64,000 nt of DNA, taken from assembly GCA_943350875.1 (NCBI GenBank), contig CALRAL010000002.1, positions 68,221 through 132,220 on the forward strand. Direction: 5' to 3'. The position numbers were made by a program, and so were the translations under genes. Source of the DNA: Candidatus Nomurabacteria bacterium (GTDB lineage: Bacteria; Patescibacteriota; Minisyncoccia; Phycocordibacterales; UBA9973). Positions 1 to 64,000 of this stretch are shown here, piece after piece. How positions within the stretch are numbered: the stretch's first letter is position 1; the number at the start of each line of letters is the position of its first letter. The notes below the pieces were generated by a model. The model did not search any database. It was not told the DNA's origin and saw only the letters and a list, made by a program, of their open reading frames with translations.

Positions 1-2
1 AA

Positions 3-1886
3 GGTGAAGGAGCAGCAATACAACTCGTTGTGGCTCCGGCGGGGAATGAATTTGTGGATGCATTTCACTTTATCATGGACGAAATAAAAGACGGGGTGTC
101 AGTCAAACATGCTGGGCATTCTTTTTTTAGGATAAAAGAAGATTTCCTAAAAGCTTCAAAAGAAATATTTTTTGGAGTGAAGAAAGATACAGGAGAAAAA
201 AAAGAAAAATATATTAAGGGCAGACGAGCTGTGGATGAAGGTGCGACTGAAAAGATAGGGAACAAGTTAAAGAGTACCATTATGAAAGCCAATATTCGAG
301 TTATCACTTCTGGGGAAACGAAAGAAAGAGCAGAAGCTATCCTGACCGAAGTTGAATCTTCCTTCAATCAATTTACGGAAAATGCAAGCAATAGCTTTGT
401 GTTTGAGAGGTGTTCTGGAAGTGATCTAAAACAGCTTTTCCATGATTTTTCTTTTCGCACTTTTTCAGAGGACAATGTGATGCCACTTAATCTAAAAGAG
501 CTTGCTTCGGTGTTTCATTTCCCTGTAGGTATCGGTAGTCAACCTCAACTAAAAGAGGCAAAGTCTGGTATGGCACCTGCTCCTATTGAGATGAGCAAAG
601 AGGGAATTATTTTAGGAATAAATAGTTATAGGGGCAAAGACACACCGATCCATATGAAGCGCGAGGACAGGATGCGACACTTTTATGTGATAGGCCAGAC
701 GGGTACAGGTAAGACGAACATTATGCTTAATATGATTACTCAAGATATTAGGAATGGTGATGGGTGTTGCTATATTGATCCGCACGGAACTGATATTCAG
801 ACTATTCTTTCTCGTATTCCAAAAGAGAGAATGGATGATGTCATTTATTTTGATCCAGCATATACTCCGCGCCCGATGGGGCTCAACATGCTTGAATATG
901 ATTCTAAATATCCAGAGCAGAAAACTTTTGTGGTAAATGAATTAATGGGAATCTTCAACAAACTTTTTGATATGAAGATAGGTGGTGGAGCGATGTTTGA
1001 GCAATATTTTAGGAACAGTGCATTCCTAGTGATGGAGGATCCAGAGTCTGGTTCGACTTTGCTTGAGATAACACGTGTCTTAGCAGATAAAGAATTCAGA
1101 GATATGAAGCTAGAAAGGTGCAAGAATCCTATCATCAAGCAATTCTGGGTGTCGGCTGAGCAGACTACAGGGGACCAATCGCTTGCAAACTTTGTGCCGT
1201 ATATTTCTTCAAAGTTTGATAACTTTATCTCAAACGACATCATGCGCCCTGTGGTTCTTCAACAGAATTCTGTATTTAACTTTAGAAAGATAATGGATGA
1301 GAAGAAAATTCTTTTGGTTAATCTCTCAAAGGGTAGATTAGGTGATATAAATGCAAATTTGATCGGTTTGGTGCTGGTGGGTAAAATCCAAATGGCTGCA
1401 CTTTCTCGCGTAGATATGTTTGGAAAGTCAATGAATGACTTTTATTTGTATATCGATGAATTCCAAAATGTGACGACAGACTCTATTTCTTCTATCTTGT
1501 CTGAGGCTCGTAAATATAGGCTTTCTCTAAATATTGCTCATCAATACGTCTCTCAGATTGACGAAAAGATAAAGAATGCTGTTTTTGGCAACGTGGGTTC
1601 TATGGCAGTGTTCCGTGTTAGTCCCGAAGATGCAGCTGTTTTTGAGCCAAAGTTCAAACCGATATTTACCGCCCAAGATATCACTAAGCTAGATAATTAC
1701 AATGCGTATATGAGTATGCTTGTAAACGGCCAGCCAGTAAAACCTTTTAATATTCATACCCTCCCCCCTGAAGCAGGGAATATGGAAATAGTGGATGATT
1801 TGAAAGAACTTTCATATTTAAAATACGGCCGTGACCGCGCCGAAGTGGAAGCAGAAATCATGGGGAGGTATAAAACGATGGAATAA
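3..1886 (+). CDS. VirD4/TraG/TraD-like AAA+ ATPase (type IV secretion / DNA translocation coupling-protein family), 5' partial
   Basis: Reading frame is open to the window edge (GTG at 30 is internal). Walker A GQTGTGKTN, Walker B LYIDEFQNV, C-terminal ARKYRLSLNIAHQ motif typical of TraG/TraD/VirD4. Confidence 0.5.
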   Translation, partial: GEGAAIQLVVAPAGNEFVDAFHFIMDEIKDGVSVKHAGHSFFRIKEDFLKASKEIFFGVKKDTGEKKEKYIKGRRAVDEGATEKIGNKLKSTIMKANIRVITSGETKERAEAILTEVESSFNQFTENASNSFVFERCSGSDLKQLFHDFSFRTFSEDNVMPLNLKELASVFHFPVGIGSQPQLKEAKSGMAPAPIEMSKEGIILGINSYRGKDTPIHMKREDRMRHFYVIGQTGTGKTNIMLNMITQDIRNGDGCCYIDPHGTDIQTILSRIPKERMDDVIYFDPAYTPRPMGLNMLEYDSKYPEQKTFVVNELMGIFNKLFDMKIGGGAMFEQYFRNSAFLVMEDPESGSTLLEITRVLADKEFRDMKLERCKNPIIKQFWVSAEQTTGDQSLANFVPYISSKFDNFISNDIMRPVVLQQNSVFNFRKIMDEKKILLVNLSKGRLGDINANLIGLVLVGKIQMAALSRVDMFGKSMNDFYLYIDEFQNVTTDSISSILSEARKYRLSLNIAHQYVSQIDEKIKNAVFGNVGSMAVFRVSPEDAAVFEPKFKPIFTAQDITKLDNYNAYMSMLVNGQPVKPFNIHTLPPEAGNMEIVDDLKELSYLKYGRDRAEVEAEIMGRYKTME

Positions 1887-1890
1887 ATTT

Positions 1891-2835
1891 ATGTTTGAAA
1901 GTTTTAGTAAAAAAAATAATATAGAGAAGAAAGAAATATTTCCAAACAAAGAAAATTTTTTAAAGAATTTTGATGTTTTTAAAAAACTGGTCAAAGTTAT
2001 TGGACTATCGATGATATTTTGGTTTGGGAATGGCCAAACGAAAGCTCTAGCAGATACAAAAGAAGAGACAATGAAAGCTTCAGAGCAGCAAAAGGAATGG
2101 CTTTTAGATTATATAGATTCAGACAAATACAAGGAAAGATTAATGAAAGAATTTGGCAGGTATAGAAAATTGGGTTTTCCACAATCGTACGAATCATTTA
2201 TGGCTAGTTCTAATTTCCAAAAAACAATGGAACTTTCAGACAAAAAGCCTTATGAGATACTGGATATGGTTTTACCAATAGATGAAAATAAAGACCTCTC
2301 TGAAAAGGATGAAAAAACTGTGGATGGAGAAATTTCTGGACGAAGGAAATCTGTAGGAGGTATTGATTTTAAAGTTTCAGATTCTATCCCCGGTGGACTT
2401 TATGGTGTCACCAATATACAAAATGAAGTAGATATACTTGATTTTGGTAAACAAACAAAAGATACCACTTCTTTTACAACTCCTGTGCATGAATTTACTC
2501 ATGCTTCTACAGAAGGCAATCAAAATATTTTTAATGAATCTTTTTGGGTTGTAAAGAATAAACAAGCAGAAAAAGGTTTCTTTGACCCGACAGAAGTGAT
2601 GGCTCGAATGAATCAGCTACGTTTTTTAATGGAAAAATATGGTATTTCAGATCAAAAAAATAGTGATTTTACTGGAATAGATTATGAAAAAGTTTTAAGC
2701 ACTCCGGAAATTATGAATGATTTTGGAGTTCATCAGTTAATGGAGTGGCTAGATAAAGATTCACTTATTTGGTTGATGAACAATGTTGCTGATGCTTTAT
2801 CGTCTCCTGTTAATAGTCTTGAAACAAAAGCTTAA
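1891..2835 (+). CDS. secreted/membrane-anchored hypothetical protein with HExxH (HEFTH) zinc-metalloprotease-like motif
   Basis: ATG at 1891 just after the upstream stop; N-terminal hydrophobic segment; PVHEFTHAST motif. Confidence 0.4.
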   Translation: MFESFSKKNNIEKKEIFPNKENFLKNFDVFKKLVKVIGLSMIFWFGNGQTKALADTKEETMKASEQQKEWLLDYIDSDKYKERLMKEFGRYRKLGFPQSYESFMASSNFQKTMELSDKKPYEILDMVLPIDENKDLSEKDEKTVDGEISGRRKSVGGIDFKVSDSIPGGLYGVTNIQNEVDILDFGKQTKDTTSFTTPVHEFTHASTEGNQNIFNESFWVVKNKQAEKGFFDPTEVMARMNQLRFLMEKYGISDQKNSDFTGIDYEKVLSTPEIMNDFGVHQLMEWLDKDSLIWLMNNVADALSSPVNSLETKA

Positions 2836-3206
2836 TTTTTTTTGCAAAAAGTATTTTTTTATGATATAGTACTGAAAGTATGAATACAATAACTGTTGGA
2901 AAAGTAAATAATCAAATTAAGGCTCTTGTTTCAAGCGCAGTTTTTGATGTTTTTAATGATCCTGATTTTGGACTTGATTTAAGTAATAAAGCCAAGAGAA
3001 GGCTATCTGTTTCTTCTAAAAAAAGTAAAAATATTTCCCTTAGTCAAATTAAGAAAAAATATTTATAAAATACCTAAGATTTTCGCGACTATTTTAAACT
3101 TAGGGTTGGGGATTGGCGTTTATTCTACCAGGTTGATTGGTCTAATAATATTATTACGATAAAATACATAGACCACTGCAGTAAAGCTTATAAAAATAAA
3201 TAGTTT

Positions 3207-3776
3207 ATGGAAGAATTTGAAATAAAATTTTTAGAGGTTGATGTGCCGAGTCTTGAGAAAAAGTTGGTTGAAATCGGTGCTAAAAAGGTGCTGGACATTA
3301 CTTATCGTAGGAGGGTATTTGATTTCCCAGATTTAAGATTAGCCAATAATCATTCTTGGCTACGTTTGCGTGACGAGGGAGACAAAGTGACTTTCACATA
3401 CAAAAAGCGTTTAGGTACCAAAAAAAATCAATTAAAAGATGATAGTATGCACGAGATAGAAGTGATTGTCAGTGATTTTGAAAAGACTGCAGATTTGATT
3501 AAATCAACAGGAATGATTGAAAAATTCTATGAAGAAAATAAGAGAATTAAATACGAGTTAGATGAAGTTGAATTTTGTTTAGATGAGTGGCCCTTAATCC
3601 CACCATATCTTGAAATAGAAGGGAAAAGTTGGGAAAAAGTAAAAGAAGCTACATCAAAGCTTGGTTTGGACTGGGAAAAACATATTAAATGCTCGACGAT
3701 GCAGATATATAAACATTATGGTATAGAGGAGAATGATTTTTCTATTTTAACTTTTGAAAAACAAGTAAAAAAATAA
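3207..3776 (+). CDS. CYTH-domain protein (class IV adenylate cyclase / triphosphatase fold)
   Basis: N-terminal EFEIKFL (ExExK) motif and overall CYTH pattern. Confidence 0.55.
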   Translation: MEEFEIKFLEVDVPSLEKKLVEIGAKKVLDITYRRRVFDFPDLRLANNHSWLRLRDEGDKVTFTYKKRLGTKKNQLKDDSMHEIEVIVSDFEKTADLIKSTGMIEKFYEENKRIKYELDEVEFCLDEWPLIPPYLEIEGKSWEKVKEATSKLGLDWEKHIKCSTMQIYKHYGIEENDFSILTFEKQVKK

Positions 3777-3838
3777 TTTTTGCAATTTAGGTTTTTTCTG
3801 GTAAGATAAGGTTATATTATTATTTAGTATTTTTATTT

Positions 3839-4423
3839 ATGAAACATCCAAAAGAAGAGAGGACATATGTGATGATAAAGCCGGACGGTGTCAGAAAAGG
3901 CTTGACTGGGGAGATTATAAAGCGTTTTGAGCAACGTGATTTAAAGATTGTAGCTCTTGAGATGTTCCAACCTAAGCATGATCAATTAAATGATCATTAT
4001 CCAAAAAGTGAAGAATGGATTACGAGACTAGGCCATAAAACTCTTTCCACTTATCAAAAGTATGGCTATGATGCAATGTTAGATTTTGGAACTTTAGAAC
4101 CAGAAAAAATAGGCCCTGAGATTCGTAAATGGCTTATTGATTATATGAAAACAGCTCCATTAGTAAAAATGGTAGTACAAGGAGTACATGCGGTGGATGT
4201 TGTGCGTAAAATTGCTGGACAGACTATGCCATATGTAGCTGAGATGGGAACAATTCGAGGAGATTTCTCTATAGATAGTCCTGCACTAGCTAACAAAGAA
4301 AAAAGAGCTGTGATGAATATTGTGCACTGTTCAGAAACTCCAGAAGAAGCAGAACATGAGATAAAACACTGGTTTGGAGCAACTAAATTACATGAATATA
4401 AACGTTTTGGAGTGGATGAATAA
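3839..4423 (+). CDS. ndk: nucleoside diphosphate kinase with ~40-aa insertion
   Basis: ERTYVMIKPDGV, TIRGDF, NIVHCSETPEEAEHEI motifs. Confidence 0.8.
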   Translation: MKHPKEERTYVMIKPDGVRKGLTGEIIKRFEQRDLKIVALEMFQPKHDQLNDHYPKSEEWITRLGHKTLSTYQKYGYDAMLDFGTLEPEKIGPEIRKWLIDYMKTAPLVKMVVQGVHAVDVVRKIAGQTMPYVAEMGTIRGDFSIDSPALANKEKRAVMNIVHCSETPEEAEHEIKHWFGATKLHEYKRFGVDE

Positions 4424-4442
4424 AAAATTTGTATTCAGAAAC

Positions 4443-4482
4443 AAAAAAGGAGTCTCGTCTAGTTGCGGGACTTTTTGTTTTT
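4443..4482 (+). terminator. rho-independent terminator after ndk
   Basis: GGAGTCTCG..CGGGACT hairpin with one G-U pair, followed by a T-run. Confidence 0.45.
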
Positions 4483-4685
4483 GTTAGAATTTAAGTAGGG
4501 TTATTTCCGATTATTACCTAGAACAATATTTTAAGGGAGTCTCGATCACTTTTAACCTTGGTTAAAAATGTCTGACACCCACCTAAGCGTGAGCTATGGT
4601 AATATATCTGAAATAGTCCTAAGAAGAGATTCGCCATTAAATTTTTCAGGCGGATTTTTTCTTTTAAATAAGGTATAATTACAAA

Positions 4686-5120
4686 ATGGATAGGAGAAAG
4701 CTTCTAAAGCATCTGACATACCTTATATTTTTTATTTTTATCATAAATACTTTAGCCTTGAAGCTGTATTGGTATTCTCTGATCTGGTGGTTTGATATGC
4801 CGATGCATTTTATGGGTGGATTCTTTATAGGGCTTTTATGGATGTTTGTTTTTCCACCCAAAGATCTTAGTTTCAAATCCATTTTGAAAATAATTTTAGG
4901 AGTTTTATTTATAGGAATTTTATGGGAAGTTTTTGAAGTATTTTTAAACAATTATACTGTCCAAAATCCATTTGATATGATTGACACTCTCTCAGATATT
5001 TTTTTTGACTTCGTGGGAGGTATTTTTTCTTTCTTTTATTTTTCAAAAAGAATTATAAATATTAAAGCCTCGCCCGTAGGTCAAGAGCCTACTGGCTATG
5101 GCCGAGGGAAAAATGTATAA
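4686..5120 (+). CDS. polytopic membrane protein, function unknown
   Basis: Multiple hydrophobic helices; a TATAAT lies 11 nt upstream. Confidence 0.4.
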   Translation: MDRRKLLKHLTYLIFFIFIINTLALKLYWYSLIWWFDMPMHFMGGFFIGLLWMFVFPPKDLSFKSILKIILGVLFIGILWEVFEVFLNNYTVQNPFDMIDTLSDIFFDFVGGIFSFFYFSKRIINIKASPVGQEPTGYGRGKNV

Positions 5121-5136
5121 TCAAATTATGGCAAGC

Positions 5137-6492
5137 ATGGTAAAAATATCTTTTTTTGGAGGTACAGGCTCGGTGACTGGGGCGAATTTTTTATTGGAAG
5201 CTGAAGGCAAAAAGATCTTGGTTGACTGTGGGCTGACTCAAGGGATGAAATTAGCGGATGATATAAACTGGGATCCTTTTCCTTATGATCCAAAAACTAT
5301 AGATATGCTTTTTATTTCTCATGCGCATGTGGACCATATAGGTAGGATTCCAAAAATAATAAATGACGGTTTTCGAGGTAAAATCTATTCTACTAAACCA
5401 ACGAAATCTCTAGCTAGCCCGATGCTTGAAGATACGATGGGAATATTATCTAAAAATACAGAATTTGGTTTGGATAAAATATACACCGAAGAAAACATCA
5501 GATTAGCTCTCGCAAATTGGTTGTCATATGATTATCATGAAAAAATAAAAATCACAGATAACTTCGAAGTTTCTTTTAGAGATGCAGGACACATATTGGG
5601 TTCAGCGATGTTTGAATTTATTTTGAATGGTAAGAAAATTCTTTTTACAGGAGACTTGGGTAATAGCCCTTCACCACTTCTACCAGATACAGAAAAGGTG
5701 ACAGATGTTGATTATTTAATAATGGAATCTGTGTACGGGGATAGGAACCATGAATCTAGAGAGGATCGTAGGAAATTCTTAGAAGAAACAATAGAAGATA
5801 ATTACAAAAGAAAGGGAACTCTCATCATCCCTACTTTTTCTTTGGAGCGTTCGCAAGAACTTCTTTTTGAATTAAATACTTTAGTTGAGGGGAATCGTAT
5901 TCCTGTGATGCCTGTGTTTTTAGACTCCCCTTTGGCTATACATTTGACAGAGGTTTTTAAACAATACAAGGATTATTTTAATAAAACTGCGCAAAAAGCA
6001 TTATCTAAAGATAAATACTTATTCGATTTTCCCGGACTTCACTCCACTCTTCGTTCAGAAGAATCAAAAGTTATTGGTACAGTGCCAAATCCTAAAATAA
6101 TTATCGCTGGTTCTGGTATGTCCTCAGGTGGTAGAGTGGTGCATCACGAGAGACATTATCTACCAGATCCGAATAATACTCTTCTTCTGACGGGTTACCA
6201 ATCTGTAGGTACCCCTGGACGTTTAATCCAAGAAGGGGCAAAAACTGTACATATCACAGGCGAGGATGTCCCAGTGCGTGCGCATGTCGTGACTATTTCT
6301 GGATATTCAGGACATAAAGATTCTGATCATTTACTTTCTTTCGTAGAAGATATGGAAGACACAGTGAAGAAAGTTTTTGTGGTTATGGGTGAACCAAAAT
6401 CTTCTATGTTTCTAGTACAGAAATTAAAAGATAATTTGGGCATAGAAGCTTATGCTCCAGAATATGGCGACAGTGTTTCATTTATCTGTTAG
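5137..6492 (+). CDS. MBL-fold beta-CASP RNA-metabolising metallo-hydrolase (RNase J/CPSF-like)
   Basis: ISHAHVDHIG metallo-beta-lactamase motif and a beta-CASP-like C-terminus. Start chosen at MVKISFFGG; ATGs at 5113 and 5128 are also possible. Confidence 0.6.
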   Translation: MVKISFFGGTGSVTGANFLLEAEGKKILVDCGLTQGMKLADDINWDPFPYDPKTIDMLFISHAHVDHIGRIPKIINDGFRGKIYSTKPTKSLASPMLEDTMGILSKNTEFGLDKIYTEENIRLALANWLSYDYHEKIKITDNFEVSFRDAGHILGSAMFEFILNGKKILFTGDLGNSPSPLLPDTEKVTDVDYLIMESVYGDRNHESREDRRKFLEETIEDNYKRKGTLIIPTFSLERSQELLFELNTLVEGNRIPVMPVFLDSPLAIHLTEVFKQYKDYFNKTAQKALSKDKYLFDFPGLHSTLRSEESKVIGTVPNPKIIIAGSGMSSGGRVVHHERHYLPDPNNTLLLTGYQSVGTPGRLIQEGAKTVHITGEDVPVRAHVVTISGYSGHKDSDHLLSFVEDMEDTVKKVFVVMGEPKSSMFLVQKLKDNLGIEAYAPEYGDSVSFIC

Positions 6493-6517
6493 ACTTTATA
6501 TGCTATAATCACTATCT

Positions 6518-7117
6518 ATGGATGTAAATTCTTCAAATATTTATAATAAGCATGGACATCAGCAGATCAAGATCTGTGTTTCAGGAGCAGCTGACACTGG
6601 GCACTGTGGCATTGGAGCGCTTGAAAAGGCAAAGGAGCTTGGGCGAGAGATAGCTCGCCAGGGGGCAGTACTTGTCACAGGAGCTACTACAGGCTTTCCA
6701 CTCTGGGCAGCAATGGGCGCCAAAGAAGTAGGGGGTATCTCTGTTGGTTTTTCTCCTGCTGCTTCTGAAAAAGAGCATGTGGAAGTGTACAAATTGCCAT
6801 TGGATTATATGGATTTGATTATTTATACCGGTTTTGGATATCCGGGGAGAGATTTGCTTCTGACTCGTTCGTCTGATGCTGTGGTATGTGGCTGTGGACG
6901 GATTGGTACTATTCATGAATTCACTATTGCCTTTGAAGATGACAAAGTTATCGGTATTTTCGAAGGTCCTTGGGAAATGGGGAAGGAATTAGAAGAAATA
7001 TTGGCAAAAGGCCATCGTCCAAATAATAAAATTACTATAAATTCTGACCCTAAAAAGATGGTTTCAGACATTATCGAATTAGTCAGAAAAAATAAAGTGA
7101 ATGAATATAAAGTTTAA
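6518..7117 (+). CDS. LOG/TIGR00725-family Rossmann-fold nucleotide-binding protein
   Basis: VSGAADTGHCG N-terminal motif and GCGRIGTIHEF (GGxGTxxE-like) motif. Confidence 0.5.
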   Translation: MDVNSSNIYNKHGHQQIKICVSGAADTGHCGIGALEKAKELGREIARQGAVLVTGATTGFPLWAAMGAKEVGGISVGFSPAASEKEHVEVYKLPLDYMDLIIYTGFGYPGRDLLLTRSSDAVVCGCGRIGTIHEFTIAFEDDKVIGIFEGPWEMGKELEEILAKGHRPNNKITINSDPKKMVSDIIELVRKNKVNEYKV

Positions 7118-8676
7118 AGTGCTTTACTTATTTCTTCGATTCCTTTTTTGGGATTTTCTATATCATAGTGTATTGTTTTCAGGTTTGGGCAATTTTTAAA
7201 ATCAATATCATCTATAAATATTTTTCTATTGTCGGTGAAAATTATTTCTCCTTGCCTGTTTTTATCACAGATCTTTTCTATGACATTCTTTTTACTTTCT
7301 GGTACTATGTGGATTTCACAAAATAGTTGTGATATATTACTCCTTTTTATTTTATCTTTTTGAAAATCTTTATCACCATTTGTCACCATATAACAATTTG
7401 TTTTTCCCATTTTTTTCACAATCTCAAGCAGTTCTGTATTTGTAAAATTTTTACACTCTTTCATTATTTTCTGGTACAAATCTTTTTCTAGTTTTTTACT
7501 AAACTTTTTTTGTTTAATAAAAAGCTTAGATATGAATTTTTTTAATGAAAATGGAAACTGGTCTTTTCTTACTTTTTTATAATAATTTAAGGCTGTAGGT
7601 AATGGCACCCCAGCTTCTTCTATAGAAGAAAACATGTGTTTCTTAAACTGTTTTGTGTTGTTAAACAATACGTCATCAAAATCAAAAATAAACTTTGCAT
7701 GATTTTGTATTATATTGTTTATGCAATTCGCTATTTTAGAAGAATCGTGTATTATAAAACTTCGGATATTTTGTAAAACGTCTCCATTGTTGTGTGCAAA
7801 AATAGAGTGTGATATAAGTGGAGTACGTATGATACGTTTATCATTTAAATCATCTTTTATTAAAACATTATTTCCTTCTTTTAATTTATAACGTTCCACT
7901 TGTTCTTTTGATGGTGCTTCATTATTGATTAAAATAATGTCTATATCTTTTCCAAGATACATTTCAATATTTTTTACATAATCACTTACTTTCCAATTTT
8001 TTGTATGCCCTTGTTTGTTGGTCAAGTTTACCGGTAGTATTATTTTTGCCTTACTTTTAGTTAATGTTTCTTTAAAACCTTCCACTAGAATGTTTGGAAT
8101 TATAGAACAATAATAATCTCCTGGACCTATGATAATAAAGTCTGCTTTTAATATTGCGTTTCTCGCGTCTTTATTTATTTTTACACTTTTTTTATAAAAG
8201 ATTTTTTTTATACCAATATTATATAGATTAGCCTTTGTTATATTAACTTGTCCTTCGATTAAAGTACGATTTTTTAATATCACAGACAATTCTGCCTTAT
8301 TTTTTGTTATCGGCACGACACTACCTTTTACTTTTAGAATTTCTGAAGCTATCTCTACTCCTTGAGCAAAATTCCCTGTCACTTTTTCAAGCGCTGCTAA
8401 AAAAATATTACCAAAGCTATGACCTGAGAGTTTACCTTCATTAAATCTATAACTCATTAATTTTCTAACAATATCAGTATGCTCACTTAGCGCTACTAGG
8501 CATTGTCTGACATCACCTGGGGGAAGTACCCCTAATTCATCACGCAATATTCCTGTTGAACCACCATTATCTGCCATAGATACAAGCGCAGTCAAAGAAA
8601 CATCTGGGATATTTTTCAACCCCGAGAGGATAGTATAGCTACCAGTACCTCCTCCTATAGTTACTATCTTTTTCAT
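7114..8676 (-). CDS. YvcK/CofD-family (UPF0052) protein fused to a C-terminal HAD-like hydrolase domain
   Basis: N-terminal IVTIGGGTGSYTILSGL is the UPF0052 signature; C-terminal FIFDFDDVLF (HAD motif I), MVTNGD and FIDDIDF motifs. Confidence 0.55.
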   Translation of the reverse strand: MKKIVTIGGGTGSYTILSGLKNIPDVSLTALVSMADNGGSTGILRDELGVLPPGDVRQCLVALSEHTDIVRKLMSYRFNEGKLSGHSFGNIFLAALEKVTGNFAQGVEIASEILKVKGSVVPITKNKAELSVILKNRTLIEGQVNITKANLYNIGIKKIFYKKSVKINKDARNAILKADFIIIGPGDYYCSIIPNILVEGFKETLTKSKAKIILPVNLTNKQGHTKNWKVSDYVKNIEMYLGKDIDIILINNEAPSKEQVERYKLKEGNNVLIKDDLNDKRIIRTPLISHSIFAHNNGDVLQNIRSFIIHDSSKIANCINNIIQNHAKFIFDFDDVLFNNTKQFKKHMFSSIEEAGVPLPTALNYYKKVRKDQFPFSLKKFISKLFIKQKKFSKKLEKDLYQKIMKECKNFTNTELLEIVKKMGKTNCYMVTNGDKDFQKDKIKRSNISQLFCEIHIVPESKKNVIEKICDKNRQGEIIFTDNRKIFIDDIDFKNCPNLKTIHYDIENPKKGIEEISKAL

Positions 8677-8689
8677 GGAAAAGATTTAT

Positions 8690-9034
8690 CTATTTTACAG
8701 CTTCCAATACTTTGGCAAAAGTTTTAGGATTGTTCTCAGCTAAATCAGCGAGTATCTTGCGATCAAGCATTATATTCTTTGCCTTTAACGCGCCGATGAG
8801 TTTTGAATAGGACATGCCTAGCTCACGGCTACCAGCATTTATCTTTATATTCCAAAGTTTCCTGTTATGAGATTTTTTATCTTTTCTATGTGCAAAGGCA
8901 TAGTTCCCAGCATGAAGGAGAGCTTCTTTTGCTTGGCGTTCCTTCGTGCTCCTGCCGTGACGCATTCCTTTAGTTTGCTTTAAGACACTTCTCTTTCTCT
9001 TTAACGCATGTACTCCCTTTTTTACTCTTGTCAT
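8690..9034 (-). CDS. rplT: 50S ribosomal protein L20
   Basis: MTRVKKGVHALKRKRSVLKQTKG and AFAHRKDKK signature. Confidence 0.9.
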   Translation of the reverse strand: MTRVKKGVHALKRKRSVLKQTKGMRHGRSTKERQAKEALLHAGNYAFAHRKDKKSHNRKLWNIKINAGSRELGMSYSKLIGALKAKNIMLDRKILADLAENNPKTFAKVLEAVK

Positions 9035-9042
9035 TTTTAGAT

Positions 9043-9237
9043 TTAATTAAATGGTAATAAGTGACTCTTTGGCTTGTTCTTAATTACAAAATCATTACCT
9101 TTTCGGCCGGCCAATTGTTTAGTCCTCTTTTGTTTTGCATTGAAATGATTAAAGCCTGCTTTCCTAGAAAGCACCTTGCCATTCTTGGTAAGTTTTAATC
9201 TTTTGCTAAACGATTTGTTTGTTTTCATTCCTTTCAT
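9043..9237 (-). CDS. rpmI: 50S ribosomal protein L35
   Basis: MKTNKSFSKRLKLTKNGKV... basic small protein in the infC-rpmI-rplT context. Confidence 0.85.
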   Translation of the reverse strand: MKGMKTNKSFSKRLKLTKNGKVLSRKAGFNHFNAKQKRTKQLAGRKGNDFVIKNKPKSHLLPFN

Positions 9238-9310
9238 CCCAGTACTAAAATTTTAACTAATAATCTTTATCATTATGTCCCGTAATCAAAAATTTAGTAC
9301 GGGACAGGTA

Positions 9311-9874
9311 TTATTTATTTCTTTCTATTGTTATGGCTAAACCTTTTGGACCTCTTTTGTATGAATCTGATATTTTATAATTCTCTGTGATAAAGTGAAG
9401 CACTCTGTCCAACCTCTCTCTTAAAAACTTTTCTTCCATATACTTTGCACGACCAGCGAGGAAGAGTTCTATTTTCACTCTATGTCCTTCTTTGAGCCAT
9501 TTTGAAACAGTTTTTGCTTTTAATTCCAGATCGTGTTCACTTGTACCTATCTTTATCTGGATTGATTTTGTCTCTGTGGTCTTGGCGCCAGCTTTCGCTT
9601 TTTTTAATTTTTTGCTGACTTCGTATTGGTATTTCCCAAAATCCATGATCTTCGCTACTGGGGGATTGGCGTTTGGCGATATCTCTATCAAGTCCAAATC
9701 TTTGCTTTGGGCTAGTTCCAAAGCATCTTTGATGCTTAAAACACCCAAATTCTGATTCTCGCTGTCTATGACCCGAAGTTCTTTTGCCCGTATTTGGTTG
9801 TTTATTCTTTCACGCAATTGATATTTAAAAGCTTTAACCTGAATCAGTGTAGCGTATTTAGAGTCTAAAGTCAA
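9311..9874 (-). CDS. infC: translation initiation factor IF-3
   Basis: LRVIDSENQNLGVLSIKDALELAQSKDLDLIEISPNANPPVAKIMDFGKYQYE. The ORF-track start is TTG at 9874; an in-frame AUU at 9844 is an alternative start. Confidence 0.85.
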   Translation of the reverse strand: MTLDSKYATLIQVKAFKYQLRERINNQIRAKELRVIDSENQNLGVLSIKDALELAQSKDLDLIEISPNANPPVAKIMDFGKYQYEVSKKLKKAKAGAKTTETKSIQIKIGTSEHDLELKAKTVSKWLKEGHRVKIELFLAGRAKYMEEKFLRERLDRVLHFITENYKISDSYKRGPKGLAITIERNK

Positions 9875-9918
9875 ATTATATCAATAGTCCTTATATTTAA
9901 GGGTATTTTGCCAAATCC

Positions 9919-9948
9919 TTGACTTTTAAACCTCTTTGTGCTATACTG
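9919..9948 (+). promoter_or_regulatory. sigma70-like promoter (TTGACT-18-TATACT)
   Basis: Near-consensus -35/-10 hexamers on the plus strand upstream of the 10085 ORF. Confidence 0.4.
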
Positions 9949-10084
9949 TATTGGTAAGTTAGTTCTTTGAAAAATCATAGTTTTTGAAGGTTAATAATAG
10001 GTTGCAATATGTTTCTGAGCGGATTTATTTCTTTTTGGATGCATATTCACAATCTATCTATTAACTTAAAAAAATTTTAAAACT

Positions 10085-10507
10085 ATGAAAAATCTATCTT
10101 TATATCTTCAAAAAAATTGTGGGATTATATTAATCCTGCTTTCTGCAATGACTTTTGGTTTTTGGTCAATATTATGTACTGAAAGCTCAATAGTTGATCA
10201 AATCAGTGCTATATTTTATGGTGATGAGGGGAACAATACTTTATTGTCGTTCTTTCTTGTAGCGATGATGATAAGTGTTGGTTTGCTAACAATTTCACAT
10301 AAAATTTCTACTGTTCGTATAATTAGTGCAACTATCATTTATACTGCACTATATTTATTCGGAATTGTTGTCGGATATCGTTATGTAGCTATATCACACA
10401 AAGATATTTATTTAATGATTGCTATAAGTTCCTTATTCTTGGGTTTGTTTTTAGTTTGGGTATCTAAAAAAACTCAGGCTGACATTATACAATACCAAAA
10501 ATCATAG
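10085..10507 (+). CDS. small polytopic membrane protein, unknown function
   Basis: Four hydrophobic helices. Confidence 0.4.
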   Translation: MKNLSLYLQKNCGIILILLSAMTFGFWSILCTESSIVDQISAIFYGDEGNNTLLSFFLVAMMISVGLLTISHKISTVRIISATIIYTALYLFGIVVGYRYVAISHKDIYLMIAISSLFLGLFLVWVSKKTQADIIQYQKS

Positions 10508-10635
10508 CTCTCAAATGAGCTACAAAAACCACATTTCTGAAATACGAGATGTGGTTTTTTTTTATTTATACTACAAAACAATACGGTCGTCTTGTTTCAT
10601 AGTATACACAGGCAACGCCTGTGTATTTAATTTTG

Positions 10636-11033
10636 TGGAGATGCGGGGAATCGAACCCCGGTGCAGAAGGTTTTTACAAAGAAATCTACATACCTAGCGC
10701 ACTTTTTGGTTTAAATTGAAAAATTCTTAAGCGAGCCAAATATTTTTCAATCGATTCCTTTTGTTTCGAAAAAAAGTCAGGAAATTCTTTTCTCTATCCC
10801 GATTATATTATGCCTGCCCTCATATATCGGAAGTCTATGAGAGAGACACAAGCTTACGCTAAAGCGGAAACTTGAGCAAAAGCAAAGTCCTTCATACCGA
10901 AGTATGGAGAAGCGATTGCTTTTACTTTAGAAGCTAATTTTGCAATTAACATTTGAGCGAATTTTTATGAGATTACGCCCATGCTCAGTATGCATCAATG
11001 GTAAAAAGCCAACTGTCTATGCCTTGCATCCCC
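10636..11033 (-). ncRNA. ssrA: tmRNA (SsrA)
   Basis: 5' end GGGGAUGCAAGGCAUAGACAG... pairs with the 3' acceptor strand ...CAUCUCC-A and includes a G3:U70 wobble (alanine identity). A T-arm CGGGGTTCGATTCCCCG sits immediately 5' of the acceptor. An internal open frame ends ...FAFAQVSALA-TAA (stop at plus 10854-10856). smpB is immediately upstream on the same strand. Confidence 0.8.
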
Positions 11034-11046
11034 ATGAATTTTATTT

Positions 11047-11505
11047 TCAACGATCTTTAAAATCTCTCCTTAGCTCTCTATCTGTCTCCCGTTTTTTAAT
11101 AGTCTCGCGTTTATCATGCTTTTTCTTGCCTTTTACGAGGGCTATATCTATCTTTATCTTCCTACCTTTATTATACACTGACATAGGCACAATCGTCAAG
11201 TTTGTTTTTTCATTTTTTGCTAATTCTCCTATTTCTTCTCTAGTTAACAATATTCTCCTATTGCGTAATGGGTCATAATTCTTCGGTGCATTTTTGGGTT
11301 GATATGGAGGAATGTTGGCATTTATTAAAAAGATTTCTCCTCCACGCACAACAATAAAGGCTCCTTCGAGTGACATCTGTCCATTACGAACTGATTTAAC
11401 TTCACTGCCAAGTAGCTCAATACCCGCTTCGTATTTTTCCAAAATTTCATAATCAAACCTCGCTTTTCTGTTTTCTACATAATTAGACATATTTAATCTT
11501 AACAC
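11047..11505 (-). CDS. smpB: SsrA-binding protein SmpB
   Basis: NRKARFDYEILEKYEAGIELLGSEVKSVR and IPPYQ motifs. Confidence 0.9.
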   Translation of the reverse strand: MLRLNMSNYVENRKARFDYEILEKYEAGIELLGSEVKSVRNGQMSLEGAFIVVRGGEIFLINANIPPYQPKNAPKNYDPLRNRRILLTREEIGELAKNEKTNLTIVPMSVYNKGRKIKIDIALVKGKKKHDKRETIKKRETDRELRRDFKDR

Positions 11506-11552
11506 AATTTCTTTGGCTTTTCTTTAGTATTTTTTTGTGCTATCTTTTAATT

Positions 11553-13463
11553 ATGGATATTAATTTTTTGAATAAAAAGACTGAACAGAACAAGGGTAAA
11601 AAAGGGAAAGAGCCAAAGTTTGGCAGAAGCCTTGCTTTGGCACTTTTTTTCTTTATGCTCATCACGGCATTTTATTTGGCGGTTTCTGATACATCAAAAA
11701 ATACTCCTGAGATTTCTATTTCTGATTTAGCAAAAAGTGTCTCGGCTGGAGAGGTCAAGAATATATTAGTAGAAGGAGAGAAACTCACTATCACATATAA
11801 GAATGATGAAATAAAAAGTACTAAAAAAGAAATTGAATCTTCTCTTTCACAAACACTTTTTAATTATGGAGTAAAACCAGATGCGCTTTCTAAGACAAAT
11901 GTGGAGATAAAAAATGAAAGTGGCTTTGGTTTTTGGTTGATGAATATGTTGCCATTTTTCTTGCCAGTTATTTTTATCGTGCTTTTCTTTTGGTATCTTT
12001 CTCGCCAAGTCAAAGGTGCAGGCATGCAAGCATTTTCTTTTGGTCAATCAAAGGCGCGTATCACAGATCCGAATGACAAAAACAACAAAGTGACTTTCAA
12101 AGATGTGGCTGGATGCAAAGAAGCGAAAGAAGAATTGAAAGAAATTGTAGATTTCTTAAAAAGTCCTAAAAAGTTCTTGGATATTGGAGCAAGGATTCCT
12201 AAAGGAGTCATTTTGACTGGTGCTCCGGGTACAGGGAAGACATTACTTGCCAGAGCTGTCGCAGGCGAATCCAGTGTACCGTTCTTTCATTTATCAGGAA
12301 GTGAGTTCGTAGAAATGTTTGTGGGCGTTGGAGCTTCACGAGTGCGTGATTTGTTTAAAATGGCCAAAAAAGCTGCCCCAGCCATCATATTCGTAGATGA
12401 AATAGATGCAATAGGACGAACTCGTGGGGGAGGATTTGGTGGGGGGAATGATGAAAGAGAGCAGACATTAAACCAGATATTGGTGGAAATGGATGGTTTT
12501 GAGCCAAATGACAAGGTGATAGTGATGGCGGCGACGAACAGGCCTGACGTTTTGGATCCAGCTCTTGTCCGCCCAGGACGTTTCGATAGAAAAGTCATTC
12601 TTGATTTACCAGATCGTGCAGACAGAGAAGCAATATTAAAAATCCATGCAGAGAAAAAGCCACTAGCTGAGGATATTAATCTAAAATTAATTGCCGAACG
12701 TACTCCTGGGTTCTCTGGTGCAGATCTGTATTCACTCATGAACGAAGGGGCAATCTTGGCAGCGAGAGAAAACAGAAAAAAAGTTTTCCAATTTGATTTG
12801 ATTCGCGCTATTGAAAAAGTAATGCTTGGACCGGAGCGTAAAAGTCATTTACTTTCTAAAAAAGAAAAAGAAATCACTGCGTATCATGAAGCTGGGCATG
12901 CTCTCGTGGCTTCGGTGTTACCTTATGCTGATCCAGTACATAAAGTCTCTATTATTGCTCGTGGCAATGCTGGGGGATACACACTCAAGCTCCCACTGGA
13001 AGAAAAACGTTTACAATATAAAAAAGAATTTATTGATGACATAGCGATGTCGCTTGGTGGATATGTGGCAGAGAAAATGATTTTCGGAGACATCACTACT
13101 GGGCCGTCGAGTGATCTCCAAGGGGCGACGAACCTCGCCCGGGCGATGATTACACGTTTTGGAATGTCAGATGTCATCGGTCCAGTAGCTCTCGCGCCGA
13201 ATGGGGGCCGGTCTTTGAATGGGGAAGTTTTTGAGCGAGATTATTCGGAAAGTGTTTCCACTAAGATAGATTCTGAAGTTTCAAAAATAATAGACAATGG
13301 CATAAAGTCAGCAGAGAAAGTGCTGACTGAACACAGGAAAGCACTCGATGCCATCGCAAACAAGCTTATAGAGGTAGAGACCCTAGAGCAAGAAGAATAT
13401 GAGAAAATCATAGTGGCACATGGTATAACTCCAAAGAAAAAGGACATAGAAAAGATTGGTTAA
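11553..13463 (+). CDS. ftsH: ATP-dependent zinc metalloprotease FtsH
   Basis: N-terminal TM helices, AAA Walker [18 protein letters not shown], second region of homology, HEAGHAL zinc site. Confidence 0.9.
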
Positions 13464-13523
13464 TCCATGTTTTTTGTGTTATTCTAGCAAATATTCCACC
13501 CTTAGCTCAGTTTCCGCCAGAGG

Positions 13524-13552
13524 CGAACCAGCCTATGGCTGGGGTTAGCTTT
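13524..13552 (+). terminator. putative terminator hairpin after ftsH
   Basis: CCAGCC-TAT-GGCTGG stem followed by a T-rich tract. Confidence 0.35.
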
Positions 13553-13559
13553 ATTGTTT

Positions 13560-13805
13560 ATGTTTAGAATATATGTGTTAAAAAGTTTAAAAAATGGAAA
13601 GAGATATGTTGGTTATACGAGTAAAATGTCTGAAAAAAGACTAATCGAACACAATTCAGGATCTAATGCTTTTACAAGACAAAATAGGCCTTTTGTGCTA
13701 ATCTATACCGAGGAATATAGTACAAAAACTGAAGCAATAAAAAGAGAAATTTTTTTGAAATCGGGACAAGGAAGAAAATTTTTAGATAAAATTATCCGCG
13801 TGTAG
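13560..13805 (+). CDS. small GIY-YIG nuclease-family protein
   Basis: IYVLKSLKNGKRYVGYT (GIY...YIG) motif; the stop codon overlaps the first bases of the downstream tRNA. Confidence 0.6.
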   Translation: MFRIYVLKSLKNGKRYVGYTSKMSEKRLIEHNSGSNAFTRQNRPFVLIYTEEYSTKTEAIKREIFLKSGQGRKFLDKIIRV

Positions 13806-13868
13806 CTCAGTTGGTAGAGCAATCCGCTTATACCGGATCGGTCCCACGTTCGAGTCGTGGCACGCGGA
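13796..13868 (+). tRNA. tRNA with anticodon UAU (Ile-like, reads AUA)
   Basis: Manual cloverleaf. Acceptor CCGCGTG/CACGCGG, D-arm TAGCTCAGTTGGTAGAGC, anticodon stem ATCCG/CGGAT with loop CTTATAC, T-arm CCACG-TTCGAGT-CGTGG, discriminator A, no encoded CCA. Confidence 0.7.
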
Positions 13869-13918
13869 CTTGACAGAAAAGTGCATTAGGTGTATACTAT
13901 GTATACATTTATAATTAA

Positions 13919-15082
13919 TTGATATATAATAATTGTATGAGTTTTCTAAATAATTACGAAAGTAAACAAAAGGGTGGTAAAACTAATCAAGCTCCTGAAG
14001 GTATGACTATGGCTGAGATTCTAGCCAATAAGTCAGATAGTATTAATTTTGGTTTGTATCTAAAAACAGAAAGAACGGATCCAGCTTTAACAGAAAGACT
14101 TATTTCTGGAACTTTAAAAGATGGTGATATTAATGAATTAGAAGGGTTAAGATCAGTTTTTGCTAAAAAGATTGAAAAAGCGAGAGAACTTTCAGACTAT
14201 ATAAATGAAGAAAATGTTGTTTCATTGGCTGGTAAATCTCCTGGGGTTCAGAAGATTTTAAACCTAATGGTTCCAGCAAAAGCGGTAACTGTATTTAAGA
14301 ATATGTTTGAAAAGATGTCTATTACAGATGGAGCTACTTTTAGTACTATATCAAGTGCTATTACAACGCTAGAAGATTACAAAAATGGTAAATTGAAAGA
14401 TGTAGAAGATGGTGTTCAGTGCTTGATAGAGAAATATAGAATTAAAGATGAAGAAGCTTTGACCGAAGCTTTGCAAATAAAGAATAAAGCTAGTAGGGAA
14501 GAAGCCTTAGCAAAGATTGTGAAAGATGGACACGGCAAGATCAGGAAACTTTTTGACTGGATGACCGATGGTAATAGTGGATTCTTCAGAGATCCTTCCT
14601 TAATAGCAAAGGTGTCTGAATTAAATAAGAAAAAAGGTCAGATTGAAAAGGCTATTTTAGAAGTTAATAAGAAAATGAAATCTGTCGGGGAGGTTTTGGC
14701 TAGTTCTGTAAATAACAATCCAGATCTGTTGAATGCTTTTTCAAAAGAATTGATTGGTAAAAAGGTAGATAAAGATGGTAACAATAGTGCTTTCAAAGAT
14801 TTATATTCTGTCCCAGAAACAGAAAAGACTGAAGAAGAAATAATAAAAGAGATGCAAGTTAGTTTGGATAAAAAAATAAAAGATATGGGTGCTACTTGGA
14901 CAGCTAAAACTAAAAAAGAAAAAGATGATTATGTGAATACAGCGTTCAAGAATGACTATAAAGATGATTCCAAAAAAGAATACAAGAAAAAAAGCGGTTT
15001 TTGGAGTTTCTTCTTTAGTATGTTATTTGATAGTTTCGATAAAAAAGTTGATAGTATTGATAAAACTAAATTCAAATATTAA
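13919..15082 (+). CDS. Lys/Glu-rich hypothetical protein
   Basis: Long ORF with no recognisable motifs; start uncertain (several in-frame ATGs). Confidence 0.35.
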   Translation: MIYNNCMSFLNNYESKQKGGKTNQAPEGMTMAEILANKSDSINFGLYLKTERTDPALTERLISGTLKDGDINELEGLRSVFAKKIEKARELSDYINEENVVSLAGKSPGVQKILNLMVPAKAVTVFKNMFEKMSITDGATFSTISSAITTLEDYKNGKLKDVEDGVQCLIEKYRIKDEEALTEALQIKNKASREEALAKIVKDGHGKIRKLFDWMTDGNSGFFRDPSLIAKVSELNKKKGQIEKAILEVNKKMKSVGEVLASSVNNNPDLLNAFSKELIGKKVDKDGNNSAFKDLYSVPETEKTEEEIIKEMQVSLDKKIKDMGATWTAKTKKEKDDYVNTAFKNDYKDDSKKEYKKKSGFWSFFFSMLFDSFDKKVDSIDKTKFKY

Positions 15083-15099
15083 TATATAATACCTTTTAT

Positions 15100-15399
15100 A
15101 TGAATCAAACAATAAATAAAGAACTCTTAGAAAATTTATCTCTCATCTTAAAAGAGGGAGATATTGCAAAAACAAAGAATTTCTTAATTGAGAATTTCAA
15201 ATCTTTTCCTGAGTCAGTTCAGGACGAAATAACTATGGCATTTATGTCTGAAGCCATTATTGATGAGGCTAATAGGATAGATGCGGTGACAGAAATGCAA
15301 AAACAAGGCTTAGAAATGATGGCAAGTCTAGAAAAAATAAAATCTTCTTTAGAAGATGAACTCAAAGCTATAGACCTCACTCAAGGATTAAAGAAATAA
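15100..15399 (+). CDS. small acidic hypothetical protein
   Basis: ORF followed by a GGATAG..CTATCC hairpin plus T-run terminator at 15475-15498. Confidence 0.3.
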   Translation: MNQTINKELLENLSLILKEGDIAKTKNFLIENFKSFPESVQDEITMAFMSEAIIDEANRIDAVTEMQKQGLEMMASLEKIKSSLEDELKAIDLTQGLKK

Positions 15400-15522
15400 T
15401 TTTGTTTTCTATTTTTTCGCTTTAAACCACTCGAAAATACTGTTTGCAAGAGGTAAAAAAATCATAATTTTAAGGATAGTTTAGCCTATCCTTTTTTATG
15501 TTCATTTTTACGAGTTATCCAC

Positions 15523-15553
15523 TTTACACCGGGGGACTGTTCTCCTGTATAAT
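15523..15553 (+). promoter_or_regulatory. putative promoter (TTTACA-19-TATAAT) for the membrane protein-nrdJ-adenosyltransferase unit
   Basis: Hexamers located 20-50 nt upstream of the ATG at 15574. Confidence 0.3.
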
Positions 15554-15573
15554 GATCTAACGATTAAAAAATT

Positions 15574-16110
15574 ATGAAAAATTGGCTAAAATTTGTCATC
15601 GGTTTTGGGTGTTGTCTTTTGCTCCGGCTTGTGCCTTTTCGTGCGCCAAATATCGAGCCAATATTAGCGACTCAGATGCCTTTCAGTAAAGTTTACGGAG
15701 CTATCTTCGGATTTATTTTTGGATTTTTCAGTATTATTATTTATGATTTAATAACAGTTCATTTTGGCTTATGGTCTTTAATAACCGGAATGATTTATGG
15801 GCTACTTGGAATAATAGCCACTTCTTATTTTAGAAAAAAAGAAAACCCCAGTAGATGGGATTATGCTTTGTTTGCGGTGTTTGGGACTTTACTCTATGAT
15901 GCACTGACTGGTCTCACTATCGGTCCGCTATTTTTCCACCAATCTTTCATAAATGCACTTACTGGACAAATACCATTCACCTTTCTCCATCTATTAGGTA
16001 ACGTTTCGTTCTCTGTGATTTTAAGCCCAGCAATTTATAATTTTATTTCAAGAAATAAAAAGTTAGAAGCAGAATCCATTATTAATATTTTTAGTCCTAA
16101 AACAATTTAA
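15574..16110 (+). CDS. polytopic membrane protein, ECF-transporter S-component-like (putative vitamin/cobalamin uptake by context)
   Basis: About 6 TM helices, ~180 aa. Appears co-transcribed with the AdoCbl-dependent RNR and the cobalamin adenosyltransferase. The function call is inferred from context only. Confidence 0.3.
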   Translation: MKNWLKFVIGFGCCLLLRLVPFRAPNIEPILATQMPFSKVYGAIFGFIFGFFSIIIYDLITVHFGLWSLITGMIYGLLGIIATSYFRKKENPSRWDYALFAVFGTLLYDALTGLTIGPLFFHQSFINALTGQIPFTFLHLLGNVSFSVILSPAIYNFISRNKKLEAESIINIFSPKTI

Positions 16111-16114
16111 CTCT

Positions 16115-18409
16115 ATGAAAAAGATAGAAAAAATTCCAAAAGCTGAATTATCAAAAATAAAATCAATCAGAAAAAGAAGTGGAGAAGTCATCCCTTTTGA
16201 TTTAGAAGTTGTGGTGAGGGCTGTTTCCAAAGCTTTTGAAGTTTCAGGGGAAGGTGGGGAAGATGAGTCTAGAATTGTGGCAAATAATGTTTTCAAAAGT
16301 CTTTTCAAATTACGTTCTGATTTATTGAAAGATAGAAAAGGTGTGCAGTTCTTGCCGACTGTCGAAGTGATGCAGGACTTGGTGGAGAAGGAATTAATGA
16401 ATGCTGGTTTTACTGATACTGCCAAGAAATATATTTTATATAGAAGCAAACGTTCCGAACTCAGAGCTACTTTTGGCCCTGTGCCAGAGGAAATAAAAAA
16501 AGCAGTGGAAGAATCCAGTAAATATTTCTACAGTCCATATTCAGAATATATTTTCTATCAATTTTATTCACGATGGGTACCAGAGTTAGGACGCAGAGAA
16601 ACTTGGATAGAAACCATAGACAGATATATGGCCTATATGAAGGAAAATATGGGTAATAAATTAACCGAGAAAGAGTACGAAGATGTAAGGCAAGCTATCA
16701 TAAATCAGGATATTTGCCCTTCTATGCGACTTTTATGGTCTTCGGGCAAGGCATGTCGTAATTCAAATGTCTGGGCTTATAATTGCTCATATATCGCTCC
16801 TACTTGTTTTCAAGATTTAGGGGAAATTATGTATATTTTGATGTGTGGAGCAGGACTAGGATTTGCCGTGGAGTGGGAAAATGTCCAACAATTTCCTCAG
16901 ATCAAAAAACAAGTAAAAGAAAAATCATCTATTCATCTCGTAGAAGACAGTAAAGAAGGCTGGGCTAATGCATTTGTTTTGGGACTCAAGACTTGGTTTG
17001 ATGGTAAGGATATGAAGTTCGATTATTCTATGATTCGTCCTGCAGGTGCGCGTCTTGAGACAGCTGGAGGTAGAGCTTCTGGACCACAACCGTTGATGGA
17101 TTTAATGGAATTTGCAAGAACAAAGATTTTATCTAAACAAGGTCGTCGTCTTTCAAATATGGATATGCATGATGTGATATGTCAGATAGGGATGATCGTG
17201 GTAGCAGGGGGAGTCAGACGTAGCGCCCTCATCTCTCTGTCTGAACTTGAAGATACAGAAATGCGTGATTCGAAGAAAGGACAATTCTATGTAAATGAGC
17301 CACAACGTTCGATGGCAAATAATTCTGCGGTTTATAGCGCCAAGCCTTCAGCCGAAGAATTCTTGGAAGAATGGACTGCCTTGGTAAAGTCTGGTTCTGG
17401 TGAACGTGGAATATTTAACAGAGGAGGATTAGAAAAACAATTGCCAGCTCGCAGATGGGAAGCTGTAAAAGATGAAAGGCAATTAGGGCTTAACCCTTGT
17501 GGAGAAATTTATCTACGTTCAAAACAATTTTGTAATTTGACGAGTATTGTTATCCGTCCAAAAGATACGATAGTCACCTTAAAAAGGAAAATGGAGTTAG
17601 CAACATTGCTCGGTACTTATCAATCCACTTTGACAAACTTTGGTTATTTATCAAAGAAATGGAAAGAGAATTGTGAAGAGGAGAGGTTGCTCGGAGTATC
17701 ACTCACTGGATATTATGACAATCCGATTATTCGTAATGACAAAGTGCTAGATATTTTGAGAACTGATGCTATTGAGACAAATAAAAAATATGCAAAGCGT
17801 TTTGGGATAAATGCTTCGACAGCTATCACTTGCGTAAAACCACATGGGAATTCCGGTCAACTTTTAGGGGTAGGTTCCGGTATGCACCCTTGGTTTGCCC
17901 CATATTTTATCCGCAGAGTTCGTATTTCTCATACTGATACTTTGCTTCAAATGGCTCGTGACCAAGGAGTACCTTGTTTGCCAGAAGTTGGACAATCTGC
18001 GGAATCTGCGACAACTTTCGTATTAGAATTCCCGGTCAAAGCACCAGAAGGGGCAATATTCAAAGATGAAGTTTCTGCCCTTGATTTGATGAAAGAATGG
18101 AAAAGACTCAAGGAACATTTTGTGGAGCATAATCCTTCGGCTACGATATATGTCGGTCCTGAAGAATGGCTCGCAGTAGGGAATTTTGTTTATGAGAATT
18201 GGGATGTAGTTGGAGGGCTTTCTTTCCTACCACGATCTGAGCATGTATATCAACTTGCTCCTTATGAAGCTATTACTAAAGAAGAATATGAAAAACGTTC
18301 CAAGGCTATTGGTAAAATAGATTTCTCTAAACTTTCTCATTATGAAGCTATCGACAATACGACTGGGGCAAAAGAATTCGCTTGTGTGTCTGGCGTTTGC
18401 GAAATATAA
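16115..18409 (+). CDS. nrdJ: class II adenosylcobalamin-dependent ribonucleotide reductase (monomeric), with N-terminal ATP-cone
   Basis: ATP-cone (RKRSGEVIPFDLEVVVRAV), NPCGEIYL catalytic-cysteine motif, C-terminal Cys pair. No NrdB/NrdF partner is nearby, and a cobalamin adenosyltransferase is adjacent. Confidence 0.75.
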   Translation: MKKIEKIPKAELSKIKSIRKRSGEVIPFDLEVVVRAVSKAFEVSGEGGEDESRIVANNVFKSLFKLRSDLLKDRKGVQFLPTVEVMQDLVEKELMNAGFTDTAKKYILYRSKRSELRATFGPVPEEIKKAVEESSKYFYSPYSEYIFYQFYSRWVPELGRRETWIETIDRYMAYMKENMGNKLTEKEYEDVRQAIINQDICPSMRLLWSSGKACRNSNVWAYNCSYIAPTCFQDLGEIMYILMCGAGLGFAVEWENVQQFPQIKKQVKEKSSIHLVEDSKEGWANAFVLGLKTWFDGKDMKFDYSMIRPAGARLETAGGRASGPQPLMDLMEFARTKILSKQGRRLSNMDMHDVICQIGMIVVAGGVRRSALISLSELEDTEMRDSKKGQFYVNEPQRSMANNSAVYSAKPSAEEFLEEWTALVKSGSGERGIFNRGGLEKQLPARRWEAVKDERQLGLNPCGEIYLRSKQFCNLTSIVIRPKDTIVTLKRKMELATLLGTYQSTLTNFGYLSKKWKENCEEERLLGVSLTGYYDNPIIRNDKVLDILRTDAIETNKKYAKRFGINASTAITCVKPHGNSGQLLGVGSGMHPWFAPYFIRRVRISHTDTLLQMARDQGVPCLPEVGQSAESATTFVLEFPVKAPEGAIFKDEVSALDLMKEWKRLKEHFVEHNPSATIYVGPEEWLAVGNFVYENWDVVGGLSFLPRSEHVYQLAPYEAITKEEYEKRSKAIGKIDFSKLSHYEAIDNTTGAKEFACVSGVCEI

Positions 18410-18418
18410 TTATAAATT

Positions 18419-18976
18419 ATGTTATATACAAGGAAAGGTGATGGTGGTACAACTAAAACCTTTGGGTGCGATCAGAGAGTTTCAAAGAGCTCTAATATCG
18501 CTGAAGCCTTGGGTTCTCTTGATGAGATCAATTCTTTTCTTGGTTTGCTAAAAGTCAAATCTGGAAATATGTCTTTAGACTTGCCTTCGGGAACAGTTTT
18601 GTTTTCCGCAAATATTGATCGAATTCAACAAGATCTGTTTATAGTTCAGGCCGAACTTGCCGGTGCAGATAAAAAAATCTCTCCAGAAAAAGTTGTCTGG
18701 CTTGAAGGAATAATCGATGGTATAGAAAAGATGCTTCCACCTATTAAAACTTTCTTTGTTTCCGGGGGCACAGAACTTGCGACTTTGTCTGACATTGCGC
18801 GTACCATTTGTCGTCGAGCTGAGAGGCGAGTGGTGGGAGTGACAGAAGAAGGTAAAATAACAATTAGTAAAGAAACTTTGGCTTATTTGAATCGTCTTTC
18901 CAGTGTTTTATATGCTTTTGCTCGTATTTTTAACCATATGGGAGGAATCAAAGAAGAAGCTCCAAAATATGATTAA
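18419..18976 (+). CDS. PduO-type ATP:cob(I)alamin adenosyltransferase
   Basis: YTRKGDGGTT N-terminal signature and ~185 aa size. Confidence 0.8.
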   Translation: MLYTRKGDGGTTKTFGCDQRVSKSSNIAEALGSLDEINSFLGLLKVKSGNMSLDLPSGTVLFSANIDRIQQDLFIVQAELAGADKKISPEKVVWLEGIIDGIEKMLPPIKTFFVSGGTELATLSDIARTICRRAERRVVGVTEEGKITISKETLAYLNRLSSVLYAFARIFNHMGGIKEEAPKYD

Positions 18977-19034
18977 GTTATCCACATTGAGATTTTGTAA
19001 TGTAGATGTATGATGTAGAAGTGTTTAACAAATA

Positions 19035-19200
19035 AATAGGTTCATATTGGGGAAGTGAGGTGAAAGTCCTCCACAGTGCCGCTACGGTAAGTCCGATTTT
19101 GATTGGACAAGTCCGAATACCAATATGATATGTAGTCCCGAGCAGGAATTTAAATACTTAACGTATTTTTAGCCAAATGACTCCTCGGAAGGAGTTTTTT
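19035..19200 (+). promoter_or_regulatory. cobalamin (B12) riboswitch with terminator/SD-sequestering expression platform
   Basis: GGGGAAGTGAGGTGAAAGTCCTCCACAGTGCCGCTACGGTAAGTCCG matches the conserved GGGAA..GGTGAAAnTCC...CCGCTAC.GTAAG core. A downstream AGTCCCGAGCAGGAA B12-box-like segment follows. Hairpin GACTCCTCGGAAGGAGT plus T8 includes the AAGGAG SD, 10 nt before the ATG at 19206. Confidence 0.7.
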
Positions 19201-19205
19201 TATTT

Positions 19206-19634
19206 ATGAAAACAGAAAAATACAAAATTATATTTATAACCGTCGTCTTCATTTTAGTGTTGGTTTTATTATATTCATATAAAAATATCTCTGTTTCTGT
19301 TGAAAATAAAGGCATGAAGAATGTAGATTCTTCTACAGGATCTAAAAAAGAAAATATTTCTGCAACTTTGATTGTTGGGGGAAAAAAAATACTTTTAACA
19401 TCCCAAATAAATTCATCTTTATATGATGTTCTTTTAGAAGCAAAGAAAAATAATCAGATAAATTTTACTGGTAAAGTTTACCCTTTGCTTGGTTTTTTTG
19501 TAGATAGTATTGATAATTTGAAAAATAAAGATGGAAAGTATTTGTTTTATTATATAAACGGTAAAGAGGCATCTGTCGGTGTTTCTAATTATATACTCAA
19601 AGACGGGGACGTGATTGAGTGGAAATTAAAATGA
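19206..19634 (+). CDS. membrane-anchored DUF4430-domain protein (transcobalamin/intrinsic-factor beta-domain-like; putative B12-binding)
   Basis: N-terminal TM anchor, then LFYYINGKEASVGVSNYILKDGDVIEWKL, characteristic of DUF4430. Lies downstream of the B12 riboswitch, with an ATGA overlap to the next gene. Confidence 0.6.
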   Translation: MKTEKYKIIFITVVFILVLVLLYSYKNISVSVENKGMKNVDSSTGSKKENISATLIVGGKKILLTSQINSSLYDVLLEAKKNNQINFTGKVYPLLGFFVDSIDNLKNKDGKYLFYYINGKEASVGVSNYILKDGDVIEWKLK

Positions 19635-21460
19635 AAAAGATATTTTTAGGATTTAGTATTTTTATGAGCTTATTTGTGTTTAATTTTACTTATGCGGAAG
19701 ATGTGGTTCCAGATCCAGTTCTTACTAGCAGTATTACTATCCGTGATGGAGGCAATGTAATTTTTACAGGTGTTATTCCAATCAATTCAGATAGTACTGT
19801 TTTGTCTTTATTAAATGATGCTGACACTTTGAGCCCTGATTTTAATGTTTCTAATATACAGAATTTTTCTTTTGGGGCTTACTTAAAATGCATAACAGAT
19901 ATAAACGGAGAAAGATGTGATAATTGGCAGTATGCAGTTAACAATCTTTATACTTTTTCAAGTATAGATCAATATAAATTAAATGGGGGAGAAAACGTTT
20001 ATATATATTTTGGACCACAAAACAAAGTTATCCTTAGCTCAAATAATATAAATACTAACAATATTTTGACTGTTATAGCGCAAAAATATAATTATCAAAA
20101 TAATACCTGGGAGATAAGGACTGATGTAACTGTTGGTTTAACACAACCAGATTTACAACCCAACCCAAATAACAATTGGTTACCACCATTAGAAATAAAA
20201 ACTAATTTAGTTGATGAAAATGGTCAAGTTACTTTTTCGTCAATATCTGTTGGTTCTTATGATGTTGGAGTTCAGGAAGATGGGTATTTCCCTACCGAAA
20301 AACTAGATGTTATTTCTGCTCCTGTGATAGAGCATCATAGCTCTGGCGGTGGTAGAGCTTATATACTACCGCCAAAGCCAGTTTTTTCTACGCAAAACGC
20401 GATTAATTATTTAAAAAGTTTACAAGTAAATGATGGATCTTTTGGTGGATCTGATATGTACACTGATTGGGTGGGGATTGCTTTGTCTGCCGGAGGGGTA
20501 GCAGATAGTTCTACTAATAGTATAATTTCATATTTTAGTTTACATCCTCTAAAAAGTTCACTTTTGACTGATATTGAACGTAGGGCAATGACACTTCTAG
20601 CCTTGGGGCAGGATCCATACTCATTTAATAATACAGATTATATTTTTTTAATTTTGAAGAATTTTGACGGAATACAATTTGGTGATAAAGATCTAGTGAA
20701 TGATGATATTTTTGCTCTCATTCCACTTAGCGCTTCAGGATATAAAATAGATGATGAGGTTATTTCAAAAGATATCAATTTTATTCTTTCGAAACAAAAG
20801 ACAGATGGTTCTTGGGAAGAAAGTGTAGATGTGACTTCCGCCTCGATCCAAGCATTATCTTTATTTAACTCTTTGCCTACTGTTTCAGACGCGCTTTCAA
20901 AAGCTAGCCTTTATGTTATGAATTCACAAAAGGATGATGGTGGTTGGGGGAACGTTTATTCTACTAGTTGGGCGGTGCAAGCAGGGAATGCCTTAAATAT
21001 TATTTATACCAAGAATGGACATACAGGACTTGATTATTTTGCAAATAATCAGATAAGTGATGGGGGAGTTTTGTCACTAAATGAAACTTTAGAAAATAGA
21101 GTTTGGGCCACGAGCTATGTTATCCCTGCTATGCTTAGCAAAACTTGGAATAGTATTTTTCATCAAGTTCTTAAACCAGTAAAAGTAGATACTAAAGATG
21201 TCGTTTCTAAGATAGTAGAAAATAAATTAAAAGAAAAAGTTGTAGATAAAAAGATAGATAATATAATAAGTATTATAAAAAAAGTTAAAAAAGAGATTGT
21301 TGTTAGTCCTGAAACAGAGAAAATAGAAACAAAAAATATGCTTACAGCTTCAGCCATAGAAAGCCAGACGCGTGTTACTCAAAATGAAACTCCTTCGTTT
21401 TGGCATGAACTTTTTGCAGGAGTAGGGGATATCTTGAGAGTTCTGCATCTTCTTCGATAA
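19631..21460 (+). CDS. secreted protein: N-terminal DUF4430-like domain plus alpha/alpha-toroid (prenyltransferase/terpene-cyclase-like repeat) domain; putative cobalamin-capture protein
   Basis: Signal peptide (MKKIFLGFSIFMSLFVFNFTYA). A second DUF4430-like pattern (NWQYAVNNLYTF...YKLNGGENVYIYFG). Repeated DGSW/DDGGW/DGGV motifs typical of alpha6/alpha6 toroid repeats. Translationally coupled to the upstream DUF4430 gene. Confidence 0.5.
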   Translation: MKKIFLGFSIFMSLFVFNFTYAEDVVPDPVLTSSITIRDGGNVIFTGVIPINSDSTVLSLLNDADTLSPDFNVSNIQNFSFGAYLKCITDINGERCDNWQYAVNNLYTFSSIDQYKLNGGENVYIYFGPQNKVILSSNNINTNNILTVIAQKYNYQNNTWEIRTDVTVGLTQPDLQPNPNNNWLPPLEIKTNLVDENGQVTFSSISVGSYDVGVQEDGYFPTEKLDVISAPVIEHHSSGGGRAYILPPKPVFSTQNAINYLKSLQVNDGSFGGSDMYTDWVGIALSAGGVADSSTNSIISYFSLHPLKSSLLTDIERRAMTLLALGQDPYSFNNTDYIFLILKNFDGIQFGDKDLVNDDIFALIPLSASGYKIDDEVISKDINFILSKQKTDGSWEESVDVTSASIQALSLFNSLPTVSDALSKASLYVMNSQKDDGGWGNVYSTSWAVQAGNALNIIYTKNGHTGLDYFANNQISDGGVLSLNETLENRVWATSYVIPAMLSKTWNSIFHQVLKPVKVDTKDVVSKIVENKLKEKVVDKKIDNIISIIKKVKKEIVVSPETEKIETKNMLTASAIESQTRVTQNETPSFWHELFAGVGDILRVLHLLR

Positions 21461-23675
21461 GGCGTACTGCTTCTGTACGAGCTGCTTCTACCATTTTTAA
21501 GTTTTTAATAGCTTCCATTCCTAGGTCTGTAATGCCCCATTGTTTGGTGCCAGAGAGTTCTCCTGCGCCACGAAGGGTGAGATCAAGTTCTGCTAATTCA
21601 AATCCATTTTTTGCATTTTTTAGAGCTTTTAATCTTTCTATTGTTTTTTCACTTTTGGCTTCAGCAAATACATAGCAATATGCTTGATATGAACTTCTGA
21701 TAACTCTCCCGCGAAGTTGATGGAGTTGAGCAAGTCCAAACCTCTCAGCACCTTCTATTATTATTATCGTGGCATTTGGTACATTTACTCCGACTTCGAC
21801 GACTGAGGTAGCACATAGGATATTTATTTTTCCATCTGTAAAATCTTGCATCACTTCTTCCTTTTTTATTTTCGTCATTTTACTATGCAAGACTCCTATT
21901 TCATATTCTCTAAAAATTTCCTTTTTTAATCTTTTGGCTTCTGAAGTGACTGCTTTCATTTCAAGCTTCGCTCCAGCAGAATATTCCTTTACAGGGTCGC
22001 TGTCTCGGCTTGCTAGCCGAGCGCTCACTCTCGGGCCGTCGCCCTGCGAGAGACCCTGCAAAGGAAAATCTGCTTCTGCTTCAAATATTCTTGGACAAAT
22101 CACGTAGAGTTGTCTACCATTTTTTAGCTCAGTCCTTACTTTTTCATACGTTTCTTCTCTTTTATCTGGAGTCACTATTTCAGTAATTATTTGCTTTCGT
22201 CCTTTTGGCATCTCATCCAGAAGAGATAAATCCAAATCCCCGTATATAGTGAGGGCGAGAGTACGGGGGATAGGGGTGGCAGTCATAGAAAGCAAATGAG
22301 GCACAATATCACCTTTTTTGGCTAATTGTTTTCTTTGATTCAAACCGAATCGATGTTGTTCGTCTATCACTATCAAGGCTAAATTTTTAAATTTAACTGT
22401 TTTTTGAATTAGGGCATGTGTACCTATTAAGATGCTTATTTCTCCACTAGCTACCCACTTTAAAAGTTGTGATCTAGAAATATCTGTCCAACCGTCTGGG
22501 TTTACTTTCGAAGGGAATTTCCTACAACCACTTCCAGTGATGAGCCCGATGTTTATTGGTAGGTGCTTAAAGTATATTATGAAAGATTCAAAATGTTGAG
22601 TGGCTAGTATTTCTGTCGGAGCCATATAAGCTGTTTGTAAATGTCCAAAGTTTTGGGCATTACCTTTTACATCATTTGGTCTTTGTTTGATGGTGGCGTA
22701 GGCGACAGTCGCGGCTACTGCAGTCTTGCCAGAACCCACATCTCCCTCGAGCAAGCGAGACATTGGGAAACTTCTTTCCATATCTGAAAATATCGTATTT
22801 ATAGATTTAACTTGTGATTTTGTAGCTTCAAATGGGAAGCATTTCAAAAACTCTTCAATATCTTTTTTATCTATATTTACTTTAAAAGATTTATTTTTCT
22901 TATATTCATATTTGTCATGCTGGCATTCAAGTTGGATGCAGAAAACTTCTTCAAAGGCGAAACGTTTACGTGCCATCTCCGCATCCTTTTTATTCTTTGG
23001 GGTATGGATCCAGACGAGGGCTGTTTTTAAAGTTGGCAAACTATATTTTTTTAAAATATCAGGTGGAATATAATCTTCTAAAGTATCTAAAAGTCGAGTT
23101 TCTTTTCCGCCCAAGGCGGATCCGCCTTGGGCGGAGAAAATCTTTTGAATAGCGTGATAAAACCATTTTGAAGTTATTCCTTTTGTCTCGCGATAAACAG
23201 GGTAGGAAAGGCCTTTGTCTATTTCATCTTTTTTGTTAAATAAATTGTTGTGCGAATCTATCGGCAATGCACCTATCTTCTCAAATTCTGGGTTGGCTAG
23301 GTACGTACCACTTTTACTGGCTGTTACTTTGCCGGTGAGTTTGACATTATCGCCTTCGTGAATCATCTTGGCCAGATACGCCTGGTGATACCAAATGATT
23401 TTTATTTTCCCAGACAAGTCTGCTATCTCACCTTCTCCCATCGGTATCTTTGAACGAAACCCCTTTTTAGTTTTCAAATTTGAGACTTTTCCATAGACTG
23501 TAGCTACTTCCCCTGGCACTAATTCAGAAATCTTTTTTATTTCACTTATGTCACTGTACCTGACAGGGAAGTAAAACAACAAATCTACCACAGAAAAAAG
23601 ATTCAGGCTACGTAATGCCTTCTTTTGTTTCTCATCTAAACGAAATTTTACTTCAAGTCTATCCTTTAATTCCAT
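21375..23675 (-). CDS. recG: ATP-dependent DNA helicase RecG (with two GC-rich palindromic in-frame insertions)
   Basis: Wedge/OB N-terminus, Walker A DVGSGKTAVA, DEQH box, helicase C motifs. Confidence 0.85.
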   Translation of the reverse strand: MELKDRLEVKFRLDEKQKKALRSLNLFSVVDLLFYFPVRYSDISEIKKISELVPGEVATVYGKVSNLKTKKGFRSKIPMGEGEIADLSGKIKIIWYHQAYLAKMIHEGDNVKLTGKVTASKSGTYLANPEFEKIGALPIDSHNNLFNKKDEIDKGLSYPVYRETKGITSKWFYHAIQKIFSAQGGSALGGKETRLLDTLEDYIPPDILKKYSLPTLKTALVWIHTPKNKKDAEMARKRFAFEEVFCIQLECQHDKYEYKKNKSFKVNIDKKDIEEFLKCFPFEATKSQVKSINTIFSDMERSFPMSRLLEGDVGSGKTAVAATVAYATIKQRPNDVKGNAQNFGHLQTAYMAPTEILATQHFESFIIYFKHLPINIGLITGSGCRKFPSKVNPDGWTDISRSQLLKWVASGEISILIGTHALIQKTVKFKNLALIVIDEQHRFGLNQRKQLAKKGDIVPHLLSMTATPIPRTLALTIYGDLDLSLLDEMPKGRKQIITEIVTPDKREETYEKVRTELKNGRQLYVICPRIFEAEADFPLQGLSQGDGPRVSARLASRDSDPVKEYSAGAKLEMKAVTSEAKRLKKEIFREYEIGVLHSKMTKIKKEEVMQDFTDGKINILCATSVVEVGVNVPNATIIIIEGAERFGLAQLHQLRGRVIRSSYQAYCYVFAEAKSEKTIERLKALKNAKNGFELAELDLTLRGAGELSGTKQWGITDLGMEAIKNLKMVEAARTEAVRLIEEDAELSRYPLLLQKVHAKTKEFHFE

Positions 23676-24050
23676 TTATTGTCCGATGACTTCTTTGATC
23701 CTTTGTACGAGCTCATCTAGAGTGAAATTGGACTTTACCATGAATCCACTGATGCCAAGTTTGTTTGCTTGCTCCATATCTTTTTCCTCGGATAGATTAG
23801 AAAATACTATTACAGGTAGATTTTTTAATTCCTTATCATCTCTGATTTTCTTTAATATTTCAAAGCCACTAGATTCTGGGAGTAATAAATCTAGTAATAC
23901 CAAACTCACTTCATTTTTTGAGCCCATCATTTTAAAAGCTTCTGTACTGTTTGAAGCAGTCAAAACCTCATAATTCTCCTTTTTTAATTTTGTGGCTTCA
24001 AGTCCTTGCAAGAAATTGTCGTCTTCTATTATAAGTATTGTTTTATTCAT
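23676..24050 (-). CDS. single-domain response regulator (REC only)
   Basis: ILIIEDD...LLDLLLP...K pattern of CheY-like receivers. Confidence 0.7.
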   Translation of the reverse strand: MNKTILIIEDDNFLQGLEATKLKKENYEVLTASNSTEAFKMMGSKNEVSLVLLDLLLPESSGFEILKKIRDDKELKNLPVIVFSNLSEEKDMEQANKLGISGFMVKSNFTLDELVQRIKEVIGQ

Positions 24051-24102
24051 GGTGTATATTATAGCTATTTATCATATTGGATGCAAATGTCTGCCAAATG
24101 GC

Positions 24103-24858
24103 TTATTTAGATATTGGAATACTAAAGAAAAAGGTTGTGCCGGTGTCTTTTTCACTTTCAAACCACATTTTTCCCCCATGTTCTTCTATTATTTTCTTTG
24201 CATTGAAAAGTCCTATTCCCGAACCGATAACATCTTTCTTCCTGGCTTCAGGATCGCGGTAAAACTTTTCAAAAATCCTACTCTTATTTTCATCCGGTAC
24301 ACATATCCCTATATCTTTAATAGAAAATTCTATTATTTTATCTTTTTCTCTGAGGGCCATAAATATTTTGCCATGCCCGTTGCTATATTTTATGGCATTC
24401 TCGAGCAAGTTTTGGAAAACAACTCTTAACTTTTCTTTGTCGCCATGCACTAGAGAAAGTCTTATTTCTGGTTTTAGAAAAATCATCTGGATGCCTTTAG
24501 CATTTGCTTCACCAGAAAAATCAAAGATTGAATTATCTATCAATTCTGTCAAATCAACTTCTGAGAAAATATATTTCTTTTCGGCAATGTCTTCTGTTTT
24601 GTTTGCTAGGAGTAATTCACTTACAATACCTATGGCTCGGTCATTGCTGTCGTACGCTTTGCTTATCAAATTTTCTTGTTCAGCTGTGAGTTTACCCAAG
24701 TCGCCATCGAGGAACATTTTGATAATCCATTTGAGTCCTGATAGGGCAGTGCGTATCTGATGCGCGCTCATAGAGACGATGTCCGCTTTGACTGCGCACA
24801 GCTCTGCCATCTTTTTATTTTCTTCCATCAACTTTTTTATTTCTGTCTCTTTGTCCAT
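24103..24858 (-). CDS. cytoplasmic sensor histidine kinase (HisKA + HATPase_c)
   Basis: H-box MSAHQIRTALSGL; N, G1 (DIGICV), G2 (GSGIGL) boxes; no TM segments. Confidence 0.7.
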   Translation of the reverse strand: MDKETEIKKLMEENKKMAELCAVKADIVSMSAHQIRTALSGLKWIIKMFLDGDLGKLTAEQENLISKAYDSNDRAIGIVSELLLANKTEDIAEKKYIFSEVDLTELIDNSIFDFSGEANAKGIQMIFLKPEIRLSLVHGDKEKLRVVFQNLLENAIKYSNGHGKIFMALREKDKIIEFSIKDIGICVPDENKSRIFEKFYRDPEARKKDVIGSGIGLFNAKKIIEEHGGKMWFESEKDTGTTFFFSIPISK

Positions 24859-24882
24859 GGGGATATTATAGCATTAATTCTG

Positions 24883-24969
24883 CGGATGAGGTGAGATTCG
24901 AACTCACGGTCCTTTTAAGGGGACGGCGGTTTAGTAAACCGCTGGCTTAAACCACTTGCCTACTCATCC
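24883..24969 (-). tRNA. type II (long variable arm) tRNA, Ser-like, apparent anticodon ACU
   Basis: Manual fold of the minus strand. Acceptor GGATGAG/CTCATCC, discriminator G, anticodon stem GCGGT/ACCGC with loop TTACTAA, long variable arm, T-arm GTGAG-TTCGAAT-CTCAC. Confidence 0.6.
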
Positions 24970-25018
24970 TAAAATCTATAGATTATACATTATTCTATTA
25001 TTGATGTATAATGGATAT

Positions 25019-26056
25019 ATGTCTGAGTTGTTTACATATAATAGATTAAAATTTAATAAAAAGAAAGCACAGAGAAACTTTATTTTGAAAGCAGAAAAGA
25101 TTTTAAATTTAACAGATTTGGAGTTATCTAATAAATTGGGTATAAGTCGTAGAACAATTTATGAATGGAAAAATGAAAGGATTACTATTTCCCAAATAGC
25201 TGCAATAAAAATATCTAAATGGTCTAATATATCTATACCTAAAAATCACCAAATTATTGATTGGCGATTACATTTTCAAAAAGCTGGAAAAATAGGAGGA
25301 AGAAATAGATTTAATATATATGGAAATGTTGCTATGGATGAAAATTATAGAAAAGAAAAATGGAGGCAATGGTGGAATATGATTGGGCAACATAAAAAAG
25401 TAGCTCCAGGTTTTCAGTCGCTTATTAAAATAAAAATACCAAGAAAAAACCAATTACTTGCTGAATTTGTCGGTATCATGCTTGGTGATGGGGGAATAAG
25501 TAAATATCACACTACTATTACTTTATATAGTAAAGAAAAACAGTATATTTCATTTGTGAGTAAAGTAATAAATAAACTGTTTAATCTTAAACCAAAAATA
25601 TATAAACTTAAATATGCAAATGCGGTAGATATTGTTGTAAACAGAAAAAAACTAGTAGATTTCTGCCAGACTATAGGTCTTGTAATAGGAAATAAAATTA
25701 AACAACAAATAGATATCCCACTATGGATTAAAAAGAATAAAGGATTTTCTAGAGCTTGTATAAAAGGTTTAATAGATACAGATGGATGTTTTTATAATAA
25801 TTCTTATTATGTAAACGGTAAAAAATACTCTTATTTAAAAATTGCTTTTACAAGTGCTTCTTTGCCATTAGTAAACTCTGTGGCTCAAACTTTGATAAAT
25901 ATTGGAATAAATGCAAGAATAAGTAAAGATCAACGAGATGTTCGTATAGAAAATAGTAAATATGTGTTTAAGTATATAAAGGAGATAGGAACACATAATC
26001 ATAAGCATTTAGAGAAGATAAAAAAATGGAAAAATAGAGAGAATGTGTTAGAGTAA
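25019..26056 (+). CDS. free-standing double-motif LAGLIDADG homing-endonuclease-like protein with N-terminal HTH
   Basis: VGIMLGDGGIS and IKGLIDTDGCFY motifs; HTH LGISRRTIYEW; a TATAAT lies 7 nt upstream of the ATG (leaderless-like). Confidence 0.65.
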   Translation: MSELFTYNRLKFNKKKAQRNFILKAEKILNLTDLELSNKLGISRRTIYEWKNERITISQIAAIKISKWSNISIPKNHQIIDWRLHFQKAGKIGGRNRFNIYGNVAMDENYRKEKWRQWWNMIGQHKKVAPGFQSLIKIKIPRKNQLLAEFVGIMLGDGGISKYHTTITLYSKEKQYISFVSKVINKLFNLKPKIYKLKYANAVDIVVNRKKLVDFCQTIGLVIGNKIKQQIDIPLWIKKNKGFSRACIKGLIDTDGCFYNNSYYVNGKKYSYLKIAFTSASLPLVNSVAQTLINIGINARISKDQRDVRIENSKYVFKYIKEIGTHNHKHLEKIKKWKNRENVLE

Positions 26057-26069
26057 TAAAGTTCGACAA

Positions 26070-26156
26070 GGAGCCGTGGGAGAGCGGTCTAATCTACATC
26101 TTTGCTAAAGATGCAGGGGTTAAACCCCCTCGAGGGTTCGAATCCCTCCGGCTCCG
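26070..26156 (+). tRNA. tRNA-Ser (GCU)
   Basis: Acceptor GGAGCCG/CGGCTCC, discriminator G, anticodon stem CATCT/AGATG with loop TTGCTAA, long variable arm, T-arm AGGG-TTCGAAT-CCCT. Confidence 0.8.
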
Positions 26157-26176
26157 CTAGATTTAATATATTGTTT

Positions 26177-26452
26177 ATGGAACTGAAAGAAATTGAAAAT
26201 GAAATAAAAAGGATAAAAGAACGCAACACTAGAGTTGAGGTGGATAAAGCATGGGAGGTGAGTAGAACGAGGAGCTTTATTTTAACAACTTCGACGTATC
26301 TTTTGGTGGTAATCTTGCTTTTCATAATAAAAAATGAGAGGCCATTTATAAATGCGTTAATTCCTACCTTTGGATATTTTATCTCTTTTCAATCTCTACC
26401 TTTCTTTAAAAGACTTTGGTTAAAAAATAAAAAGCCTAATGCGCCACGGTAA
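26177..26452 (+). CDS. small hypothetical membrane protein
   Basis: ORF with one hydrophobic stretch; its 3' end overlaps the convergent comFC. Weak call. Confidence 0.2.
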   Translation: MELKEIENEIKRIKERNTRVEVDKAWEVSRTRSFILTTSTYLLVVILLFIIKNERPFINALIPTFGYFISFQSLPFFKRLWLKNKKPNAPR

Positions 26453-27086
26453 ATGCGATAACTTTTTTGGCGCCATGCAGCTTGAGAGTTTTACGGGCTT
26501 CAGATAGAGTGGCGCCGGTGGTGATGACATCATCTATTAAGATTATATTTCTACCTTTTATAAGTTCGGGATTTTTTACAGAAAAAGAGCCGATGATGTT
26601 TAAGAGTCTTTTTCTGCGGTCTTCTATTCTTGCTTGATGTTCGCTATCTTTTGGTTTTATTAAAACATTTTTTTCTAAAATAAAATTTTGGTTTTTATCT
26701 AATGCAATCAAATTATTGCAAATAAGTTCTGACTGATTAAATCCCCTTTCTCTTTGCCTCTTGGCTGAGAGGGGGATAGGGATCAAAATCGGGTTTCGAA
26801 AATTCTCCATCAAACTTAACTCTGAAAGTTCTTCTATAATCCTGCCATACATACATTCAGCAAAGATCTTAGCCAAGCCTCTTTTGCCATTATATTTCAA
26901 AAGCCAAATGGCCTTTTTTATGGCGGGGTGTCTATAATCATATATTGGGAATATCCATTTTACACTTTCGCGTTCGGATGGAGGAGAGCCTGCTAGACAC
27001 TTTTCACACAATAATACGCCACTTTTATTGCAAGATATGCATCTAACAGGGAAAATCAAGTCCAATATAGTGTTTAAAAATTGCAT
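26436..27086 (-). CDS. comFC: ComF family protein (ComFC-like phosphoribosyltransferase-domain competence protein)
   Basis: N-terminal Cys4 zinc finger (CISCN...CEKC) and PRTase motif IILIDDVITTGATL. Confidence 0.75.
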   Translation of the reverse strand: MQFLNTILDLIFPVRCISCNKSGVLLCEKCLAGSPPSERESVKWIFPIYDYRHPAIKKAIWLLKYNGKRGLAKIFAECMYGRIIEELSELSLMENFRNPILIPIPLSAKRQRERGFNQSELICNNLIALDKNQNFILEKNVLIKPKDSEHQARIEDRRKRLLNIIGSFSVKNPELIKGRNIILIDDVITTGATLSEARKTLKLHGAKKVIAFTVAH

Positions 27087-27087
27087 A

Positions 27088-27096
27088 TGGTATAAT
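27088..27096 (+). promoter_or_regulatory. extended -10 element (TGGTATAAT) upstream of pilM
   Basis: TGnTATAAT located 25 nt upstream of the pilM ATG. Confidence 0.3.
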
Positions 27097-27120
27097 TATT
27101 AAGCATTCTAGCACAATATC

Positions 27121-28251
27121 ATGGATAATCCTTTTAATAAAATTTTTAGCTCCGTTTCTGGTATCTTTAGTGGGGGCTCGAGCGATAGCGCAGTCGGCAT
27201 TGATATAGGTTCTTCAGCTATTAAAATAGTAGAGGTAAAGAACAAAAAAGGTAAAGCTATGCTCGAGACTTATGGTTCTATCGCTTTGGGTCCTTATGGG
27301 GAAGAAGACATCGGGCGAGTGACGAATCTTCCAGCGGAAAAAGTAATAGAAGCTATAAAAGAAGTTCTAAAAGATTCAGGAGTAGCGACGTCTTCGGTTG
27401 CTTTATCTATTCCTATTCAATCTAGCCTAATTTTTCCGATAGAACTTCCAGCCCAAGTCAAAGAAAGCGAGATGAGTTCTATCGTTCCTACAGAAGCTCG
27501 CAAATATATTCCACTTCCTATTTCCGAAGTATCGCTTGATTATTTCGTTTTGCCGAAGAAAGAATCTTCTTTTGAAGAATCAAATAATCCAGACTTACCA
27601 AAAGCTCCCGAGATAAAAACAGAAGTTCTTGTTGTTGCTATCCAAAATGATGTGATTTCTAAATATCGCTCTGTTGTTTCTCAATGCAATCTAGACGCTG
27701 GATTTTTTGAAATCGAGATTTTTGCTTCAGTTCGATCAAATTTCAACCATGAATTATCTCCTGTAATGTTGCTGGATTTCGGAGCATCACGTACTAAGCT
27801 CTCATTAGTAGAATTTGGCATGGTTAAAAACTATCATACTATCAATCGAGGTGGAGCTGACATAACAGATGCGATTTCTAAATCTTTAAGTATTCCTTTT
27901 TCAAAAGCAGAAGAAATGAAGAAAGAATTTGGTCTTTTGGAAAATGAAAAGGAAAAAAGCTTGTCTGATATCATAAAAGTTCACATTGACTATATCTTTT
28001 CAGAAACAAATAATGTACTATTAGGGTATGAGAAGAAATATGACCGTACTATAAGCAAAGTGATAATAACTGGTGGCGGATCCCTCCTTAAAGGATTGAA
28101 AGAAATGGCGGCAAATAACTTCCATGCAGAGATAGAAATAGGGCGTCCATTCAGCAAAATCGGTGCTCCTGAGTTTTTAGAAAAGGTCTTGGATGCTACT
28201 GGTCCAGAATTCGCAGTTGCTATCGGTCTCGCTTTACGTAAATTACAATAA
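27121..28251 (+). CDS. pilM: type IV pilus assembly ATPase-fold protein PilM
   Basis: Actin-like fold signature AVGIDIGSSAIKIVEV; operon position. Confidence 0.8.
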   Translation: MDNPFNKIFSSVSGIFSGGSSDSAVGIDIGSSAIKIVEVKNKKGKAMLETYGSIALGPYGEEDIGRVTNLPAEKVIEAIKEVLKDSGVATSSVALSIPIQSSLIFPIELPAQVKESEMSSIVPTEARKYIPLPISEVSLDYFVLPKKESSFEESNNPDLPKAPEIKTEVLVVAIQNDVISKYRSVVSQCNLDAGFFEIEIFASVRSNFNHELSPVMLLDFGASRTKLSLVEFGMVKNYHTINRGGADITDAISKSLSIPFSKAEEMKKEFGLLENEKEKSLSDIIKVHIDYIFSETNNVLLGYEKKYDRTISKVIITGGGSLLKGLKEMAANNFHAEIEIGRPFSKIGAPEFLEKVLDATGPEFAVAIGLALRKLQ

Positions 28252-28268
28252 GTGAGATAATTAGGTAG

Positions 28269-28901
28269 TTGAAAGTTATCAAGTTTATAAAATCTATGGA
28301 ACAGAATTTTCAAACATCATTCATACCCAAAAAGCCAATAGTAGAGAGCCGAAGCACTCCTTCAAAGCCTATTAGTTTTTCTTTAGTTATCTCTATTTTT
28401 GCTTTATTCGCTATGATCCTTTCTTCAGGTGGTCTTTATTTTTATAAAGATATTTTGAATAAAAACATTGTTCAGATGAAAAAAGATTTGGATATTGCCA
28501 AGAACCGTTTTGAACCATCAAAGATAAACCAGCTCCAAGACTTAGACAAACGTCTCAATGCTTCAAAAAATATTTTATCGAACCACATTGCTATTTCTCC
28601 TGTTTTTAAAGCTTTGCAAGATGTGACGATGAAAACTGTTCGTTATACAAAGTTTAGTTATAGTTTTGGTAGCGATAAAGATATGAAAGTCACAGTAAAG
28701 ATGAGTGGAGTTGCTCTAGGCTACAAGTCTATCGCTCTCCAATCAGATCTTTTTACGGAAGATAAATATCTGATTGATCCTGTCTTTTCTAATCTCACTC
28801 TAGACGACAAAGGCAATGTTCTTTTTGATCTTAGTTTTGGAGTGAGTCCTGATTTTATAGATTATAATAAAGTGCTCTCTACAGCAGAGCCTGCGAATTA
28901 A
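28269..28901 (+). CDS. pilN: PilN-like pilus assembly protein (single N-terminal TM)
   Basis: Bitopic topology; position after pilM. Confidence 0.5.
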   Translation: MKVIKFIKSMEQNFQTSFIPKKPIVESRSTPSKPISFSLVISIFALFAMILSSGGLYFYKDILNKNIVQMKKDLDIAKNRFEPSKINQLQDLDKRLNASKNILSNHIAISPVFKALQDVTMKTVRYTKFSYSFGSDKDMKVTVKMSGVALGYKSIALQSDLFTEDKYLIDPVFSNLTLDDKGNVLFDLSFGVSPDFIDYNKVLSTAEPAN

Positions 28902-28903
28902 TT

Positions 28904-29515
28904 ATGTTTAGATTTATTATACCAGCCATTTTAATAGGAGTTGCAATTGCTGGTTTTTTTATGTTTGCTAAACCTTTTTACGCTGATATAACTAATTTGA
29001 AAAATCAGGTGATTTCTTACAATGAAGCGCTTAATAATTCAAAAGCTCTTGAGAATGCCCGAGATGAATTGACCAAAAAATACAATTCTATCGACCCAGA
29101 GAATTTAGCCAAGATAGTCAAATTCTTACCGGACAACGTTGACAACGTGAGGCTCATTCTTGAAATACAAAATATAGCTTCACCATACGGCATGTTGATA
29201 AAAGATATAAAATATGACACAGCTGACAAAAATAATACTCAGAAATTAACTCCACTACAGTTGTCACAACAAGCCGACATAAAACAATCCTCCAAAGATT
29301 ATGGGACATGGAATCTAGAATTCTCTACAGAAGGTACTTATACCAACTTTTTAAATTTTATAAAAGACTTAGAGAAGAATCTACGAATTGTCGATGTATC
29401 TTCTATCGAGTTTTCTTCTGATCTAGATACAAGTAAAGGTAAGGGTGCTAGCCCTGCATCATCCGATTCTTACAAATATGCTTTTAAAATTAAAACTTAT
29501 TGGTTAAAAAATTAG
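28904..29515 (+). CDS. pilO: PilO-like pilus assembly protein
   Basis: N-terminal TM plus coiled coil; gene order. Confidence 0.45.
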   Translation: MFRFIIPAILIGVAIAGFFMFAKPFYADITNLKNQVISYNEALNNSKALENARDELTKKYNSIDPENLAKIVKFLPDNVDNVRLILEIQNIASPYGMLIKDIKYDTADKNNTQKLTPLQLSQQADIKQSSKDYGTWNLEFSTEGTYTNFLNFIKDLEKNLRIVDVSSIEFSSDLDTSKGKGASPASSDSYKYAFKIKTYWLKN

Positions 29516-29516
29516 C

Positions 29517-29984
29517 ATGGCAAAAAGTATAAAAAATATAATAATATCAGTAGTTATTGTAGCTATTTTAGTGGCGAGTTATATTTTCTTTATTAAAAAA
29601 GCTCCAGAACAAGCATCTCTCATTTCTTCCTCTGGTTCCATTTTACCTGGGGCAAATTCTACAACTACTTCCCCACAAGGTGTTCAAACGCAGGATTTTC
29701 TTTCTGTATTACTCAATGTTAAAAGTATAAAGTTGGACGATGCTATATTTTCTAAACCAGCTTTTCTTGCTTTACATGATTCTAGTATTTTACTCGTGCC
29801 TGATCAAAGTGCTGGCAGACCTAATCCTTTTGCTCCAATAGGTACTGACCCCGTTGTACCGCCCGTAGTACCTGTAGTCTCAGAAATTATTCCAGAAGCT
29901 CCTGTAGTCACCACTCCGATAAAATGCAAATTGCCAAAAGTAATAGATACCGAAACCAATACTTGTGTCAACCCAAAGCCTTAA
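29517..29984 (+). CDS. PilP-like/hypothetical pilus assembly protein (TM, Pro/Val-rich C-terminus with Cys pair)
   Basis: Gene order only. Confidence 0.3.
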   Translation: MAKSIKNIIISVVIVAILVASYIFFIKKAPEQASLISSSGSILPGANSTTTSPQGVQTQDFLSVLLNVKSIKLDDAIFSKPAFLALHDSSILLVPDQSAGRPNPFAPIGTDPVVPPVVPVVSEIIPEAPVVTTPIKCKLPKVIDTETNTCVNPKP

Positions 29985-29992
29985 TAAAGATA

Positions 29993-31746
29993 TGAGTTTT
30001 TTAGAAGAATTAGCTAAAAATGGCGTAATCGAAGAAAGCCAAATAGGAGAAGTAAAAAATCTTGCCAAGGAAAAGCACGAGGGTGATATTAATGATGCAC
30101 TTTTAGAGATGGGTATTGCTGAAGAAGTATTACTCTCCCAAAGAGGTGATTTTTTCAAAATACCAACTAGGAAAGTAGATGCCAAGAAGATATCTTTTGA
30201 TGCATTGAAATACATCTCAGAAGACTCAGCCACATATTATCATTTTGCGCCTTTTGGTTTGAAAGATGGAGTACTTGAGATAGGGGTGACGGATCCAGAA
30301 AATATCGGAGCTATGGATGCACTCCAATTTATCTCTGCTCAGATAGGTATTCCATTTAAGATTTTTCTTATATCAAAGACAGATTACAAAAATATCATGG
30401 AGAGTTATAAAGGCATATCAAATCAAATTGGTAGTGCTTTAGACGAGATAAATCAAGATACTAATGGAGACAGTAAAAGTTTAAACGATACCACGGATTT
30501 GAGTAAAGAAATCAAAGATGTAAAGCCAGGTGAAGAATCCAAAATAGTAGAAGATGCTCCAGTGATAAAAATTGTGGCGGTGGTGTTGAGGAATGCTATT
30601 GAAGGAAATGCTTCGGATATCCATATAGAAAATACTGGTGAAAAAGTAAAAGTGCGCTACCGTGTGGATGGGGTGCTTCATACTACGATAGTTTTACCTA
30701 CGAATGTTTACAGTGGAGTAGTGGCTCGTATTAAGATATTGTCCAAGCTTCGTCTAGATGAAAAGCGTAAGCCTCAAGACGGGTCTTTTTCTGCAAACAT
30801 CGATGGTAGGAAGATTGATTTTCGTGTTTCCACTATGCCTGCGTATTATGGTGAAAAAGTTGTAATGCGTATTTTGGATTCTGAAAAGGGAGTCAAACCA
30901 CTTGAAGAACTTGGTCTGTCAAAAAGGAATTTAAATTTAATCAAAGAGGCTCTAGCCAAACCTTACGGTCTGATTCTCATCACAGGGCCTACGGGTTCTG
31001 GTAAATCAACCACACTGTATTCTATGATGAATGGGCTCAATAAAGAAGAAAGCAACATCGTATCCCTCGAAGACCCAGTTGAATATCATATGCCAGATAT
31101 CAATCAATCTCAAATGATGCCGGAAATAGGTTATACTTTTGCTTCTGGACTCCGTTCGATACTCCGTCAAGACCCAGATGTGATCATGGTGGGGGAGATT
31201 CGTGATAAAGAGACGGCTCAGCTCGCCATCCAAGCTGCTTTGACTGGTCACCTAGTGTTTTCTACTCTCCATACAAACGATGCCATCGGAGCTATTCCTC
31301 GTCTGATAGACATGGGGGTGGATCCATACCTGATTGCTCCGACTTTGATTTTATCTGTGGCTCAACGTTTGGCCAAGATGACTTGTGCTTCATCAAAAAA
31401 GCTCGTGCCGATGGACGACAGCATTAAAATGCAATTAAAAGACCAGTTTAAAGACCTGCCAGAGGAATATAAGAAAGACATTATAGTTAAAAATGAAATG
31501 TATGAAACTGTGCCTTCTATGGAGTGTCCTTCTGGTACTCGTGGGCGTATCGCTGTCTATGAGATGTTTAAAATAGATAAAGAAATGCAAGCAGTTATCC
31601 TTAAAAACCCAATCAATTCCGAGATATACAAGACTGCGCGCAAGAGCGGTATGCTTATGATGAAAGAAGATGCTATACTTAAAGCAGTGGATGGAATTAT
31701 CCCATTTACCGAAGTTTATAATTTTAGTAGTAGTGAAACTGATTAA
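29993..31746 (+). CDS. pilB: type IV pilus assembly ATPase PilB (GspE family)
   Basis: N-terminal GSPII_E_N-like domain, Walker A ITGPTGSGKSTTLYS, Asp/His boxes, tetracysteine motif. Confidence 0.85.
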
Positions 31747-31798
31747 AATATTAACAATATTTTAATCAAAATAGTTTTATTATATAATAAAAAAATAT

Positions 31799-32206
31799 AT
31801 GGAAGGACAAAAAAAGAAAATTTTAATAGTAGACGATGATAGTTTTTTACTTGACATGTATGCTTTCAAGTTCAGTCAGAATGGATTTGAAGTTTACACG
31901 GCGCTCGATGGTTTGAAGTGTGTAGATAAATTAAAAGACGGATTGTCTCCCGACATCATCTTGATGGATTTGATTATGCCAGAGATGGATGGCTTTGAGA
32001 TGTTGGAGACAATAAACAAAGAGAATCTTTCTCCGAATTCTGTAAAGATAGTCTTGTCAAACAAGAGCCAACAGTCAGACATCGATCGTGGTAATGAGCT
32101 CGGAGTGTCTGGATATATAGTCAAGGCGAATTCCACTCCAGCCGAAGTTATCAGTCAGGTGGTAGATGTTTTGGCAAAGAAACTTGTAAACGGAGCTAAT
32201 AAATAA
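31799..32206 (+). CDS. single-domain response regulator (PilH-like REC)
   Basis: ILIVDDD...DLIMP...K receiver pattern. Confidence 0.7.
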   Translation: MEGQKKKILIVDDDSFLLDMYAFKFSQNGFEVYTALDGLKCVDKLKDGLSPDIILMDLIMPEMDGFEMLETINKENLSPNSVKIVLSNKSQQSDIDRGNELGVSGYIVKANSTPAEVISQVVDVLAKKLVNGANK

Positions 32207-32216
32207 TTATTTTAAT

Positions 32217-33275
32217 ATGGATTATAAGCAAAAATTGGAAGAGTTTATTTTAAGTGTTATTCACGAAAGTGGGTCTGATTTGCATTTGGGTGTAAGTAGA
32301 GTACCAGCTATCCGAGTGTCAGGAGAATTGATTTTTCTATTGAAAAATGAAGTTTTGACCAAAGAAGACATGCTGGGTTTCTTGTCCCAAGTCTTGGACA
32401 AGAAAAAAATAGATAAATTTATGGAAGATCAAGAGATTGATTTCTCTTACGATTTCCAAGGAGAGACGCGACTTCGGGGTAATGCATTTTTCTCCAAAGG
32501 TTTGATCAATATGGCTTTGCGTTTAGTACCAAAGGTGAAGACTTTAGACGAGCTTCATTTACCTCCGATTATTGCCGATATGACTCGCAAGAAGCAAGGT
32601 TTTTTCTTAGTCGTCGGTCCTGTTGGACAAGGTAAATCCACTACTTTATCTGCAATGGTGAATTTGATAAATAATGAACAAGCTAGGAACGTCGTGACGA
32701 TCGAAGATCCAATAGAATATGTTTATGTACCAAATAAATCCATTATTAGTCAGCGAGAAGTTGGTATTGATACAAAGGATTTCAATTCTGCTTTAAAATC
32801 TGTTTTTCGTCAAGATGTCAATGTTATAATGATAGGCGAAATGCGTACTCCAGAGAACATTGCTACAGCGGTGACGGCTGCCGAGACTGGACATTTGGTT
32901 CTTTCCACTTTACATACCAACAACGCTGCTCAAACTATAGACAGGATTATTGATGCTTTCCCGGGCAATCAGCAAGACCAGATCCGTTCTCAACTGGCCT
33001 CATCTTTGATCGGTGTTTTCTCTCAAAGATTGATTCCAAGGGTTGCAGGTGGACTTATTCCAGCCTATGAACTACTACTCAATAATAATGCAGTTTCCAA
33101 CCTTATTCGCGAGAAACGTACCCATGAGATAAATGTGGTGATAGAGACAGGTACTGAGTCTGGGATGGTGGACCTTAATCATTCACTTCTAGAGCTTGTG
33201 CGAACAGGAGAGATATCACTCGAGAGTGCTTACCAATATTCTATGAATCCCCAAGCTCTCCAAAAAATGTTGTAA
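32217..33275 (+). CDS. pilT: twitching-motility/retraction ATPase PilT
   Basis: Walker A VVGPVGQGKSTTLSAM; PilT-size (352 aa); AIRNLIRE-like motif NLIREKRTHEI. Confidence 0.8.
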   Translation: MDYKQKLEEFILSVIHESGSDLHLGVSRVPAIRVSGELIFLLKNEVLTKEDMLGFLSQVLDKKKIDKFMEDQEIDFSYDFQGETRLRGNAFFSKGLINMALRLVPKVKTLDELHLPPIIADMTRKKQGFFLVVGPVGQGKSTTLSAMVNLINNEQARNVVTIEDPIEYVYVPNKSIISQREVGIDTKDFNSALKSVFRQDVNVIMIGEMRTPENIATAVTAAETGHLVLSTLHTNNAAQTIDRIIDAFPGNQQDQIRSQLASSLIGVFSQRLIPRVAGGLIPAYELLLNNNAVSNLIREKRTHEINVVIETGTESGMVDLNHSLLELVRTGEISLESAYQYSMNPQALQKML

Positions 33276-33394
33276 TCCCGTACGAAGTCATTCAGTTAGT
33301 TAAAGTAGTAATAAGTGGTATAATGATTTATGTTTTATAGTCGTTATTAATAAAATTAATTATGGAAATCTACTGATTTCCTACTTCGTTCGGG

Positions 33395-34603
33395 ATGCTA
33401 TTTTCATACAAATCCGTAGATGACAAAGGAATAAAAAAGGAGGGAGAGATAGATGCTCCAAATAAAGACAGTGCCATCAGCGCTATCCAGAGGCGTGGGC
33501 TCATCATCACCTCTATTAAAGATATGGGAGATAATAAATCCATCTTCAGCATGTCTTTTTTTAATAAAGTAAAGATGAAAGAAGTGGTTATTCTCTCTAG
33601 GCAGATTTCTACCTTGTTTGAAGCGCAAGTTTCTGCTTTGAAAACTTTCACCATGCTTGCTTCTAGTTCTACGAACCCGCTTTTGCGTTATAAATTAAAC
33701 CAAGTTAGCGATGATTTGCAAGCAGGGCTATCCATCTCTGAAGCTCTTTCCAAGCATCCAGATGTATTTTCAGATTTTTATATCAATATGGTCAGGGTTG
33801 GGGAAGAGACTGGTAAATTGAATCAGACTTTTGCTCATTTGGCAGATTACCTCAATCGCCAATATGAACTTACCTCCAAGACTAAAAATGCTCTCATTTA
33901 TCCTATATTCGTCATTGTCACCTTTTTTGTAGTGATGGGACTGATGTTTGTAGTAGTTATTCCAAAGCTTTCTGCTATTATTCTAGATTCTGGACAAAAA
34001 CCGCCTGTTTATACCCAAGTCGTCATCGCTTTGTCTAGTTTCTTTGTGCATTACGGCTTCATTTTTATCATTTTCCTTATCCTTTTAGGTTTTTGGGTTT
34101 GGAGACTCTCTGCCACAGAGAAAGGCAAGATATATTTAGATAGGTTGAGTTTGTCTATCCCAGCTGTGGGTAGCCTTTACAAGAGACTATATCTTTCCCG
34201 TATTGCGGACAATATGAATACAATGTTAACCTCGGGTATTCAGATAGTGCGTGCGATAGAGATAACAGGGGCGGTAGTAGGTAGTAAAGTATATACAGAA
34301 ATTTTGAAAAATGCAGAAGACGGAGTCAAAGCCGGCTTGGCTTTTTCTACAACCCTAGAAAAGTACCCCGAAGAGATGCCGGGCATTATGGTGCAGATGG
34401 TAAAGGTGGGTGAGGAGACAGGGTCCCTGGGAGCAATTTTGAAGACTCTAGCAGAATTCTACAAACGTGAGGTGGATGACGCGATAGATACTTTAATAGG
34501 GCTTATTGAGCCGGTGATGATCATCGTGCTCGGTCTTGGCGTGGGTATTCTCCTAGTCTCAGTGCTGATGCCTATTTACAATATGGCAGGGAACATAAGT
34601 TAA
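33395..34603 (+). CDS. pilC: type IV pilus platform protein PilC (GspF family)
   Basis: Two T2SSF repeats, 3 TM segments, ~400 aa. Confidence 0.8.
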   Translation: MLFSYKSVDDKGIKKEGEIDAPNKDSAISAIQRRGLIITSIKDMGDNKSIFSMSFFNKVKMKEVVILSRQISTLFEAQVSALKTFTMLASSSTNPLLRYKLNQVSDDLQAGLSISEALSKHPDVFSDFYINMVRVGEETGKLNQTFAHLADYLNRQYELTSKTKNALIYPIFVIVTFFVVMGLMFVVVIPKLSAIILDSGQKPPVYTQVVIALSSFFVHYGFIFIIFLILLGFWVWRLSATEKGKIYLDRLSLSIPAVGSLYKRLYLSRIADNMNTMLTSGIQIVRAIEITGAVVGSKVYTEILKNAEDGVKAGLAFSTTLEKYPEEMPGIMVQMVKVGEETGSLGAILKTLAEFYKREVDDAIDTLIGLIEPVMIIVLGLGVGILLVSVLMPIYNMAGNIS

Positions 34604-34711
34604 AAAATTCAAACCCCTCCTGACCTCCCCTTGTCAGGGGAGGAAAAATATAAAAGTCCCCCTGACAAGGGGGATATAGGGGGTTGTATTCTAAATCTGT
34701 GCATAACTTTC

Positions 34712-34739
34712 TTGCCCTTATTTTTATTATGTTATAATT
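34712..34739 (+). promoter_or_regulatory. promoter TTGCCC-16-TATAAT upstream of pilA
   Basis: Sequence match to -35/-10 with 16-nt spacer. Confidence 0.35.
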
Positions 34740-34851
34740 ATCACATTAGAAAAGTATTTCAGCCAAAGGCTGATCCGCCTCGGGCGGAAAAAATTAAGTC
34801 GAAAAAATTATTATTAGCTTCCGCCATACGCGGATAAATTATAAATAAATT

Positions 34852-35295
34852 ATGAAGAATTTTAAAAAAGGTTTTACGTTAATCGAACTCTTGGTCGTTA
34901 TCGCTATCATTGGTATATTGGCTTCAGTTGTGTTGTCTTCCTTAAGCTCAGCTAGGAGTAAAGGTTATGATGCAAAGGTAAAAGCCCAACTTTCTGGAGT
35001 TAGAGCTGCTGCCGAAAATTATTACTCAACTGGTAATACTTATACTGCTTCAACAATGGCCGCACCAGCACTTCCTTGTACCGGTACAATGTTTATTGAT
35101 GCAGCTTCGGGAATGAGTGGGTATACAGGAACTGCAGCAGCATGGCCTACAGGTACATTGCTTAGTTGTCAAGCTACAGCTTCTGCTTATGCTGTAAGTG
35201 GTTCTCTTTCTTCAGGATTCTGGTGTGTTGACAGTGCGGGTAATTCAAAAAGTGAAGCTTCCAACTTGGGTTCTGGAGTGGTAGCTTGCCCATAA
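34852..35295 (+). CDS. pilA: type IV major pilin (prepilin)
   Basis: Class III leader KKGFTLIELLVVIAIIGILA (G/F cleavage site, E+5), C-terminal Cys pair. Confidence 0.85.
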   Translation: MKNFKKGFTLIELLVVIAIIGILASVVLSSLSSARSKGYDAKVKAQLSGVRAAAENYYSTGNTYTASTMAAPALPCTGTMFIDAASGMSGYTGTAAAWPTGTLLSCQATASAYAVSGSLSSGFWCVDSAGNSKSEASNLGSGVVACP

Positions 35296-35321
35296 TTTCC
35301 GTAAATATTCTTGTGAACACA

Positions 35322-35348
35322 AAAAACACCTCGAAAAGGTGTTTTTTG
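35322..35348 (+). terminator. rho-independent terminator after pilA
   Basis: AACACCTCGAAAAGGTGTT hairpin plus T-run. Confidence 0.55.
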
Positions 35349-35397
35349 TGTTATACTGTACAAGTAGTCTATATTATTAATATTAGAAAAATAAATT

Positions 35398-35604
35398 ATG
35401 AAGAATTTTAAAAAAGGTTTTACGTTAATCGAACTCTTGGTCGTTATCGCTATCATTGGTATATTGGCTTCAGTAATTCTTGCTATATCTAGTTCTTCTA
35501 GGAGTAAAGGTAATGATGCAAAGGTAATAACTCAAATAGTACAAATGGCCAGTCAAAGTTTTTTATTTAGTGGAACAACAGGGACTTCTTATGTATCAGT
35601 ATAG
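35398..35604 (+). pseudogene. truncated second pilin copy (first 26 aa identical to pilA, then diverges and stops at a REP element)
   Basis: MKNFKKGFTLIELLVVIAIIGILASV identical to the pilA N-terminus; the ORF ends exactly where the REP array begins. Confidence 0.5.
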
Positions 35605-35940
35605 CAAGAACCGTTCTTGCTACAGGAAGAAGTCATCCAAAAGATGGCTTTTTCTTTTTCCCCACGATAGCAAGAACCGTTCTTGCTACAAGAGTATAGC
35701 AAGAACCGTTCTAGTATAGCAAGAACCGTTCTTGCTACAGGAAGAAGTCATCCAAAAGAAGTATAGTATAGCAAGAACCGTTCTTGCTACAATCAAGAAA
35801 TCACCCCTCAAAGGGTGGTTTTTTGTATTGGGTGGGTTTTAGTATAGCAAGAACCGTTCTTGCTACAAGAAGAAGTCATCCAAAAGATGGCTTTTTCTTT
35901 TTCTACACGATAGCAAGAACCGTTCTTGCTACAAGTAATT
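35604..35940. repeat. array of ~8 REP-like palindromic units (TAGCAAGAACCGTTCTTGCTA) with repeated spacers (BIME-like)
   Basis: Palindromic 21-23-nt units at ~35605, 35667, 35694, 35713, 35767, 35847, 35918. Repeated inter-unit segment GGAAGAAGTCATCCAAAAGATGGCTTTTTCTTTTTC. Confidence 0.8.
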
Positions 35941-35960
35941 AAACTTGATATACTTTAACC

Positions 35961-36641
35961 ATGTTGCGCAAAGATCCATTTATAACAGGCGAGTATTATC
36001 ATCTATATAATAGAGGCATAGACAAAAGAGTAATTTTTAAATCAAAAAATGACTATGAAAGGTTCATTATGCTTTTGTATGTCGCGAATTCTAACAACAA
36101 ACAGCCTCTTCGTTTGGATAATTTAATTAATCATTCTCATAAGAATTTTAATGAGATTATGCTTTTAGATAAAGGTGAACCACTTGTTTCTATTGGAGCT
36201 TGGTGTCTGATGACTAACCATTTTCATTTATTAGTTCGACAAGAGGTTGATGGGGGAATTACAAAATTTATGAAAAAACTGGGTACTGGATATTCCATGT
36301 TTTTTAATATTAAATATCAAAGAAGTGGAGCTCTTTTTGGTGGTTTATTTAAATCAAAGTTGATTGGGAATGATGATAATTACATAAGACACTTACTGGG
36401 CTATATTCATCTAAATCCACTTGATATTAAATTCTCTGGTTGGGAAAAAATTATTGAGGAAGCATATTCAAAAGAATGGAAGGATTTTCTAGAGAATTAT
36501 CTATATTCAAGCTATAAGGATTATATTGGTGAAGATAGGGTGGAGAAGAATATTTTAGATATTAAGAATTTCCCTGATTATTTTAATGAAGAAAATTTGT
36601 TTGAAGATTTTATAGATAATTACTTAATGGAAACATTATAG
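35961..36641 (+). CDS. REP-associated tyrosine transposase (RAYT; IS200/IS605-like Y1 HUH transposase)
   Basis: HUH motif NHFHLLV and catalytic-Tyr motif GYIHLNPL; REP palindromes flank it on both sides (variant copy at 36644-36668). Confidence 0.7.
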   Translation: MLRKDPFITGEYYHLYNRGIDKRVIFKSKNDYERFIMLLYVANSNNKQPLRLDNLINHSHKNFNEIMLLDKGEPLVSIGAWCLMTNHFHLLVRQEVDGGITKFMKKLGTGYSMFFNIKYQRSGALFGGLFKSKLIGNDDNYIRHLLGYIHLNPLDIKFSGWEKIIEEAYSKEWKDFLENYLYSSYKDYIGEDRVEKNILDIKNFPDYFNEENLFEDFIDNYLMETL

Positions 36642-37102
36642 CACTATAGCAAGGACCGTCCTTGCTACAATCAAAGGTGTTTTTGTATTGGGTGCGTTTT
36701 GTGTTTTGTGGTATAATTAAATTATGTTAAATTCACTTATAAACCTAGAAGCTTTAGGAGAAATAAGTAAAGATTTAGGTCAGATTTTTTTCGCTTCAGT
36801 TTTTCTTACTAGTTTAATGGGGAATGTGATAGATTATTCCACTATCTTTACAGGACTGATTTTATCATTAGTTTTTTGGTCGTTTTATGTTATATCTAGG
36901 AAAAATATTAATAATTAATTCATGAATATAAATGTTATGATAAATATATATATACTCGGGGCTTTATTAGCTATTGCAATTATACTTTTAGCTATTTTTG
37001 CAAAAAAAAGATAATCGCTAGTTTCCAATGAAAAGGGATATTTTCTGATTGTTTTTGGATATGTTATAATATACCAGATTATTATTTAAACAATTTACAA
37101 AA

Positions 37103-37888
37103 ATGATCCCCATGCTCACTATCATCTTTTTCATTCTAGGGCTTATTATAGGTAGTTTTTTGAATGTCGTTATTTTAAGATACAACACTGGCAAATCTTT
37201 CCGCGGGCGTAGTGGATGTATGACTTGCAGGAATTTGCTTTCTTGGTATGAACTCATCCCACTTATTAGTTTTGTGGCTCTCGGTGGGAAATGTAAGAAT
37301 TGCAAAACTAAGATCTCTTTCCAATATCCTCTTGTGGAGCTCTCGATGGGGCTCATCTTTATGGGGCTCTTTCTGAAGTTCCAAGATCTTTTTTATTTTG
37401 ACACTTTGGCTTTCAGTTTTACTTATGGGTATTATGCAGTGATGTTTTCACTCCTGATGATCATCGCAGTGTATGACCTGAAGCATAAGATAATTCCTGA
37501 TTTACTTTCTTTCATCTTTGGCGCTTTGGCCTTTGTGGGGATGTTCTTCTTCAGTAGTAACGGCTATTATACACATATTCCAAATCTTTCTGATTTTTTA
37601 TCGGGGCTGGCTGTGGCTGTGCCTTTTTCACTATTTTGGTTCTTATCCAAAGGGGCTTGGATGGGCTTAGGGGATGCAAAGCTCTCTCTAGGGCTTGGTT
37701 GGTTCCTAGGGCTTTCTATGATGCTTTCAGGTGTAGTGGTAGCATTTTGGTCTGGAGCTATCATAGGCTTGGTGCTTATTTCTTTTTCAAAGATGCATGG
37801 CATGAAGAGTGAGATTCCTTTTGCTCCGTTTTTAGTTTTTGGTACAGTGATAGCTTTTCTTTTCGAACTGCATCTTTTCCCTTTTTAA
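37103..37888 (+). CDS. pilD: prepilin peptidase (A24 family) PilD
   Basis: N-terminal CxxC...CxxC zinc motif (CMTCRN...CKNCKT), two Asp catalytic regions, polytopic. Confidence 0.8.
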   Translation: MIPMLTIIFFILGLIIGSFLNVVILRYNTGKSFRGRSGCMTCRNLLSWYELIPLISFVALGGKCKNCKTKISFQYPLVELSMGLIFMGLFLKFQDLFYFDTLAFSFTYGYYAVMFSLLMIIAVYDLKHKIIPDLLSFIFGALAFVGMFFFSSNGYYTHIPNLSDFLSGLAVAVPFSLFWFLSKGAWMGLGDAKLSLGLGWFLGLSMMLSGVVVAFWSGAIIGLVLISFSKMHGMKSEIPFAPFLVFGTVIAFLFELHLFPF

Positions 37889-37891
37889 CTT

Positions 37892-38512
37892 ATGTTTGAA
37901 TTTGTGAAAAAAAAGAAAAAAAATGGTGGCATGACATATGTGGAGCTCATTGTAGTTCTCTCTATTTTTGGCATTATGAGTTCGATTGTGATGTTTAATT
38001 ACAATGATTTCCAAGCCAAAGTAGATATCAAGAATTTGGCGAACGACATCGCTCTTGAGATAGTCAAAGCCCAAAAGTCCGCCATGGGAGGTAAATTGCC
38101 ACCACAGGCACAGGTACAATATCTTCTTGCTAACAATCCAGATTGGAAACCATCCTATGGAGTTTATTTTGATACGTCATCTAGCGGTCAAAAAAGTTTT
38201 GATTATTTTGTTGATTTAGATGGTGATAAAGCACTAAATGATTTTTCTTGTTCTGGTAATAATGAATGTTTAGCTAAAATAGATATAACAAAAGGAAATT
38301 TTGTATCTAAAATTGAAGCTGTACCTTTTGCTCATATAGATAGATTAAGCATAATCTTCACAAGACCAGATTCAGGAGCAGTTTTTACAAAGTATGAAAG
38401 TGAAAATACAGTATTATCTAGTTCTTCTGTTCAAATTATTATTTCTTCCAAAGATGGATCAGCCAAGGCAAAAATAAATGTATATAGTTCTGGCAGAATT
38501 CAAATAAATTAA
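37892..38512 (+). CDS. minor pilin/pseudopilin (prepilin-type N-terminus)
   Basis: GGMTYVELIVVLSIFGIM leader-like hydrophobic N-terminus with E+5. Confidence 0.55.
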   Translation: MFEFVKKKKKNGGMTYVELIVVLSIFGIMSSIVMFNYNDFQAKVDIKNLANDIALEIVKAQKSAMGGKLPPQAQVQYLLANNPDWKPSYGVYFDTSSSGQKSFDYFVDLDGDKALNDFSCSGNNECLAKIDITKGNFVSKIEAVPFAHIDRLSIIFTRPDSGAVFTKYESENTVLSSSSVQIIISSKDGSAKAKINVYSSGRIQIN

Positions 38513-38515
38513 TTT

Positions 38516-39112
38516 ATGCAAAAAAAGTTTTTAAAAAATAAAAAGGATGGCTATACAATCATAGAAACTATGGTGGCTATTTCTGTATTTTTAATTGTTA
38601 TTACCATAGGTATGGGAGCACTTTTGAACACGAGTTCCTTGCATAATAAATCTAGCAATATGCGTTCTATTATGGATAGTTTGAGTTTCATGATGGATGA
38701 TATGTCGAAGAATTTAAGGACTGGATATAATTACCATTGCGGTAATGTGAGCGGTCCAAATTATCTTGCTCTAAATTGTAAAGATGGTAAAATGATTGTT
38801 TTTGAGTCTTCTAGCGGTAATCCAACAGATTCTACTGATCAATGGCTTTATTATATGATCAGTGGAAAAATATTAAAATCAACCAAAATAAGTGATCCTG
38901 ATACTTGGGTACAGTTAAATCCTAATGAAATAATTATTGATCTTGATAAATCTGGTTTTTTTGTCTTTGGTGCAGATGAATCACAGAGTGATGGTAAGCA
39001 ACCATTTGTAGTAATTCGATTATCCGGTACCATAAATTATAAAGGTGTTGGTACTCCTTTTTCTTTACAAACTTCAGTTTCACAGAGACAAAGAGATGTT
39101 TCTACCCCATAA
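38516..39112 (+). CDS. minor pilin (prepilin-type N-terminus)
   Basis: KDGYTIIETMVAISVFLIV N-terminus. Confidence 0.55.
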   Translation: MQKKFLKNKKDGYTIIETMVAISVFLIVITIGMGALLNTSSLHNKSSNMRSIMDSLSFMMDDMSKNLRTGYNYHCGNVSGPNYLALNCKDGKMIVFESSSGNPTDSTDQWLYYMISGKILKSTKISDPDTWVQLNPNEIIIDLDKSGFFVFGADESQSDGKQPFVVIRLSGTINYKGVGTPFSLQTSVSQRQRDVSTP

Positions 39113-39116
39113 AAAT

Positions 39117-39722
39117 ATGATTAAATTTGTTAAAAATAAAAAAGACTGGCAAGTCCTGAATTTATCTAAAGGATTTACTTTAATAGAGACACTTGTAGCT
39201 ATTTCTATTTTTTCTATTTCTATTTTGTCTATGATGTCTGTTTTATCCAGTGGTATTTCAAATACTGATTATGCCAAGAAGAAAATGATAGCCACCTATC
39301 TAGCTCAAGAGGGGATAGAATATATAAGAAATATGCGTGATACTTATGTGCTTTCTAGAACTACTAGCCAACAAGGCTGGATTGGTTTTCAATCCAAAAT
39401 TGATTTATCTTGCAAAAACAGTAATTTTTGTTATTTTGATGATGCTAAGTTTTTAACTTCAGGATTAATTTCAGATACAGATATATATAATTGTAATATC
39501 TTACCTGGTGGTCTGTGCATAAATTTATTTTATAATACTACTACAGGTCAATACGGTTATGATCAGATTAATGGAGTGGATTCTGGTTTTACTCGCTCAA
39601 TCAATGTAACTTTTCCTCTTGATGATAATGAAATAAAAGTTTATTCAAAAGTTTCATGGACCCAAGGTTCTGGTCCTCACAGCATCACTTTGACTGAGGA
39701 TTTATTTAATTGGGTAGAATAG
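39117..39722 (+). CDS. minor pilin (prepilin-type N-terminus)
   Basis: SKGFTLIETLVAISIFSISIL N-terminus; start taken at MIKFVKNKK. Confidence 0.55.
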   Translation: MIKFVKNKKDWQVLNLSKGFTLIETLVAISIFSISILSMMSVLSSGISNTDYAKKKMIATYLAQEGIEYIRNMRDTYVLSRTTSQQGWIGFQSKIDLSCKNSNFCYFDDAKFLTSGLISDTDIYNCNILPGGLCINLFYNTTTGQYGYDQINGVDSGFTRSINVTFPLDDNEIKVYSKVSWTQGSGPHSITLTEDLFNWVE

Positions 39723-39723
39723 A

Positions 39724-40215
39724 ATGATAAAAATTAAAAAACAAAAAAATAGAGCATTCGTGATACTTTTTGCTATGATGATTTCGAGTATCATTTTAAT
39801 GATAGCTTTGGGTATTACGAATATTGCAACCAAAGAAATAAAATTCAGTTCTTCGGCTAAAGACACAAATGATGCCTTTTTTGCTGCTGATACAGGTGCT
39901 GAATGTGCTTTGAGGAATGATAGGACAGATAATCCACTTGTTTCTTTTACTGAGGAAGGAATATATGTAAATTGTCTAGGAAATAATACTATTAATACTA
40001 CTTTTAATAATAATCCCAAGCCAAATTGGAATTTTACTGTTTCCGGATTAAGTTTTAATGAACGATGGTGTGCTAATGTAAAAGTGATTAAAGATAATAC
40101 TAATCCAAACAATATAATTACTACAATTGTTTCAAAAGGATATAACACTGGTGACCCTAGTGCTTGTGTTCAGACAGAAAATAGCGTAGAAAGACAGATT
40201 GAATTAAATTACTGA
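39724..40215 (+). CDS. PilX-like pilus-associated protein
   Basis: Single N-terminal TM; position at the end of the minor-pilin block. Confidence 0.35.
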   Translation: MIKIKKQKNRAFVILFAMMISSIILMIALGITNIATKEIKFSSSAKDTNDAFFAADTGAECALRNDRTDNPLVSFTEEGIYVNCLGNNTINTTFNNNPKPNWNFTVSGLSFNERWCANVKVIKDNTNPNNIITTIVSKGYNTGDPSACVQTENSVERQIELNY

Positions 40216-42363
<2,148 letters not shown>

Positions 42364-42369
42364 ATTTTA

Positions 42370-42708
42370 TTAAGGAGTATAGTCTTTATTGAACAATTGT
42401 TCGTATAACCTCATCCATCTTACTCTTTTTTCTTCATTATGTTCACTCACTGCTTCCCCGCTTTTTGATTTAATATAATCATGTATTTCTTTTTCTGTTT
42501 TTAAAGTTTTTTCTATTTCTTTCACTTTCTCCATTATCCATAAAAAGATCTCTTTGTCTTTTGAAGCGTTTTGGTAAGAAAAAAAATTTTCTATATTCTG
42601 TTTTATTTCTTTCTCTGTATAATCTATTTTGTCTTGAATTCTTTTTATTGCGTCTGTCCAATCAAAAAATTTCTCGATATTTTTCTTTTGTTCTTCAAAA
42701 TTTCCCAT
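42370..42708 (-). CDS. hypothetical charged/coiled-coil protein
   Basis: ORF only. Confidence 0.3.
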   Translation of the reverse strand: MGNFEEQKKNIEKFFDWTDAIKRIQDKIDYTEKEIKQNIENFFSYQNASKDKEIFLWIMEKVKEIEKTLKTEKEIHDYIKSKSGEAVSEHNEEKRVRWMRLYEQLFNKDYTP

Positions 42709-42766
42709 ATAACTTTATTTTAGCATGATTTTCTTTTTATCCAAAATAATGTAGATTTATAGATAG

Positions 42767-42853
42767 GGAACCGTCGCATAGTGGTCTAGTGCACCACCTT
42801 GGAAAGGTGGCAGGCTCGAAAGGGTCTCGAGAGTTCAAATCTCTCCGGTTCCG
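42767..42853 (+). tRNA. tRNA-Ser (GGA)
   Basis: Acceptor GGAACCG/CGGTTCC, discriminator G, anticodon stem CCACC/GGTGG with loop TTGGAAA, long variable arm, T-arm AGAG-TTCAAAT-CTCT. Confidence 0.8.
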
Positions 42854-42924
42854 CAGAGTGAAGAAAATCATCTTTTATGATATAATAGGAACTGTCGTAT
42901 TTATAATAGTGAAATTATAAAAAA

Positions 42925-43512
42925 ATGAGTAAAAAATCAATTTGGATAATTATAATTGTGTTAATAGCCGGATTTTATGTTTATTTCTCTACTATAGCAG
43001 TACCAAAATCTCCTATACTCGGAGTAGGATTACCACCAATAGAACCAGTGTCAGGTACATTAACAACAAAAAAGACCATCTATGATGAAAAATTGGGTTA
43101 TAGTTTTGAGCAACCAAATGGCTGGGAATCAAATACTGCAGAAAGTGGATTCGCAGATAAAAACATTAAGAAAGTTGTTTCATTCACAAAAAATATATTA
43201 AAAAATGGATCACAGGTCTCAACTGATATAGAATTCAGGGTAAAATCAGCTAAAAATTTACAAGAAGTTAAAGATGGGATTAAAAAAGAAATAATAGGTT
43301 CTGGGTTATCTATTTCAAATGAAGTTGTACTTCTTAAAAATAAAATAAATGGATTTGATATTTTTTCAGGAACATCTGACTGGAAAATAAGATATGTAGC
43401 TTTCTTTTCAAATAAAATGGCTTACATATTTAAATATTCATCACAATATGAATTATATAAGACGAATGAAGAGACCTTTAACCAAATAAAAAATTCGCTC
43501 ACTATAAAATAG
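42925..43512 (+). CDS. secreted/membrane-anchored hypothetical protein
   Basis: N-terminal TM/signal anchor. Confidence 0.35.
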   Translation: MSKKSIWIIIIVLIAGFYVYFSTIAVPKSPILGVGLPPIEPVSGTLTTKKTIYDEKLGYSFEQPNGWESNTAESGFADKNIKKVVSFTKNILKNGSQVSTDIEFRVKSAKNLQEVKDGIKKEIIGSGLSISNEVVLLKNKINGFDIFSGTSDWKIRYVAFFSNKMAYIFKYSSQYELYKTNEETFNQIKNSLTIK

Positions 43513-43555
43513 ATTAAAACACATTTTATTTTAGGCTTTATGATAAAATATCATT

Positions 43556-46543
43556 ATGTCTAAAATGACTAAATTTGAGGAAGAATATGGGAAATTAAAC
43601 AATGCCCAGAAGGAGGCTGTGGAGGCCTTAGAGGGGCCTGTAATGGTCATAGCAGGGCCTGGGACCGGGAAAACACAAGTTTTAGCAGTTAGAATAGGCA
43701 ATATCTTGAATAAAACTGATACTCCTCCAGATGGCATTTTGTGTCTTACTTTTACGAATTCTGGAGTGAGCGAGATGCGAAAAAGATTACATAAGTATAT
43801 AGAAAGCACGGCTTCAAAAGTAAACATTTTTACTTTTCATAGTTTTGGGATGAAGATAATTGAAGAATTTTATGGGGTGCTTGATTTGGATGAGGCGCCA
43901 GTCTTGATGGATGATACTGATTCAGCGTTGCTTTGTGATGATATACTAGAGAATAATGATTGGAAATATATACGACCACATTCTGATTCTACAAAATATT
44001 TTAGAGATTTAAAGTCTTTGATATCTCTATTGAAAAGGGAAGGTCTAACTCCACAGGATTTCTTATCTGCCATAGAAAAAGATATTAAGAATTTAAGACA
44101 GTCTGAAGACAGCATTTCTACTAGGGGTGCGACAAAGGGTGAATTGAAAAAGGAAGTCGTGCAAAAAATTGATGGCTTGGAGAAGAGTAAGGAGGTGGTG
44201 AACTTCTTTGATCTTTACGAAAAAATAAAAAAAGAAAAGAGTGTCATTGATTATGACGATGTATTAGAGCTTGCTTTAAAAATAGCAGAAGAAGGCGAAG
44301 AAGCTTTGGCAAGTATCAGAGAGAAATATTTATATGTTCTCATAGACGAACATCAAGATTCAAATGGAGTGCAAAATGAATTTTTGAAAAAAGTCTGGAG
44401 TGATGTGGAGAAGCCAAACATTTTTGTGGTGGGAGATGACAGGCAACTCATCTATGGTTTCGGTGGGGCTTCACTTTCTTATTTTGAAGGATTTAAACAT
44501 GCTTTTGGTAAAGCAAAACTAATCACTCTTGTAGAGAATTATCGTTCTACTCAGAACATATTAGATTCATCACATTTACTTTTACAAAGTAAAATGAGCG
44601 AAGAGAAATTGATCAGTCACAGCAAAGAATCTCATCCTATGAGATTAGTTGAATGTGATTATCCCAGAGATGAGATACTAGCTTGCGCTCTAAATATAAA
44701 AGAAAAAATCAAGAAAAAAACTTTAGATATAAATGATTGTGCGATCCTTGTGCCTAAAAATAAACAAGTCAGAAGTACTATTGCGATACTGCATGACATG
44801 GGGCTACCAGTATCTTCGTATGGGACTTTGAGACTCTTCGATTTGCCTGAAACAGAATCTTTTTTAAGAGTTTTAAGAATAATAAATAATCCTAGCGACA
44901 GTGTTCTTTTGGCAGAATCTTTGTTCGATAAGTTATCAGGTATTAGCCCTATAGATGGGCACAAATTTATAGTAAACAATGGTGCAAAAGATTTCTCCCT
45001 TTTATCTTTGACTGGAAATAAGAAACCAGAATTATTTGAAGATAAAAATCCTGTGCAAATTTGGATAAATAAATTATGTATTTGGCTTGAAGAATCAAAG
45101 AATCTGAATGTTTATTCTTTAGTACAACTTATCGGAGAAGAGTTTTTATTAAATCAATCAAAAGACCACGAAGAACTTGTCTCTAATATAGAAGTTGTCC
45201 GTACGATACTACATCTATTACTTTCACAAATAGAGAAAAGCCCAAAGTTAACTCTAAAAAGATTTTTAGATTTTATTTTAAGAATGGAATCATATGATGA
45301 GAATATTTCACTCGCTACTTTTAACGCAGATGAAGGAGTAAAAGTTCTGACTTTGCATTCTTCAAAGGGGCTTGAATTTGATTTTGTGTGGATGGCACAT
45401 ATGGATGAGAAATCATTAATGTCTGGCAAAAGACAAGGTTTTACACTACCTTCAAATATTGAAATGCTTGTAGAAGAAAAAGATGAAGAGGTGGTCAAAA
45501 GGCAACTATACGTGGCTATTACTCGTGCTAAAAGGTTCTCTACTATTTCATATGCAAGTCATTCATACACTGGGAGAGAACAAGAACTGGCACATATCAT
45601 CTCAGATCTACCTGAAGAAATATTTGAAAAACAAACTTTATCCGAAACAGAAAAGATAATCTTAAAAAATAATCCAAAAACATACATCACAAGTGTAGCG
45701 TCAGAGAAAAATAGTGTTGATTTGAAAGAACTTGTAAAAATAGTCGCCAAAGAATATGAGAAAAGGAATGTATCTGTATCACTTCTAAATAACTTTTTTG
45801 AATGTCCTTGGAAATGGTATTTTAGGAATTTATTACGTTTACCAGAAGCCAAGACTGAGAGTCTGGAGTTTGGAAATGCTGTGCATGGATCTGTAGATAA
45901 AATTTTAAAAATGAATAAAGTTCCAAATGTTAAAGAACTTGAGAAAATAGTCTTAGAAGAAACAAGAAAGAGGAATTATGGTGATGAGAAAAAACAGGAC
46001 AAGATGTATAGGGAAGTTTTTGGGATGGTCTTACATTGGGTGGAGGATCGTTTACCTGATATATCAAAAGATAGAGAAAATGAAAAAAGTATTTCGGTTA
46101 AAGATGATAGATTTCCACATTTAAATATTTACGGGAAAATAGACCTCATTGAGATGCTTGATGCTAAAAATGTACGAGTGACTGATTTTAAAACTGGCAG
46201 TGTGAGAAAAAAGAGTGACATAGAAAAGATAAATGAAGAGGGTAGAATGAGCGATTATATGCGTCAGCTCTCCATGTATTCATATTTGTTAGGAGAGAAT
46301 TCAAAATGGAAAAAGGAGGTGGTAGAATCCCAGTTGGAATTCTTAGAAGCAAAAGATAAAAAAGAAGCTTTTTATAGGACTTTTATAAACAAAGAACATA
46401 TAGATTTACTTTTGAAAGATATCGCTGATTATGATAGTTTGGTAAAAGAAGGTAGGTGGATAGATAGACCTTGCAATTTCAAGTCTTTTGGCAAACAAAA
46501 TGCCATCTGTGAATATTGTAAAATGGCAGAGATTTACAAATGA
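43556..46543 (+). CDS. UvrD/PcrA-like SF1 helicase fused to C-terminal PD-(D/E)xK nuclease with Cas4/AddB-type Fe-S cysteines
   Basis: Walker A AGPGTGKTQVL, DEHQD, UvrD motifs. C-terminal nuclease core (GKIDLIE...DFKTG) with Cys at CPWKW and CNFKSFGKQNAICEYC. Confidence 0.65.
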   Translation: MSKMTKFEEEYGKLNNAQKEAVEALEGPVMVIAGPGTGKTQVLAVRIGNILNKTDTPPDGILCLTFTNSGVSEMRKRLHKYIESTASKVNIFTFHSFGMKIIEEFYGVLDLDEAPVLMDDTDSALLCDDILENNDWKYIRPHSDSTKYFRDLKSLISLLKREGLTPQDFLSAIEKDIKNLRQSEDSISTRGATKGELKKEVVQKIDGLEKSKEVVNFFDLYEKIKKEKSVIDYDDVLELALKIAEEGEEALASIREKYLYVLIDEHQDSNGVQNEFLKKVWSDVEKPNIFVVGDDRQLIYGFGGASLSYFEGFKHAFGKAKLITLVENYRSTQNILDSSHLLLQSKMSEEKLISHSKESHPMRLVECDYPRDEILACALNIKEKIKKKTLDINDCAILVPKNKQVRSTIAILHDMGLPVSSYGTLRLFDLPETESFLRVLRIINNPSDSVLLAESLFDKLSGISPIDGHKFIVNNGAKDFSLLSLTGNKKPELFEDKNPVQIWINKLCIWLEESKNLNVYSLVQLIGEEFLLNQSKDHEELVSNIEVVRTILHLLLSQIEKSPKLTLKRFLDFILRMESYDENISLATFNADEGVKVLTLHSSKGLEFDFVWMAHMDEKSLMSGKRQGFTLPSNIEMLVEEKDEEVVKRQLYVAITRAKRFSTISYASHSYTGREQELAHIISDLPEEIFEKQTLSETEKIILKNNPKTYITSVASEKNSVDLKELVKIVAKEYEKRNVSVSLLNNFFECPWKWYFRNLLRLPEAKTESLEFGNAVHGSVDKILKMNKVPNVKELEKIVLEETRKRNYGDEKKQDKMYREVFGMVLHWVEDRLPDISKDRENEKSISVKDDRFPHLNIYGKIDLIEMLDAKNVRVTDFKTGSVRKKSDIEKINEEGRMSDYMRQLSMYSYLLGENSKWKKEVVESQLEFLEAKDKKEAFYRTFINKEHIDLLLKDIADYDSLVKEGRWIDRPCNFKSFGKQNAICEYCKMAEIYK

Positions 46544-46731
46544 TTTTGAATATGCTATATTGGAAATATGTTAATTGAGCGAAAAATCAATAGTTCTCCG
46601 GTACCTCCATCCAAAGGTTGGGTGGTTGGTTTTTGCGCTTAAAAAATTCTCTTTATAAATATTAAAAGCAAACACAAGCCACTCAAAAAGTGGTTTTTTA
46701 TTTATTAATAATGTTTTACAAAGAATAATTT

Positions 46732-47511
46732 ATGAAGAATAATAAGAAAATGCGTTTAGTTATAAAAATAGGTACCCAAGTAATTTCTGGTAAAAATGGG
46801 TTGAATAAAAAAAGAATTAGACAAATTATTATAGAAGTTGCTGAGTTTTTTAAGCTCGGGTATGAGGTTATACTTGTAAGTTCAGGTGCTATTGCAACAG
46901 GTTTACCATTTATACACTTCAAAAGTAAGTTTCATAAGAAAATTGCCGCCGCTGTAGGTCAGCCTCTTTTGATGCATGCTTATACAAATGAAGCTAAAAA
47001 ACATAAAATTATTATTGGGCAAGTTCTCATATTGAGTGATGATTTTACTAATCGTAAAAACTTTAAGAATTTAATTCTGAATATAAATGATATGCTTTCT
47101 CATAAAGTTTTGCCAATTATTAATGAAAATGATGTTATGAAAAGGCAAGATTTGAGAATTAATGATAATGACACTTTGGGAGCCATGGTTGCTGTTGGTG
47201 TATCAGCAGATAAATTAATAATTCTCACTAATAAGGATGGACTCTATACAAAAAATCCTGATCATGATAAAGAAGCTGTGTTAATAAAAGAAGTTTCAAA
47301 AATAAATTCTGAAACCATGGCATTATGTGCTACTGGTAAGTCTGCTTTGGGAGTGGGTGGAATGTTGGCTAAAATCAAGGCAGCTAAGTATGCTACACAA
47401 AAAGGAGTGGAAACATTTATCGGTAATGGAAAGAAAAAAGGTATAATTATTGGAGCCTTGAATGAAAATTTTTCTGGTACAAGGTTTTTGGCAAAAAATA
47501 ATAACAAATAA
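46732..47511 (+). CDS. proB: glutamate 5-kinase (no PUA domain)
   Basis: Amino-acid-kinase fold N-terminus LVIKIGTQVIS...VILVSSGAIATG. Confidence 0.75.
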   Translation: MKNNKKMRLVIKIGTQVISGKNGLNKKRIRQIIIEVAEFFKLGYEVILVSSGAIATGLPFIHFKSKFHKKIAAAVGQPLLMHAYTNEAKKHKIIIGQVLILSDDFTNRKNFKNLILNINDMLSHKVLPIINENDVMKRQDLRINDNDTLGAMVAVGVSADKLIILTNKDGLYTKNPDHDKEAVLIKEVSKINSETMALCATGKSALGVGGMLAKIKAAKYATQKGVETFIGNGKKKGIIIGALNENFSGTRFLAKNNNK

Positions 47512-47512
47512 T

Positions 47513-48271
47513 ATGAAAACACAAATTACAATCATTGGTTTTGGTATAATGGGTAAAGCCATTGCTCAATCCCTATTAAGCTATAACAGTATAATTAAGA
47601 TTTTTATAGTTGATAGAAATAATTCAAATTTTGATATTACACAAAAGAATATTGAAAAATCTGATTTTATTATACTTGCTGTTAAGCCACAAGATGCAAA
47701 GGAGGCGATTCAAAAATTTAAGTTCTATTTTAAAAAACACACTATATTAATTTCAATCATGGCTGGTGTATCAATTAAAAAAATAGCTTTTCTTTCAGGC
47801 CATAAAAAAATATTAAGAATGATGCCTAATTTGGGACTCACAATTGGCGAGGGAATAGCCGCTTGGAAAGGATCAGGGTTATCCAAAGTAGAGATTAAAA
47901 AATCTAAAGATTTGATTAATAAAATCACTGATAATTTTGAAGTTAAAAATGAAGATGAGATAAATAAAATAACTGCTATCTCTGGGAGTGGACCCGCATA
48001 CTTTTTTTTGTTAGCAGATTCTTTAATAAAGGTATGTGAAAGTTTTGGATTTACTAAAGCTGAAAGTCTTAAACTTGTAGAAAAAACTTTCTCCGCTTCA
48101 GCTATTCTAGGGAAAGAAGATAACTATTCTGCTCTCATAAAAAAAGTTGCTTCTAAAAAAGGAACAACTGAAGCTGCTTTGAAAGTTTTTAAAAAAGAAA
48201 ATTTTAACAAAATTATATTAAAGGCCGTTCATGCAGCATATAAAAGAGCAAATGAAATAAACAATGAATAA
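47513..48271 (+). CDS. proC: pyrroline-5-carboxylate reductase
   Basis: Rossmann ITIIGFGIMGKAIAQ and P5CR C-terminal dimerisation region. Confidence 0.75.
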   Translation: MKTQITIIGFGIMGKAIAQSLLSYNSIIKIFIVDRNNSNFDITQKNIEKSDFIILAVKPQDAKEAIQKFKFYFKKHTILISIMAGVSIKKIAFLSGHKKILRMMPNLGLTIGEGIAAWKGSGLSKVEIKKSKDLINKITDNFEVKNEDEINKITAISGSGPAYFFLLADSLIKVCESFGFTKAESLKLVEKTFSASAILGKEDNYSALIKKVASKKGTTEAALKVFKKENFNKIILKAVHAAYKRANEINNE

Positions 48272-49520
48272 AAATATATTAAAACAATTAAATAAAGCAA
48301 AAGAATCTTCAATATCCTTGGGTGTTTTATCGCATTCTAAAAGGATTTTAGTTTTAAAAAATATAATAAAAGGATTGGAAGCCAATAAAAAACAAATTAT
48401 TAGAGCTAATGCTAGAGATTTAAAGAACTTTTCAATAAACGATCCAATGCGTGATCGTGTTGTTTTAAATGATGTCCGTATTTCTAATATGGTAGAAGAA
48501 ATTAAAAATATAATAAAAATGCCGGACCCAATCGGCGAGATTTTTGATTGTCGGGATAGATTCGGATTAAAAATTTGTCGTAAAAGGGTACCGATAGGTG
48601 TCGTAGGTATTATTTATGAATCACGACCCAATGTGACGACAGATGTGACTTGTATATGTATAAAATCTGGTAATGCTGTAATACTCAAGGGTGGTAAAGA
48701 AGCCAGAGAGAGTTATATTATTCTTCATAAGATTATAAAGAATGCTTTTTTACTATCTGGTGTAAATTCTGAAGCAGTGCAATTTATTGATCCAAAAATA
48801 AAAGATTCTGTTTTGGATGTTATTACTGCTAATGGTTTAGTTGATGTAATTATTCCACGTGGAAGTTCACGTCTTATAAATTTTGTTAGAGAAAATGCCA
48901 CTGTACCAGTAATTGAAACTGGGGCTGGTGTTTGTCATATATTTATTGATGATTCTGCAAAGATAAATCTCTCGGCTGAAGTTATTTTCAATGCTAAAAC
49001 TCAAAGACCTAGTGTTTGTAATTCATTAGATACTTTGCTTATACATAGTAAAATAGCAGAAAAATTTCTTCCAATAGTTGCTGGACTTTTAGTCCAAAAA
49101 CAAGTGGAAATCTTTGCTGATTTAAAAAGTTTTCAAGTATTAAAAAATTTATATCCATTAAGTCTTTTGAAAAAAGTTAAAGCGACTGATTTTGGTCGAG
49201 AATTTTTAAGTCAGAAAATATCTATTAAAATTGTTTCTAATGTCAATGAAGCCATGAAACATATTAATAAGTATTCTTCAAAACATTCTGAAGCAATTCT
49301 TTCAGAAAATAAACAAAATTGTAAAAAGTTTTTAAGTGAAGTTGACTCTGCTGTAGTTTACGTAAATACTTCAACTCGTTTTTCTGATGGCGCTGTGTTT
49401 GGGTTAGGATCAGAGATTGGTGTTTCTACTTCCAAGTTACATGCTAGAGGTCCTATGGGTCCCAAAGAAATGACTACTTATAAATGGATAGTAACTGGTC
49501 AATACTCTATAAGGAGTTAA
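48264..49520 (+). CDS. proA: gamma-glutamyl phosphate reductase (glutamate-5-semialdehyde dehydrogenase)
   Basis: ALDH-fold with catalytic-Cys region (VCNSLDTLLIH). Confidence 0.75.
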   Translation: MNKNILKQLNKAKESSISLGVLSHSKRILVLKNIIKGLEANKKQIIRANARDLKNFSINDPMRDRVVLNDVRISNMVEEIKNIIKMPDPIGEIFDCRDRFGLKICRKRVPIGVVGIIYESRPNVTTDVTCICIKSGNAVILKGGKEARESYIILHKIIKNAFLLSGVNSEAVQFIDPKIKDSVLDVITANGLVDVIIPRGSSRLINFVRENATVPVIETGAGVCHIFIDDSAKINLSAEVIFNAKTQRPSVCNSLDTLLIHSKIAEKFLPIVAGLLVQKQVEIFADLKSFQVLKNLYPLSLLKKVKATDFGREFLSQKISIKIVSNVNEAMKHINKYSSKHSEAILSENKQNCKKFLSEVDSAVVYVNTSTRFSDGAVFGLGSEIGVSTSKLHARGPMGPKEMTTYKWIVTGQYSIRS

Positions 49521-49580
49521 ATATTTACTAGAATTATTCCACTCCTTGTAATTTTGTCTTTTTGTAGTTAATATGGATTT

Positions 49581-50540
49581 ATGGAAAATAGCGATTACAA
49601 AATAATACTTTTTTATAAATACATACACATAGATGACCCAGAAGAAGTAGCCAAGAAAGAGAGAGAAGTCTGCATACGTTTAGGGTTGAAAGGCAGGTGC
49701 ATCATAGCCTCTGAGGGGATAAATGCTACTTATGAGGGGACAGAAGAAAATATAAAAGAGTATGTAAAAAAACTAGAAAAAGATAAAAGATTCTTAAACA
49801 TTCATTTCAAATTAAGTGATGGCACAGGGAATGCTTTTCCGCGACTGTGTGTAAAAACAAGAAAAGAAATAGTGTCGCTACATCTTGGCACATGCGACAT
49901 AGATCCAAATCAAGTGACGGGGATACATCTGAAACCAGAAGAATTACATAGTTGGATAAAAGAAGACAGAGAATTTTATATAGTTGATATGCGTAATGCG
50001 TATGAGCACAAAGTCGGACATTTTGAGAATTCTATTTTGCCTCCGATTGAGAATTTTAGAGATTTGCCAAAAGTAGTGGAGCAGATTGCTCATTTGAAAA
50101 ATAAAACAGTGCTGACTGTGTGTACCGGAGGAGTGCGTTGCGAGAAGGCTTCTGGGTTTTTGATAACTCAAGACTTTACGGATGTGTATCAGCTTGATGG
50201 TGGGATAGTTTCTTATATGGAAAAATATCCGAATGAAGATTTCAATGGTAAGCTGTATGTTTTCGATGGACGAGTGACCATGGGCTTTTATACAGATGAT
50301 AAAAAGCATGTGATAGTAGGTGTTTGTGATTTTTGTAGGGAGCAATCAGAGAATTATGTAAATTGTGATAATCCCGTATGTCATAGGCACTTTATTGCTT
50401 GCGAGAATTGTGTTAAGAAAGATGGAGGAAAAATTTTTTGTAAAAATGGTTGTATATTATCAAGGCATGGGAGGCCTGTCCGCCAACCCGCTAGCGGGGG
50501 CGGAAAGATTAGCCCAGTTGAAGCGGATTTGATACAATAA
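49581..50540 (+). CDS. trhO: rhodanese-domain protein TrhO/YceA family (tRNA U34 hydroxylase-like), with Cys-rich C-terminal extension
   Basis: ILFYKYIHIDDPEE N-terminus, rhodanese CTGGVRCEKAS active-site loop. Confidence 0.65.
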   Translation: MENSDYKIILFYKYIHIDDPEEVAKKEREVCIRLGLKGRCIIASEGINATYEGTEENIKEYVKKLEKDKRFLNIHFKLSDGTGNAFPRLCVKTRKEIVSLHLGTCDIDPNQVTGIHLKPEELHSWIKEDREFYIVDMRNAYEHKVGHFENSILPPIENFRDLPKVVEQIAHLKNKTVLTVCTGGVRCEKASGFLITQDFTDVYQLDGGIVSYMEKYPNEDFNGKLYVFDGRVTMGFYTDDKKHVIVGVCDFCREQSENYVNCDNPVCHRHFIACENCVKKDGGKIFCKNGCILSRHGRPVRQPASGGGKISPVEADLIQ

Positions 50541-50544
50541 AAAT

Positions 50545-51327
50545 ATGAGTGAAGAAATAAAAAAAGGAACACCTGCCCGAAATGCTACGCATAACGTTGC
50601 AGGCGGGGAACATCCACTTTCATTACTAGCAGACCAAGCTTATGGTGTTTTTTCGGAGCTTGGGTTTGAAATAGTCACAGGCCCAGAACTTGAAAGTGAA
50701 TGGTACAACTTTGATGCACTCAATGTTTCTAAGGATCATCCAGCTCGTGACATGCAAGATACTTTTTACACAAAAAATGAGAAGCCTGCCCGCAATGCTT
50801 CCAGCATAACTGATGCAGGCGGGGAAAAAGTCTTACGCACACATACTACCAATGTTACAGCTAGGGCGTTAGAAAAAGCTCAGAAAGAAAATCGTTTGCC
50901 TTCTGCTTTTATTTCAATTGGTAAAGTTTTTAGAAATGAATCTACAGATGCTACACATGAAATGCAATTTTTCCAGATTGATGGAGCTATGGTTGGAGAA
51001 AATATTTCTATCGCTGATTTAAAAGGTGTGCTTACTTATTTTTATAAAAAAGTATTGGGTAAAGATACTGAAATAGAATTCAGACCTAGCTTCTTTCCTT
51101 TTACCGAACCGTCTATCGAAGTGTGGGCCAAATTTAATAACAAATGGCTGGAAATGATGGGTGCCGGCATGCTTCACCCGAATGTTTTACACAATCTTGG
51201 CCTTGATCCTAAAAAGGTGCAGGGTTTTGCTTTCGGTGGCGGACTTGATCGTATTGCCATGATTAAATGGAATATTCCAGACGTTCGCCTTTTTTATCAG
51301 GGTGATTTGAGGCTCAATCAGTTTTAA
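50545..51327 (+). CDS. pheS: phenylalanine--tRNA ligase alpha subunit, short form (no N-terminal domain), with two palindromic in-frame insertions
   Basis: HPARDMQDTFY, LRTHTTNV, FRNESTDATHEMQFFQIDG (motif 2), GFAFGGGLDRIAMIK (motif 3). Confidence 0.85.
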   Translation: MSEEIKKGTPARNATHNVAGGEHPLSLLADQAYGVFSELGFEIVTGPELESEWYNFDALNVSKDHPARDMQDTFYTKNEKPARNASSITDAGGEKVLRTHTTNVTARALEKAQKENRLPSAFISIGKVFRNESTDATHEMQFFQIDGAMVGENISIADLKGVLTYFYKKVLGKDTEIEFRPSFFPFTEPSIEVWAKFNNKWLEMMGAGMLHPNVLHNLGLDPKKVQGFAFGGGLDRIAMIKWNIPDVRLFYQGDLRLNQF

Positions 51328-51330
51328 GAA

Positions 51331-51364
51331 GTTATAAAGTTTATAAAGTCAAAAGTTATAAAGT
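51331..51364 (+). repeat. three direct repeats GTTATAAAGT (candidate operator/promoter for the inserted gene pair)
   Basis: Copies at 51331, 51341 and 51355, immediately after the pheS stop. Confidence 0.5.
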
Positions 51365-51380
51365 AAATATAAATATAAAT

Positions 51381-51830
51381 ATGAAACTCACTGAATTTAT
51401 AATTAAAGCCAAGAAAAATACTTATGCTTCCGATGGAGAAGGAGGTGAAAAATCTTTAGGAGATAATTCAAAAGAATTTCTTTTTAAAAATAAATCTTTT
51501 TTGTATAGAGACAGATATTTCAATAGTAAGGGTAAATTTATAGGTGAAGAAATTGTTTTTAAATCTAAAAAACCAATTTGGGGTATGAACTATTATGGTA
51601 AAATTTTAGTAAATTCAATTAGCAATAAGAAAGTTTATTCATTTCTTAAAAAAGCAATATTGAAAGTGGAAAAAGATAGACCATTTAGGGGGCCAAGAAA
51701 GTTTTTGGAAGGTAATTTTTTATATTTTGATAAAAGTATAGGAACTTATGAAAACTTTTATGGTAAAGAAGAAATATACTTAAATAGAAAAAAAATTTAT
51801 GAATTAAAATATCACGGGGGAATTTTATGA
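51381..51830 (+). CDS. hypothetical protein (possible partner of the MazF-like toxin)
   Basis: ORF immediately upstream of the MazF-like gene; no recognisable motifs. Confidence 0.35.
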   Translation: MKLTEFIIKAKKNTYASDGEGGEKSLGDNSKEFLFKNKSFLYRDRYFNSKGKFIGEEIVFKSKKPIWGMNYYGKILVNSISNKKVYSFLKKAILKVEKDRPFRGPRKFLEGNFLYFDKSIGTYENFYGKEEIYLNRKKIYELKYHGGIL

Positions 51831-51845
51831 AAAATTCTTACAATT

Positions 51846-52238
51846 ATGGAATATAAAAAAGATTTTGATACTTGGAATAAAAAGAAAAAAGAAATTGACA
51901 GTAAAAATGTTTCTAATGATCATTTTGTTAATGAACGAGAAATTTGGTGGGGGTCGCTTGGTTTAAATATAGGGTTTGAACAAGATGGGAAGAATGATAA
52001 TTTTGAAAGGCCATTATTGGTCATAAAGAAGTTTAATAAGGAAATTGTTTGGGTAATTCCATTAACGACAGTCGCAAAAAACAATAAGTTTCATTATAAG
52101 TTGAAATCTAGTGGTTCTTTTGTCATACTTTCACAAATCAGATTGGTTAGTACAAAGAGGTTTATTAGGCGAGCTGAAAGAATAGCCGAATCAGAATTTG
52201 CAAAAATTATAAGTAAAATTAAGGAATTATTCCCATAA
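51846..52238 (+). CDS. MazF/PemK-family endoribonuclease-like toxin
   Basis: REIWWGSLGLNIGFEQDGKNDNFERPLLVI...VIPLTT parallels MazF GDLIWVDFDPTKGSEQAGHRPAVVLS...CVPCTT. Confidence 0.55.
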   Translation: MEYKKDFDTWNKKKKEIDSKNVSNDHFVNEREIWWGSLGLNIGFEQDGKNDNFERPLLVIKKFNKEIVWVIPLTTVAKNNKFHYKLKSSGSFVILSQIRLVSTKRFIRRAERIAESEFAKIISKIKELFP

Positions 52239-52337
52239 AAGCGAAACCCCGCTTTCGCGGGGAATCTCGGGGGACTAACGTCCATTTACAATAAGAAGTA
52301 TATATCCAATAAAAAATAATGTCAAGTAAATAATTTT

Positions 52338-54158
52338 ATGAAAATTTCTTACAATTGGTTAAAGTGGTATGTGCCAGAAGTTCCTGAGGTAGATAAACTT
52401 GCTGATGTTTTTACGTATCATCTTTGCGAAGTAGAATCTTTAACTCCCCTCCTTGGGGAGGAGGGGGCTGGAGATGGTGATTATATTTTCGATTTAAATA
52501 TTTTACCAAACAGAGCGCATGATTTACTTTCTCATCAAGGGATAGCTCGAGAGCTTGCTGGACAGCTTGGAATAAAATTCAATGATCCAACTCCTAAATA
52601 TAAAATTCCTGAGAGCAAACCTACTAATTTAAAAATAAATGTAGAATCTGCACGCAGGTATATGGGGCGTATTGTGCGAGATATAAAAGTGGGTCCTAGC
52701 CCAGAATGGGTAAAGATGCATTTAGAATCAATAGGGGCTAGGAGCATAAACAACATTGTAGATGCTACAAATATCACGATGTTTGATTGTGGTCAGCCTT
52801 GTCATGCTTTTGACTTGGATAAAATAAAAGGAAATATTTCTGTGCGCAATGCTACAGATGGAGAAAAGATAACGACGCTAGACAACAAGGATTTAGTTCT
52901 AAATGCTACAGATGTGGTCATCGCTGATGATGAAGGGGTGCTTGCTCTCGCAGGTGTAAAGGGTGGCAAAAAAGCAGAAGTGGATGCGAACACAAAGAAT
53001 ATCATGCTTGAAGTTGCAAACTTTTTTCCAATATCTACTCGAAAGACCGCGCGTAGGCTCGGTATATTTACAGATGCATTAAAAAGATTTGAAAATGATC
53101 TTTCACCGATGCTTTGTGATTTTGCAATGCTAGAGTTGTCTGCTTTATTGGTTGAATTTGGTTTTAATAATTTTGAAAATGTTGTAGATATTTATCCTAA
53201 AAAACTTCCAGAGAAGAAACTTTCTTTTTCAGTTGCAAAAGTATCTAAGATATTAGGTATTAATGTATCTATGGCAGAAGTGGAGGATATTTTGAAGAGG
53301 TATAGTTTTATATATAGAAACAATGGTGATCTGTTTGAAATAAATGTTCCTTCAATGCGTTTTGATTTAGAGATAGAAGAAGACATGGCAGAAGAAGTGA
53401 GTAGGATTTTAGGGTATGACAAAGTAGAGCCAAAAATGCCAAAAATAAGTTTCAAACCAAAGCAAAATGAAGTTTTTGCGAAGATTAGTTATACCAGAAA
53501 TAAACTTTTAAGCGAAGGATATTCTGAGGTAATGACCTATACTTTTTGCGATAAAGGGGAAGTGTCTGTTTTGGCCTCCGCTTCAGATAAGAAGTTCTTG
53601 CGTACAAATATTACTGATGGACTAAAAGAGAGTATAAAATTAAATCAATTAAATGCGCCATTTTTGGGAATAAAAGAGATAAAAGTTTTTGAGATTGGAA
53701 CAGTGTTTAAAAAAGGAGGTGAAGAAATGCATGTGGCATACGGAGATAAAAAAGAAGTAAAAGAAATGACACTGAATGAATTTACAAAATCGGCAGAGTC
53801 GTTTTTGAATGGTCTGGCTGGGGTAGGGGACCCAGGGAACCGAGGACCTGAAAAAATGACTCTGCCGATGACGTTCAAGATGTGGTCCCTATATCCATTC
53901 ATCGTGCGTGATATCGCTTTCTGGGCTGATGGGGAAATAAATATTGAAGAAATAAAAAATTTAATTAAAGAAAATGCAGGGGAATTAGTTGTAAAAGGTC
54001 CAGAACTTTTTGATACGTTCAGTAAAGATGGTAAAACTTCTTATGCTTTTCGAATTATCTTTCAATCTTTTGATCGCACTTTGACTGATGAAGAAGTAAA
54101 TACTTTTACTTCAAAAATCTCTCAAGTTTTAACTCAAAAAGGTTTTACACTTCGATAG
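52338..54158 (+). CDS. pheT: phenylalanine--tRNA ligase beta subunit (short form), with one palindromic insertion
   Basis: MKISYNWLKWYVPEV N-terminus; B3/4 and B5 regions; C-terminal FDxA anticodon-binding-like domain. Confidence 0.8.
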   Translation: MKISYNWLKWYVPEVPEVDKLADVFTYHLCEVESLTPLLGEEGAGDGDYIFDLNILPNRAHDLLSHQGIARELAGQLGIKFNDPTPKYKIPESKPTNLKINVESARRYMGRIVRDIKVGPSPEWVKMHLESIGARSINNIVDATNITMFDCGQPCHAFDLDKIKGNISVRNATDGEKITTLDNKDLVLNATDVVIADDEGVLALAGVKGGKKAEVDANTKNIMLEVANFFPISTRKTARRLGIFTDALKRFENDLSPMLCDFAMLELSALLVEFGFNNFENVVDIYPKKLPEKKLSFSVAKVSKILGINVSMAEVEDILKRYSFIYRNNGDLFEINVPSMRFDLEIEEDMAEEVSRILGYDKVEPKMPKISFKPKQNEVFAKISYTRNKLLSEGYSEVMTYTFCDKGEVSVLASASDKKFLRTNITDGLKESIKLNQLNAPFLGIKEIKVFEIGTVFKKGGEEMHVAYGDKKEVKEMTLNEFTKSAESFLNGLAGVGDPGNRGPEKMTLPMTFKMWSLYPFIVRDIAFWADGEINIEEIKNLIKENAGELVVKGPELFDTFSKDGKTSYAFRIIFQSFDRTLTDEEVNTFTSKISQVLTQKGFTLR

Positions 54159-54269
54159 TTGCTTTTTACTTAATTTATGTAATAATGATTTTTATCAGTT
54201 TAAACTGATATTAGTTCTTTTTTTAGTAATGATGTTCAGCCATCATACTGACATTACTAAAATAAACAA

Positions 54270-54545
54270 TTGAATAAAATTTATTTTTTTATGGTTGAAA
54301 CATTAAATAAAAATAATCTTATTATAGCCCCTAAGGGTTGTAATATAACAGGATTTAATTATTTTCCAAAAACAGGTATAATATTTTCTTATAATTGTAC
54401 TTGTGCAATTGGAGAACATCCAGATGAAAATGGTGCAATAGCTTTTGGTAAGGAAGTGAAGAAAGTTCTTATTCCACCTGAAACTTTTACACCTTATTTA
54501 TTATCAAGGCATAAAAGGCAATCGAGGCAACATTTACATTTTTAG
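54270..54545 (+). CDS. small hypothetical protein
   Basis: ORF followed by a strong 13-bp hairpin AAGCCATTTGATT/AATCAAATGGCTT at 54565-54595. Confidence 0.25.
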   Translation: MNKIYFFMVETLNKNNLIIAPKGCNITGFNYFPKTGIIFSYNCTCAIGEHPDENGAIAFGKEVKKVLIPPETFTPYLLSRHKRQSRQHLHF

Positions 54546-54619
54546 TTCGAATTTCTTATATAAGCCATTTGATTTTTAATCAAATGGCTTAGTTTATTTC
54601 TATCTAAAATTTTCACTAG

Positions 54620-56710
<2,091 letters not shown>

Positions 56711-56741
56711 TTTAACGGAATCATGCTGGGCATAAATTTTT

Positions 56742-57287
56742 ATGAAACCAAAACTTTTAATCGTCACAGGGAGCCCTTTCAAGTTTCAGGACTTGTCTTC
56801 TAGACTCAATGAGTTTTTTGAATGTGAGCAGAGGGATTTTAAAGAGCCTGAAATACAAGGTGACCCAGAAGAGATAATAAAACATAAATTAAAAACTGTT
56901 TATGATATTTTCAAACGGCCCGTTTTGGTGGATGATGTGTCTGTAAACATTGAGGCATTGAATGGTTTCCCTGGACCTTATATGAAAGATTTTTGGAAAT
57001 GTTTTACTCCGGAGGAAATGGGAAAGAAATTTGAAGGCTCTAGGATAAGCGCTACGTGCAGATTGGGACTTTGCAGAGGAGAGGATGATGTGGTAATAAC
57101 TGAAGGTACATTTTATGGTAAAATAATTGCTCCTAAAAATAATGACCATAAGGGCAGATTCTTTGAATTGTTTGTCCAATTAGATGATACAGATAGACCA
57201 ATGATAGAACTTTCTCCAGAAGAGCGGAACAAATTCTCGCATCGTGGGGGTGCTTTAGATAGTCTTGTTGAGATGTTAAAAAAATAG
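56742..57287 (+). CDS. Ham1/RdgB-family non-canonical purine NTP pyrophosphatase
   Basis: LLIVTGSPFKFQD, LNGFPGPYMKDF, and C-terminal ERNKFSHRG motifs. Confidence 0.6.
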   Translation: MKPKLLIVTGSPFKFQDLSSRLNEFFECEQRDFKEPEIQGDPEEIIKHKLKTVYDIFKRPVLVDDVSVNIEALNGFPGPYMKDFWKCFTPEEMGKKFEGSRISATCRLGLCRGEDDVVITEGTFYGKIIAPKNNDHKGRFFELFVQLDDTDRPMIELSPEERNKFSHRGGALDSLVEMLKK

Positions 57288-57298
57288 GATATATAGAA

Positions 57299-57724
57299 AT
57301 GAAAATAGTTTTTATTTGCCGAAGAAATAGATTTAGAAGCCAAATTGCTGAAGGTATTTTTAATCATCTTGCCAAAGATGGCTCATATGCTGTTTCTGGT
57401 GGTATGGATACTTTACCAGAAGAATACGGTGTGTTTTTTAGTGAATACAAAAATGAGAAAGTAAAAAATACTGTAGAAGCGATGAAAAGCCATGGGATTG
57501 ATATTTCTAAAAAGTATGCAAAGAAAATAATCCCTGAAATGCTAGCAGGTGTAGATAAAATTATTTTTTTGATTGATGACAAAGAAAAGATACCAGAATG
57601 GCTAAATAAATATTCATACGATCATTGGAAAATTGAAAATTTTCCCGGTGCTCCTACTTTAGAAAAATCCGAGGAAATCATACAGACATTAAAAGATAAA
57701 ATAAGAAGTATGCTGACTAATTAA
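57299..57724 (+). CDS. low-molecular-weight phosphotyrosine phosphatase / ArsC-like family protein
   Basis: IVFICRRNRFRSQIAEG C-X5-R P-loop. Confidence 0.55.
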   Translation: MKIVFICRRNRFRSQIAEGIFNHLAKDGSYAVSGGMDTLPEEYGVFFSEYKNEKVKNTVEAMKSHGIDISKKYAKKIIPEMLAGVDKIIFLIDDKEKIPEWLNKYSYDHWKIENFPGAPTLEKSEEIIQTLKDKIRSMLTN

Positions 57725-57799
57725 CAATTTATTACTTTTTCAGACAATTTTTTAGTATATCATATATGATAGTCTAAGGAACTTTGAGTTCTTAATGTA

Positions 57800-58198
57800 T
57801 TATTGATATAAAAATTTCCATCTACCTCTGCCAGCACGAGGAGGTAGTCCTGCTTTTAAAATTTTCTCTAAAATCATCCAGATATCTTTGTTCTCATTCC
57901 TAATTGCTTTTAAAAGAGAAGAATATTTACCGATATCATATTTGAGTAACATTCTAAAAATAGTTGCTGGACTCATACAAAGAGCTTCAGCAATATAGGA
58001 AGCTGGAATATCTTTTGACAGAAGATAAATAACGGCAAATCTTTTTGCTAGCATTATTTTCTCTGTATGTGTCAAAAAGTCATTTAAGAAGATCTTTACC
58101 CAAGACTTCTTGGCTGATTTTTCAAGAGCAAGATTAAACTCATTATAGAGTTTTTGCAGATATTTCTTTTTAAGTTTTTTTGATGATATGTGTGGCAT
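57800..58198 (-). CDS. TrpR/YerC-YecD-like small DNA-binding protein
   Basis: C-terminal HTH (ASYIAEALCMSPATIFRML); flanked by identical 21-nt palindromic motifs. Confidence 0.45.
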   Translation of the reverse strand: MPHISSKKLKKKYLQKLYNEFNLALEKSAKKSWVKIFLNDFLTHTEKIMLAKRFAVIYLLSKDIPASYIAEALCMSPATIFRMLLKYDIGKYSSLLKAIRNENKDIWMILEKILKAGLPPRAGRGRWKFLYQ

Positions 58199-58259
58199 GG
58201 TCTATTATTAGTATATCATATATGATAGATTAATAAAATGTTGATCATTTTTTTATCTT

Positions 58260-59252
58260 TTAGTGTTTAATTATCTCTAACTTTGTGCAATTATTTTTGA
58301 CACTTAATTTACATGTTCCACCAATAGGAAAAGTAATGAGGGGGTTTGTGTGGCCAAAATCTACATTTGCAATTATGGCGATATTTTTTAGCTTTTCTTT
58401 CGTGTTGATTATATATTTTAATTTCTCTATATTCATCTCTGCCTTTTTCTGGAATCTACCAATAACCAAACCCTTTACTTTTTCAAAGTTTGGTTGGTCT
58501 ATCAATGATTGTAGATTCCTTTCGAATTCTACATCAAAACCAGACCCAGGCATATCATCATCTTCAATAAATAATATTGAGTTTGAAATATCGGGCATGA
58601 ATTCTGTACCCTGAAGTAGATTTAATGTACACAAATTTCCTCCTAGAATAATTCCTTCAACTTCTCCCTCATTCAATATCCAAAAATCCTCATTTTGTAT
58701 AATATTCCTATTATTTTGGTCTAAATACCATGCATCGTCTGTCCAAGTTTTCGATGATAGTACTTCAAATTTGTTTTCTGAAATTAAACATTTTTTAAAA
58801 TATTCCAGATTGTAATCAAATTCTTTTTGCATGGCGAAAGTTGAGAAGTGAAGCCCGGAATAGGTGACCAGCCCTGTTTTAGCTGTGATTGCATTAGCGA
58901 GAGCTGTAATGTCTGAATATCCACACAAAATCTTAGGATTATTTTTAATTAAATCATAATCCAAATGTTTTAAAATCTGGTTTGAATTAAATCCCCCAAT
59001 AACTGTAAATATGGCTTTTACATTTTTGTCTCTAAATGCTTCATGTATATCTTCTACTCTTGATTGTATAGAGGAAGAATTGAACATATCTATTTCTCTA
59101 CAGTTTTTAGAAAATGTAATTTTAAAACCTTGTTTTTCAAAGTTTTCTTTTGCTAATTCTATAAATTCTTCTTTAAGTAAAGCTAAGCTTCTTGCAGGAG
59201 CGATTATTCTTATTTCATCTCCTACTTTTAATTTTTCTGGAATTATGGACAT
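58260..59252 (-). CDS. LD-carboxypeptidase (peptidase S66 family)
   Basis: N-terminal LKVGDEIRIIAPARSL and S66 Ser/His/Glu region pattern. Confidence 0.65.
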   Translation of the reverse strand: MSIIPEKLKVGDEIRIIAPARSLALLKEEFIELAKENFEKQGFKITFSKNCREIDMFNSSSIQSRVEDIHEAFRDKNVKAIFTVIGGFNSNQILKHLDYDLIKNNPKILCGYSDITALANAITAKTGLVTYSGLHFSTFAMQKEFDYNLEYFKKCLISENKFEVLSSKTWTDDAWYLDQNNRNIIQNEDFWILNEGEVEGIILGGNLCTLNLLQGTEFMPDISNSILFIEDDDMPGSGFDVEFERNLQSLIDQPNFEKVKGLVIGRFQKKAEMNIEKLKYIINTKEKLKNIAIIANVDFGHTNPLITFPIGGTCKLSVKNNCTKLEIIKH

Positions 59253-59264
59253 TAAAATTTATTT

Positions 59265-59304
59265 CCCGCCTGCAAAAGCTATGCTTTAGCATTGCGGGCA
59301 GGCT
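59265..59304 (-). repeat. CCTGCCCGCAATGCT...GCAGGCGGG mini-element forming the thrS C-terminus and stop
   Basis: Same ~40-nt element at 62317-62354 (end of nusB-nudix), 50572-50618 and 50785-50824 (inside pheS). The gene-end copies both encode KPARNAKA-stop. Confidence 0.7.
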
Positions 59305-61054
59305 TATTCTTAATCTCCTCTAAAAGTTTTGCGAGGAGTTCTTCACTTGTCATCTGGCCGAGCGGGCCAGAGTCACGGGATTCGAGAGTGGTTTTGTTTG
59401 CCTCTATTTCTTTATCACCGATAACTATCCAATAAGGTACTTTATTATTTTTAGCATCGCGGACTTTTGTACCTAGATTTGTATCAGTATCATCAAATTC
59501 TACACGGATATTATTCTCATTTAACAATTTGTAAATTTTTTTTGCATATTTATTATGATTCTCTCGTACAGGAATCATTTTTACTTGCACAGGTGAAAGC
59601 CAGAGAGGGAAGTTGCCGGCGGTGTGTTCTATAAGGATAGACAAAAATCTATCAATAGAACCCATAATAGCTGCATGGATCATTACGATTCTTTCTTTCT
59701 CTCCTTTTTCATTTACACAAGTAAGGTCAAAACGCTCGGGTTGATTCATATCTAGCTGAATAGTAGCTACTTGCCATTGCCTGCCTAGTGAATCTGTGGC
59801 CATAAAATCTAATTTTGGTCCGTAAAAAGCAGCTTCACCGACACCTTCGAAGAATTCAGTTTTGCGTTCTTGAGCTAATTCTCTTAAAGTAGCTTCAGCT
59901 TGTTTCCAGCTTTCTTTGTTGCCTAGATATTTTTCTGGGTGAACAGGGTCATGTAAGGACAATCGAAGTTTTAAATTAAATCCAAAAGATTTGTAAAATG
60001 GTTCAACCACCTTGTCCCAAATTGTACCCAATTCTTCTTTCACTTGTATCATTCTGCAAAATACATGTGCATCGTCCTGAGTAAAACTACGGACTCTGGA
60101 AAGCCCTGAAAGCTCACCTGTCTGTTCATCTCTATAACAAGTAGTAGAATTTGCATATCTTTGAGGAAGTTCTTTGTAGCTCCATTGTTTGCGATCAAAT
60201 ATCTGTATATGATGAGGGCAGTTCATCGGCTTCATGGCGAACTCATGCCCTTCACGTGTAGTGATTCTAAATAATTCAGTTTTAAATTTATCCCAATGTC
60301 CACTTTTCTCGTATAATTCTTTTTTGGTGATATGAGGAATTTCTACTTTCATATAGCCATATGCTTTACGTAATTCCCATACGAAATCATCTAGAAGATT
60401 TCTCAAAACAGTTCCTTTAGGGGTCCAGAGGGGTAGTCCGCTTCCTACTAATTCAGAAAATACAAAAAGATCCAATTCTTTTCCAAGTTTCTTATGATCT
60501 CTCTTTTCTGCTTTTTCGCGCTGTTTTAGATAAGCTTCAAGTTCTGTCTTTGTATTAAATGCGAGTCCGTAGATACGGGTGAGCATTTTATTCTTTTCAT
60601 CTCCACGCCAATACGCTCCTGCTACACGGTCGAGCTTGAAAGATTCTGGATCAATATCTTTGCTTGGATATTCTAAATGTCCTCCACGACACAGGTCAGT
60701 GAACCCTCCGCAAGTATATGTAGTGATCTTTTCTCCACGTTCTACTATTTCATTTATGAGTTCTGTTTTATACTCGTTATTTTTGAAAAATGCCAATGCT
60801 TCGTCTTTTGATATTTCTTTGTGTTCCCATTCTGTCCATTTTGGTAATTTCTTCTTCATTGTGTCTTCTATCTTTTTCAAGTCGCTGTCAGCTACTTTTT
60901 CTCCACAGAAATCAATATCGTAATAGAAACCGTTGTCTATGGCAGGCCCAAGGGTGAGCTTTACTTTGTCGAATTTGTAAATGTTGCCTACAGCCGATGC
61001 CAGCAGGTGAGCAAGGGTGTGCCTTAATTTAGCTATTTTTTCATCTTTTTCCAT
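59279..61054 (-). CDS. thrS: threonine--tRNA ligase (no N-terminal TGS domain); last 8 codons plus stop supplied by a palindromic element
   Basis: Class II motifs (FRYE..., HRD..., GSIERF), zinc-binding CxxxH, anticodon-binding C-terminus. Confidence 0.85.
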   Translation of the reverse strand: MEKDEKIAKLRHTLAHLLASAVGNIYKFDKVKLTLGPAIDNGFYYDIDFCGEKVADSDLKKIEDTMKKKLPKWTEWEHKEISKDEALAFFKNNEYKTELINEIVERGEKITTYTCGGFTDLCRGGHLEYPSKDIDPESFKLDRVAGAYWRGDEKNKMLTRIYGLAFNTKTELEAYLKQREKAEKRDHKKLGKELDLFVFSELVGSGLPLWTPKGTVLRNLLDDFVWELRKAYGYMKVEIPHITKKELYEKSGHWDKFKTELFRITTREGHEFAMKPMNCPHHIQIFDRKQWSYKELPQRYANSTTCYRDEQTGELSGLSRVRSFTQDDAHVFCRMIQVKEELGTIWDKVVEPFYKSFGFNLKLRLSLHDPVHPEKYLGNKESWKQAEATLRELAQERKTEFFEGVGEAAFYGPKLDFMATDSLGRQWQVATIQLDMNQPERFDLTCVNEKGEKERIVMIHAAIMGSIDRFLSILIEHTAGNFPLWLSPVQVKMIPVRENHNKYAKKIYKLLNENNIRVEFDDTDTNLGTKVRDAKNNKVPYWIVIGDKEIEANKTTLESRDSGPLGQMTSEELLAKLLEEIKNKPARNAKA

Positions 61055-61163
61055 ATTCTTATACTACCATAATATTATTATTTTAAAACCCCCTGATAAG
61101 GGGGATTTAGGGGGTTGTGTTTTATTTTGCAATTTATATTTAATATGCTAATATAGACTCATT

Positions 61164-61394
61164 ATGGTAGTACGAATGAGAAGCACAAAATCGCATACAG
61201 GCAACAGGCGTTCACACCACGCTTTGAAAAGTGTGGGCTTTGTGAAGTGTGAAAATTGCAAGGTATTAAAGAAAGGACACACAGTCTGCTCTTCTTGCGG
61301 TTTTTATCGCGGAATGAAAGTATTAGATTTAGTTAAAAAGTTGGAAAAGAAACAAAAGAAAGCAAAGGCAAAGAAAGCAGAATCGGGTAAGTAA
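61164..61394 (+). CDS. rpmF: 50S ribosomal protein L32 with Lys-rich C-terminal extension
   Basis: RSTKSHTGNRRSHHAL...CENCKVLKKGHTVCSSCGFYRG zinc-ribbon. Confidence 0.75.
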   Translation: MVVRMRSTKSHTGNRRSHHALKSVGFVKCENCKVLKKGHTVCSSCGFYRGMKVLDLVKKLEKKQKKAKAKKAESGK

Positions 61395-61419
61395 AAGTTT
61401 TGCCTTCGCTCATTAATTT

Positions 61420-62340
61420 ATGGCAAATAGGCACCTTTCAAGATCAATAGTTCTCCAGACTCTTTTTGAGTTTGATTTTAATGGCTTTAAAGAAGTCGAT
61501 GTAAAAGAAAGGGTAAAACACAATATAGAAGAATTCGCCCCAGGGCTCGAAGATGATGTTTTTGTCTTTTCTCTCGTAAATGAAATATTAAAGAAGCACA
61601 AAGTTATTGATGAGATAATAGAAAAAGCTGCGCCCGAGTGGCCGATAAATAAAATATCTTTTGTGGATAGGAACATCTTGAGGATTGGTTTGACAGAGTT
61701 ACTCTTTGGTGACAGGACTCAAGTCCCTCCCAAGGTGGCTATCAATGAGGCAATAGAACTTGCCAAAACTTTCGGCGGAGAGAATTCTAGTAAATTCGTA
61801 AATGGAGTCCTCGGTGCTGTGTATAAAGAGATAGGTGAGCCAGGCAAAGAAGAAACTAGTAAGAAAAAGAAAAAAGAAAATGAACCTGTTGATCCAAAAA
61901 AGTTGGCAATGGAGAATTTTGTCGGAGCTCTAATATATGCGAGGAAGGGAACTGATTTATTTTTAGTGTTTGTGCATGATGTATTTGGATATTGGACTTT
62001 ATCAAAGGGGCATATAAATGAAGGAGAGAATGTAGAAGAAGCGACAATAAAAAGAATTAAAGAAGAAATTGGTTTGGATATAATAATAAAGGAAAATCTT
62101 GGGGACAAAGAATACGTGGCTTCGCATCCAGAAAAGGGAAAAATTCTAAAACATGTGACATATTTCCTTGCCGAAAGTGAATACAAAGATATTGTATTAG
62201 AGAAGTCTGGTGGGCTTGATAATGCAAGATGGTTTATGTTAAAAGAAATTCCAGAACTCCATATCTACAATGATATCATTCCACTTATTTCAAAAGCGAT
62301 AGAAATAATTAGTAAACCTGCCCGCAATGCTAAAGCATAG
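61420..62340 (+). CDS. nusB: NusB antitermination factor fused to C-terminal Nudix hydrolase domain
   Basis: NusB region ([14 protein letters not shown]...[12 protein letters not shown]...[10 protein letters not shown]), K-rich linker, Nudix box [23 protein letters not shown]. Confidence 0.7.
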
Positions 62341-62343
62341 CTT

Positions 62344-63060
62344 TTGCAAGCGAGAAATAATTTTATGGTAAATTTTTCAGATTTTGAGAAAAAAACAAAA
62401 ATAACTTTTAAGGATAAAAAACTGCTTACTCAGGCATTTATTCACCGTTCATATATAAATGAGAATCCTAGCACTGGACTCTCTCACAATGAACGTCTTG
62501 AATTCTTGGGGGATGCGGTACTAGAGCTTATTGTGACAGACTTTCTTTATAAAAAATATTCATCTTATGCAGAAGGGGAATTGACTGCTCTCCGATCAGC
62601 TCTCGTGAATGCTGTTATAATTTCTGAGATTGCTTCTCATATTGGGATGAATGATTTTCTACTTTTATCTAAGGGTGAAGCAAAAGATATGGGCAAAGCT
62701 AGGCAATACATTCTCGCCAATACTTACGAAGCATACGTCGGGGCTGTGTATTTAGATCAAGGATATGATGTAGTAGATAAATTTGTCATTAAAACTCTTT
62801 TACCAAAGACGGAGGAAATAGTAAACAAGAAACTCTGGCGAGATGCAAAAAGTTTAGTGCAAGAAAAAGCGCAAGAATTCGTAAATGTAACTCCTTCATA
62901 CAAAGTCACGCATGAGTCAGGCCCAGACCATGACAAACATTTTACTGTTGGTATTTATTTTGATAAAGCGCTCATTGCAGAAGGCAAAGGCAAATCAAAA
63001 CAAGAAGCTGAACAAAAAGCTGCCGAAAATGCATTAAAATTGAAGAATTGGCTCGACTAA
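62344..63060 (+). CDS. rnc: ribonuclease III
   Basis: ERLEFLGDAVLELIV catalytic signature plus C-terminal dsRBD. Confidence 0.9.
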   Translation: MQARNNFMVNFSDFEKKTKITFKDKKLLTQAFIHRSYINENPSTGLSHNERLEFLGDAVLELIVTDFLYKKYSSYAEGELTALRSALVNAVIISEIASHIGMNDFLLLSKGEAKDMGKARQYILANTYEAYVGAVYLDQGYDVVDKFVIKTLLPKTEEIVNKKLWRDAKSLVQEKAQEFVNVTPSYKVTHESGPDHDKHFTVGIYFDKALIAEGKGKSKQEAEQKAAENALKLKNWLD

Positions 63061-63068
63061 ATACTGAT

Positions 63069-64000
63069 ATGCGTCTCCTAAATATTGAAATAAATGGTTT
63101 CAAATCTTTTTCACAGAAAACTGTCTTGGATTTCGTGAGTCCTGTTGTGTGTATTGTGGGGCCAAATGGTTCTGGTAAATCAAACGTGGTGGAAGCCCTT
63201 CGCTTCGTTCTTGGTGAGCAATCAATGAAGTCTATGCGCGGTAAAGCAGGTTCTGATCTTATATTTAAGGGTTCTAAAGAATTACCCAAAGGTTCTCGTG
63301 CATCTGTAGTGATATATTTTGATAATGCTGATAGAGTTTTTAAAATCCCAAACGAAATGGGAGAAAATATAAATTTAAATTTTGATGTCGTGTCTATCAG
63401 CCGAGAAGTATATCCTGATGGTTTAAATAAATATATTTTGAATGGTTCGGAAGTGCGTTTGAAGGATATAAATAACCTTTTGGCTTCGGTAAATGTCGGA
63501 GCTTCTGGACACCATATCATTTCTCAAGGTGAAGCAGATAGGATCTTGAATGCGAGCTCAAAAGACAGACGAGAGATGATAGAGGATGCGCTCGGGCTCA
63601 AAATATATCAATACAAGATAAAAGAATCTGAGAGGAAGCTAGAACGTACAGAGAATAATATGAAAGAAGTTTCGCTACTTCGTAGGGAAAATGCACCGCA
63701 TTTAAACTTCTTAAAGAAACAAGTAGAGAAATTTGAAAAAGCAAAAGAATTGCAACTTGAACTTTCTTCTTTATATAAAGAATATCTAAAAAAAGAAAGT
63801 ATTTATTTGGAACAAGAAAAACATGTACTGAAAGTAGAGAAAGATAAAATATTGCATGAACTGAATGTCATTACTCCAAAGATTTCTGACTCTGGGGTTG
63901 AGAATAATGTAAACAGTGAGAAGAATAGAGAATTAAGAGATTTTGAACACAGGTTAAATGAAATTCGTGGGCTAAAAGGTGAGTTAGACAGGAAGCTCGG
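63069..64000 (+). CDS. smc: chromosome segregation protein SMC, N-terminal part (runs off window)
   Basis: MRLLNIEINGFKSF...IVGPNGSGKSNVVEALRFVLGEQS Walker A head, then coiled coil; no stop before the window end. Confidence 0.8.
   Translation, partial: MRLLNIEINGFKSFSQKTVLDFVSPVVCIVGPNGSGKSNVVEALRFVLGEQSMKSMRGKAGSDLIFKGSKELPKGSRASVVIYFDNADRVFKIPNEMGENINLNFDVVSISREVYPDGLNKYILNGSEVRLKDINNLLASVNVGASGHHIISQGEADRILNASSKDRREMIEDALGLKIYQYKIKESERKLERTENNMKEVSLLRRENAPHLNFLKKQVEKFEKAKELQLELSSLYKEYLKKESIYLEQEKHVLKVEKDKILHELNVITPKISDSGVENNVNSEKNRELRDFEHRLNEIRGLKGELDRKL

Follow-up and report, generated by a model that had tools for sequence, protein, structure and literature searches.

Free-standing homing genes of the GIY-YIG type are represented by the Seg family of T-even phages, whose member SegB resides in the tRNA gene cluster of phage T4 (PMC2330249). 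Here we describe a small GIY-YIG gene and its surroundings, found in a 64-kb stretch of DNA from Candidatus Nomurabacteria bacterium (the whole stretch is called the window below). In its mode of action, this cassette seems closest to free-standing homing genes of this type, T4 SegB among them (PMC2330249). The two share the GIY-YIG catalytic domain, a non-intronic location beside tRNA genes, presence in some and absence from other relatives, and flanking sequence that seems to be inherited together with the gene. In contrast to the Seg proteins, the product of the cassette has only 81 amino acids and lacks a DNA-binding domain, it is encoded by cellular genomes (CPR and other phyla) and not by phages, and its cleavage activity is a predicted one. 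Moreover, the cassette abuts the tRNA 5' end exactly, often sharing its stop codon with the tRNA, and it is enclosed by a duplication of the 5' part of the tRNA and accompanied by a twin hairpin.

Several other systems resemble the locus in part. Integrase-dependent islands and prophages also insert in a tRNA gene, leave this gene functional and are flanked by a direct repeat of a part of the tRNA. Classical islands, however, repeat the 3' part of the tRNA, whereas the cassette repeats the 5' part with variable length; its insert of about 300 bp encodes the GIY-YIG ORF only, with no tyrosine or serine integrase. REP/RAYT systems (PMC2817692) are similar in having short GC-rich palindromic repeats that are dispersed and concentrated beside one small nuclease gene, but here the enzyme is GIY-YIG instead of HUH/Y1, a 30-nt twin hairpin forms the repeat, the observed copy number is low and mobilization is hypothetical. 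Group I introns have been described in tRNA genes of Patescibacteria, with tRNA-Asn as the favoured target (PMC13011429). The host group is the same, and several cassettes stand directly before an intron-bearing tRNA-Asn gene (for example L078), the ORF being outside the intron-bearing gene. The cassette itself is not an intron and lies outside the mature tRNA, and no Rfam ribozyme was found in the window cassette; the survey of these introns (PMC13011429) makes no mention of GIY-YIG. A location of the window ORF within a group I intron of the tRNA was rejected, as the tRNA is uninterrupted and intron models were unmatched.

At the protein level, the closest counterparts by both profile and fold are UPF0213/YhbQ proteins (COG2827) and the Slx1 domain (6SEH). 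Best solved relatives in profile comparison are the UPF0213 proteins 1YWL (E 3e-8) and 1ZG2 (E 7e-8), which have the same size and the same domain-only build. Identity to UPF0213 and Slx1 is only 33-39%, however, and no NCBIfam model matches the 81-aa protein; Slx1, unlike this protein, needs the partner Slx4 and has a RING domain. We know of no linkage of UPF0213 genes to tRNA genes.

We consider it rather probable that the locus is a small, probably selfish homing-type GIY-YIG cassette that targets tRNA genes and is lodged here before an essential tRNA. It is one copy among about 90 related loci of a cassette widespread at tRNA genes of CPR bacteria and apparently undescribed; in our literature search, no report connected GIY-YIG genes of CPR bacteria with the 5' ends of tRNAs or with hairpins of this kind.

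The GIY-YIG gene and its junction with tRNA-Ile(UAU)

Features of the locus are listed in Table 1. The GIY-YIG ORF may begin at TTG 13554 or at ATG 13560 (ORF list, homologue alignment); since homologues start with MF.IYVLKS, ATG 13560 is the likely start. The Pfam GIY-YIG model matches residues 5-70 of the product with 55.4 bits (cut-off 22.6, E 7.6e-15). Homologues of about 81 aa number 361, with 64-86% identity to the window protein; the named ones come from Nomurabacteria, Falkowbacteria, Yanofskybacteria and Paceibacterota. Across 40 sequences compared, Y5, H31 and E63 never vary, and each of Y16 and R27 is conserved in at least 90%. By comparison with I-TevI and UvrC, we interpret these positions as the catalytic tyrosine of GIY (Y5), the tyrosine of YIG (Y16), the arginine, the histidine and the metal-binding glutamate, respectively. 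The AlphaFold (AF2) model has a pLDDT of 94.9 and the GIY-YIG alpha/beta fold; its nearest folds in Foldseek are UPF0213 (1ZG2, 1YWL), Slx1 (6SEH, TM 0.71), I-TevI (1LN0) and UvrC (1YD6). According to both Pfam and the model, the protein is the catalytic domain alone, with no extra domain and no DNA-binding module. Its match to a PHROG "homing endonuclease" family is weak (E 2.8e-5). The ORF is under purifying selection, with dN/dS of 0.08-0.28 at saturated dS.

Judged by sequence and model, the 81-aa protein is a member of the GIY-YIG superfamily and a predicted nuclease of the UPF0213/Slx1-like type; its sequence suggests a clade related to UPF0213/YhbQ rather than a demonstrated member of that family. 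Identity as a defence system was rejected, as PADLOC gave no match. A phage origin was rejected as well, phage tblastn matches being weak (33-40% identity). In IMG/VR, relatives covering most of the protein number only two, and the flanks fetched for them contain no tRNA.

The ORF takes its stop codon from the tRNA gene. The reading frame continues across the 5' strand of the acceptor stem, and TAG (13803-13805) is formed by U8-A9-G10 of the tRNA; the final sense codons CGC GTG together with TAG correspond to tRNA positions 2-10, and the ORF and the tRNA thus overlap by 10 nt. The preliminary description of this DNA had reported a GIY-YIG ORF ending inside the start of a well-formed tRNA with anticodon UAU in the loop CUUAUAC. 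Both parts are borne out, the former by the Pfam match and the position of TAG, the latter by ARAGORN (tRNA-Ile, tat, with no different placement of the anticodon), Rfam and covariation. It had missed that the junction is general and not UAU-specific, that the ORF lies inside a tRNA 5' duplication and that a twin-hairpin repeat stands alongside.

An Rfam scan of 13400-13960 with E up to 10 returned the tRNA and noise only, with no known RNA element or ribozyme upstream, and the RNA fold of 13489-13562 is unexceptional (z -1.4). The right-hand end of the unit formed by cassette and tRNA is marked by the sigma-70-like promoter of the next gene.

Table 1. Features of the GIY-YIG/tRNA-Ile locus and further twin hairpins in the window
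Feature	Position	Strand	Basis or context
ftsH, conserved upstream neighbour	11535..13463	+	homologues 83-87% identical, named FtsH
Leftover tRNA-Ile 5' fragment: acceptor CCACCCT + TAGCTCAGTT (tRNA positions 1-17)	13496..13512	+	direct repeat
Twin hairpin H: TCCGCC-AGA-GGCGAA then CCAGCC-TAT-GGCTGG	13513..13542	+	motif scan
GGTTAGC, remaining D arm (~positions 18-24) of the leftover tRNA fragment	13543..13549	+	allele comparison
Stand-alone GIY-YIG nuclease gene (predicted), 81 aa	13560..13805	+	Pfam PF01541, homologues, AlphaFold model, dN/dS
tRNA-Ile(UAU)	13796..13868	+	ARAGORN (13796-13869), Rfam tRNA 66.6 bits (13796-13868)
Sigma-70-like promoter (TTGACA-17-TATACT) of next gene	13870..13898	+	11/12 consensus positions, consensus match only
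Second H copy, perfect 30-nt palindrome (TCCGCCCAAGGCGGA TCCGCCTTGGGCGGA)	23106..23135		in frame inside recG
Third H copy (TCAGCCAAAGGCTGA TCCGCCTCGGGCGGA)	34759..34788	+	intergenic, 64 nt upstream of pilin-like gene

Recurrence at tRNA genes, duplicated tRNA pieces and empty sites

The set of related loci comprises at least 14 genome loci, obtained with a single-protein query, and 80 metagenome loci. Partners were counted in the 81 distinct copies for which the downstream sequence spans at least 100 nt, a tRNA being taken as directly downstream when ARAGORN placed it on the same strand with its start from 40 nt before to 150 nt after the end of the protein match. Of the 81 copies, 72 adjoin a tRNA, or the 5' half of one, on the same strand. 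An ARAGORN tRNA is directly downstream in 57, an acceptor-plus-D-arm half in 14 (either an intron-bearing tRNA-Asn, as in PMC13011429, or an interrupted copy) and a short TAGCT tRNA fragment in one; nothing tRNA-like follows the remaining nine. The partners span 15 anticodons, chiefly of Asn, Lys, Ile, Val, Phe and Ala. Most frequent is Asn(GUU) with 28 copies, followed by Lys(UUU) with 10, Val with 7, Ile(UAU) with 6, Ala with 5, Phe with 3 and Arg with 2, while Asp, Pro, Lys(CUU) and a CAU tRNA were seen once each.

Where the ORF runs into the tRNA, it ends at U8A9G10 in 29 of 34 cases, with at least eight anticodon types (binomial P 6e-10 against an expectation of 1/3, the loci being related and not fully independent); the remaining ORFs end 2-63 nt before the tRNA with a stop codon of their own. 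Acceptor stem and C terminus vary together, the final two or three residues being RV or GV at tRNA-Ile, PR at tRNA-Asn and tRNA-Phe, and GP at tRNA-Ala. The junction of ORF and tRNA is a general architecture, found at many tRNA species and in several phyla and not specific to tRNA-Ile. In 39 of 67 comparisons, a protein and its nearest neighbour go with the same tRNA isotype (29% would be expected by chance), which indicates that the partners are partly inherited and partly switched. Relatives sharing 50-69% identity come from Patescibacteria, Omnitrophota, Bacteroidota and Planctomycetia-labelled MAGs.

The layout of the window locus is the native tRNA upstream region, leftover tRNA positions 1-24 split by the twin hairpin, the ORF and the complete tRNA-Ile(UAU). 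The leftover fragment belongs to a direct repeat (13489-13512 and 13789-13812) in which TAGCTCAGTT is exact, and it sits where the tRNA begins in cassette-free relatives. Comparison of L004 with L098 likewise places the leftover fragment at the start of the resident tRNA, behind its native upstream region. The GC-rich 30-nt hairpin is inserted at position 17/18 of the fragment. Beyond it, GGTTAGC continues the sequence TAGCTCAGTT joined to GGTTAG(AG)C found in the tRNA-Ile alleles of L019 and L103, and ten bases separate it from ATG 13560. In 34 of 57 distinct loci, tRNA positions 1-13 are repeated upstream of the ORF with at most one mismatch, and none of 57 controls has such a repeat even at up to three mismatches. 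The 5' part of the tRNA is directly duplicated, and the ORF lies between the copies. The duplicated piece varies in length from 13 to about 47 nt. Tandem cassettes or their remnants are present at L015, L016, L067, L072 and L078, and 3' remnants of an older tRNA copy, themselves hairpin-bearing, follow just after the functional tRNA at L004, L044, L046 and L087.

Acceptor sequences differ between the pieces. In the window, the left fragment has CCACCCT, which is similar to the CCGCCCT allele at L019, L022 and L103 and does not match the functional acceptor CCGCGTG/CACGCGG. The left fragment of L004 equals the functional acceptor of the window, and the 3' part of a third allele lies downstream. 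At L021, the left fragment pairs better with the 3' strand than the functional copy does. The left-fragment patterns of the window and L021 imply that the direction of sequence flow differs between loci, and the tRNA alleles appear, from these comparisons, to be mosaic across loci.

The neighbourhood of ftsH offers filled and empty versions of one site. Synteny with ftsH was found at L004, L018-L020, L022 and L098-L103, with a gap of 16-50 nt between the ftsH stop codon and tRNA-Ile(UAU) in relatives. Filled sites are those of the window, L004 and L018-L022. At L101/L102 and L103, ftsH is directly followed by tRNA-Ile(UAU), both the ORF and the hairpin being absent; the FtsH proteins there are 83-86% identical to that of the window. 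L103 (empty) and L019 (filled) share a common upstream flank and an identical tRNA, and the filled allele has in addition duplicated tRNA positions 1-16, a hairpin at 8/9 and an ORF of about 270 nt. Close relatives differ in whether this one ftsH/tRNA-Ile site carries the cassette. These empty sites (L101, L102, L103), the duplicated tRNA 5' piece and the 15 anticodons lend support to the idea, raised in the preliminary description from the close juxtaposition of gene and tRNA, that the gene was inserted in the manner of a homing endonuclease.

The hairpin, denoted H, has the consensus TCAGCC-aga-GGCTGA TCCGCC-tcc-GGCGGA. It occupies varied tRNA positions (8/9, 13/14, 17/18, 29/30, 36/37), even within the shared ftsH/tRNA-Ile locus. 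The H of L004 stands at the same position as that of the window, and between the two loci conservation is much higher in H (27/30 identical) and TAGCTCAGTT (10/10) than in the adjacent flank, which suggests constraint or homogenization. H as an RNA structure was rejected, if weakly, because G·U-compatible mismatches in its stems are not in excess (13 G·T against 19 A·C, by a noisy method).

Proposed homing and the alternative explanations

Homing of the cassette would proceed as follows. The nuclease would break a cassette-free tRNA gene, and the break would be repaired from a cassette-bearing copy, with the conserved 5'/D-arm sequence of the tRNA serving as homology. The ORF would be copied along with the 5' part of the tRNA or with the whole tRNA, leaving duplicated or displaced tRNA pieces, as in homing with co-conversion. 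The mosaic tRNA alleles and the displaced fragments are indirect evidence for such copying. The ORF may be transcribed together with the tRNA. In the class with the stop codon inside the tRNA, the RNase P cut at +1 would then remove this stop codon, which could keep nuclease levels low.

If this is true, the cassettes would be compact and widespread selfish elements that target bacterial tRNA genes via the tRNA 5' end, while integrases use the 3' end. They could explain why CPR genomes contain hundreds of 81-aa "GIY-YIG" ORFs that are unannotated or annotated wrongly, and would provide a route for horizontal replacement of tRNA alleles, which is relevant where each tRNA is single-copy. The nuclease fold of Slx1 and UPF0213 would also be tied to a defined DNA context, making its activity testable.

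Some observations speak against homing. The protein lacks the DNA-binding domain that accompanies the catalytic domain in known sequence-specific GIY-YIG homing enzymes, and a simple scan found no promoter-like site upstream of the window ORF. With the varying length of the duplicated piece and position of H, one cut-and-paste geometry cannot explain all loci, and the difference in sequence flow between the window and L021 belongs here as well.

The gene might alternatively be a domesticated host gene with a cellular role, for example in repair or maintenance of highly transcribed tRNA genes or in Slx1-like resolution of branched DNA. Co-transcription with the tRNA would then supply a strong promoter and a processing site, and the tRNA fragments would be relics of one ancient event. 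The retention of the cassette at the ftsH locus through speciation, as implied by saturated dS, and the strong purifying selection fit such a gene equally well; the order ftsH-ORF-tRNA-Ile is kept across lineages with FtsH 67-87% identical, and the domain-only protein resembles UPF0213/YhbQ, which are ordinary chromosomal genes. However, the gene is absent at the same site in equally close relatives, closely related proteins change their tRNA partner, and identity of the proteins across phyla is high (50-69%). Repeated events, rather than a single one, are suggested by tandem copies, by remnants and by hairpins standing at differing positions of one orthologous locus. We regard domestication as unlikely. 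The thought that ORF and tRNA are juxtaposed by chance or by a gene-calling artefact, the ORF simply running to the first stop codon that luck placed in the tRNA, could appeal to the public annotation, which gives only a 59-aa product from an internal ATG (P0032). It is ruled out for practical purposes and deserves next to no credence, given the strong Pfam match, the purifying selection on a full-length ORF that hundreds of homologues share and the recurrence of the junction at many tRNAs.

A third possibility, slightly less probable than domestication, places H in the centre. As in REP/RAYT, H would be a dispersed nonautonomous palindromic element mobilized in trans by a structure-specific GIY-YIG nuclease; hairpins would hop locally into tolerated tRNA remnants, and the tRNA would be chiefly a safe harbour. 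The motif GCC-N3-GGC-N6-GCC-N3-GGC occurs three times in the window against 0.01 expected, with one copy in frame in recG (RecG domains were found in the host ORF 21375-23675 on the minus strand) and another intergenic. At least two GC-rich 6-bp hairpins lie within 120 nt upstream of the ATG in 64 of 85 distinct copies, compared to 5 of 120 control windows (4%). All but about six of the 88 strict H matches in 394 kb fall within a few hundred nucleotides of a GIY-YIG copy, and L041 and L067 have several independent H insertions in single tRNA remnants. The fold closest to Slx1, a branched-DNA nuclease, and the lack of G·U excess in the stems, which fits a palindrome acting at the level of DNA, also agree with this explanation. 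Against it stand the low copy number observed for H and its occurrence in 10 low-GC contigs of IMG/VR whose fetched flanks lack GIY-YIG. We also know of no GIY-YIG enzyme that transposes DNA in bacteria. The furthest-reaching form of this explanation, with a similarly small chance of being correct, would make H a new kind of nonautonomous palindromic element cut or mobilized by the domain-only, Slx1-like GIY-YIG nuclease, so that REP/RAYT would have a counterpart based on GIY-YIG. A rebuilt essential tRNA gene would shield the nuclease gene, and RNase P would, owing to the stop codon inside the tRNA, turn its transcript into a non-stop, tmRNA-targeted mRNA, so that nuclease dosage would be tied to tRNA processing.

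tRNA-Ile(UAU) and decoding of AUA

The anticodon loop CTTATAC of the window tRNA occupies 13827-13833, with the anticodon TAT at 13829-13831; the discriminator is A73 and CCA is not encoded. In nine tRNA(UAU) homologues, that of the window included, cloverleaf pairing is kept in 99.4% of cells, both partners vary in 14 of 21 stem pairs, and the anticodon loop CUUAUAC never changes; the covariation score of the control with slid partners is 0.07-0.12. Such patterns argue for a genuine, functional gene under selection. tRNA-Ile(UAU) follows ftsH throughout the Nomurabacteria/Paceibacterota-like clade (window, L004, L018-L020, L022, L098/L099, L101/L102, L103), also in the relatives that have FtsH 83-86% identical and no GIY-YIG gene in between. 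Comparison of these loci suggests that it is the genuine AUA decoder of the clade, independent of the cassette.

The preliminary description had read a genomic UAU tRNA as a sign of absent TilS-type decoding or of special modification. Some bacteria without TilS, such as Mycoplasma mobile, indeed decode AUA by an unmodified UAU tRNA (PMC3575796). As tRNA-Ile(UAU) is known in some bacteria (PMC3575796), its presence alone is no proof of TilS loss. Within the 64-kb window, neither an ORF with the PP-loop (SGGxDS) that marks TilS nor a tRNA-Ile2(CAU) was found, and there is no IleRS among the ten largest window ORFs annotated. A single TilS-like ORF occurs in 531 kb of fetched loci, on an Omnitrophica contig (L070), and a search with it returned Omnitrophica-type TilS only. 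Our search of the literature found nothing on TilS or lysidine in CPR/Patescibacteria. With a conserved tRNA-Ile(UAU) and AUA as the main Ile codon, this CPR clade is an apt one in which to ask about TilS loss.

The window has a GC content of 35%. ATA is the commonest Ile codon: among 1008 Ile codons in 23 window genes, 443 (44%) are ATA, or 36 per 1000 codons. At the 18 ATA positions of ftsH, 119 homologues have isoleucine in 79%, valine in 11%, leucine in 6% and methionine in about 0%, a profile that is the same as those of ATT and ATC. Since ATA aligns with isoleucine as ATT and ATC do and is frequent, the codon comparison indicates that AUA is read as isoleucine in the host and is heavily used. 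The host resembles Mycoplasma mobile (PMC3575796) in its genomic UAU tRNA, its AT-rich reduced genome and the meaning of AUA, and differs from it in that AUA is here the most common Ile codon.

Annotation and arrangement of the GIY-YIG cassette

In public gene calls, the ORF in the window (P0032, 13626-13805) is reduced to 59 aa, begins at an internal ATG and has lost the GIY motif. The GIY-YIG cassette family is probably under-annotated on this account.

Several related loci present variant arrangements. On a Candidatus Omnitrophica contig (L070, 2430-2840), the cassette, consisting of tRNA fragment, twin hairpin (the 30-nt GC-rich palindromic element) and ORF, adjoins a tRNA with CAU anticodon. 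This tRNA may be tRNA-Ile2(CAU), since a tilS gene (about 3740-5243) lies ~0.9 kb 3' of it. At locus L078 (2440-3400), the GIY-YIG ORF is bordered on either side by an identical repeat of ~55 nt, composed of tRNA-Asn positions 1-13, the twin hairpin and tRNA-Asn positions 14-20; the cassette is followed by a tRNA-Asn in which a group I-type intron, encoding an HNH endonuclease, sits 3' of the anticodon. In a Bacteroidota MAG (L015, 2859-3600), a 51%-identical GIY-YIG ORF is present in two tandem copies after tRNA-Ser(UGA), with a copy of the 3' part of this tRNA after each of them. The polarity of CPR cassettes is opposite to this repetition of the tRNA 3' part.

The ftsH/tRNA-Ile(UAU) site

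The gap between ftsH and tRNA-Ile(UAU) may be a general insertion hotspot. On Nomurabacteria contigs of the GW2011_GWF2_35_12 type (L098/L099, 4993-5720) it is filled by another ORF of 207-226 aa, with a weak match to HTH_23. SmpB (148-151 aa) is encoded 5' of ftsH in the relatives L098-L103, and tmRNA was found at the cassette-free sites L101/L102 as well as in the window. The proximity of tmRNA to ftsH could matter if the GIY-YIG ORF, whose stop codon is formed by U8-A9-G10 of the tRNA, gives a non-stop mRNA.

Other RNA genes and palindromes of the window

Features located in the window
Feature	Position	Strand	Remark
tmRNA gene	10633-11033	-	just 5' of ftsH
152-aa ORF, unannotated	11047-11505	-	adjoins tmRNA gene, upstream of ftsH
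AdoCbl-II (B12) riboswitch	19032-19129	+	38.5 bits, just over threshold (36.5)
Twin hairpin, perfect 30-nt palindrome	23106-23135		within recG (21375-23675, -)
Two GC-rich inverted repeats, CCCCTCCTGAC.../...GTCAGGGGAGG types	34610-34680		5' of pilin-like gene (34852)
Twin hairpin	34759-34788		5' of pilin-like gene
Single hairpin	~34820		5' of pilin-like gene
tRNA-Ser, anticodon ACU (A34)	24882-24969	-	
tRNA-Ser(GCU)	26070-26157	+	1.1 kb from tRNA-Ser(ACU)

A34 is unusual in bacteria except in tRNA-Arg(ACG). AGU codons are twice as common as AGC in the genes of the window (157 vs 72). The tRNA-Ser(GCU) was missing from the Rfam scan of the window at gathering threshold. The riboswitch is located between a B12-type ribonucleotide-reductase-like ORF (16115-18409), 3' of which it lies, and an ORF at 19206-19634.

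The palindrome is inserted into recG without shifting the reading frame, so that 10 extra codons stand between those for the wedge and those for the helicase domains of RecG. It is similar to the in-frame palindromic elements of Rickettsia. The repeats upstream of the pilin-like gene lie within 34600-34840.

Follow-up and report, generated by a model that had tools for sequence, protein, structure and literature searches.

The closest described counterpart of the locus presented here is the nrdJ-cbrS-cbrT-pduO cluster of Lactobacillus delbrueckii. Its S-component CbrT, predicted as part of an ECF system by Rodionov et al. (2009) and characterized by Santos et al. (2018; PMC5997447; PDB 6FNP), carries both cobalamin and cobinamide. 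The gene upstream of cbrT encodes a 149-aa DUF4430 protein, and the L. delbrueckii locus reads DUF4430 - CbrT - PduO. A second point of reference is BtuM of Thiobacillus denitrificans, a solitary S-component-like transporter of B12 that is also a decyanase (PMC6072759; PDB 6FFV, 8OVV). On the extracellular side, transcobalamin, intrinsic factor and haptocorrin combine a PF01122 alpha/alpha barrel with DUF4430, which is the C-terminal, cobalamin-binding beta domain of the transcobalamins (PMC4350170). Finally, class II cobalamin riboswitches (RF01689, AdoCbl-II, clan CL00101) are typically found upstream of B12-acquisition genes.

In the window, by which we mean the entire 64-kb stretch of DNA that was analyzed, region 15514-21460 is probably a two-unit vitamin B12 (corrinoid) acquisition-and-use locus of a Patescibacteria-type genome. 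The first unit comprises three genes on the forward strand, whose coordinates and tight spacing agree with the original prediction: one for a 178-aa CbrT-like ECF S-component (15574-16110), the predicted corrinoid-binding and translocating subunit; nrdJ, for a 764-aa adenosylcobalamin-dependent class II ribonucleotide reductase of the monomeric RTPR type (16115-18409); and pduO, for a 185-aa PduO-type ATP:cob(I)alamin adenosyltransferase (18419-18976), with intergenic gaps of only 4 and 9 nt. The second, on the same strand, would consist of an AdoCbl-II riboswitch (19032-19129) and the genes for two predicted exported proteins, namely a 142-aa DUF4430 protein (19206-19634) and a 609-aa DUF4430-toroid protein (19631-21460; its ORF opens at a GTG at 19619). 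The original prediction had seen here a minimal B12 salvage/use operon: the observation was confirmed and its interpretation is supported with three qualifications, on the extent of the unit, on transport and on the genome as a whole (see below). The unit is more than minimal, since it extends into the riboswitch-controlled pair of genes, and B12 transport is a prediction. The S-component, RTPR-type NrdJ, PduO and DUF4430 families are common to this locus and the Lactobacillus cluster. The two differ in gene order (here cbrT-like, nrdJ, pduO, riboswitch, DUF4430, DUF4430-toroid), in the additional toroid-containing secreted protein, in a riboswitch that we propose to act only on the capture genes, and in the host, which is Patescibacteria-type and not a Firmicute. 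Literature searches on cobalamin, NrdJ or ECF transport in Patescibacteria (CPR, Parcubacteria) yielded no description of such a locus, and the CPR genome papers that we checked make no mention of it.

The 178-aa membrane protein has six helices in its predicted structure (AF2 pLDDT 87), which bears out the earlier suggestion, made from size and topology, of the small (~20 kDa) six-TM fold of ECF S-components. It is a marginal match to PF07155 (28.4 bits against a gathering score of 26.7), a model that is matched by 29 of the 31 members of its family, with PF12822 and PF20221 each matched by eight. Its top Pfam and NCBIfam matches bear riboflavin-transporter names, and the structures most like it are RibU, FolT and 4HUQ_S, an entry whose deposited name is uncharacterized protein. 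These names and structures would favor an S-component for a different micronutrient, such as riboflavin, a queuosine or thiamine precursor, or a nucleoside, which lies beside nrdJ only by inherited gene order. We consider this quite improbable. PF07155 also matches 16 of 20 genuine CbrT-family proteins, and hence the family name is no guide to the substrate. Pairwise phmmer searches of PDB sequences with the single protein recovered nothing at E<=10. The family profile, run with hmmsearch against 177,635 PDB sequences, recovered CbrT (6FNP_A) as its sole match (E 0.0054); many other S-components were present among the sequences searched, yet none of the RibU, FolT or ThiT sequences was matched at E<=10. 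A comparison of the S-component and CbrT families with hhalign gave 97.2% (E 3.6e-11) over 150 columns, and homology to L. delbrueckii CbrT is seen at the profile level only, with identity of only about 21-23%. Invariant positions common to both families include R18, P25-N-[IV]-[EQ]-P29, GxWT, Y75, F135, H139 and G142-N143. TM1 of S-components has an AxxxA-type small-residue motif that contacts EcfT; in helix 1 of the present family G10 is near-invariant and C14 invariant (G-x-x-x-C), a pair that does not line up with the A-x-x-x-A of CbrT when the families are aligned by hhalign. By fold and Pfam the protein is thus an ECF S-component and not a member of a clearly unrelated family. With CbrT as the only sequence match among solved structures, the earlier proposal of a candidate corrinoid importer is supported, B12 being the predicted cargo.

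Gene linkage bears on the same alternative. Relatives were located at 403 places in a collection with one genome per species. The S-component gene adjoins nrdJ in 77 of the 80 best loci, and pduO comes next in 52 of the 62 that could be evaluated. Many loci also retain the neighboring FtsH and RecG genes, indicating general synteny, as would be expected if an S-component for another micronutrient had simply been inherited in place. However, the linkage outlasts both rearrangement (NrdJ - TM - riboswitch - DUF4430 in two loci) and replacement, surviving mixed combinations of variants of NrdJ (about 85% versus 58% identity) and of PduO (about 75% versus 45%). Further, linkage of these four families recurs independently in Lactobacillus, which belongs to a distant phylum, such that the S-component gene here keeps the company that cbrT keeps there, namely nrdJ, pduO and a gene of the DUF4430 family (cbrS). 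In L002 and L011, where the S-component gene lies away from nrdJ, its neighbors are unrelated and offer no alternative functional clue.

The enzymes encoded by the other two genes of the first unit are those that had been proposed. The 764-aa protein shows the Pfam domains ATP-cone, RNR_Alpha and RNR-II_ins_dom, the first at its N-terminus (residues 17-115) and the last (PF21995) at 29.2 bits against a gathering score of 27. Its closest PDB match is the L. leichmannii RTPR (1L1L; E 3e-44, residues 142-741 aligned), with homology along the full length of RTPR, including the B12-dependent insertion domain (1L1L, PF21995). Residues N460-P-C462-G-E464 and C473 align with N406, C408, E410 and C419 of RTPR, giving an NPCGE thiyl-radical loop with the N-x-C-x-E motif and the active-site cysteine. 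The C-terminus has a putative redox pair, C757-x4-C762 (...FAC757VSGVC762EI, from the sequence), which we take to be equivalent to C731/C736 of RTPR. The class II assignment therefore holds against a class I enzyme on the strength of the Pfam domains, the RTPR alignment and the NPCGE loop. TIGR02505, the RTPR equivalog model, is by far the top-scoring NCBIfam family, despite a score (298.4 bits) that does not reach its cutoff of 340.05. Unlike RTPR, the protein has an ATP-cone, with which no part of RTPR is aligned (residue 142 of the query and residue 26 of RTPR are the first to be paired). By the NCBI threshold NrdJ is a divergent, ATP-cone-bearing relative and not an equivalog. No second ribonucleotide reductase was recognized among the ORFs of the 64-kb window upon inspection of the ORF list, as distinct from a family scan. 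The adenosyltransferase assignment of the 185-aa protein holds equally: it matches PF01923 (Cob_adeno_trans; 151 bits, gathering score 24) and TIGR00636 (PduO_Nterm; 151.7 bits, cutoff 108.45), both over its full length, and is 32% identical to the PduO adjoining L. delbrueckii CbrT.

An EcfA-EcfA'-EcfT module, which energizes ECF S-components, was sought by applying a regular expression for Walker A and the ABC signature to the ORFs. This identified no ABC-signature ATPase in the 64-kb window, and the left contig flank encodes a ribosomal operon, SecY, Adk and Map and no ECF module. In 1.19 Mb of related loci the expression matched 11 ORFs. By inspection of N-terminal sequence and length these look like MacB/LolD-, FtsE-, ABC-F- and exporter-type proteins, one of them, of 739 aa, probably being no ABC ATPase at all; sequence inspection of the 11 showed no EcfA-like or paired ATPase within 10 kb in 80 loci. 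Claims on the genome as a whole, namely a sole ribonucleotide reductase, lack of an ECF module and nucleotide salvage, reach beyond the scope of the window. The locus could have the same function with an S-component that works alone, as do BtuM and solitary BioY, in reduced genomes devoid of an EcfAA'T module; binding, adenosylation as a metabolic trap and the extracellular capture proteins would then drive uptake. We regard this as less likely than not. S-component genes of group II usually lie apart from those for the module, and hence the lack of linkage says little; moreover, CbrT, the closest relative, requires the module. BtuM and the window protein have in common the small six-TM S-component fold and a role in B12 uptake, predicted for the window protein, which may likewise act without an ECF module; however, in sequence the family profile does not pick up BtuM, whose axial ligand is a Cys, at E<=10. 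BtuM also belongs to Gram-negative proteobacteria, where it adjoins btuB, and the Cys/His cobalt chemistry is described for BtuM.

Upstream of the first unit, an intrinsic-terminator-like hairpin and T-run (15472-15499, forward strand) marks the end of the preceding unit, with a stem AAGGATAG/CTATCCTT of eight pairs (three G-C), a 6-nt loop and a tail TTTTATGTTC; this accounts for the terminator earlier placed at 15475-15498, the hairpin with its T-run being found at 15472-15493. It is followed by the anticipated promoter-like element (15523-15553), read from the sequence as TTTACA (15523-15528), a 19-nt spacer and TATAAT (15548-15553), which our consensus scan missed because the spacer exceeds 18 nt. 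Abutting its -35 hexamer is a GTTATCCAC box (15514-15522), which is DnaA-box-like (TTATCCAC). This 9-mer occurs twice in the window, against an expectation of 0.22, both times inside the locus. The second copy (18977-18985) precedes a second promoter-like site, TTGAGA, 16 nt, TATGAT (18987-19014), which matches the consensus at 10 of 12 positions and is the top forward-strand site of the region in the consensus scan. Among the related loci, 52 of 77 have TTATCCAC in the 200 nt that precede the orthologous S-component gene, its total across 1.19 Mb being only 88 occurrences. The entire block of TTATCCAC, a -35-like hexamer, 17-19 nt and a TATAAT-like hexamer is kept upstream of that gene in 24 of 77 (e.g. 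L031, L033, L049, L053, L059, L064, L068 and L072). In the related locus L025, an Rfam scan matched the conserved leader that precedes the orthologous operon to no known family.

As stated in the original prediction, no cobalamin riboswitch precedes the three-gene unit; one sits immediately downstream of it, at 19032-19129. The aptamer scores 38.5 bits against the RF01689 gathering score of 36.5 (E 1.4e-6) and occurs at the same position in 26 related loci (nhmmer, E<1e-3); its structure is supported by compensatory changes at 17 of 28 predicted pairs across 23 orthologous sequences. It shares the aptamer core of the class and, as is usual there, precedes B12-acquisition genes, here predicted ones. 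It differs in a 22-nt insertion in P6 relative to the RF01689 model and in being situated inside the locus, 3' of B12-using genes that stay unregulated by it. Control of the three-gene unit by this riboswitch was rejected, as it lies downstream of the S-component gene in 26 of 26 loci (E<1e-3). The aptamer leads into an expression platform (19139-19203, forward strand), a terminator-like site in which the hairpin GACTCCTCGGAAGGAGTT (19179-19196), followed by a T-run, buries an AAGGAG ribosome-binding site; an alternative CCGAG/CUCGG pairing would free that site, and the MFE and centroid folds represent these two alternative pairings. The ATG of the DUF4430 gene follows the platform at 19206.

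The 142-aa product of that gene, membrane-anchored or secreted by virtue of a hydrophobic N-terminus, has a DUF4430 beta domain (PF14478, 59.6 bits against a gathering score of 23.8) and is predicted to be an extracellular corrinoid binder of the same Pfam family as CbrS; BLASTP detected no similarity to L. delbrueckii CbrS, the Pfam family alone being in common. The 609-aa protein (AF2 pLDDT 82), predicted to be a second corrinoid-capture protein, displays a signal peptide, a DUF4430-like beta domain, more beta domains and an alpha/alpha toroid, and 26 of the 55 loci that could be evaluated encode it 3' of the riboswitch. It thus resembles the transcobalamins in being exported and in uniting DUF4430 with an alpha/alpha toroid, but differs from the eukaryotic versions in its reversed domain order and extra beta domains. 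Its strongest affinities are elsewhere: Pfam SQHop_cyclase_C scores 35.4 bits, whereas its N-terminal DUF4430 (18.5 bits against 23.8) and PF01122 (Cobalamin_bind; 18.1 against 25) both fall below the gathering scores. The toroid profile matches squalene-hopene cyclases in the PDB and not transcobalamin, and terpene-cyclase and TED-domain toroids lead the Foldseek matches, with rat transcobalamin ranking 48th (E 5e-6). We therefore dropped homology to transcobalamin as a firm claim and retain it as a suggestion. These matches, along with public annotations as terpene cyclase or prenyltransferase, would also fit surface proteins other than corrinoid binders, for instance terpenoid- or glycan-related toroid enzymes or adhesins, which are incidentally regulated by B12. 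This we judge unlikely: a cobalamin riboswitch immediately precedes the genes in some two dozen loci, DUF4430 is both the cobalamin-binding beta domain of transcobalamin and the family of the cbrS product next to CbrT, several homologs bear precomputed PF01122 matches, and signal sequences are present with no terpenoid pathway context. The locus also corrects public labels, which name the toroid proteins terpene cyclase/prenyltransferase and many of the S-components hypothetical.

Building on the gene identities, the fold, the CbrT homology, the covarying riboswitch and the conserved linkage observed here, we infer what is transported and in which direction, how the capture proteins hand it over, how transport is energized and how the genes are regulated, as follows. 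The cbrT-like gene, nrdJ and pduO would be transcribed from the conserved promoter without a B12 sensor. The exported DUF4430 and DUF4430-toroid proteins probably catch scarce extracellular corrinoid and pass it to the S-component, which would bind it and carry it across the membrane via the toppling mechanism of ECF S-components, either docked on an EcfAA'T module whose genes lie elsewhere or by itself. PduO would then convert cob(I)alamin to adenosylcobalamin, with which the RTPR-type NrdJ would reduce ribonucleotides to deoxyribonucleotides, its ATP-cone probably providing allosteric on/off control. When intracellular cobalamin suffices, the riboswitch would fold and the terminator/sequestor hairpin would hide the ribosome-binding site, thereby switching off the genes of the second unit.

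The genomes of Patescibacteria (CPR) are minimal, these bacteria are believed to live at the expense of other cells, and little is known of how they acquire cofactors. The same gene set has already been characterized in Lactobacillus, and hence no new principle emerges; given the known equivalent in lactic acid bacteria, the locus is solid but unsurprising. As a distant relative of CbrT, its S-component offers a test case for whether S-components require an ECF module. We can envisage, as a speculation to which we give little credence, B12 import without an ABC motor in ultra-small bacteria of the Paceibacteria type, in which transcobalamin-like surface proteins under riboswitch control (DUF4430 and DUF4430-toroid) supply a lone CbrT-like S-component, PduO adenosylation traps the vitamin for the sole ribonucleotide reductase, and a DnaA-box-like operator ties the operon to the initiation of replication. 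If true, DNA synthesis in hundreds of such species would hang directly on the B12 of their neighbors or hosts. More generally, the locus provides a concrete, conserved route from the extracellular capture of B12 through import and adenosylation to deoxynucleotide synthesis, and predicts that B12 supply would limit DNA replication in these organisms, which bears on their cultivation and on models of cross-feeding in their communities.

The original prediction proposed a minimal B12 salvage and use operon, and its three open reading frames are borne out on the plus strand at 15574-16110 (178 aa), 16115-18409 (764 aa) and 18419-18976 (185 aa), with intervening gaps of 4 and 9 nt. The upstream terminator that it posited is present: at 15472-15493 a terminator-like hairpin and its T-run end the preceding unit. 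The promoter-like element is also present: TTTACA (15523-28) and TATAAT (15548-53) are conserved in related loci and escaped a consensus scan because of the 19-nt spacer between them. The G+C content of the window is ~31-41%, and the MAGs nearest to it carry Patescibacteria, Paceibacterota or Nomurabacteria labels. Upstream lie 387- and 99-aa ORFs without a family match (13919-15399), a small GIY-YIG nuclease ORF (83 aa, 13554-13805) that shares 10 nt with the beginning of a tRNA gene (13796-13868), and a minus-strand tmRNA gene (10633-11033) adjoining smpB (the pair spanning 10633-11505). Downstream, a ~13 kb ORF run (~27100-40200) looks type IV pilus-like by sequence alone, with PilB-, PilT- and PilC-like proteins, pilin-like N-termini and a prepilin-peptidase-like protein.

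The 185-aa protein scores 151 bits against PF01923 and 151.7 bits against TIGR00636 (cutoff 108.45), and is by these profile matches a PduO-type ATP:cob(I)alamin adenosyltransferase. The 764-aa protein, NrdJ, combines in Pfam terms an ATP-cone (residues 17-115), RNR_Alpha, the B12-dependent RNR insertion domain and the barrel; its top NCBIfam model is RTPR (298 bits, slightly below the equivalog cutoff of 340). Among solved structures, NrdJ is closest to the Lactobacillus leichmannii enzyme, a monomeric ribonucleoside-triphosphate reductase (1L1L; E 3e-44, residues 142-741 aligned), whose thiyl-radical loop and active-site cysteine align with N460-P-C462-G-E464 and C473; the C-terminal end additionally carries a C-x4-C pair. 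Judged by its domains and catalytic residues it is a class II adenosylcobalamin-dependent reductase, as the original prediction had it, and thus does not belong to class I. The fusion of an ATP-cone (16163-16459) to an RTPR-type, monomeric-class reductase sets it apart from L. leichmannii RTPR, which has no counterpart of the cone, the first aligned residues being 142 in the query and 26 in RTPR. The cone most resembles the one in an ATP-cone-bearing NrdB (5OLK, E 8.6e-15).

The 178-aa membrane protein, originally a candidate corrinoid importer on size and topology, is predicted with high confidence to fold into six helices (pLDDT 87), and profile searches now connect it to CbrT. Among 177,635 distinct PDB sequences, the sole match of a profile of its 31-member family was, over nearly the full length, 6FNP chain A (E 0.0054), the cobalamin-specific S-component CbrT of L. 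delbrueckii. Profile-profile comparison with a collected CbrT family gave 97.2% probability (E 3.6e-11, 150 columns), and the invariant positions of both families coincide: R18, P-N-[IV]-[EQ]-P after helix 1, G-x-W-T, Y75, F135, H139 and G-N. The 'riboflavin' family PF07155 matches 29 of the 31 family members; since it also matches 16 of 20 true CbrT proteins, its name says nothing about the substrate.

The original prediction missed half of the locus, namely a riboswitch and two exported-protein genes after pduO. An AdoCbl-II cobalamin riboswitch (Rfam; 38.5 bits, gathering score 36.5) lies at 19032-19129, 56 nt past the pduO stop, preceded by the best plus-strand promoter-like site of the region (18987-19014). 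On the 3' side of the aptamer, a plus-strand hairpin (19179-19196) contains an AAGGAG ribosome-binding site; a T-run comes after the hairpin, whose end lies 10 nt short of the ATG at 19206. Folding gives a second possible pairing, CCGAG/CUCGG, by which the AAGGAG site would be released. In 26 related loci the aptamer is found again at this position (nhmmer E<1e-3), and an alignment of 23 sequences has compensatory double changes at 17 of its 28 predicted pairs. Its predicted targets are the two exported-protein genes. The first (19206-19634) encodes a 142-aa DUF4430 protein (59.6 bits); this domain forms the C-terminal domain of vertebrate transcobalamins (PMC4350170). In the 609-aa product of the second (19631-21460), a signal peptide and a weak DUF4430-like N-terminal domain are combined with beta domains and an alpha/alpha toroid. 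A specific kinship of this toroid to transcobalamin is no more than a suggestion, as terpene-cyclase and TED toroids score higher and rat transcobalamin ranks 48th (E 5e-6). Public labels for the toroid family (homologues P0238-P0357), 'terpene cyclase/mutase' or 'prenyltransferase/squalene oxidase repeat' protein, are probably misleading given the context. The 3' end of the toroid gene convergently overlaps a 766-aa minus-strand ORF, read as recG from sequence, by 86 nt (21375-21460), and the overlapped C-terminal tail is predicted to be disordered (pLDDT <50, residues 532-595).

There is a precedent for this arrangement: ECF-CbrT transports cobalamin and cobinamide, and cbrT sits within an nrdJ-cbrS-cbrT-pduO cluster (Santos et al. 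2018, PMC5997447). On an L. delbrueckii contig, cbrT is preceded by a gene for a 149-aa protein, likewise of the DUF4430 family, and followed by that for a PduO with 32% identity to ours. The three-gene unit thus corresponds, in Patescibacteria, to a cluster already characterised in a Firmicute. The locus is a remote new addition to the known CbrT/NrdJ/PduO/DUF4430 type, from which it differs in its ATP-cone RTPR, toroid protein, riboswitch placement and promoter box. Our literature search found no paper describing this B12 locus in Patescibacteria. The original observation is hence confirmed, and its interpretation supported and extended.

Conservation of gene order was examined in the 80 best (L001-L080, with L006 counted as an overlap) of 403 stretches encoding S-component relatives in a scan of one genome per species. 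Here nrdJ adjoins the S-component gene in 77 of 80 loci (directly after it in 75, directly before in 2); a further contig stops just past the S-component gene, and two loci have no nrdJ. PduO follows in 52/62 evaluable loci, the DUF4430 and toroid genes in 26/55, and a riboswitch was detected in 24/55. Much of this synteny is inherited, as the locus is often bordered by FtsH and RecG as well. Identity to the window falls into two classes for both NrdJ (~85% and ~57-59%) and PduO (~60-79% and ~41-48%), found in all four combinations with gene order unchanged, which suggests that modules were replaced or recombined in place. As these mixed classes keep their order, and Lactobacillus links the same families, we argue for functional coupling.

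Most likely, the exported DUF4430 and toroid proteins would capture corrinoid outside the cell, the CbrT-like S-component, by homology and context, would carry it through the membrane, PduO would make adenosylcobalamin and NrdJ would make dNTPs under activity control by its ATP-cone, with cobalamin feedback acting via the riboswitch on the capture genes alone. That the reductase operon lacks a B12 sensor fits an essential enzyme. No candidate ABC ATPase or EcfT was found in the window, beside the 80 best loci or in the left flank of the contig; such absence of adjacent genes is normal for group II S-components. CbrT alone is inactive in E. coli; BtuM works alone. The CbrT-like protein would operate either ECF-coupled or solitary. 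NrdJ may be the only RNR, and may represent the only B12-dependent step.

In most related loci, a leader of 100-140 nt separates the conserved promoter from the S-component gene (e.g. L005:305-406, L025:9900-10000, L013:8999-9101). This leader holds a conserved TAGTAGTTGCGAAACTATGCAACTA, which can be read as repeated TAGTT[G/T]C heptamers or as an inverted repeat, together with another TTATACAC box and a GC-rich hairpin that runs into T residues. An Rfam scan of the L025 leader gave no match; the element may act as an attenuator, as a cis-regulatory RNA of a kind not yet described, or as a protein operator. In the window and ~6 loci the leader is short and lacks the TAGTAGTTGCGAAACTATGCAACTA-bearing segment. 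At the promoters themselves, the 9-mer GTTATCCAC occurs on the plus strand at 15514-15522 and 18977-18985, its only two copies in 64 kb (expected 0.22), with one copy abutting the -35 hexamer at each B12-locus promoter. It includes the DnaA-box core TTATCCAC. Of 77 related loci, 52 have this core no more than 200 nt upstream of the S-component gene, and it occurs only 88 times on both strands of 1.19 Mb of such loci. Because DnaA controls nrd genes in E. coli, a putative DnaA-type operator is a reasonable reading of this motif. Such an operator, or another at GTTATCCAC, may couple dNTP supply to replication.

Follow-up and report, generated by a model that had tools for sequence, protein, structure and literature searches.

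Palindromic GC-rich insertions in recG of a Candidatus Nomurabacteria bacterium, probably small mobile elements tolerated as translated loops

The recG gene lies at 21375..23675 on the minus strand of the window, by which we mean the whole 64-kb stretch of Candidatus Nomurabacteria DNA analysed here, and is a complete ORF of 766 aa. The full complement of a RecG protein is present above threshold: the wedge (Pfam PF17191, RecG_wedge), two RecA-like helicase lobes (PF00270, DEAD; PF00271, Helicase_C) and the RecG C-terminal domain (PF19833, RecG_dom3_C). RecG of T. maritima (1GM5) matches it with E = 6e-119. The gene carries two palindromic insertions, element A at 23103..23140 and element B at 21976..22073, which form local islands of ~70% GC in a window whose GC content is 34.9%.

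Both inserts are lineage-specific, as the sequence-only reading that first pointed to them had proposed. Residues 592 and 593 of 1GM5 are contiguous opposite aa 535-569 of the window RecG, so that the insert at site B is absent there, and an 8-residue gap at site A shows the same for the other insert. The alignment to the NCBIfam RecG equivalog models is split into two pieces, with the break at residue ~535. Among 120 homologues of 71-78% identity, site A is occupied in 10 and empty in 110, and site B is occupied in 48 and empty in 72. A neighbour-joining tree of RecG is too star-like to choose between one ancient insertion and several. Element B lies at the boundary of the two helicase lobes. 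In an AF2 model of moderate quality (mean pLDDT 61), used solely to call the inserts low-confidence coil, both are predicted as coil with pLDDT <50 between regular secondary-structure elements.

Element A (23103..23140, no strand assigned) is the near-perfect, in-frame palindrome encoding SAQGGSALGG that had been noticed from the letters alone, and it holds up in each of these respects. Its sequence is TTTTCCGCCCAAGGCGGA|TCCGCCTTGGGCGGAGAAAA, two 18-nt arms that are 94% complementary with zero spacer; SAQGGSALGG occupies aa 181-190, within the wider reading (F)SAQGGSALGG(K) at aa 179-191. Its 30-nt core (23106-23135) consists of TCCGCCnnnGGCGGA twice, a double hairpin made of the 15-nt units TCCGCC-CAA-GGCGGA and TCCGCC-TTG-GGCGGA and read as SAxGG-SAxGG. 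Folded as single-stranded DNA the palindrome reaches -18.8 kcal/mol (z = -6.3, 0/200 shuffles as good), and as RNA -29 kcal/mol. A T-run precedes the hairpin and an A-run follows it on both strands, the reverse of an intrinsic terminator, which rules out that role.

The window holds 7 occurrences of the unit TCCGCCNNNGGCGGA at <=2 mismatches, where 0.28 would be expected. What had been taken for a half-copy between pilC and pilA is a full two-hairpin copy at 34757..34794 (no strand assigned), between the pilC-like and pilin genes, with the structure TCAGCC-AAA-GGCTGA + TCCGCC-TCG-GGCGGA; it is 87% identical to element A over 38 nt (blastn-short E 4e-5), and its first hairpin has compensatory changes, TCAGCC/GGCTGA for TCCGCC/GGCGGA. 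Outside RecG, element A is found in two other ORFs in addition to this intergenic copy in the window. Within RecG, the 30-mer lies at aa ~148, ~182, ~365 or ~555 depending on the genome, and a lone 15-nt unit is found at aa ~177. Eight of the nine distinct double-hairpin copies are within ORFs, and the reading is SAxGG in every case. At fixed sites the distribution is patchy, with RecG site A filled in both deep RecG subgroups. Two relatives (L071 and L074) have one 15-nt unit at this site, pointing to a slippage-type gain or loss. Element A is a lineage-restricted 30-nt double hairpin, separate from B.

Element B, a Y-shaped palindromic element that we call type 1, covers 98 nt on the minus strand (21976..22073), its top strand being the recG sense strand, and encodes aa 535-567 (ADFPLQGLSQGDGPRVSARLASRDSDPVKEYSA). 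Its architecture, an outer stem enclosing two inner hairpins, is as first described from the sequence; the extent then given (21992-22057, ~66 nt) was too short, since the outer stem is ~20 bp long. We set the boundaries from aligned RecG copies, including an inverted one (L009). All parts lie on the minus strand. The 5' arm of the outer stem P1 (GCAGATTTTCCTTTGCAGGG, 22054..22073) pairs with the 3' arm (CCCTGTAAAGGAATATTCTGC, 21976..21996). Hairpin P2 (CTC-GCA-GGGC-GACG-GCCC-GA-GAG, 22028..22050) has the loop GACG, and hairpin P3 (GCGCT-CGGCT-AGCA-AGCCG-AGaCaGC, 21999..22024) the loop AGCA and two conserved bulged A residues. The two halves of the core can be written ..TCTCGCAG..GACG..CGAGAG and AGCGCT..AGCA..AGACAGCGAC. 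The folding energy is -33.2 kcal/mol for the DNA (z = -7.9 against shuffles); for the RNA it is -57.9 kcal/mol (z = -7.6). A hammerhead core was considered for the CUGACGAG string in P2 and ruled out, because its U varies (GGCC-GACG-GGCC variants).

Across copies, a highly conserved ~60-nt core with the two hairpins around a three-way junction is closed by the ~20-bp outer stem, whose sequence varies by subfamily with pairing always kept; conservation is therefore in the core and not at the ends. In an alignment of 120 copies, the P1 columns covary fully. The lower stem of P2 is invariant, and in its upper stem three of the four pairs covary, the fourth being invariant. The five upper pairs of P3 also covary, with changes on both sides in 241/600 cells and G-U in only 2, and its lower stem and bulges are nearly invariant (three pairs fixed, the other two deviating in 1/120 and 9/120 copies). 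Overall, 95.6% of cells are paired versus 38-46% with slid partners, the covariation score is 0.60 versus about 0.1, and changes on both sides occur in 23/32 pairs, although these figures, like the wobble counts that follow, overstate independence because the copies are phylogenetically related. The counts of G·T to A·C are 35:17 in sense copies, 33:13 in antisense copies and 64:10 in non-genic ones. The top strand of the element itself preferentially tolerates wobble pairs, and since the excess is found in all three groups alike, the strand on which the fold is preserved does not depend on host transcription.

A census with an exact 24-base core pattern recovered at least 118 loci. Every one among the matches listed is in a Patescibacteria MAG, and they are spread over many named lineages such as Nomura-, Kaiser-, Lipton- and Vogelbacteria. 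A genome may hold up to five copies among the matches listed, on different contigs and with a common outer stem (in MFVF01 these are L120, L131, L155, L175 and L189). Among the same matches, 61/123 copies lie in recognisable genes of at least 11 families, comprising UvrD (18), Tgt (11), RecG (10), TsaD (8), Def (4), UvrB (2) and others, with an aminoacyl-tRNA synthetase, Fmt and MetK as further hosts; 38 of these are in sense and 23 in antisense orientation to the host gene. Divergent AT-rich intergenic copies also exist. The broader proposal that GC-rich palindromes colonise housekeeping genes is supported, and reaches well past this genome. Within the window, element B is present as a single copy, the sole strong match of a covariance model (111 bits, E = 8e-31). 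The hairpins reported in ligA, pheT and trhO do lie inside those ORFs, and the window has further hairpin regions in ftsH and an addA-like gene. We judge the essentiality of the host genes from their functions.

The position of element B relative to the codons is strikingly uniform. Among the matches listed, 61/61 in-gene copies fall in one phase class whichever their orientation, although many share a site in orthologous genes, so that there may have been far fewer independent insertions than 61, and much of the pattern would follow from vertical inheritance combined with inversion in place. The core has zero stop codons in all six frames, and the host frame continues through each copy. Out-of-phase ORFs over the element have no Pfam support, except for one that is artefactually extended across an N-run, with the element beyond the domain. 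Two peptide readings result, GVSQADGPRGSA..DSDP and GSLS..ALPLGSSACETP, which an in-silico flip about the outer stem converts into each other. From these frame statistics, elements A and B are likely to be translated within their host proteins. Comparison of RecG genes that carry B gives 46-52% identity at third codon positions and 76-93% identity for the elements, by which measure element B in RecG is not ordinary coding sequence. Several unrelated element types substitute for one another at RecG site B, and one of them, a second type found there in L005, L006 and L025, is seen again in L057, where it lies in frame within a 487-aa ORF unrelated to RecG.

Both element types are thus dispersed over many genes, sites and genomes, with a structure conserved through compensatory change and with in-gene copies in a single codon phase. 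We consider it probable that A and B are small, non-autonomous palindromic mobile elements which were inserted into recG as DNA and have persisted as translated, tolerated loops. They would have entered the gene as DNA and would remain there because the frame is kept, no stop codon is introduced, and the product is a set of short hydrophilic surface loops that RecG tolerates; mobile elements of this kind would last only at sites where translation turns them into harmless loops. Element B sits either way round at a site with the frame kept, and the same outcome would follow if it turned in place about its outer stem. The elements may move as single-stranded hairpins on which a structure-specific enzyme acts, and the mobilising step might, as a tentative suggestion, use an HUH/Y1 transposase of the IS200/RAYT type. 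Against a mobile element stands the combination of a conserved core with variable ends in B, the inverse of a classical MITE.

The alternative that fares best, though we hold it to be unlikely, is that a few ancient insertions were exchanged horizontally, chiefly by homologous recombination or gene conversion, between alleles as well as between copies, and with no dedicated transposase. It would account for near-identical elements in RecG genes with saturated synonymous sites, for the patchy occupancy of fixed sites with site A filled in both deep subgroups, and for unrelated element types replacing each other at RecG site B, and there is a precedent in the yeast mitochondrial GC clusters, for which such a spread has been proposed and which lie in frame in var1 and show conversion-type inheritance (PMC8811140). 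Conversion cannot, however, seed new non-homologous sites, and A is found at five RecG positions and B in at least 11 gene families; it may operate alongside transposition and not in its place. We see little likelihood, too, in an extension of the mobile-element interpretation whereby the invariant three-way-junction core of B would be an active module, either catalytic or a single strand recruiting proteins, that drives its own mobility or a flip/flop inversion. If true, B would be a new class of structured mobile element in Patescibacteria that alters loops on the surface of housekeeping enzymes, with one encoded peptide exchanged for another at every flip.

The strong covariation and invariant junction nucleotides of B, together with its place at the RecG helicase-lobe boundary and its same-site recurrence in orthologues, might also suggest a cis-acting structured RNA, immobile, vertically inherited and selected in each host mRNA for stability, processing or pausing at a domain boundary. 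We find this improbable: among the matches listed, 38 copies of B run in the sense of the host gene and 23 in antisense, the wobble bias tracks the strand of the element itself even in antisense copies, at least 11 unrelated gene families and intergenic DNA carry it, copies within a genome have a common outer stem, and Rfam holds no matching family. Very doubtful is the idea that the hairpins go untranslated, being cut from the mRNA or bypassed by ribosomes like the 'byp' GC-cluster elements of Magnusiomyces mitochondria. Bypassed GC clusters within coding regions are known (PMC8811140) and the RNA hairpins are very stable (B -58 kcal/mol, A -29 kcal/mol), yet removal or bypass would free the element from frame and stop constraints, whereas the 61/61 in-gene copies of B keep one phase with no stops and A is invariably read SAxGG. 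That the palindromes formed locally within recG, through replication slippage or template switching and with no relation to other sequences, is scarcely credible even though A consists of two copies of a 15-nt unit and L071 and L074 have a single unit at the same site, because the 30-mer of A and the 98-nt element B both recur at many unrelated loci and genomes.

If A and B are mobile elements tolerated in translation, their closest analogues are the Rickettsia palindromic elements RPE-1 to RPE-10, palindromes of ~100-150 bp that lie in frame in housekeeping genes unrelated to one another, in a genome that is reduced and AT-rich (PMC10969869). The peptide that these add is conserved and compatible with the fold of the protein, and they are not known to have a transposase (PMC10969869). 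Element B is comparable in size and copy number (98 nt long, with at least 118 loci and as many as five copies in one genome) and in its in-frame use (61 copies among the matches listed, at least 11 families, two conserved peptide readings). It differs in that its three-way-junction core is conserved and its outer stem varies, that it occurs in both orientations at one site and that it spans many Patescibacteria lineages, not one genus. Neither A nor B is related in sequence to the Rickettsia elements, which belong to another phylum, so B is an analogue and not a member of that group. The GC clusters of yeast mitochondria are GC-rich palindromes in an AT-rich genome, mostly intergenic and in frame in var1, with short terminal direct repeats and a suspected spread by conversion or transposition (PMC8811140). 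A and B resemble them as short GC-rich palindromes in an AT-rich genome, in frame in coding sequence and suspected to spread in these same ways. The clusters, however, belong to eukaryotic organelles and are shorter (about 30-50 nt), and the byps derived from them break the frame and are bypassed where A and B keep it.

Bacterial repeat families offer looser parallels. REPs are by definition extragenic, and the foot of their stem bears the tetranucleotide GTAG or CGTC. Like REP/REPIN-RAYT systems, A and B are GC-rich hairpin repeats thought to act single-stranded, and a RAYT-like gene with palindromes is present in the window. They are distinguished by being found inside ORFs (61/123 B copies among the matches listed and 8/9 A copies) and by the foot tag, which A lacks and which in B corresponds to a loop (GACG, CGTC on the other strand); nor are A and B the repeats flanking the window RAYT. 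Classical MITEs (Correia/NEMIS, ERIC, BOX, RUP) have conserved terminal inverted repeats, defined target-site duplications and variable interiors. A and B are likewise small, non-autonomous, foldable and multi-copy, and MITEs too are sometimes intragenic, but in B the core is conserved and the stem sequence varies by subfamily. The palindrome-associated transposable elements derived from IS200/IS605 (PATEs) lack a long terminal inverted repeat; they integrate on the 3' side of a fixed tetranucleotide and favour one replication strand. B shares with them two different subterminal hairpins, extrahelical bases, a strand-specific structure and the lack of an obvious target-site duplication; neither the fixed-tetranucleotide insertion nor a clear strand bias is seen for it. 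In geometry only, B recalls the T/Y fold of parvovirus/AAV ITRs, with a long stem around two small hairpins and 'flip' and 'flop' orientations, but it has no homology to them, no terminal position and no Rep gene.

The family of element B is apparently undescribed. Rfam gave zero matches at gathering threshold in the window and nothing meaningful at E <= 10 over 21900-23250, the element peptides have no match in Pfam and NCBIfam even at E <= 1, corresponding to no curated peptide family, and we found no description of it in the literature on palindromic or in-frame elements of CPR/Patescibacteria/Parcubacteria. A concatenated element-peptide query of a 5.8-billion-protein set returned 30 candidates and 1 match, such a query being uninformative.

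Bacteria of the candidate phyla radiation have tiny genomes and little spare DNA. The presence of the B family in core repair, tRNA-modification and translation genes would make it selfish DNA persisting through translation. In-frame selfish DNA was thought to be largely specific to Rickettsia, and this family would be an independent second example of far wider spread. Such elements also create an annotation problem, as they lengthen or split marker-protein alignments (RecG models break at the insert). In CPR metagenomics they would inflate apparent protein divergence and could provide a sequence tag for lineages and horizontal exchange. The conserved B core with its covarying stems is a specific handle for seeking the mobilising enzyme.

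No autonomous partner was found in the 8-kb flanks of the B loci. Across B copies, no target-site duplication recurs consistently and no terminal repeat is conserved. Direct repeats of 2 nt flank 18 copies versus 9.1 ± 2.6 expected, with imprecise boundaries, and (A)GCGAG is present on both sides in 25/120 copies, in GC-rich genomes only. GC skew in the orientation of the element is negative at 67 loci and positive at 46 (p = 0.06), an effect explained by host-gene orientation, past which there is no signal of the replication-strand bias expected for IS200/IS605-type transposition. The window does encode a RAYT-like Y1 transposase (35961-36641) with its own flanking palindromic repeats, a 21-mer (TAGCAAGAACCGTTCTTGCTA) different from A and B, and RAYT homologues in two genomes with element B (L155, L108) each have their own palindromes. 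A candidate enzyme class is present, and nothing ties the window RAYT to A or B. Among viral contigs, element B has 0 matches and element A has 2, on contigs of ~54% GC, one of them at the C-terminus of an ORF for a group-II-intron-type reverse transcriptase.

The recG gene (21375-23675, minus strand) lies in an AT-rich window (34.9% GC overall, 31-41% per 2-kb bin); its product, 766 aa long, has all the domains of a RecG protein (wedge, DEAD, Helicase_C and the RecG C-terminal domain). Its nearest database relatives are the RecG proteins of Paceibacteria, Nomurabacteria and other Patescibacteria (71-78% identity), which range from 718 to 805 aa with a base length of ~720 aa. Two GC-rich palindromes interrupt the gene in frame: element A (38 nt, 23103-23140) and element B (98 nt, 21976-22073, codons 535-567), at positions that we call site A and site B. 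When aligned with T. maritima RecG (1GM5), query residues 15-534 correspond to chain residues 125-592 and the alignment restarts with query 570 at chain 593, so that 35 residues of the window RecG have no counterpart; site A falls on an 8-residue gap, and NCBIfam RecG models also split at about residue 535. An insert occurs at site A in 10 and at site B in 48 of 120 close homologues, and the empty sites are very uniform across 82 related RecG loci (EKIL-KEKT-LD for A, PRIFEP-DPEKE-LA-LNVKS for B). As the sequence-only reading had proposed, the inserts are thus not conserved RecG sequence, being without counterpart in 1GM5 and missing from most close homologues, and both are lineage-specific. 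An AlphaFold2 model, itself of moderate quality (mean pLDDT 61), places residues 182-191 and 530-573 in coil (pLDDT < 50) between regular helices and strands, consistent with both inserts being surface loops.

Element A has the form first described for it, its two 18-nt arms being 94% complementary and directly adjacent, and its predicted folding energy is -18.8 kcal/mol as DNA (z = -6.3) and -29.4 kcal/mol as RNA (z = -6.2) against dinucleotide shuffles. Two 15-nt hairpin units, TCCGCC-nnn-GGCGGA, follow each other in it as direct repeats; because their loops, CAA and TTG, are reverse complements of each other, the two units also form a 30-nt palindrome centred on GGATCC, which in the recG frame reads S-A-Q-G-G S-A-L-G-G. 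What had been taken for a half copy between the pilC-like and pilin genes is really a full two-hairpin copy (34757-34794), with compensatory substitutions in its first hairpin. We surveyed the spread of element A in ~1 Mb of RecG-centred loci from relatives (database loci are designated by L numbers). The 30-mer lies at RecG aa ~182 in the window, L009 and L014, in decayed form in L015 and as one unit only in L071 and L074; other RecG positions are aa ~148 (L042), ~365 (L061) and ~555 (L071, L074), and L053 has one unit at aa ~177. Outside RecG, it was found in two ORFs, one of 239 aa (L064) and one of 650 aa, where it is C-terminal (L012). Its flanks are nearly always TTT and AAA, its ends at site A are compatible with insertion between ..ATTTT(A/C) and AAAGAA.., and within the ORFs surveyed it always reads F-SAKGG-SAxGG-K. 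No copy was present in 0.83 Mb of more distant Patescibacteria loci, and element A therefore looks lineage-restricted. An intrinsic terminator can be dismissed: on both strands a T-run precedes the hairpins and an A-run follows them, the reverse of such a signal. The exact double-hairpin pattern also occurs twice in the viral-contig collection, on contigs of ~54% GC (L201:4886-4915, L202:390-419); one of these copies, reading SALGGSASGGK, is C-terminal in an ORF for a reverse transcriptase of the group-II-intron type.

Element B exists as the sequence-only reading described it, except that its extent had been drawn too short: the 98-nt unit includes an outer stem of ~20 bp (GCAGATTTTCCTTTGCAGGG / CCCTGTAAAGGAATATTCTGC). 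It folds at -33.2 kcal/mol as DNA (z = -7.9) and -57.9 kcal/mol as RNA (z = -7.6). The consensus structure of 120 copies, obtained with RNAalifold, has three parts: the outer stem P1 and two inner hairpins, P2 and P3. In P2 the lower stem (CUC/GAG) never varies, and an internal loop separates it from a 4-bp upper stem that covaries and is capped by GACG. In P3 the lower stem, with two bulged A, is nearly invariant, whereas the 5-bp upper stem covaries; the loop is AGCA. One junction pair is G-C in 76 copies and C-G in 43. Pairing is kept in 95.6% of cells, against 38-46% with the partners slid, the covariation score is 0.60 against ~0.1, and 23 of 32 pairs have changed on both sides; the copies are mutually related, so these statistics overstate independence, though the effect is beyond doubt large and consistent. 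G-U pairs are nearly missing from the inner stems (2 of 600 cells in the five variable P3 pairs). B does not behave as ordinary coding sequence: RecG genes that share it are essentially saturated at third codon positions (46-52% identity), yet their B elements are 76-93% identical. Either the nucleotides themselves are constrained, then, or the copies are younger than their host genes.

The exact core pattern, TCTCGCAGNNNGACGNNNCGAGAGNNAGCGCT, was found in at least 118 stretches in a search of one genome per species (185,579 bacteria and archaea). Among the matches listed, every carrier is a Patescibacteria MAG, and these include Nomura-, Kaiser-, Lipton- and Vogelbacteria, Paceibacterota, Minisyncoccia and records labelled Saccharibacteria. 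Several genomes hold three to five copies on different contigs with a common outer stem, for example the five of MFVF01 (L120, L131, L155, L175, L189). R1, a covariance model made from 120 distinct copies, detected a single copy in the window (111 bits) and, in related loci, more divergent, AT-rich and mostly intergenic copies (25-54 bits). Element B had no copy in 2.9 million viral contigs, matches no Rfam family, and no description of it was found in the literature searched.

Of the 123 copies considered, 61 lie well inside ORFs of 13 families, a count of copies that may be inherited and flipped instead of independent insertions. UvrD/PcrA accounts for 18 copies, spread over several sites and in two cases paired within a single gene, followed by Tgt (11), RecG (10), TsaD (8), peptide deformylase (4), UvrB (2) and a class-I aminoacyl-tRNA synthetase (2); other representatives are the CCA-adding enzyme, Fmt, an RluA-type pseudouridine synthase and MetK. 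The colonisation of genes by palindromes, first noticed in this genome, thus extends well beyond it, to at least 118 Patescibacteria loci, and both element types are dispersed and structurally constrained. Two copies occupy different positions of one gene in L097 and L123 (UvrD) and L102 (Tgt), oppositely oriented in L097 and L102.

The core of B has no stop codon in any of the six frames, and all 61 in-gene copies use only two readings: sense, G(V/L)SQADGPRGSA..DSDP (n=38), and antisense, GSLS..ALPLG(S/P)SACETP (n=23). When the window copy is inverted in silico around its outer stem, the sense reading becomes the antisense one and the downstream frame stays intact, so the two readings are one codon phase as "flip" and "flop". 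ORFs in other phases over B occur only in GC-rich genomes and without Pfam support, the sole exception being artificially extended across an N-run. The copies in genes are therefore phase-restricted. Such a restriction would be expected of read-through translation with selection, and unexpected if the segments were excised or bypassed; from these reading frames, we infer that they are translated through.

Among the non-Watson-Crick cells of B, G·T exceeds A·C on the strand that has the GACG and AGCA loops, in sense (35:17), antisense (33:13) and non-genic (64:10) copies alike; A·C on this strand corresponds to G·T on the opposite one. The conserved fold is hence that of B's own top strand, irrespective of which way the host gene is transcribed. 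Such a pattern speaks against a cis role in the host mRNA and favours an element-intrinsic single-strand activity, as ssDNA or as an element-derived transcript.

Structured inserts have a hot spot at RecG site B, where ~20 of 83 RecG genes (the window and 82 related loci) carry one; they belong to at least five sequence types. Nearly all those longer than ~100 nt have a long outer stem, mostly with inner hairpins (MFE -29 to -104 kcal/mol). The type in the window (type 1) is common to L001, L002, L003, L012 and L017, and L009 carries it at the same site in reversed orientation. A second type (L005, L006, L025) also lies in frame in an unrelated 487-aa ORF (L057:16743-16819), and a third occurs in both orientations (L017, L045, L035). 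At least four palindromic types other than type 1 were seen at this site, in L005, L006, L025, L007, L008, L010, L018, L035, L045, L056 and L060; the insert of L056 scores as a divergent member of the element-B family (43 bits).

No terminal sequence or target-site duplication common to all copies of B was found. Two-nucleotide direct repeats around it are somewhat enriched (18, with 9.1 ± 2.6 expected), and (A)GCGAG directly abuts both sides in 25 of 120 copies, all from genomes of 50-58% GC, a sign of target-site duplication or else of a favoured target motif. Examples are L089, L090, L091, L104, L111, L113, L121, L152 and L173, and several copies so bounded are then followed by similar ..CGAGCGAACCCTATG.. 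sequence. GC-skew analysis gave no clear replication-strand bias of B beyond that explained by host-gene orientation.

The window encodes, 13 kb from recG, a RAYT-like IS200-family Y1 transposase (35961-36641, 226 aa) with a Pfam Y1_Tnp match above threshold, HFH and GYIHLNP motifs, and REP-associated tyrosine transposase as its best NCBIfam match. A 21-nt palindrome unlike A or B, TAGCAAGAACCGTTCTTGCTA, flanks the gene with six copies upstream and one downstream (35602-36667), the latter with compensatory changes; this is the layout typical of RAYT/REP systems, here in a CPR genome. Homologues occur in L155 (1940-2754) and L108 (2886-3664), each flanked by its own perfect GC-rich palindrome, e.g. 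CCCCGTCAAGGAG|CTCCTTGACGGGG, and in L026 (18641-19261), where the inverted repeats listed are weaker and AT-rich; the genomes of L155 and L108 hold several B copies. These genomes therefore do encode HUH enzymes that handle hairpins, and HUH/Y1 enzymes would be a candidate class for A and B, which we infer to be mobilised as single strands.

Classical MITEs have conserved ends and a variable interior, REPs are extragenic with a GTAG or CGTC tag, and IS200/IS605 PATEs lack a long inverted repeat and show strand bias; element B is unlike all three. Its Y shape and flip/flop orientation recall parvoviral terminal repeats in geometry only. The nearest functional analogues of A and B are the Rickettsia palindromic elements, ~150-bp palindromic repeats in frame in unrelated metabolic genes, whose peptide is compatible with the protein fold (PMC10969869). 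A and B agree with these in descriptive terms but have no sequence, peptide family or taxon in common with them, and are thus analogues, not members. Yeast mitochondrial GC clusters are a second analogue: these GC-rich palindromes in AT-rich DNA have short terminal repeats and lie in frame in var1, and one yeast bypasses them during translation (PMC8811140). A and B are best read as in-frame palindromic selfish DNA, itself a known kind of element. Apart from the extent of B and the supposed half copy, the original observation is borne out; the results support its interpretation and carry it considerably further.

Other GC-rich hairpins were seen within the FtsH, LigA, AddA/UvrD-like helicase, TrhO and PheT ORFs (13116-13149, 40969-40993, 43604-43669, 50461-50507 and 52443-52479). 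Those of LigA and PheT, with CCCC..GGGG stems, are similar to two intergenic hairpins (34616-34687) whose loops, TTGTCA and TGACAA, are mutually reverse-complementary. An 80-aa GIY-YIG nuclease ORF (13563-13802) comes after an A-like double hairpin (13513-13555) and a fragment that looks like the 5' end of a tRNA, and is followed by a complete tRNA (13796-13868); the region 13500-13870 may be a small mobile insertion adjoining a tRNA gene. A free-standing 366-aa LAGLIDADG and HTH ORF (24883-26056 region) also directly adjoins a tRNA gene (24883-24969, minus strand). Finally, the regions 19032-19129 and 10633-11033 jointly account for a tmRNA gene on the minus strand and an AdoCbl-II riboswitch upstream of a small ORF and a 613-aa ORF, the latter with terpene-cyclase-like and weak cobalamin-binding-like matches.

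Follow-up and report, generated by a model that had tools for sequence, protein, structure and literature searches.

The window analysed here, i.e., the whole stretch of 64,000 nucleotides of a Candidatus Nomurabacteria contig, likely carries both a functional serine tRNA with the anticodon ACU and a site-specific homing endonuclease gene inserted in the promoter spacer that this tRNA would share with an ordinary tRNA-Ser(GCU). If this tRNA serves normal translation with an unmodified A34, the rule that keeps ANN anticodons out of two-fold boxes would have its first natural, clade-wide exception. The near absence of anticodons starting with A, most absolute in split boxes, has long been puzzling; indeed, reviews describe the Ser/Arg split box as universally lacking A34, and our literature search for a natural tRNA-Ser(ACU) gave nothing relevant. 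Current explanations invoke misreading, either by unmodified A34 or by inosine, and have so far been tested with engineered tRNAs only.

Serine tRNA Genes of the Window

Both ARAGORN and Rfam (RF00005, gathering score 29) recognize the two tRNA genes of the locus: on the minus strand at 24883-24969, a type II tRNA called Ser(act) by ARAGORN (span 24882-24969; Rfam, 55.9 bits), and on the plus strand at 26070-26156, its partner, the ordinary AGY isoacceptor tRNA-Ser(GCU), called Ser(gct) (span 26070-26157; 51.7 bits). ARAGORN also calls a Ser(gga) gene at 42767-42854 (+). A previous sequence-only reading of the window had named all three genes with these anticodons and had described the ACU tRNA as well folded, with a 7-bp acceptor stem, a G discriminator, and a long variable arm, and the programs bear it out on each point. 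The fold is a clean cloverleaf (z −4.3), with an acceptor stem of 7 bp, a D stem of 3 bp, an anticodon stem of 5 bp, and a long variable arm; the anticodon loop reads UUACUAA, the T loop UUCGAAU, the discriminator is G73, and no CCA is encoded. Bacterial SerRS recognizes its tRNAs by the long variable arm, G73, and the pairs G1-C72, G2-C71, and A3-U70; the Ser-type acceptor pairs, G73, and the long variable arm are common to the ACU gene and to the GCU and GGA serine tRNAs of the window.

Conservation of tRNA-Ser(ACU)

Our collection comprises 120 independent tRNA-Ser(ACU) genes, drawn from genomes and metagenomes of Nomurabacteria/Paceibacteria: 36 located near recG (in the window and 80 related genomes), 7 adjoining endonuclease homologues, and 77 on metagenome contigs. 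Sampling was blind to the anticodon for 43 genes, and 42 of them have the anticodon loop TTACTAA, the lone exception (L085) carrying A38C. In an alignment of 34 of these 43 genes, 99.9% of the cells are paired, compensatory changes are found at 12 of the 24 stem pairs (155 cells) and are spread over all five helices, and none of the 24 pairs shows a single-sided change; controls with slid partners are only 31-62% paired, and the observed covariation score was reached by none of 500 shuffles. The ACU genes keep G1-C72, G2-C71, A3-U70, G73, and the long variable arm, with no variation at G1, G2, or A3 and with one sequence in which the A3-U70 pair is broken; the anticodon loop, the T loop, and G18-G19 are essentially invariant, and A34 is fixed among sequences that are just 66-81% identical. 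The most divergent ACU-bearing contig, L175, encodes an RpiA whose nearest named matches are from Chloroflexi, at about 50%, which is uninformative as to its taxonomy.

The ACU gene thus shows the pattern expected under strong purifying selection, with no decay. The sequence-only reading had suggested, as one of two options, a genuinely unusual decoding tRNA; conservation and covariation, both comparative, speak in its favour and suggest that the AGY serine codons have a genuine second isoacceptor, which we predict to be expressed and charged with serine. One may instead imagine that the gene acts outside translation, in a structural capacity or in recombination (e.g., as a homology arm or the target for the endonuclease, as an insulator between promoters, or by giving rise to a small RNA), or that it is a slowly decaying pseudogene. 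Since tRNA-Ser(GCU) suffices to read AGU and AGC, the ACU tRNA is in principle unneeded; it is missing beside tRNA-Ser(GCU) in 13 of the 48 recG-linked loci and truncated in L079, which would make it dispensable in some lineages, unless it is located elsewhere in their genomes; and all the endonuclease homologues examined adjoin an ACU gene. However, compensation in five helices without a single one-sided change, together with the near invariance of the anticodon loop, the T loop, G18-G19, and the Ser-type acceptor pairs, argues against such roles, and a pseudogene would not keep A34 fixed over such divergence. Moreover, 73 of 77 ACU/GCU pairs sampled independently of the endonuclease lack the endonuclease gene, and the tRNA also turns up in settings unlike this one, where it forms tandems with Ser(UGA), Ser(GCU), or Ser(GGA) genes, and with divergent backbones. 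We, therefore, regard a role outside translation as quite improbable and retain the isoacceptor reading.

The LAGLIDADG Endonuclease

Between the two tRNA genes, a plus-strand ORF (25019-26056) encodes a protein of 345 aa, plus stop. The sequence-only reading had counted 346 aa; its description of two LAGLIDADG motifs and a helix-turn-helix (HTH) otherwise stands. The domain search confirmed the LAGLIDADG identity, with a match to Pfam LAGLIDADG_3 (E 1.6e-14; 54.4 bits for a cut-off of 22.5) and both motifs present. A Foldseek search with the AlphaFold2 model (pLDDT 89.3) ranks I-Tsp061I first (2dch; E 2e-11, TM-score 0.79), ahead of I-DmoI and VMA-intein endonucleases, and gives a probability of 1.00 for I-Tsp061I, I-DmoI, I-AniI, I-OnuI, and PI-SceI. 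The N-terminal region (about residues 12-75; 25052-25243) resembles XRE-type HTH domains: its Pfam matches (HTH_3, HTH_19) are sub-threshold, profile searches retrieve the HTH structures of CylR2, HigA, and MBF (E 0.004-0.03), and the model places helices at residues 17-69.

We found 551 homologues of this protein, 46 of which were aligned. In motif 1 (EFVGIMLGDG, 25463-25492), the catalytic Asp157 is invariant; in motif 2 (CIKGLIDTDGCF, 25757-25792), Asp253 never varies, and at least 90% of the 46 homologues retain the catalytic Asp255, which is not strictly invariant. A search of the spacer for an intron or a known RNA with Rfam, at a permissive E-value of up to 1, returned tRNAs alone, and the ORF has no intein splicing domains. 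Because predicted promoters and tRNA genes border the ORF on both sides, we consider it free-standing rather than intron- or intein-encoded. The endonuclease is new; its kind, the LAGLIDADG homing endonuclease, is already known.

Predicted Promoters and Architecture of the Insertion

The ACU and GCU genes stand head to head. We propose that a single compact promoter region of about 70 bp, arranged back to back, serves them both, and that the insertion of the endonuclease gene would split this bidirectional promoter. The junctions of the element were set by comparing the window with endonuclease-free spacers (e.g., L039, L045, and L022): the left one falls after TATA(A)CA and the right one before AAAAATGGAAAAA, with an ambiguity of a few A residues, giving an approximate extent of 24990-26025 (+). 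GC content is 26-27% inside the element versus 35-42% outside it, and 26% in the gene versus about 37% in the flanks. A search for target-site duplications or terminal repeats round the endonuclease gene yielded chance AT-rich repeats and the mirror-image -10 boxes alone.

On the left side, the predicted -10 box of tRNA-Ser(ACU), TGTATAAT on the minus strand (24982-24989), lies 12 nt upstream of the 5′ end of the tRNA; it was called by a consensus scan, and its equivalent (the reverse complement of GTATAACA / CTATACA) is found at the same distance in empty and in occupied spacers, from which we infer its role. On the right side, a motif ATGGAAAAA-N7-8-AATATGYTARAGTAAT, located 41-65 nt upstream of tRNA-Ser(GCU), is conserved in about 50 endonuclease-free spacers; in the window, the corresponding TGGAAA/TGTTAGAGT element (26027-26054, +), composed of a -35 box TGGAAA (26027-26032), a 16-nt spacer, and an extended -10 box TGTTAGAGT (26046-26054), would act as the promoter of tRNA-Ser(GCU). 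One has to keep in mind that the consensus scan calls a mirror TATACA-17-TATAAT pair, the count of which is not above that of shuffled controls in this AT-rich DNA, and that it misses the conserved TGGAAA-16-TAGAGT element; we, therefore, based our promoter assignments on conservation.

The endonuclease gene would bring its own -10 box, a plus-strand TATAAT (25007-25012) that mirrors the -10 box of tRNA-Ser(ACU) on the other strand and was assigned from the scan and from a conserved motif, TGTATAATGGA-N4-ATG being kept in the occupied loci L083, L084, and L086. The sequence-only reading had already pointed out this TATAAT, placing it 7 nt before the ATG; the box is present, and the gap is 6 nt. 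This geometry, which is also found at host genes, predicts that the endonuclease mRNA is probably leaderless. At its other end, the ORF runs into the predicted tRNA-Ser(GCU) promoter, which doubles as the last ~10 endonuclease codons; its TAA stop (26054-26056) reaches into the -10 box, and the tRNA, as a consequence, follows 13 nt after the stop codon. In other lineages, the ORF ends inside the tRNA itself. The earlier account of the endonuclease was, thus, correct in its LAGLIDADG call and missed its site specificity (see below), the proposed split of a bidirectional promoter, and the 3′ end of the ORF encoded by the predicted tRNA-Ser(GCU) promoter.

Occupied and Endonuclease-Free Spacers

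All ten endonuclease occurrences examined outside the window are located between a tRNA-Ser(ACU) and a tRNA-Ser(GCU). The occurrences examined were L040; seven loci (L081-L087) reached via six homologues that are 44-80% identical; and L126, L182, and L194. The arrangement of the window was seen again in dozens of independent contigs, a recurrence beyond chance. Only 4 of the 77 independently sampled ACU/GCU pairs are occupied, the other 73 (about 95%) providing the empty site that the sequence-only reading had proposed to look for in related genomes. Most endonuclease-free spacers measure 60-240 bp, and a minority contain unrelated larger insertions. The core of the unoccupied spacers, about GTATAACAG/AAAAATGGAAAAA, is conserved; an example of such a spacer reads ...GAGTATAACAGAAAAAATGGAAAAATAGC... 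The endonuclease gene is, thus, polymorphic for presence and absence at one defined genomic site, and decay remnants (L079, L017, and L192) as well as internally deleted copies also exist.

These observations show an endonuclease family specific to a single site, the only one at which it resides among the occurrences examined. The element presumably homes: it would cut unoccupied promoters within their conserved core, where we place the putative cleavage site, and repair would copy the element, with the flanking tRNA genes serving as homology arms. Residence at one site could also mean long vertical inheritance with repeated loss instead of active homing.

We also considered an odd “type-3” tRNA-Ser(GCU) as a possible cargo of the endonuclease, an idea weakened by the presence of this tRNA in endonuclease-free spacers as well (L114, L123, L130, and L146). 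These four spacers retain about 10 nt resembling the 3′ end of the endonuclease gene.

Another view of the protein would make it a domesticated regulator of the tRNA pair, i.e., a DNA-binding repressor or a maturase-like factor, rather than a mobile endonuclease that is active: like repressors, it carries an XRE-type HTH at its N-terminus; its gene lies right on the predicted bidirectional promoter, where the -10 boxes mirror each other; and the family keeps a constant length and one site over 44-100% identity. A useful host function is, however, hard to square with the occupation of about 5% of the sites, and the remnant and internally deleted copies, the conservation of both catalytic Asp residues, and a GC content below that of the host all speak against domestication, which we, therefore, find improbable compared with a homing element.

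The empty sites also bear on the origin of the tRNA pair. The other option of the sequence-only reading was an endonuclease-associated duplication of a tRNA-Ser, the ACU gene being the diverged copy, and two tRNA-Ser genes do flank the endonuclease gene in the window. Yet the ACU/GCU pair is older and more numerous than the endonuclease, as 73 of 77 pairs do without it; the ACU and GCU tRNAs differ in every stem; and the ACU backbone is closer to the tRNA-Ser(GCU) of other organisms (up to 87% identical) than to its own partner. The unoccupied sites refute the duplication, the purifying selection apparent on the ACU gene does not fit it either, and we give it hardly any credence. The ACU and GCU tRNAs are old and distinct paralogues, and tRNA-Ser(ACU) would have originated from an ordinary tRNA-Ser(GCU) backbone through a G34-to-A change.

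Proposed Decoding of AGU Codons and Probable State of A34

How such a tRNA would read its codons depends on the state of A34. The genome belongs to the candidate phyla radiation (CPR), whose members are reported to have a GCG tRNA-Arg in place of tRNA-Arg(ACG) (PMC8629427) and, hence, presumably lack TadA; for this reason, A34 of tRNA-Ser(ACU) is most likely unmodified and would read AGU by Watson-Crick pairing, while AGC would fall to tRNA-Ser(GCU), with AGU as a codon that it also backs up. Neither tadA nor tRNA-Arg(ACG) was found in the 64-kb window or in 1.23 Mb of ACU-bearing loci, and a search for cytidine/adenosine-deaminase motifs over the same 1.23 Mb gave no match, both being tests of low power. 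An orthogonal M. jannaschii tRNA(ACU) reads AGU and not AGC or AGA, with trace reading of AGG (PMC11066159), and an engineered Ser-tRNA(ACU) is tolerated, and is even beneficial, in E. coli (bioRxiv 10.64898/2026.05.15.725136).

The other possibility is that a TadA-like enzyme deaminates ACU to ICU, which would then read AGU and AGC, and potentially AGA, in the manner of tRNA-Arg(ICG). In U33-A34-C35, the ACU tRNA does share a UAC core with tRNA-Arg(ACG), the substrate of TadA, position 36 alone being different, and the E. coli A34 tRNA of a two-fold box that has been sequenced, a tRNA-Phe, was converted to I34 (bioRxiv 10.64898/2026.05.15.725136). Against this stand the reported replacement of ACG by GCG in CPR bacteria and the searches described above, despite their low power. 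Furthermore, ICU would misread AGA, which is frequent here (195 codons in the window) and clearly Arg/Lys-like, and the codons readable by I34, ending in U, C, and A, do not share one amino acid. ICU would be harmless if AGA and AGG were reassigned to Ser; we rejected this candidate, as RecG alignments place AGA/AGG at conserved Arg/Lys columns and AGU/AGC at Ser columns, and, by these alignments, the genetic code is standard. Deamination to ICU, thus, seems unlikely to us.

AGU codons outnumber AGC codons in the window (205 vs. 87). The raw AGU usage is 0.655 where the ACU gene is present and 0.524 where it is absent, a difference that is mostly due to AT content, the residual test being marginal (p = 0.051). 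Overall, we lean, with some reserve, towards the view that Nomurabacteria and related Paceibacteria, during normal translation, employ in the Ser/Arg split box a serine tRNA whose A34 is unmodified.

If so, the exclusion of ANN anticodons would be contingent and not an intrinsic constraint of decoding, and it may depend on the presence of TadA or on competition by the tRNAs of neighbouring codons. A lineage that keeps tRNA-Ser(ACU) over deep divergence, apparently without an inosine system, would be a direct test bed for several questions: whether A34 is unmodified, whether AGU alone is read, how misreading of the AGR (Arg) codons is avoided, and whether the loss of TadA lifts the prohibition. 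For genome annotation, one should be aware that pipelines may mark such ACU genes as odd or as pseudogenes. The endonuclease, for its part, would be a well-defined example of a homing element whose putative target is a bidirectional tRNA promoter; it would be useful for studying how the expression of a selfish gene is coupled to tRNA transcription and processing, and may supply a new meganuclease specificity.

Comparison with Known Systems

Natural bacterial A34 is known from the tRNA-Thr(AGU) of Mycoplasma, in which it is left unmodified, and from tRNA-Leu(AAG)/tRNA-Thr(AGU) of some Firmicutes (PMC11066159, PMC8007984, bioRxiv 10.64898/2026.05.15.725136). As in our case, these are genomic A34 tRNAs other than Arg(ACG) in reduced or AT-rich bacteria; however, they belong to four-fold boxes, where misreading is synonymous, whereas the ACU tRNA belongs to the Ser/Arg split box and coexists with a G34 isoacceptor instead of replacing it. 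With tRNA-Arg(ACG), the I34 substrate of TadA, the ACU tRNA shares A34-C35 preceded by U33; it differs in having U36 instead of G, in its serine identity, in occurring in a lineage reportedly devoid of the ACG tRNA, and in that inosine would here misread AGA (Arg). The closest counterparts by anticodon are the engineered E. coli Ser-tRNA(ACU) and the M. jannaschii tRNA(ACU), which are active in translation, read AGU while strongly discriminating against AGC and AGA, and can be neutral or beneficial (bioRxiv 10.64898/2026.05.15.725136; PMC11066159); these are laboratory constructs, whereas the ACU gene described here is naturally fixed and conserved across a clade.

The endonuclease shares its fold, its two LAGLIDADG motifs, and its catalytic Asp with I-Tsp061I, I-DmoI, and the VMA-intein endonuclease domains; unlike them, it is free-standing, has an additional N-terminal HTH region of about 125 residues, and its putative target is an intergenic tRNA promoter and not an rRNA or protein-coding gene. 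Free-standing LAGLIDADG ORFs occur between tRNA genes in fungal mitochondrial genomes, and SegB of phage T4, a GIY-YIG enzyme, is said to be a free-standing homing endonuclease in a tRNA gene region (work attributed to Brok-Volchanskaya et al., 2008). These resemble our case in being intron-less endonuclease genes between tRNA genes, with conserved tRNA sequence probably serving as the target or as the homology for spread; our case differs in its nuclease family from SegB and in its host domain (a bacterial chromosome), and its ORF overlaps a tRNA promoter or a tRNA. Finally, LAGLIDADG genes reportedly occur within the rRNA insertions of CPR bacteria (a finding ascribed to Brown et al., 2015): the host group is the same at the phylum level and the nuclease superfamily is the same, but the gene described here lies neither in an rRNA nor in an intron and encodes an HTH fusion.

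RNA Genes of the Window and Host Traits

ARAGORN predicts five RNA genes in the window: a tmRNA, tRNA-Ile(UAU) (13796-13869, + strand) and three tRNA-Ser genes with the anticodons ACU (24882-24969, − strand), GCU (26070-26157, + strand, its end also placed at 26156) and GGA (42767-42854, + strand). The type II tRNA-Ser(ACU) proposed by the sequence-only reading is one on which ARAGORN, the Rfam tRNA model (55.9 bits, for a gathering score of 29 bits) and the fold agree, the latter being a textbook type II cloverleaf with the loop UUACUAA, U33, A37 and G73; the GCU and GGA genes of that reading are likewise both called by ARAGORN. The GCU tRNA was absent from the whole-window Rfam list at the gathering threshold; as it scores 51.7 bits in a focused run, this miss is a speed-filter artefact. 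The LAGLIDADG ORF with an N-terminal HTH described between the ACU and GCU genes was recovered at 25019-26056 (+ strand), with a Pfam LAGLIDADG_3 match (E 1.6e-14) and sub-threshold matches to XRE-type HTH domains; gene and place stand, while its length is 345 aa instead of 346 and the gap from TATAAT to ATG is 6 nt instead of 7.

Searching with the RecG of the window yielded 80 loci, with RecG identities of about 68-77% over the best-matching segment; the MAGs that they come from bear the labels Candidatus Nomurabacteria, Paceibacterota, Minisyncoccia or Patescibacteria. The window has a GC content of 35%; a Shine-Dalgarno-like motif precedes 2 of its 55 ORFs, many −10 boxes lie directly before start codons, and several TATAAT-like boxes end about 6 nt before the ATG. 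One example of a −10 box near an ATG is TGCTATAAT at 24865-24873 (− strand), upstream of a histidine-kinase gene (24103-24858, − strand). Leaderless mRNAs are probably common in the host genome. Of the 80 related loci, 58 also have the tRNA-Ile(UAU) gene close to recG, and in the window Ile is encoded most often by AUA (554 vs. 542 for ATT); this recurrence and this usage suggest that AUA decoding proceeds without TilS, as it does in Mycoplasma mobile. An AdoCbl-II (cobalamin) riboswitch was also found at 19032-19129 (+ strand; 38.5 bits for a threshold of 36.5), upstream of ORFs at 19206-21460.

Conservation and Origin of tRNA-Ser(ACU)

Seven ANN tRNAs of two-fold boxes have been stated to be universally absent (bioRxiv 10.64898/2026.05.15.725136), a rule against which the ACU tRNA goes; a full-text literature search for a natural tRNA-Ser(ACU) returned nothing relevant. 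We found the ACU tRNA in 35 of the 80 RecG loci, head to head with the GCU tRNA in 33 of them, and seven further copies adjoin endonuclease homologues. A metagenome scan probed with its anticodon arm, any base being allowed at position 34, matched at least 120 contigs (80 A34 and 40 G34 among the matches listed), and at least 120 ACU genes were collected overall. The 77 ACU genes called by ARAGORN on metagenome contigs, among the matches listed, represent about 60 distinct sequences with a median pairwise identity of 81% (minimum 66%). In tandem settings, on more divergent backbones, the ACU tRNA stands beside Ser(UGA), Ser(GCU) or Ser(GGA) genes.

Among 43 ACU genes sampled regardless of anticodon, 42 keep the loop TTACTAA, the remaining one carrying A38C. 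In an alignment of 34 ACU tRNAs, the cloverleaf is paired in 99.9% of cells, a value dropping to 31-62% when partners are slid by 1-3 columns; 12 of the 24 stem pairs show two-sided (compensatory) changes (155 cells) and none a one-sided change. Conservation extends to G1-C72, G2-C71, A3-U70, G73, G18-G19 and the T loop, all of which agree with the genome's other Ser tRNAs. Judged by its sequence, the ACU tRNA is a conserved gene and not a by-product; a pseudogene or a non-translational role fits less well, the covariation speaking against a pseudogene. Of 48 loci, 13 have no ACU gene beside the GCU tRNA, and the ACU gene of L079 is truncated; the gene is thus useful but not required, or sited elsewhere in the genomes that lack it there.

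G34 tRNAs with the same anticodon arm belong to other organisms, where they form part of large tRNA arrays with an Arg(ACG) gene among them. Because they reach 87% identity to ACU tRNAs, the ACU gene seems to be an ordinary tRNA-Ser(GCU) backbone in which G34 was replaced by A.

Decoding

The genetic code is standard, with AGA/AGG at conserved Arg/Lys columns and AGU/AGC at Ser columns. The window holds 205 AGU, 87 AGC and 195 AGA codons; AGU usage is higher in loci with the ACU gene, which are also richer in AT, and this excess is marginal after control for the other NNY boxes (p = 0.051). Inosine at position 34 fits less well, as I34 would misread the common AGA codons, and CPR bacteria reportedly lack tRNA-Arg(ACG), using GCG instead (PMC8629427), so that the inosine system is reportedly missing in the lineage. 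The most economical reading is, for these reasons, that an unmodified A34 would pair with AGU, while the GCU tRNA would read AGC and back up AGU. An orthogonal tRNA with the ACU anticodon read AGU (9.4%), AGC and AGA not detectably and AGG in trace only (PMC11066159), and over-expressed Ser-tRNA(ACU) improved growth measures of E. coli in at least two media (bioRxiv 10.64898/2026.05.15.725136).

Anatomy of the ACU/GCU Spacer

All ten endonuclease occurrences examined outside the window (L040; L081-L087, seven loci reached through six homologues 44-80% identical; and L126, L182 and L194) are flanked by an opposite-strand tRNA-Ser(ACU) and a downstream tRNA-Ser(GCU), the 5' end of the former being about 45-50 nt before the endonuclease ATG in most of them. 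Many ACU/GCU spacers of related loci lack the endonuclease, and 4 of the 77 pairs sampled independently of it are occupied. The alternative raised by the sequence-only reading, a tRNA-Ser duplication driven by the endonuclease, fits poorly with these endonuclease-free sites and with the covariation.

The shortest unoccupied spacers measure 61-70 bp, and about 50 share the core GAGTATAACAGAAAAA-ATGGAAAAA-N7-8-AATATGYTARAGTAATTAAGTT. Its left part reads TGTTATACT on the bottom strand, an extended −10 box toward the ACU tRNA, and its right part TGGAAA, 16-17 nt, TGnTAGAGT, toward the GCU tRNA; from its conservation, we interpret this core as a putative back-to-back promoter. In occupied spacers, the endonuclease element is bounded by TATA(A)CA on the left and AAAAATGGAAAAA on the right. 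Its left side carries TGTATAAT, which is the mirror image of the ACU −10 box (a 17-nt inverted repeat) and ends 6 nt before the endonuclease ATG, with the same geometry as at host genes.

Two classes were seen on the right side. In that of the window (also L086, L040, L126 and L194), the putative GCU promoter supplies the final ~10 codons (KWKNxxNxLE) together with the stop, the tRNA beginning 13 nt past the stop. In the second (L081-L085 and L182; many proteins ending KVALNGKAAVC), the ORF reaches 38 nt into a distinct tRNA-Ser(GCU), where the UAA of the anticodon loop serves as its stop codon. This third distinct tRNA-Ser(GCU) lineage (L081 3962-4052, L083 4010-4100, L040 3140-3229, as well as L084, L085, L004, L017 and L079; Rfam 49-55 bits) starts with GGAAGGTTGCGC and has a shortened D region, its first 38 nt doubling as the final stretch of the endonuclease ORF. 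Decayed copies, namely a 47-aa N-terminal relic beside the truncated ACU tRNA of L079 and, in L017 and L192, the putative endonuclease promoter fused to the final ~15 nt of its ORF, document endonuclease loss.

Other insertions were observed at this locus. A strongly folded insert of ~125 nt (z −5.1; L058 ~9050-9176, also L125, L076, L019, L023, L065, L026 and L113) separates tRNA-Ser(GCU) from a 12-nt repeat of the 5' end of that gene; it has no Rfam match and resembles a small element, mobile or structured, that targets this tRNA. A second kind, GC-rich and of ~110 nt, lies beside tRNA-Ser(ACU) in L003, L035, L064, L069 and L049 (spacers of 190-206 bp) and ends in a duplicate of the first ~18 nt of that tRNA. 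The L071 spacer (~4409-4635) holds a masked N run followed by a partial second tRNA-Ser(ACU) copy, possibly a tandem duplication or an assembly problem. Upstream of recG in L001-L080, the orientation of the whole ACU/GCU pair with respect to recG is reversed in nearly half of the loci, and the genes around the pair vary between genomes, which makes it a rearrangement hot spot.

The Endonuclease and Its Proposed Homing

From this anatomy, we propose that the endonuclease would cut unoccupied alleles within the conserved core of their putative promoter, and that repair from an occupied allele would copy its gene, with the tRNA genes on either side as homology arms; its expression would be tied to tRNA transcription and RNase P processing. 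A domesticated regulator would be at odds with the 5% occupancy of sites. Set against covariation, endonuclease-free sites, the standard code and this occupancy, the four rival explanations fit less well than our proposal.

The gene has a GC content of 26-27% for flanks of 35-42%, a composition that appears foreign to the host, and Rfam detected no intron RNA in its spacer. Its 551 homologues are mostly 345-348 aa long, and in the family alignment Asp157 is invariant and Asp255 kept in at least 90%. Over its N-terminal ~75 residues, the protein is similar to XRE-type HTH proteins. The best structural match to the AlphaFold2 model (pLDDT 89.3) is I-Tsp061I (E 2e-11, TM-score 0.79), followed by I-DmoI and intein endonucleases. 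Its unusual features are the predicted target and the gene overlap.
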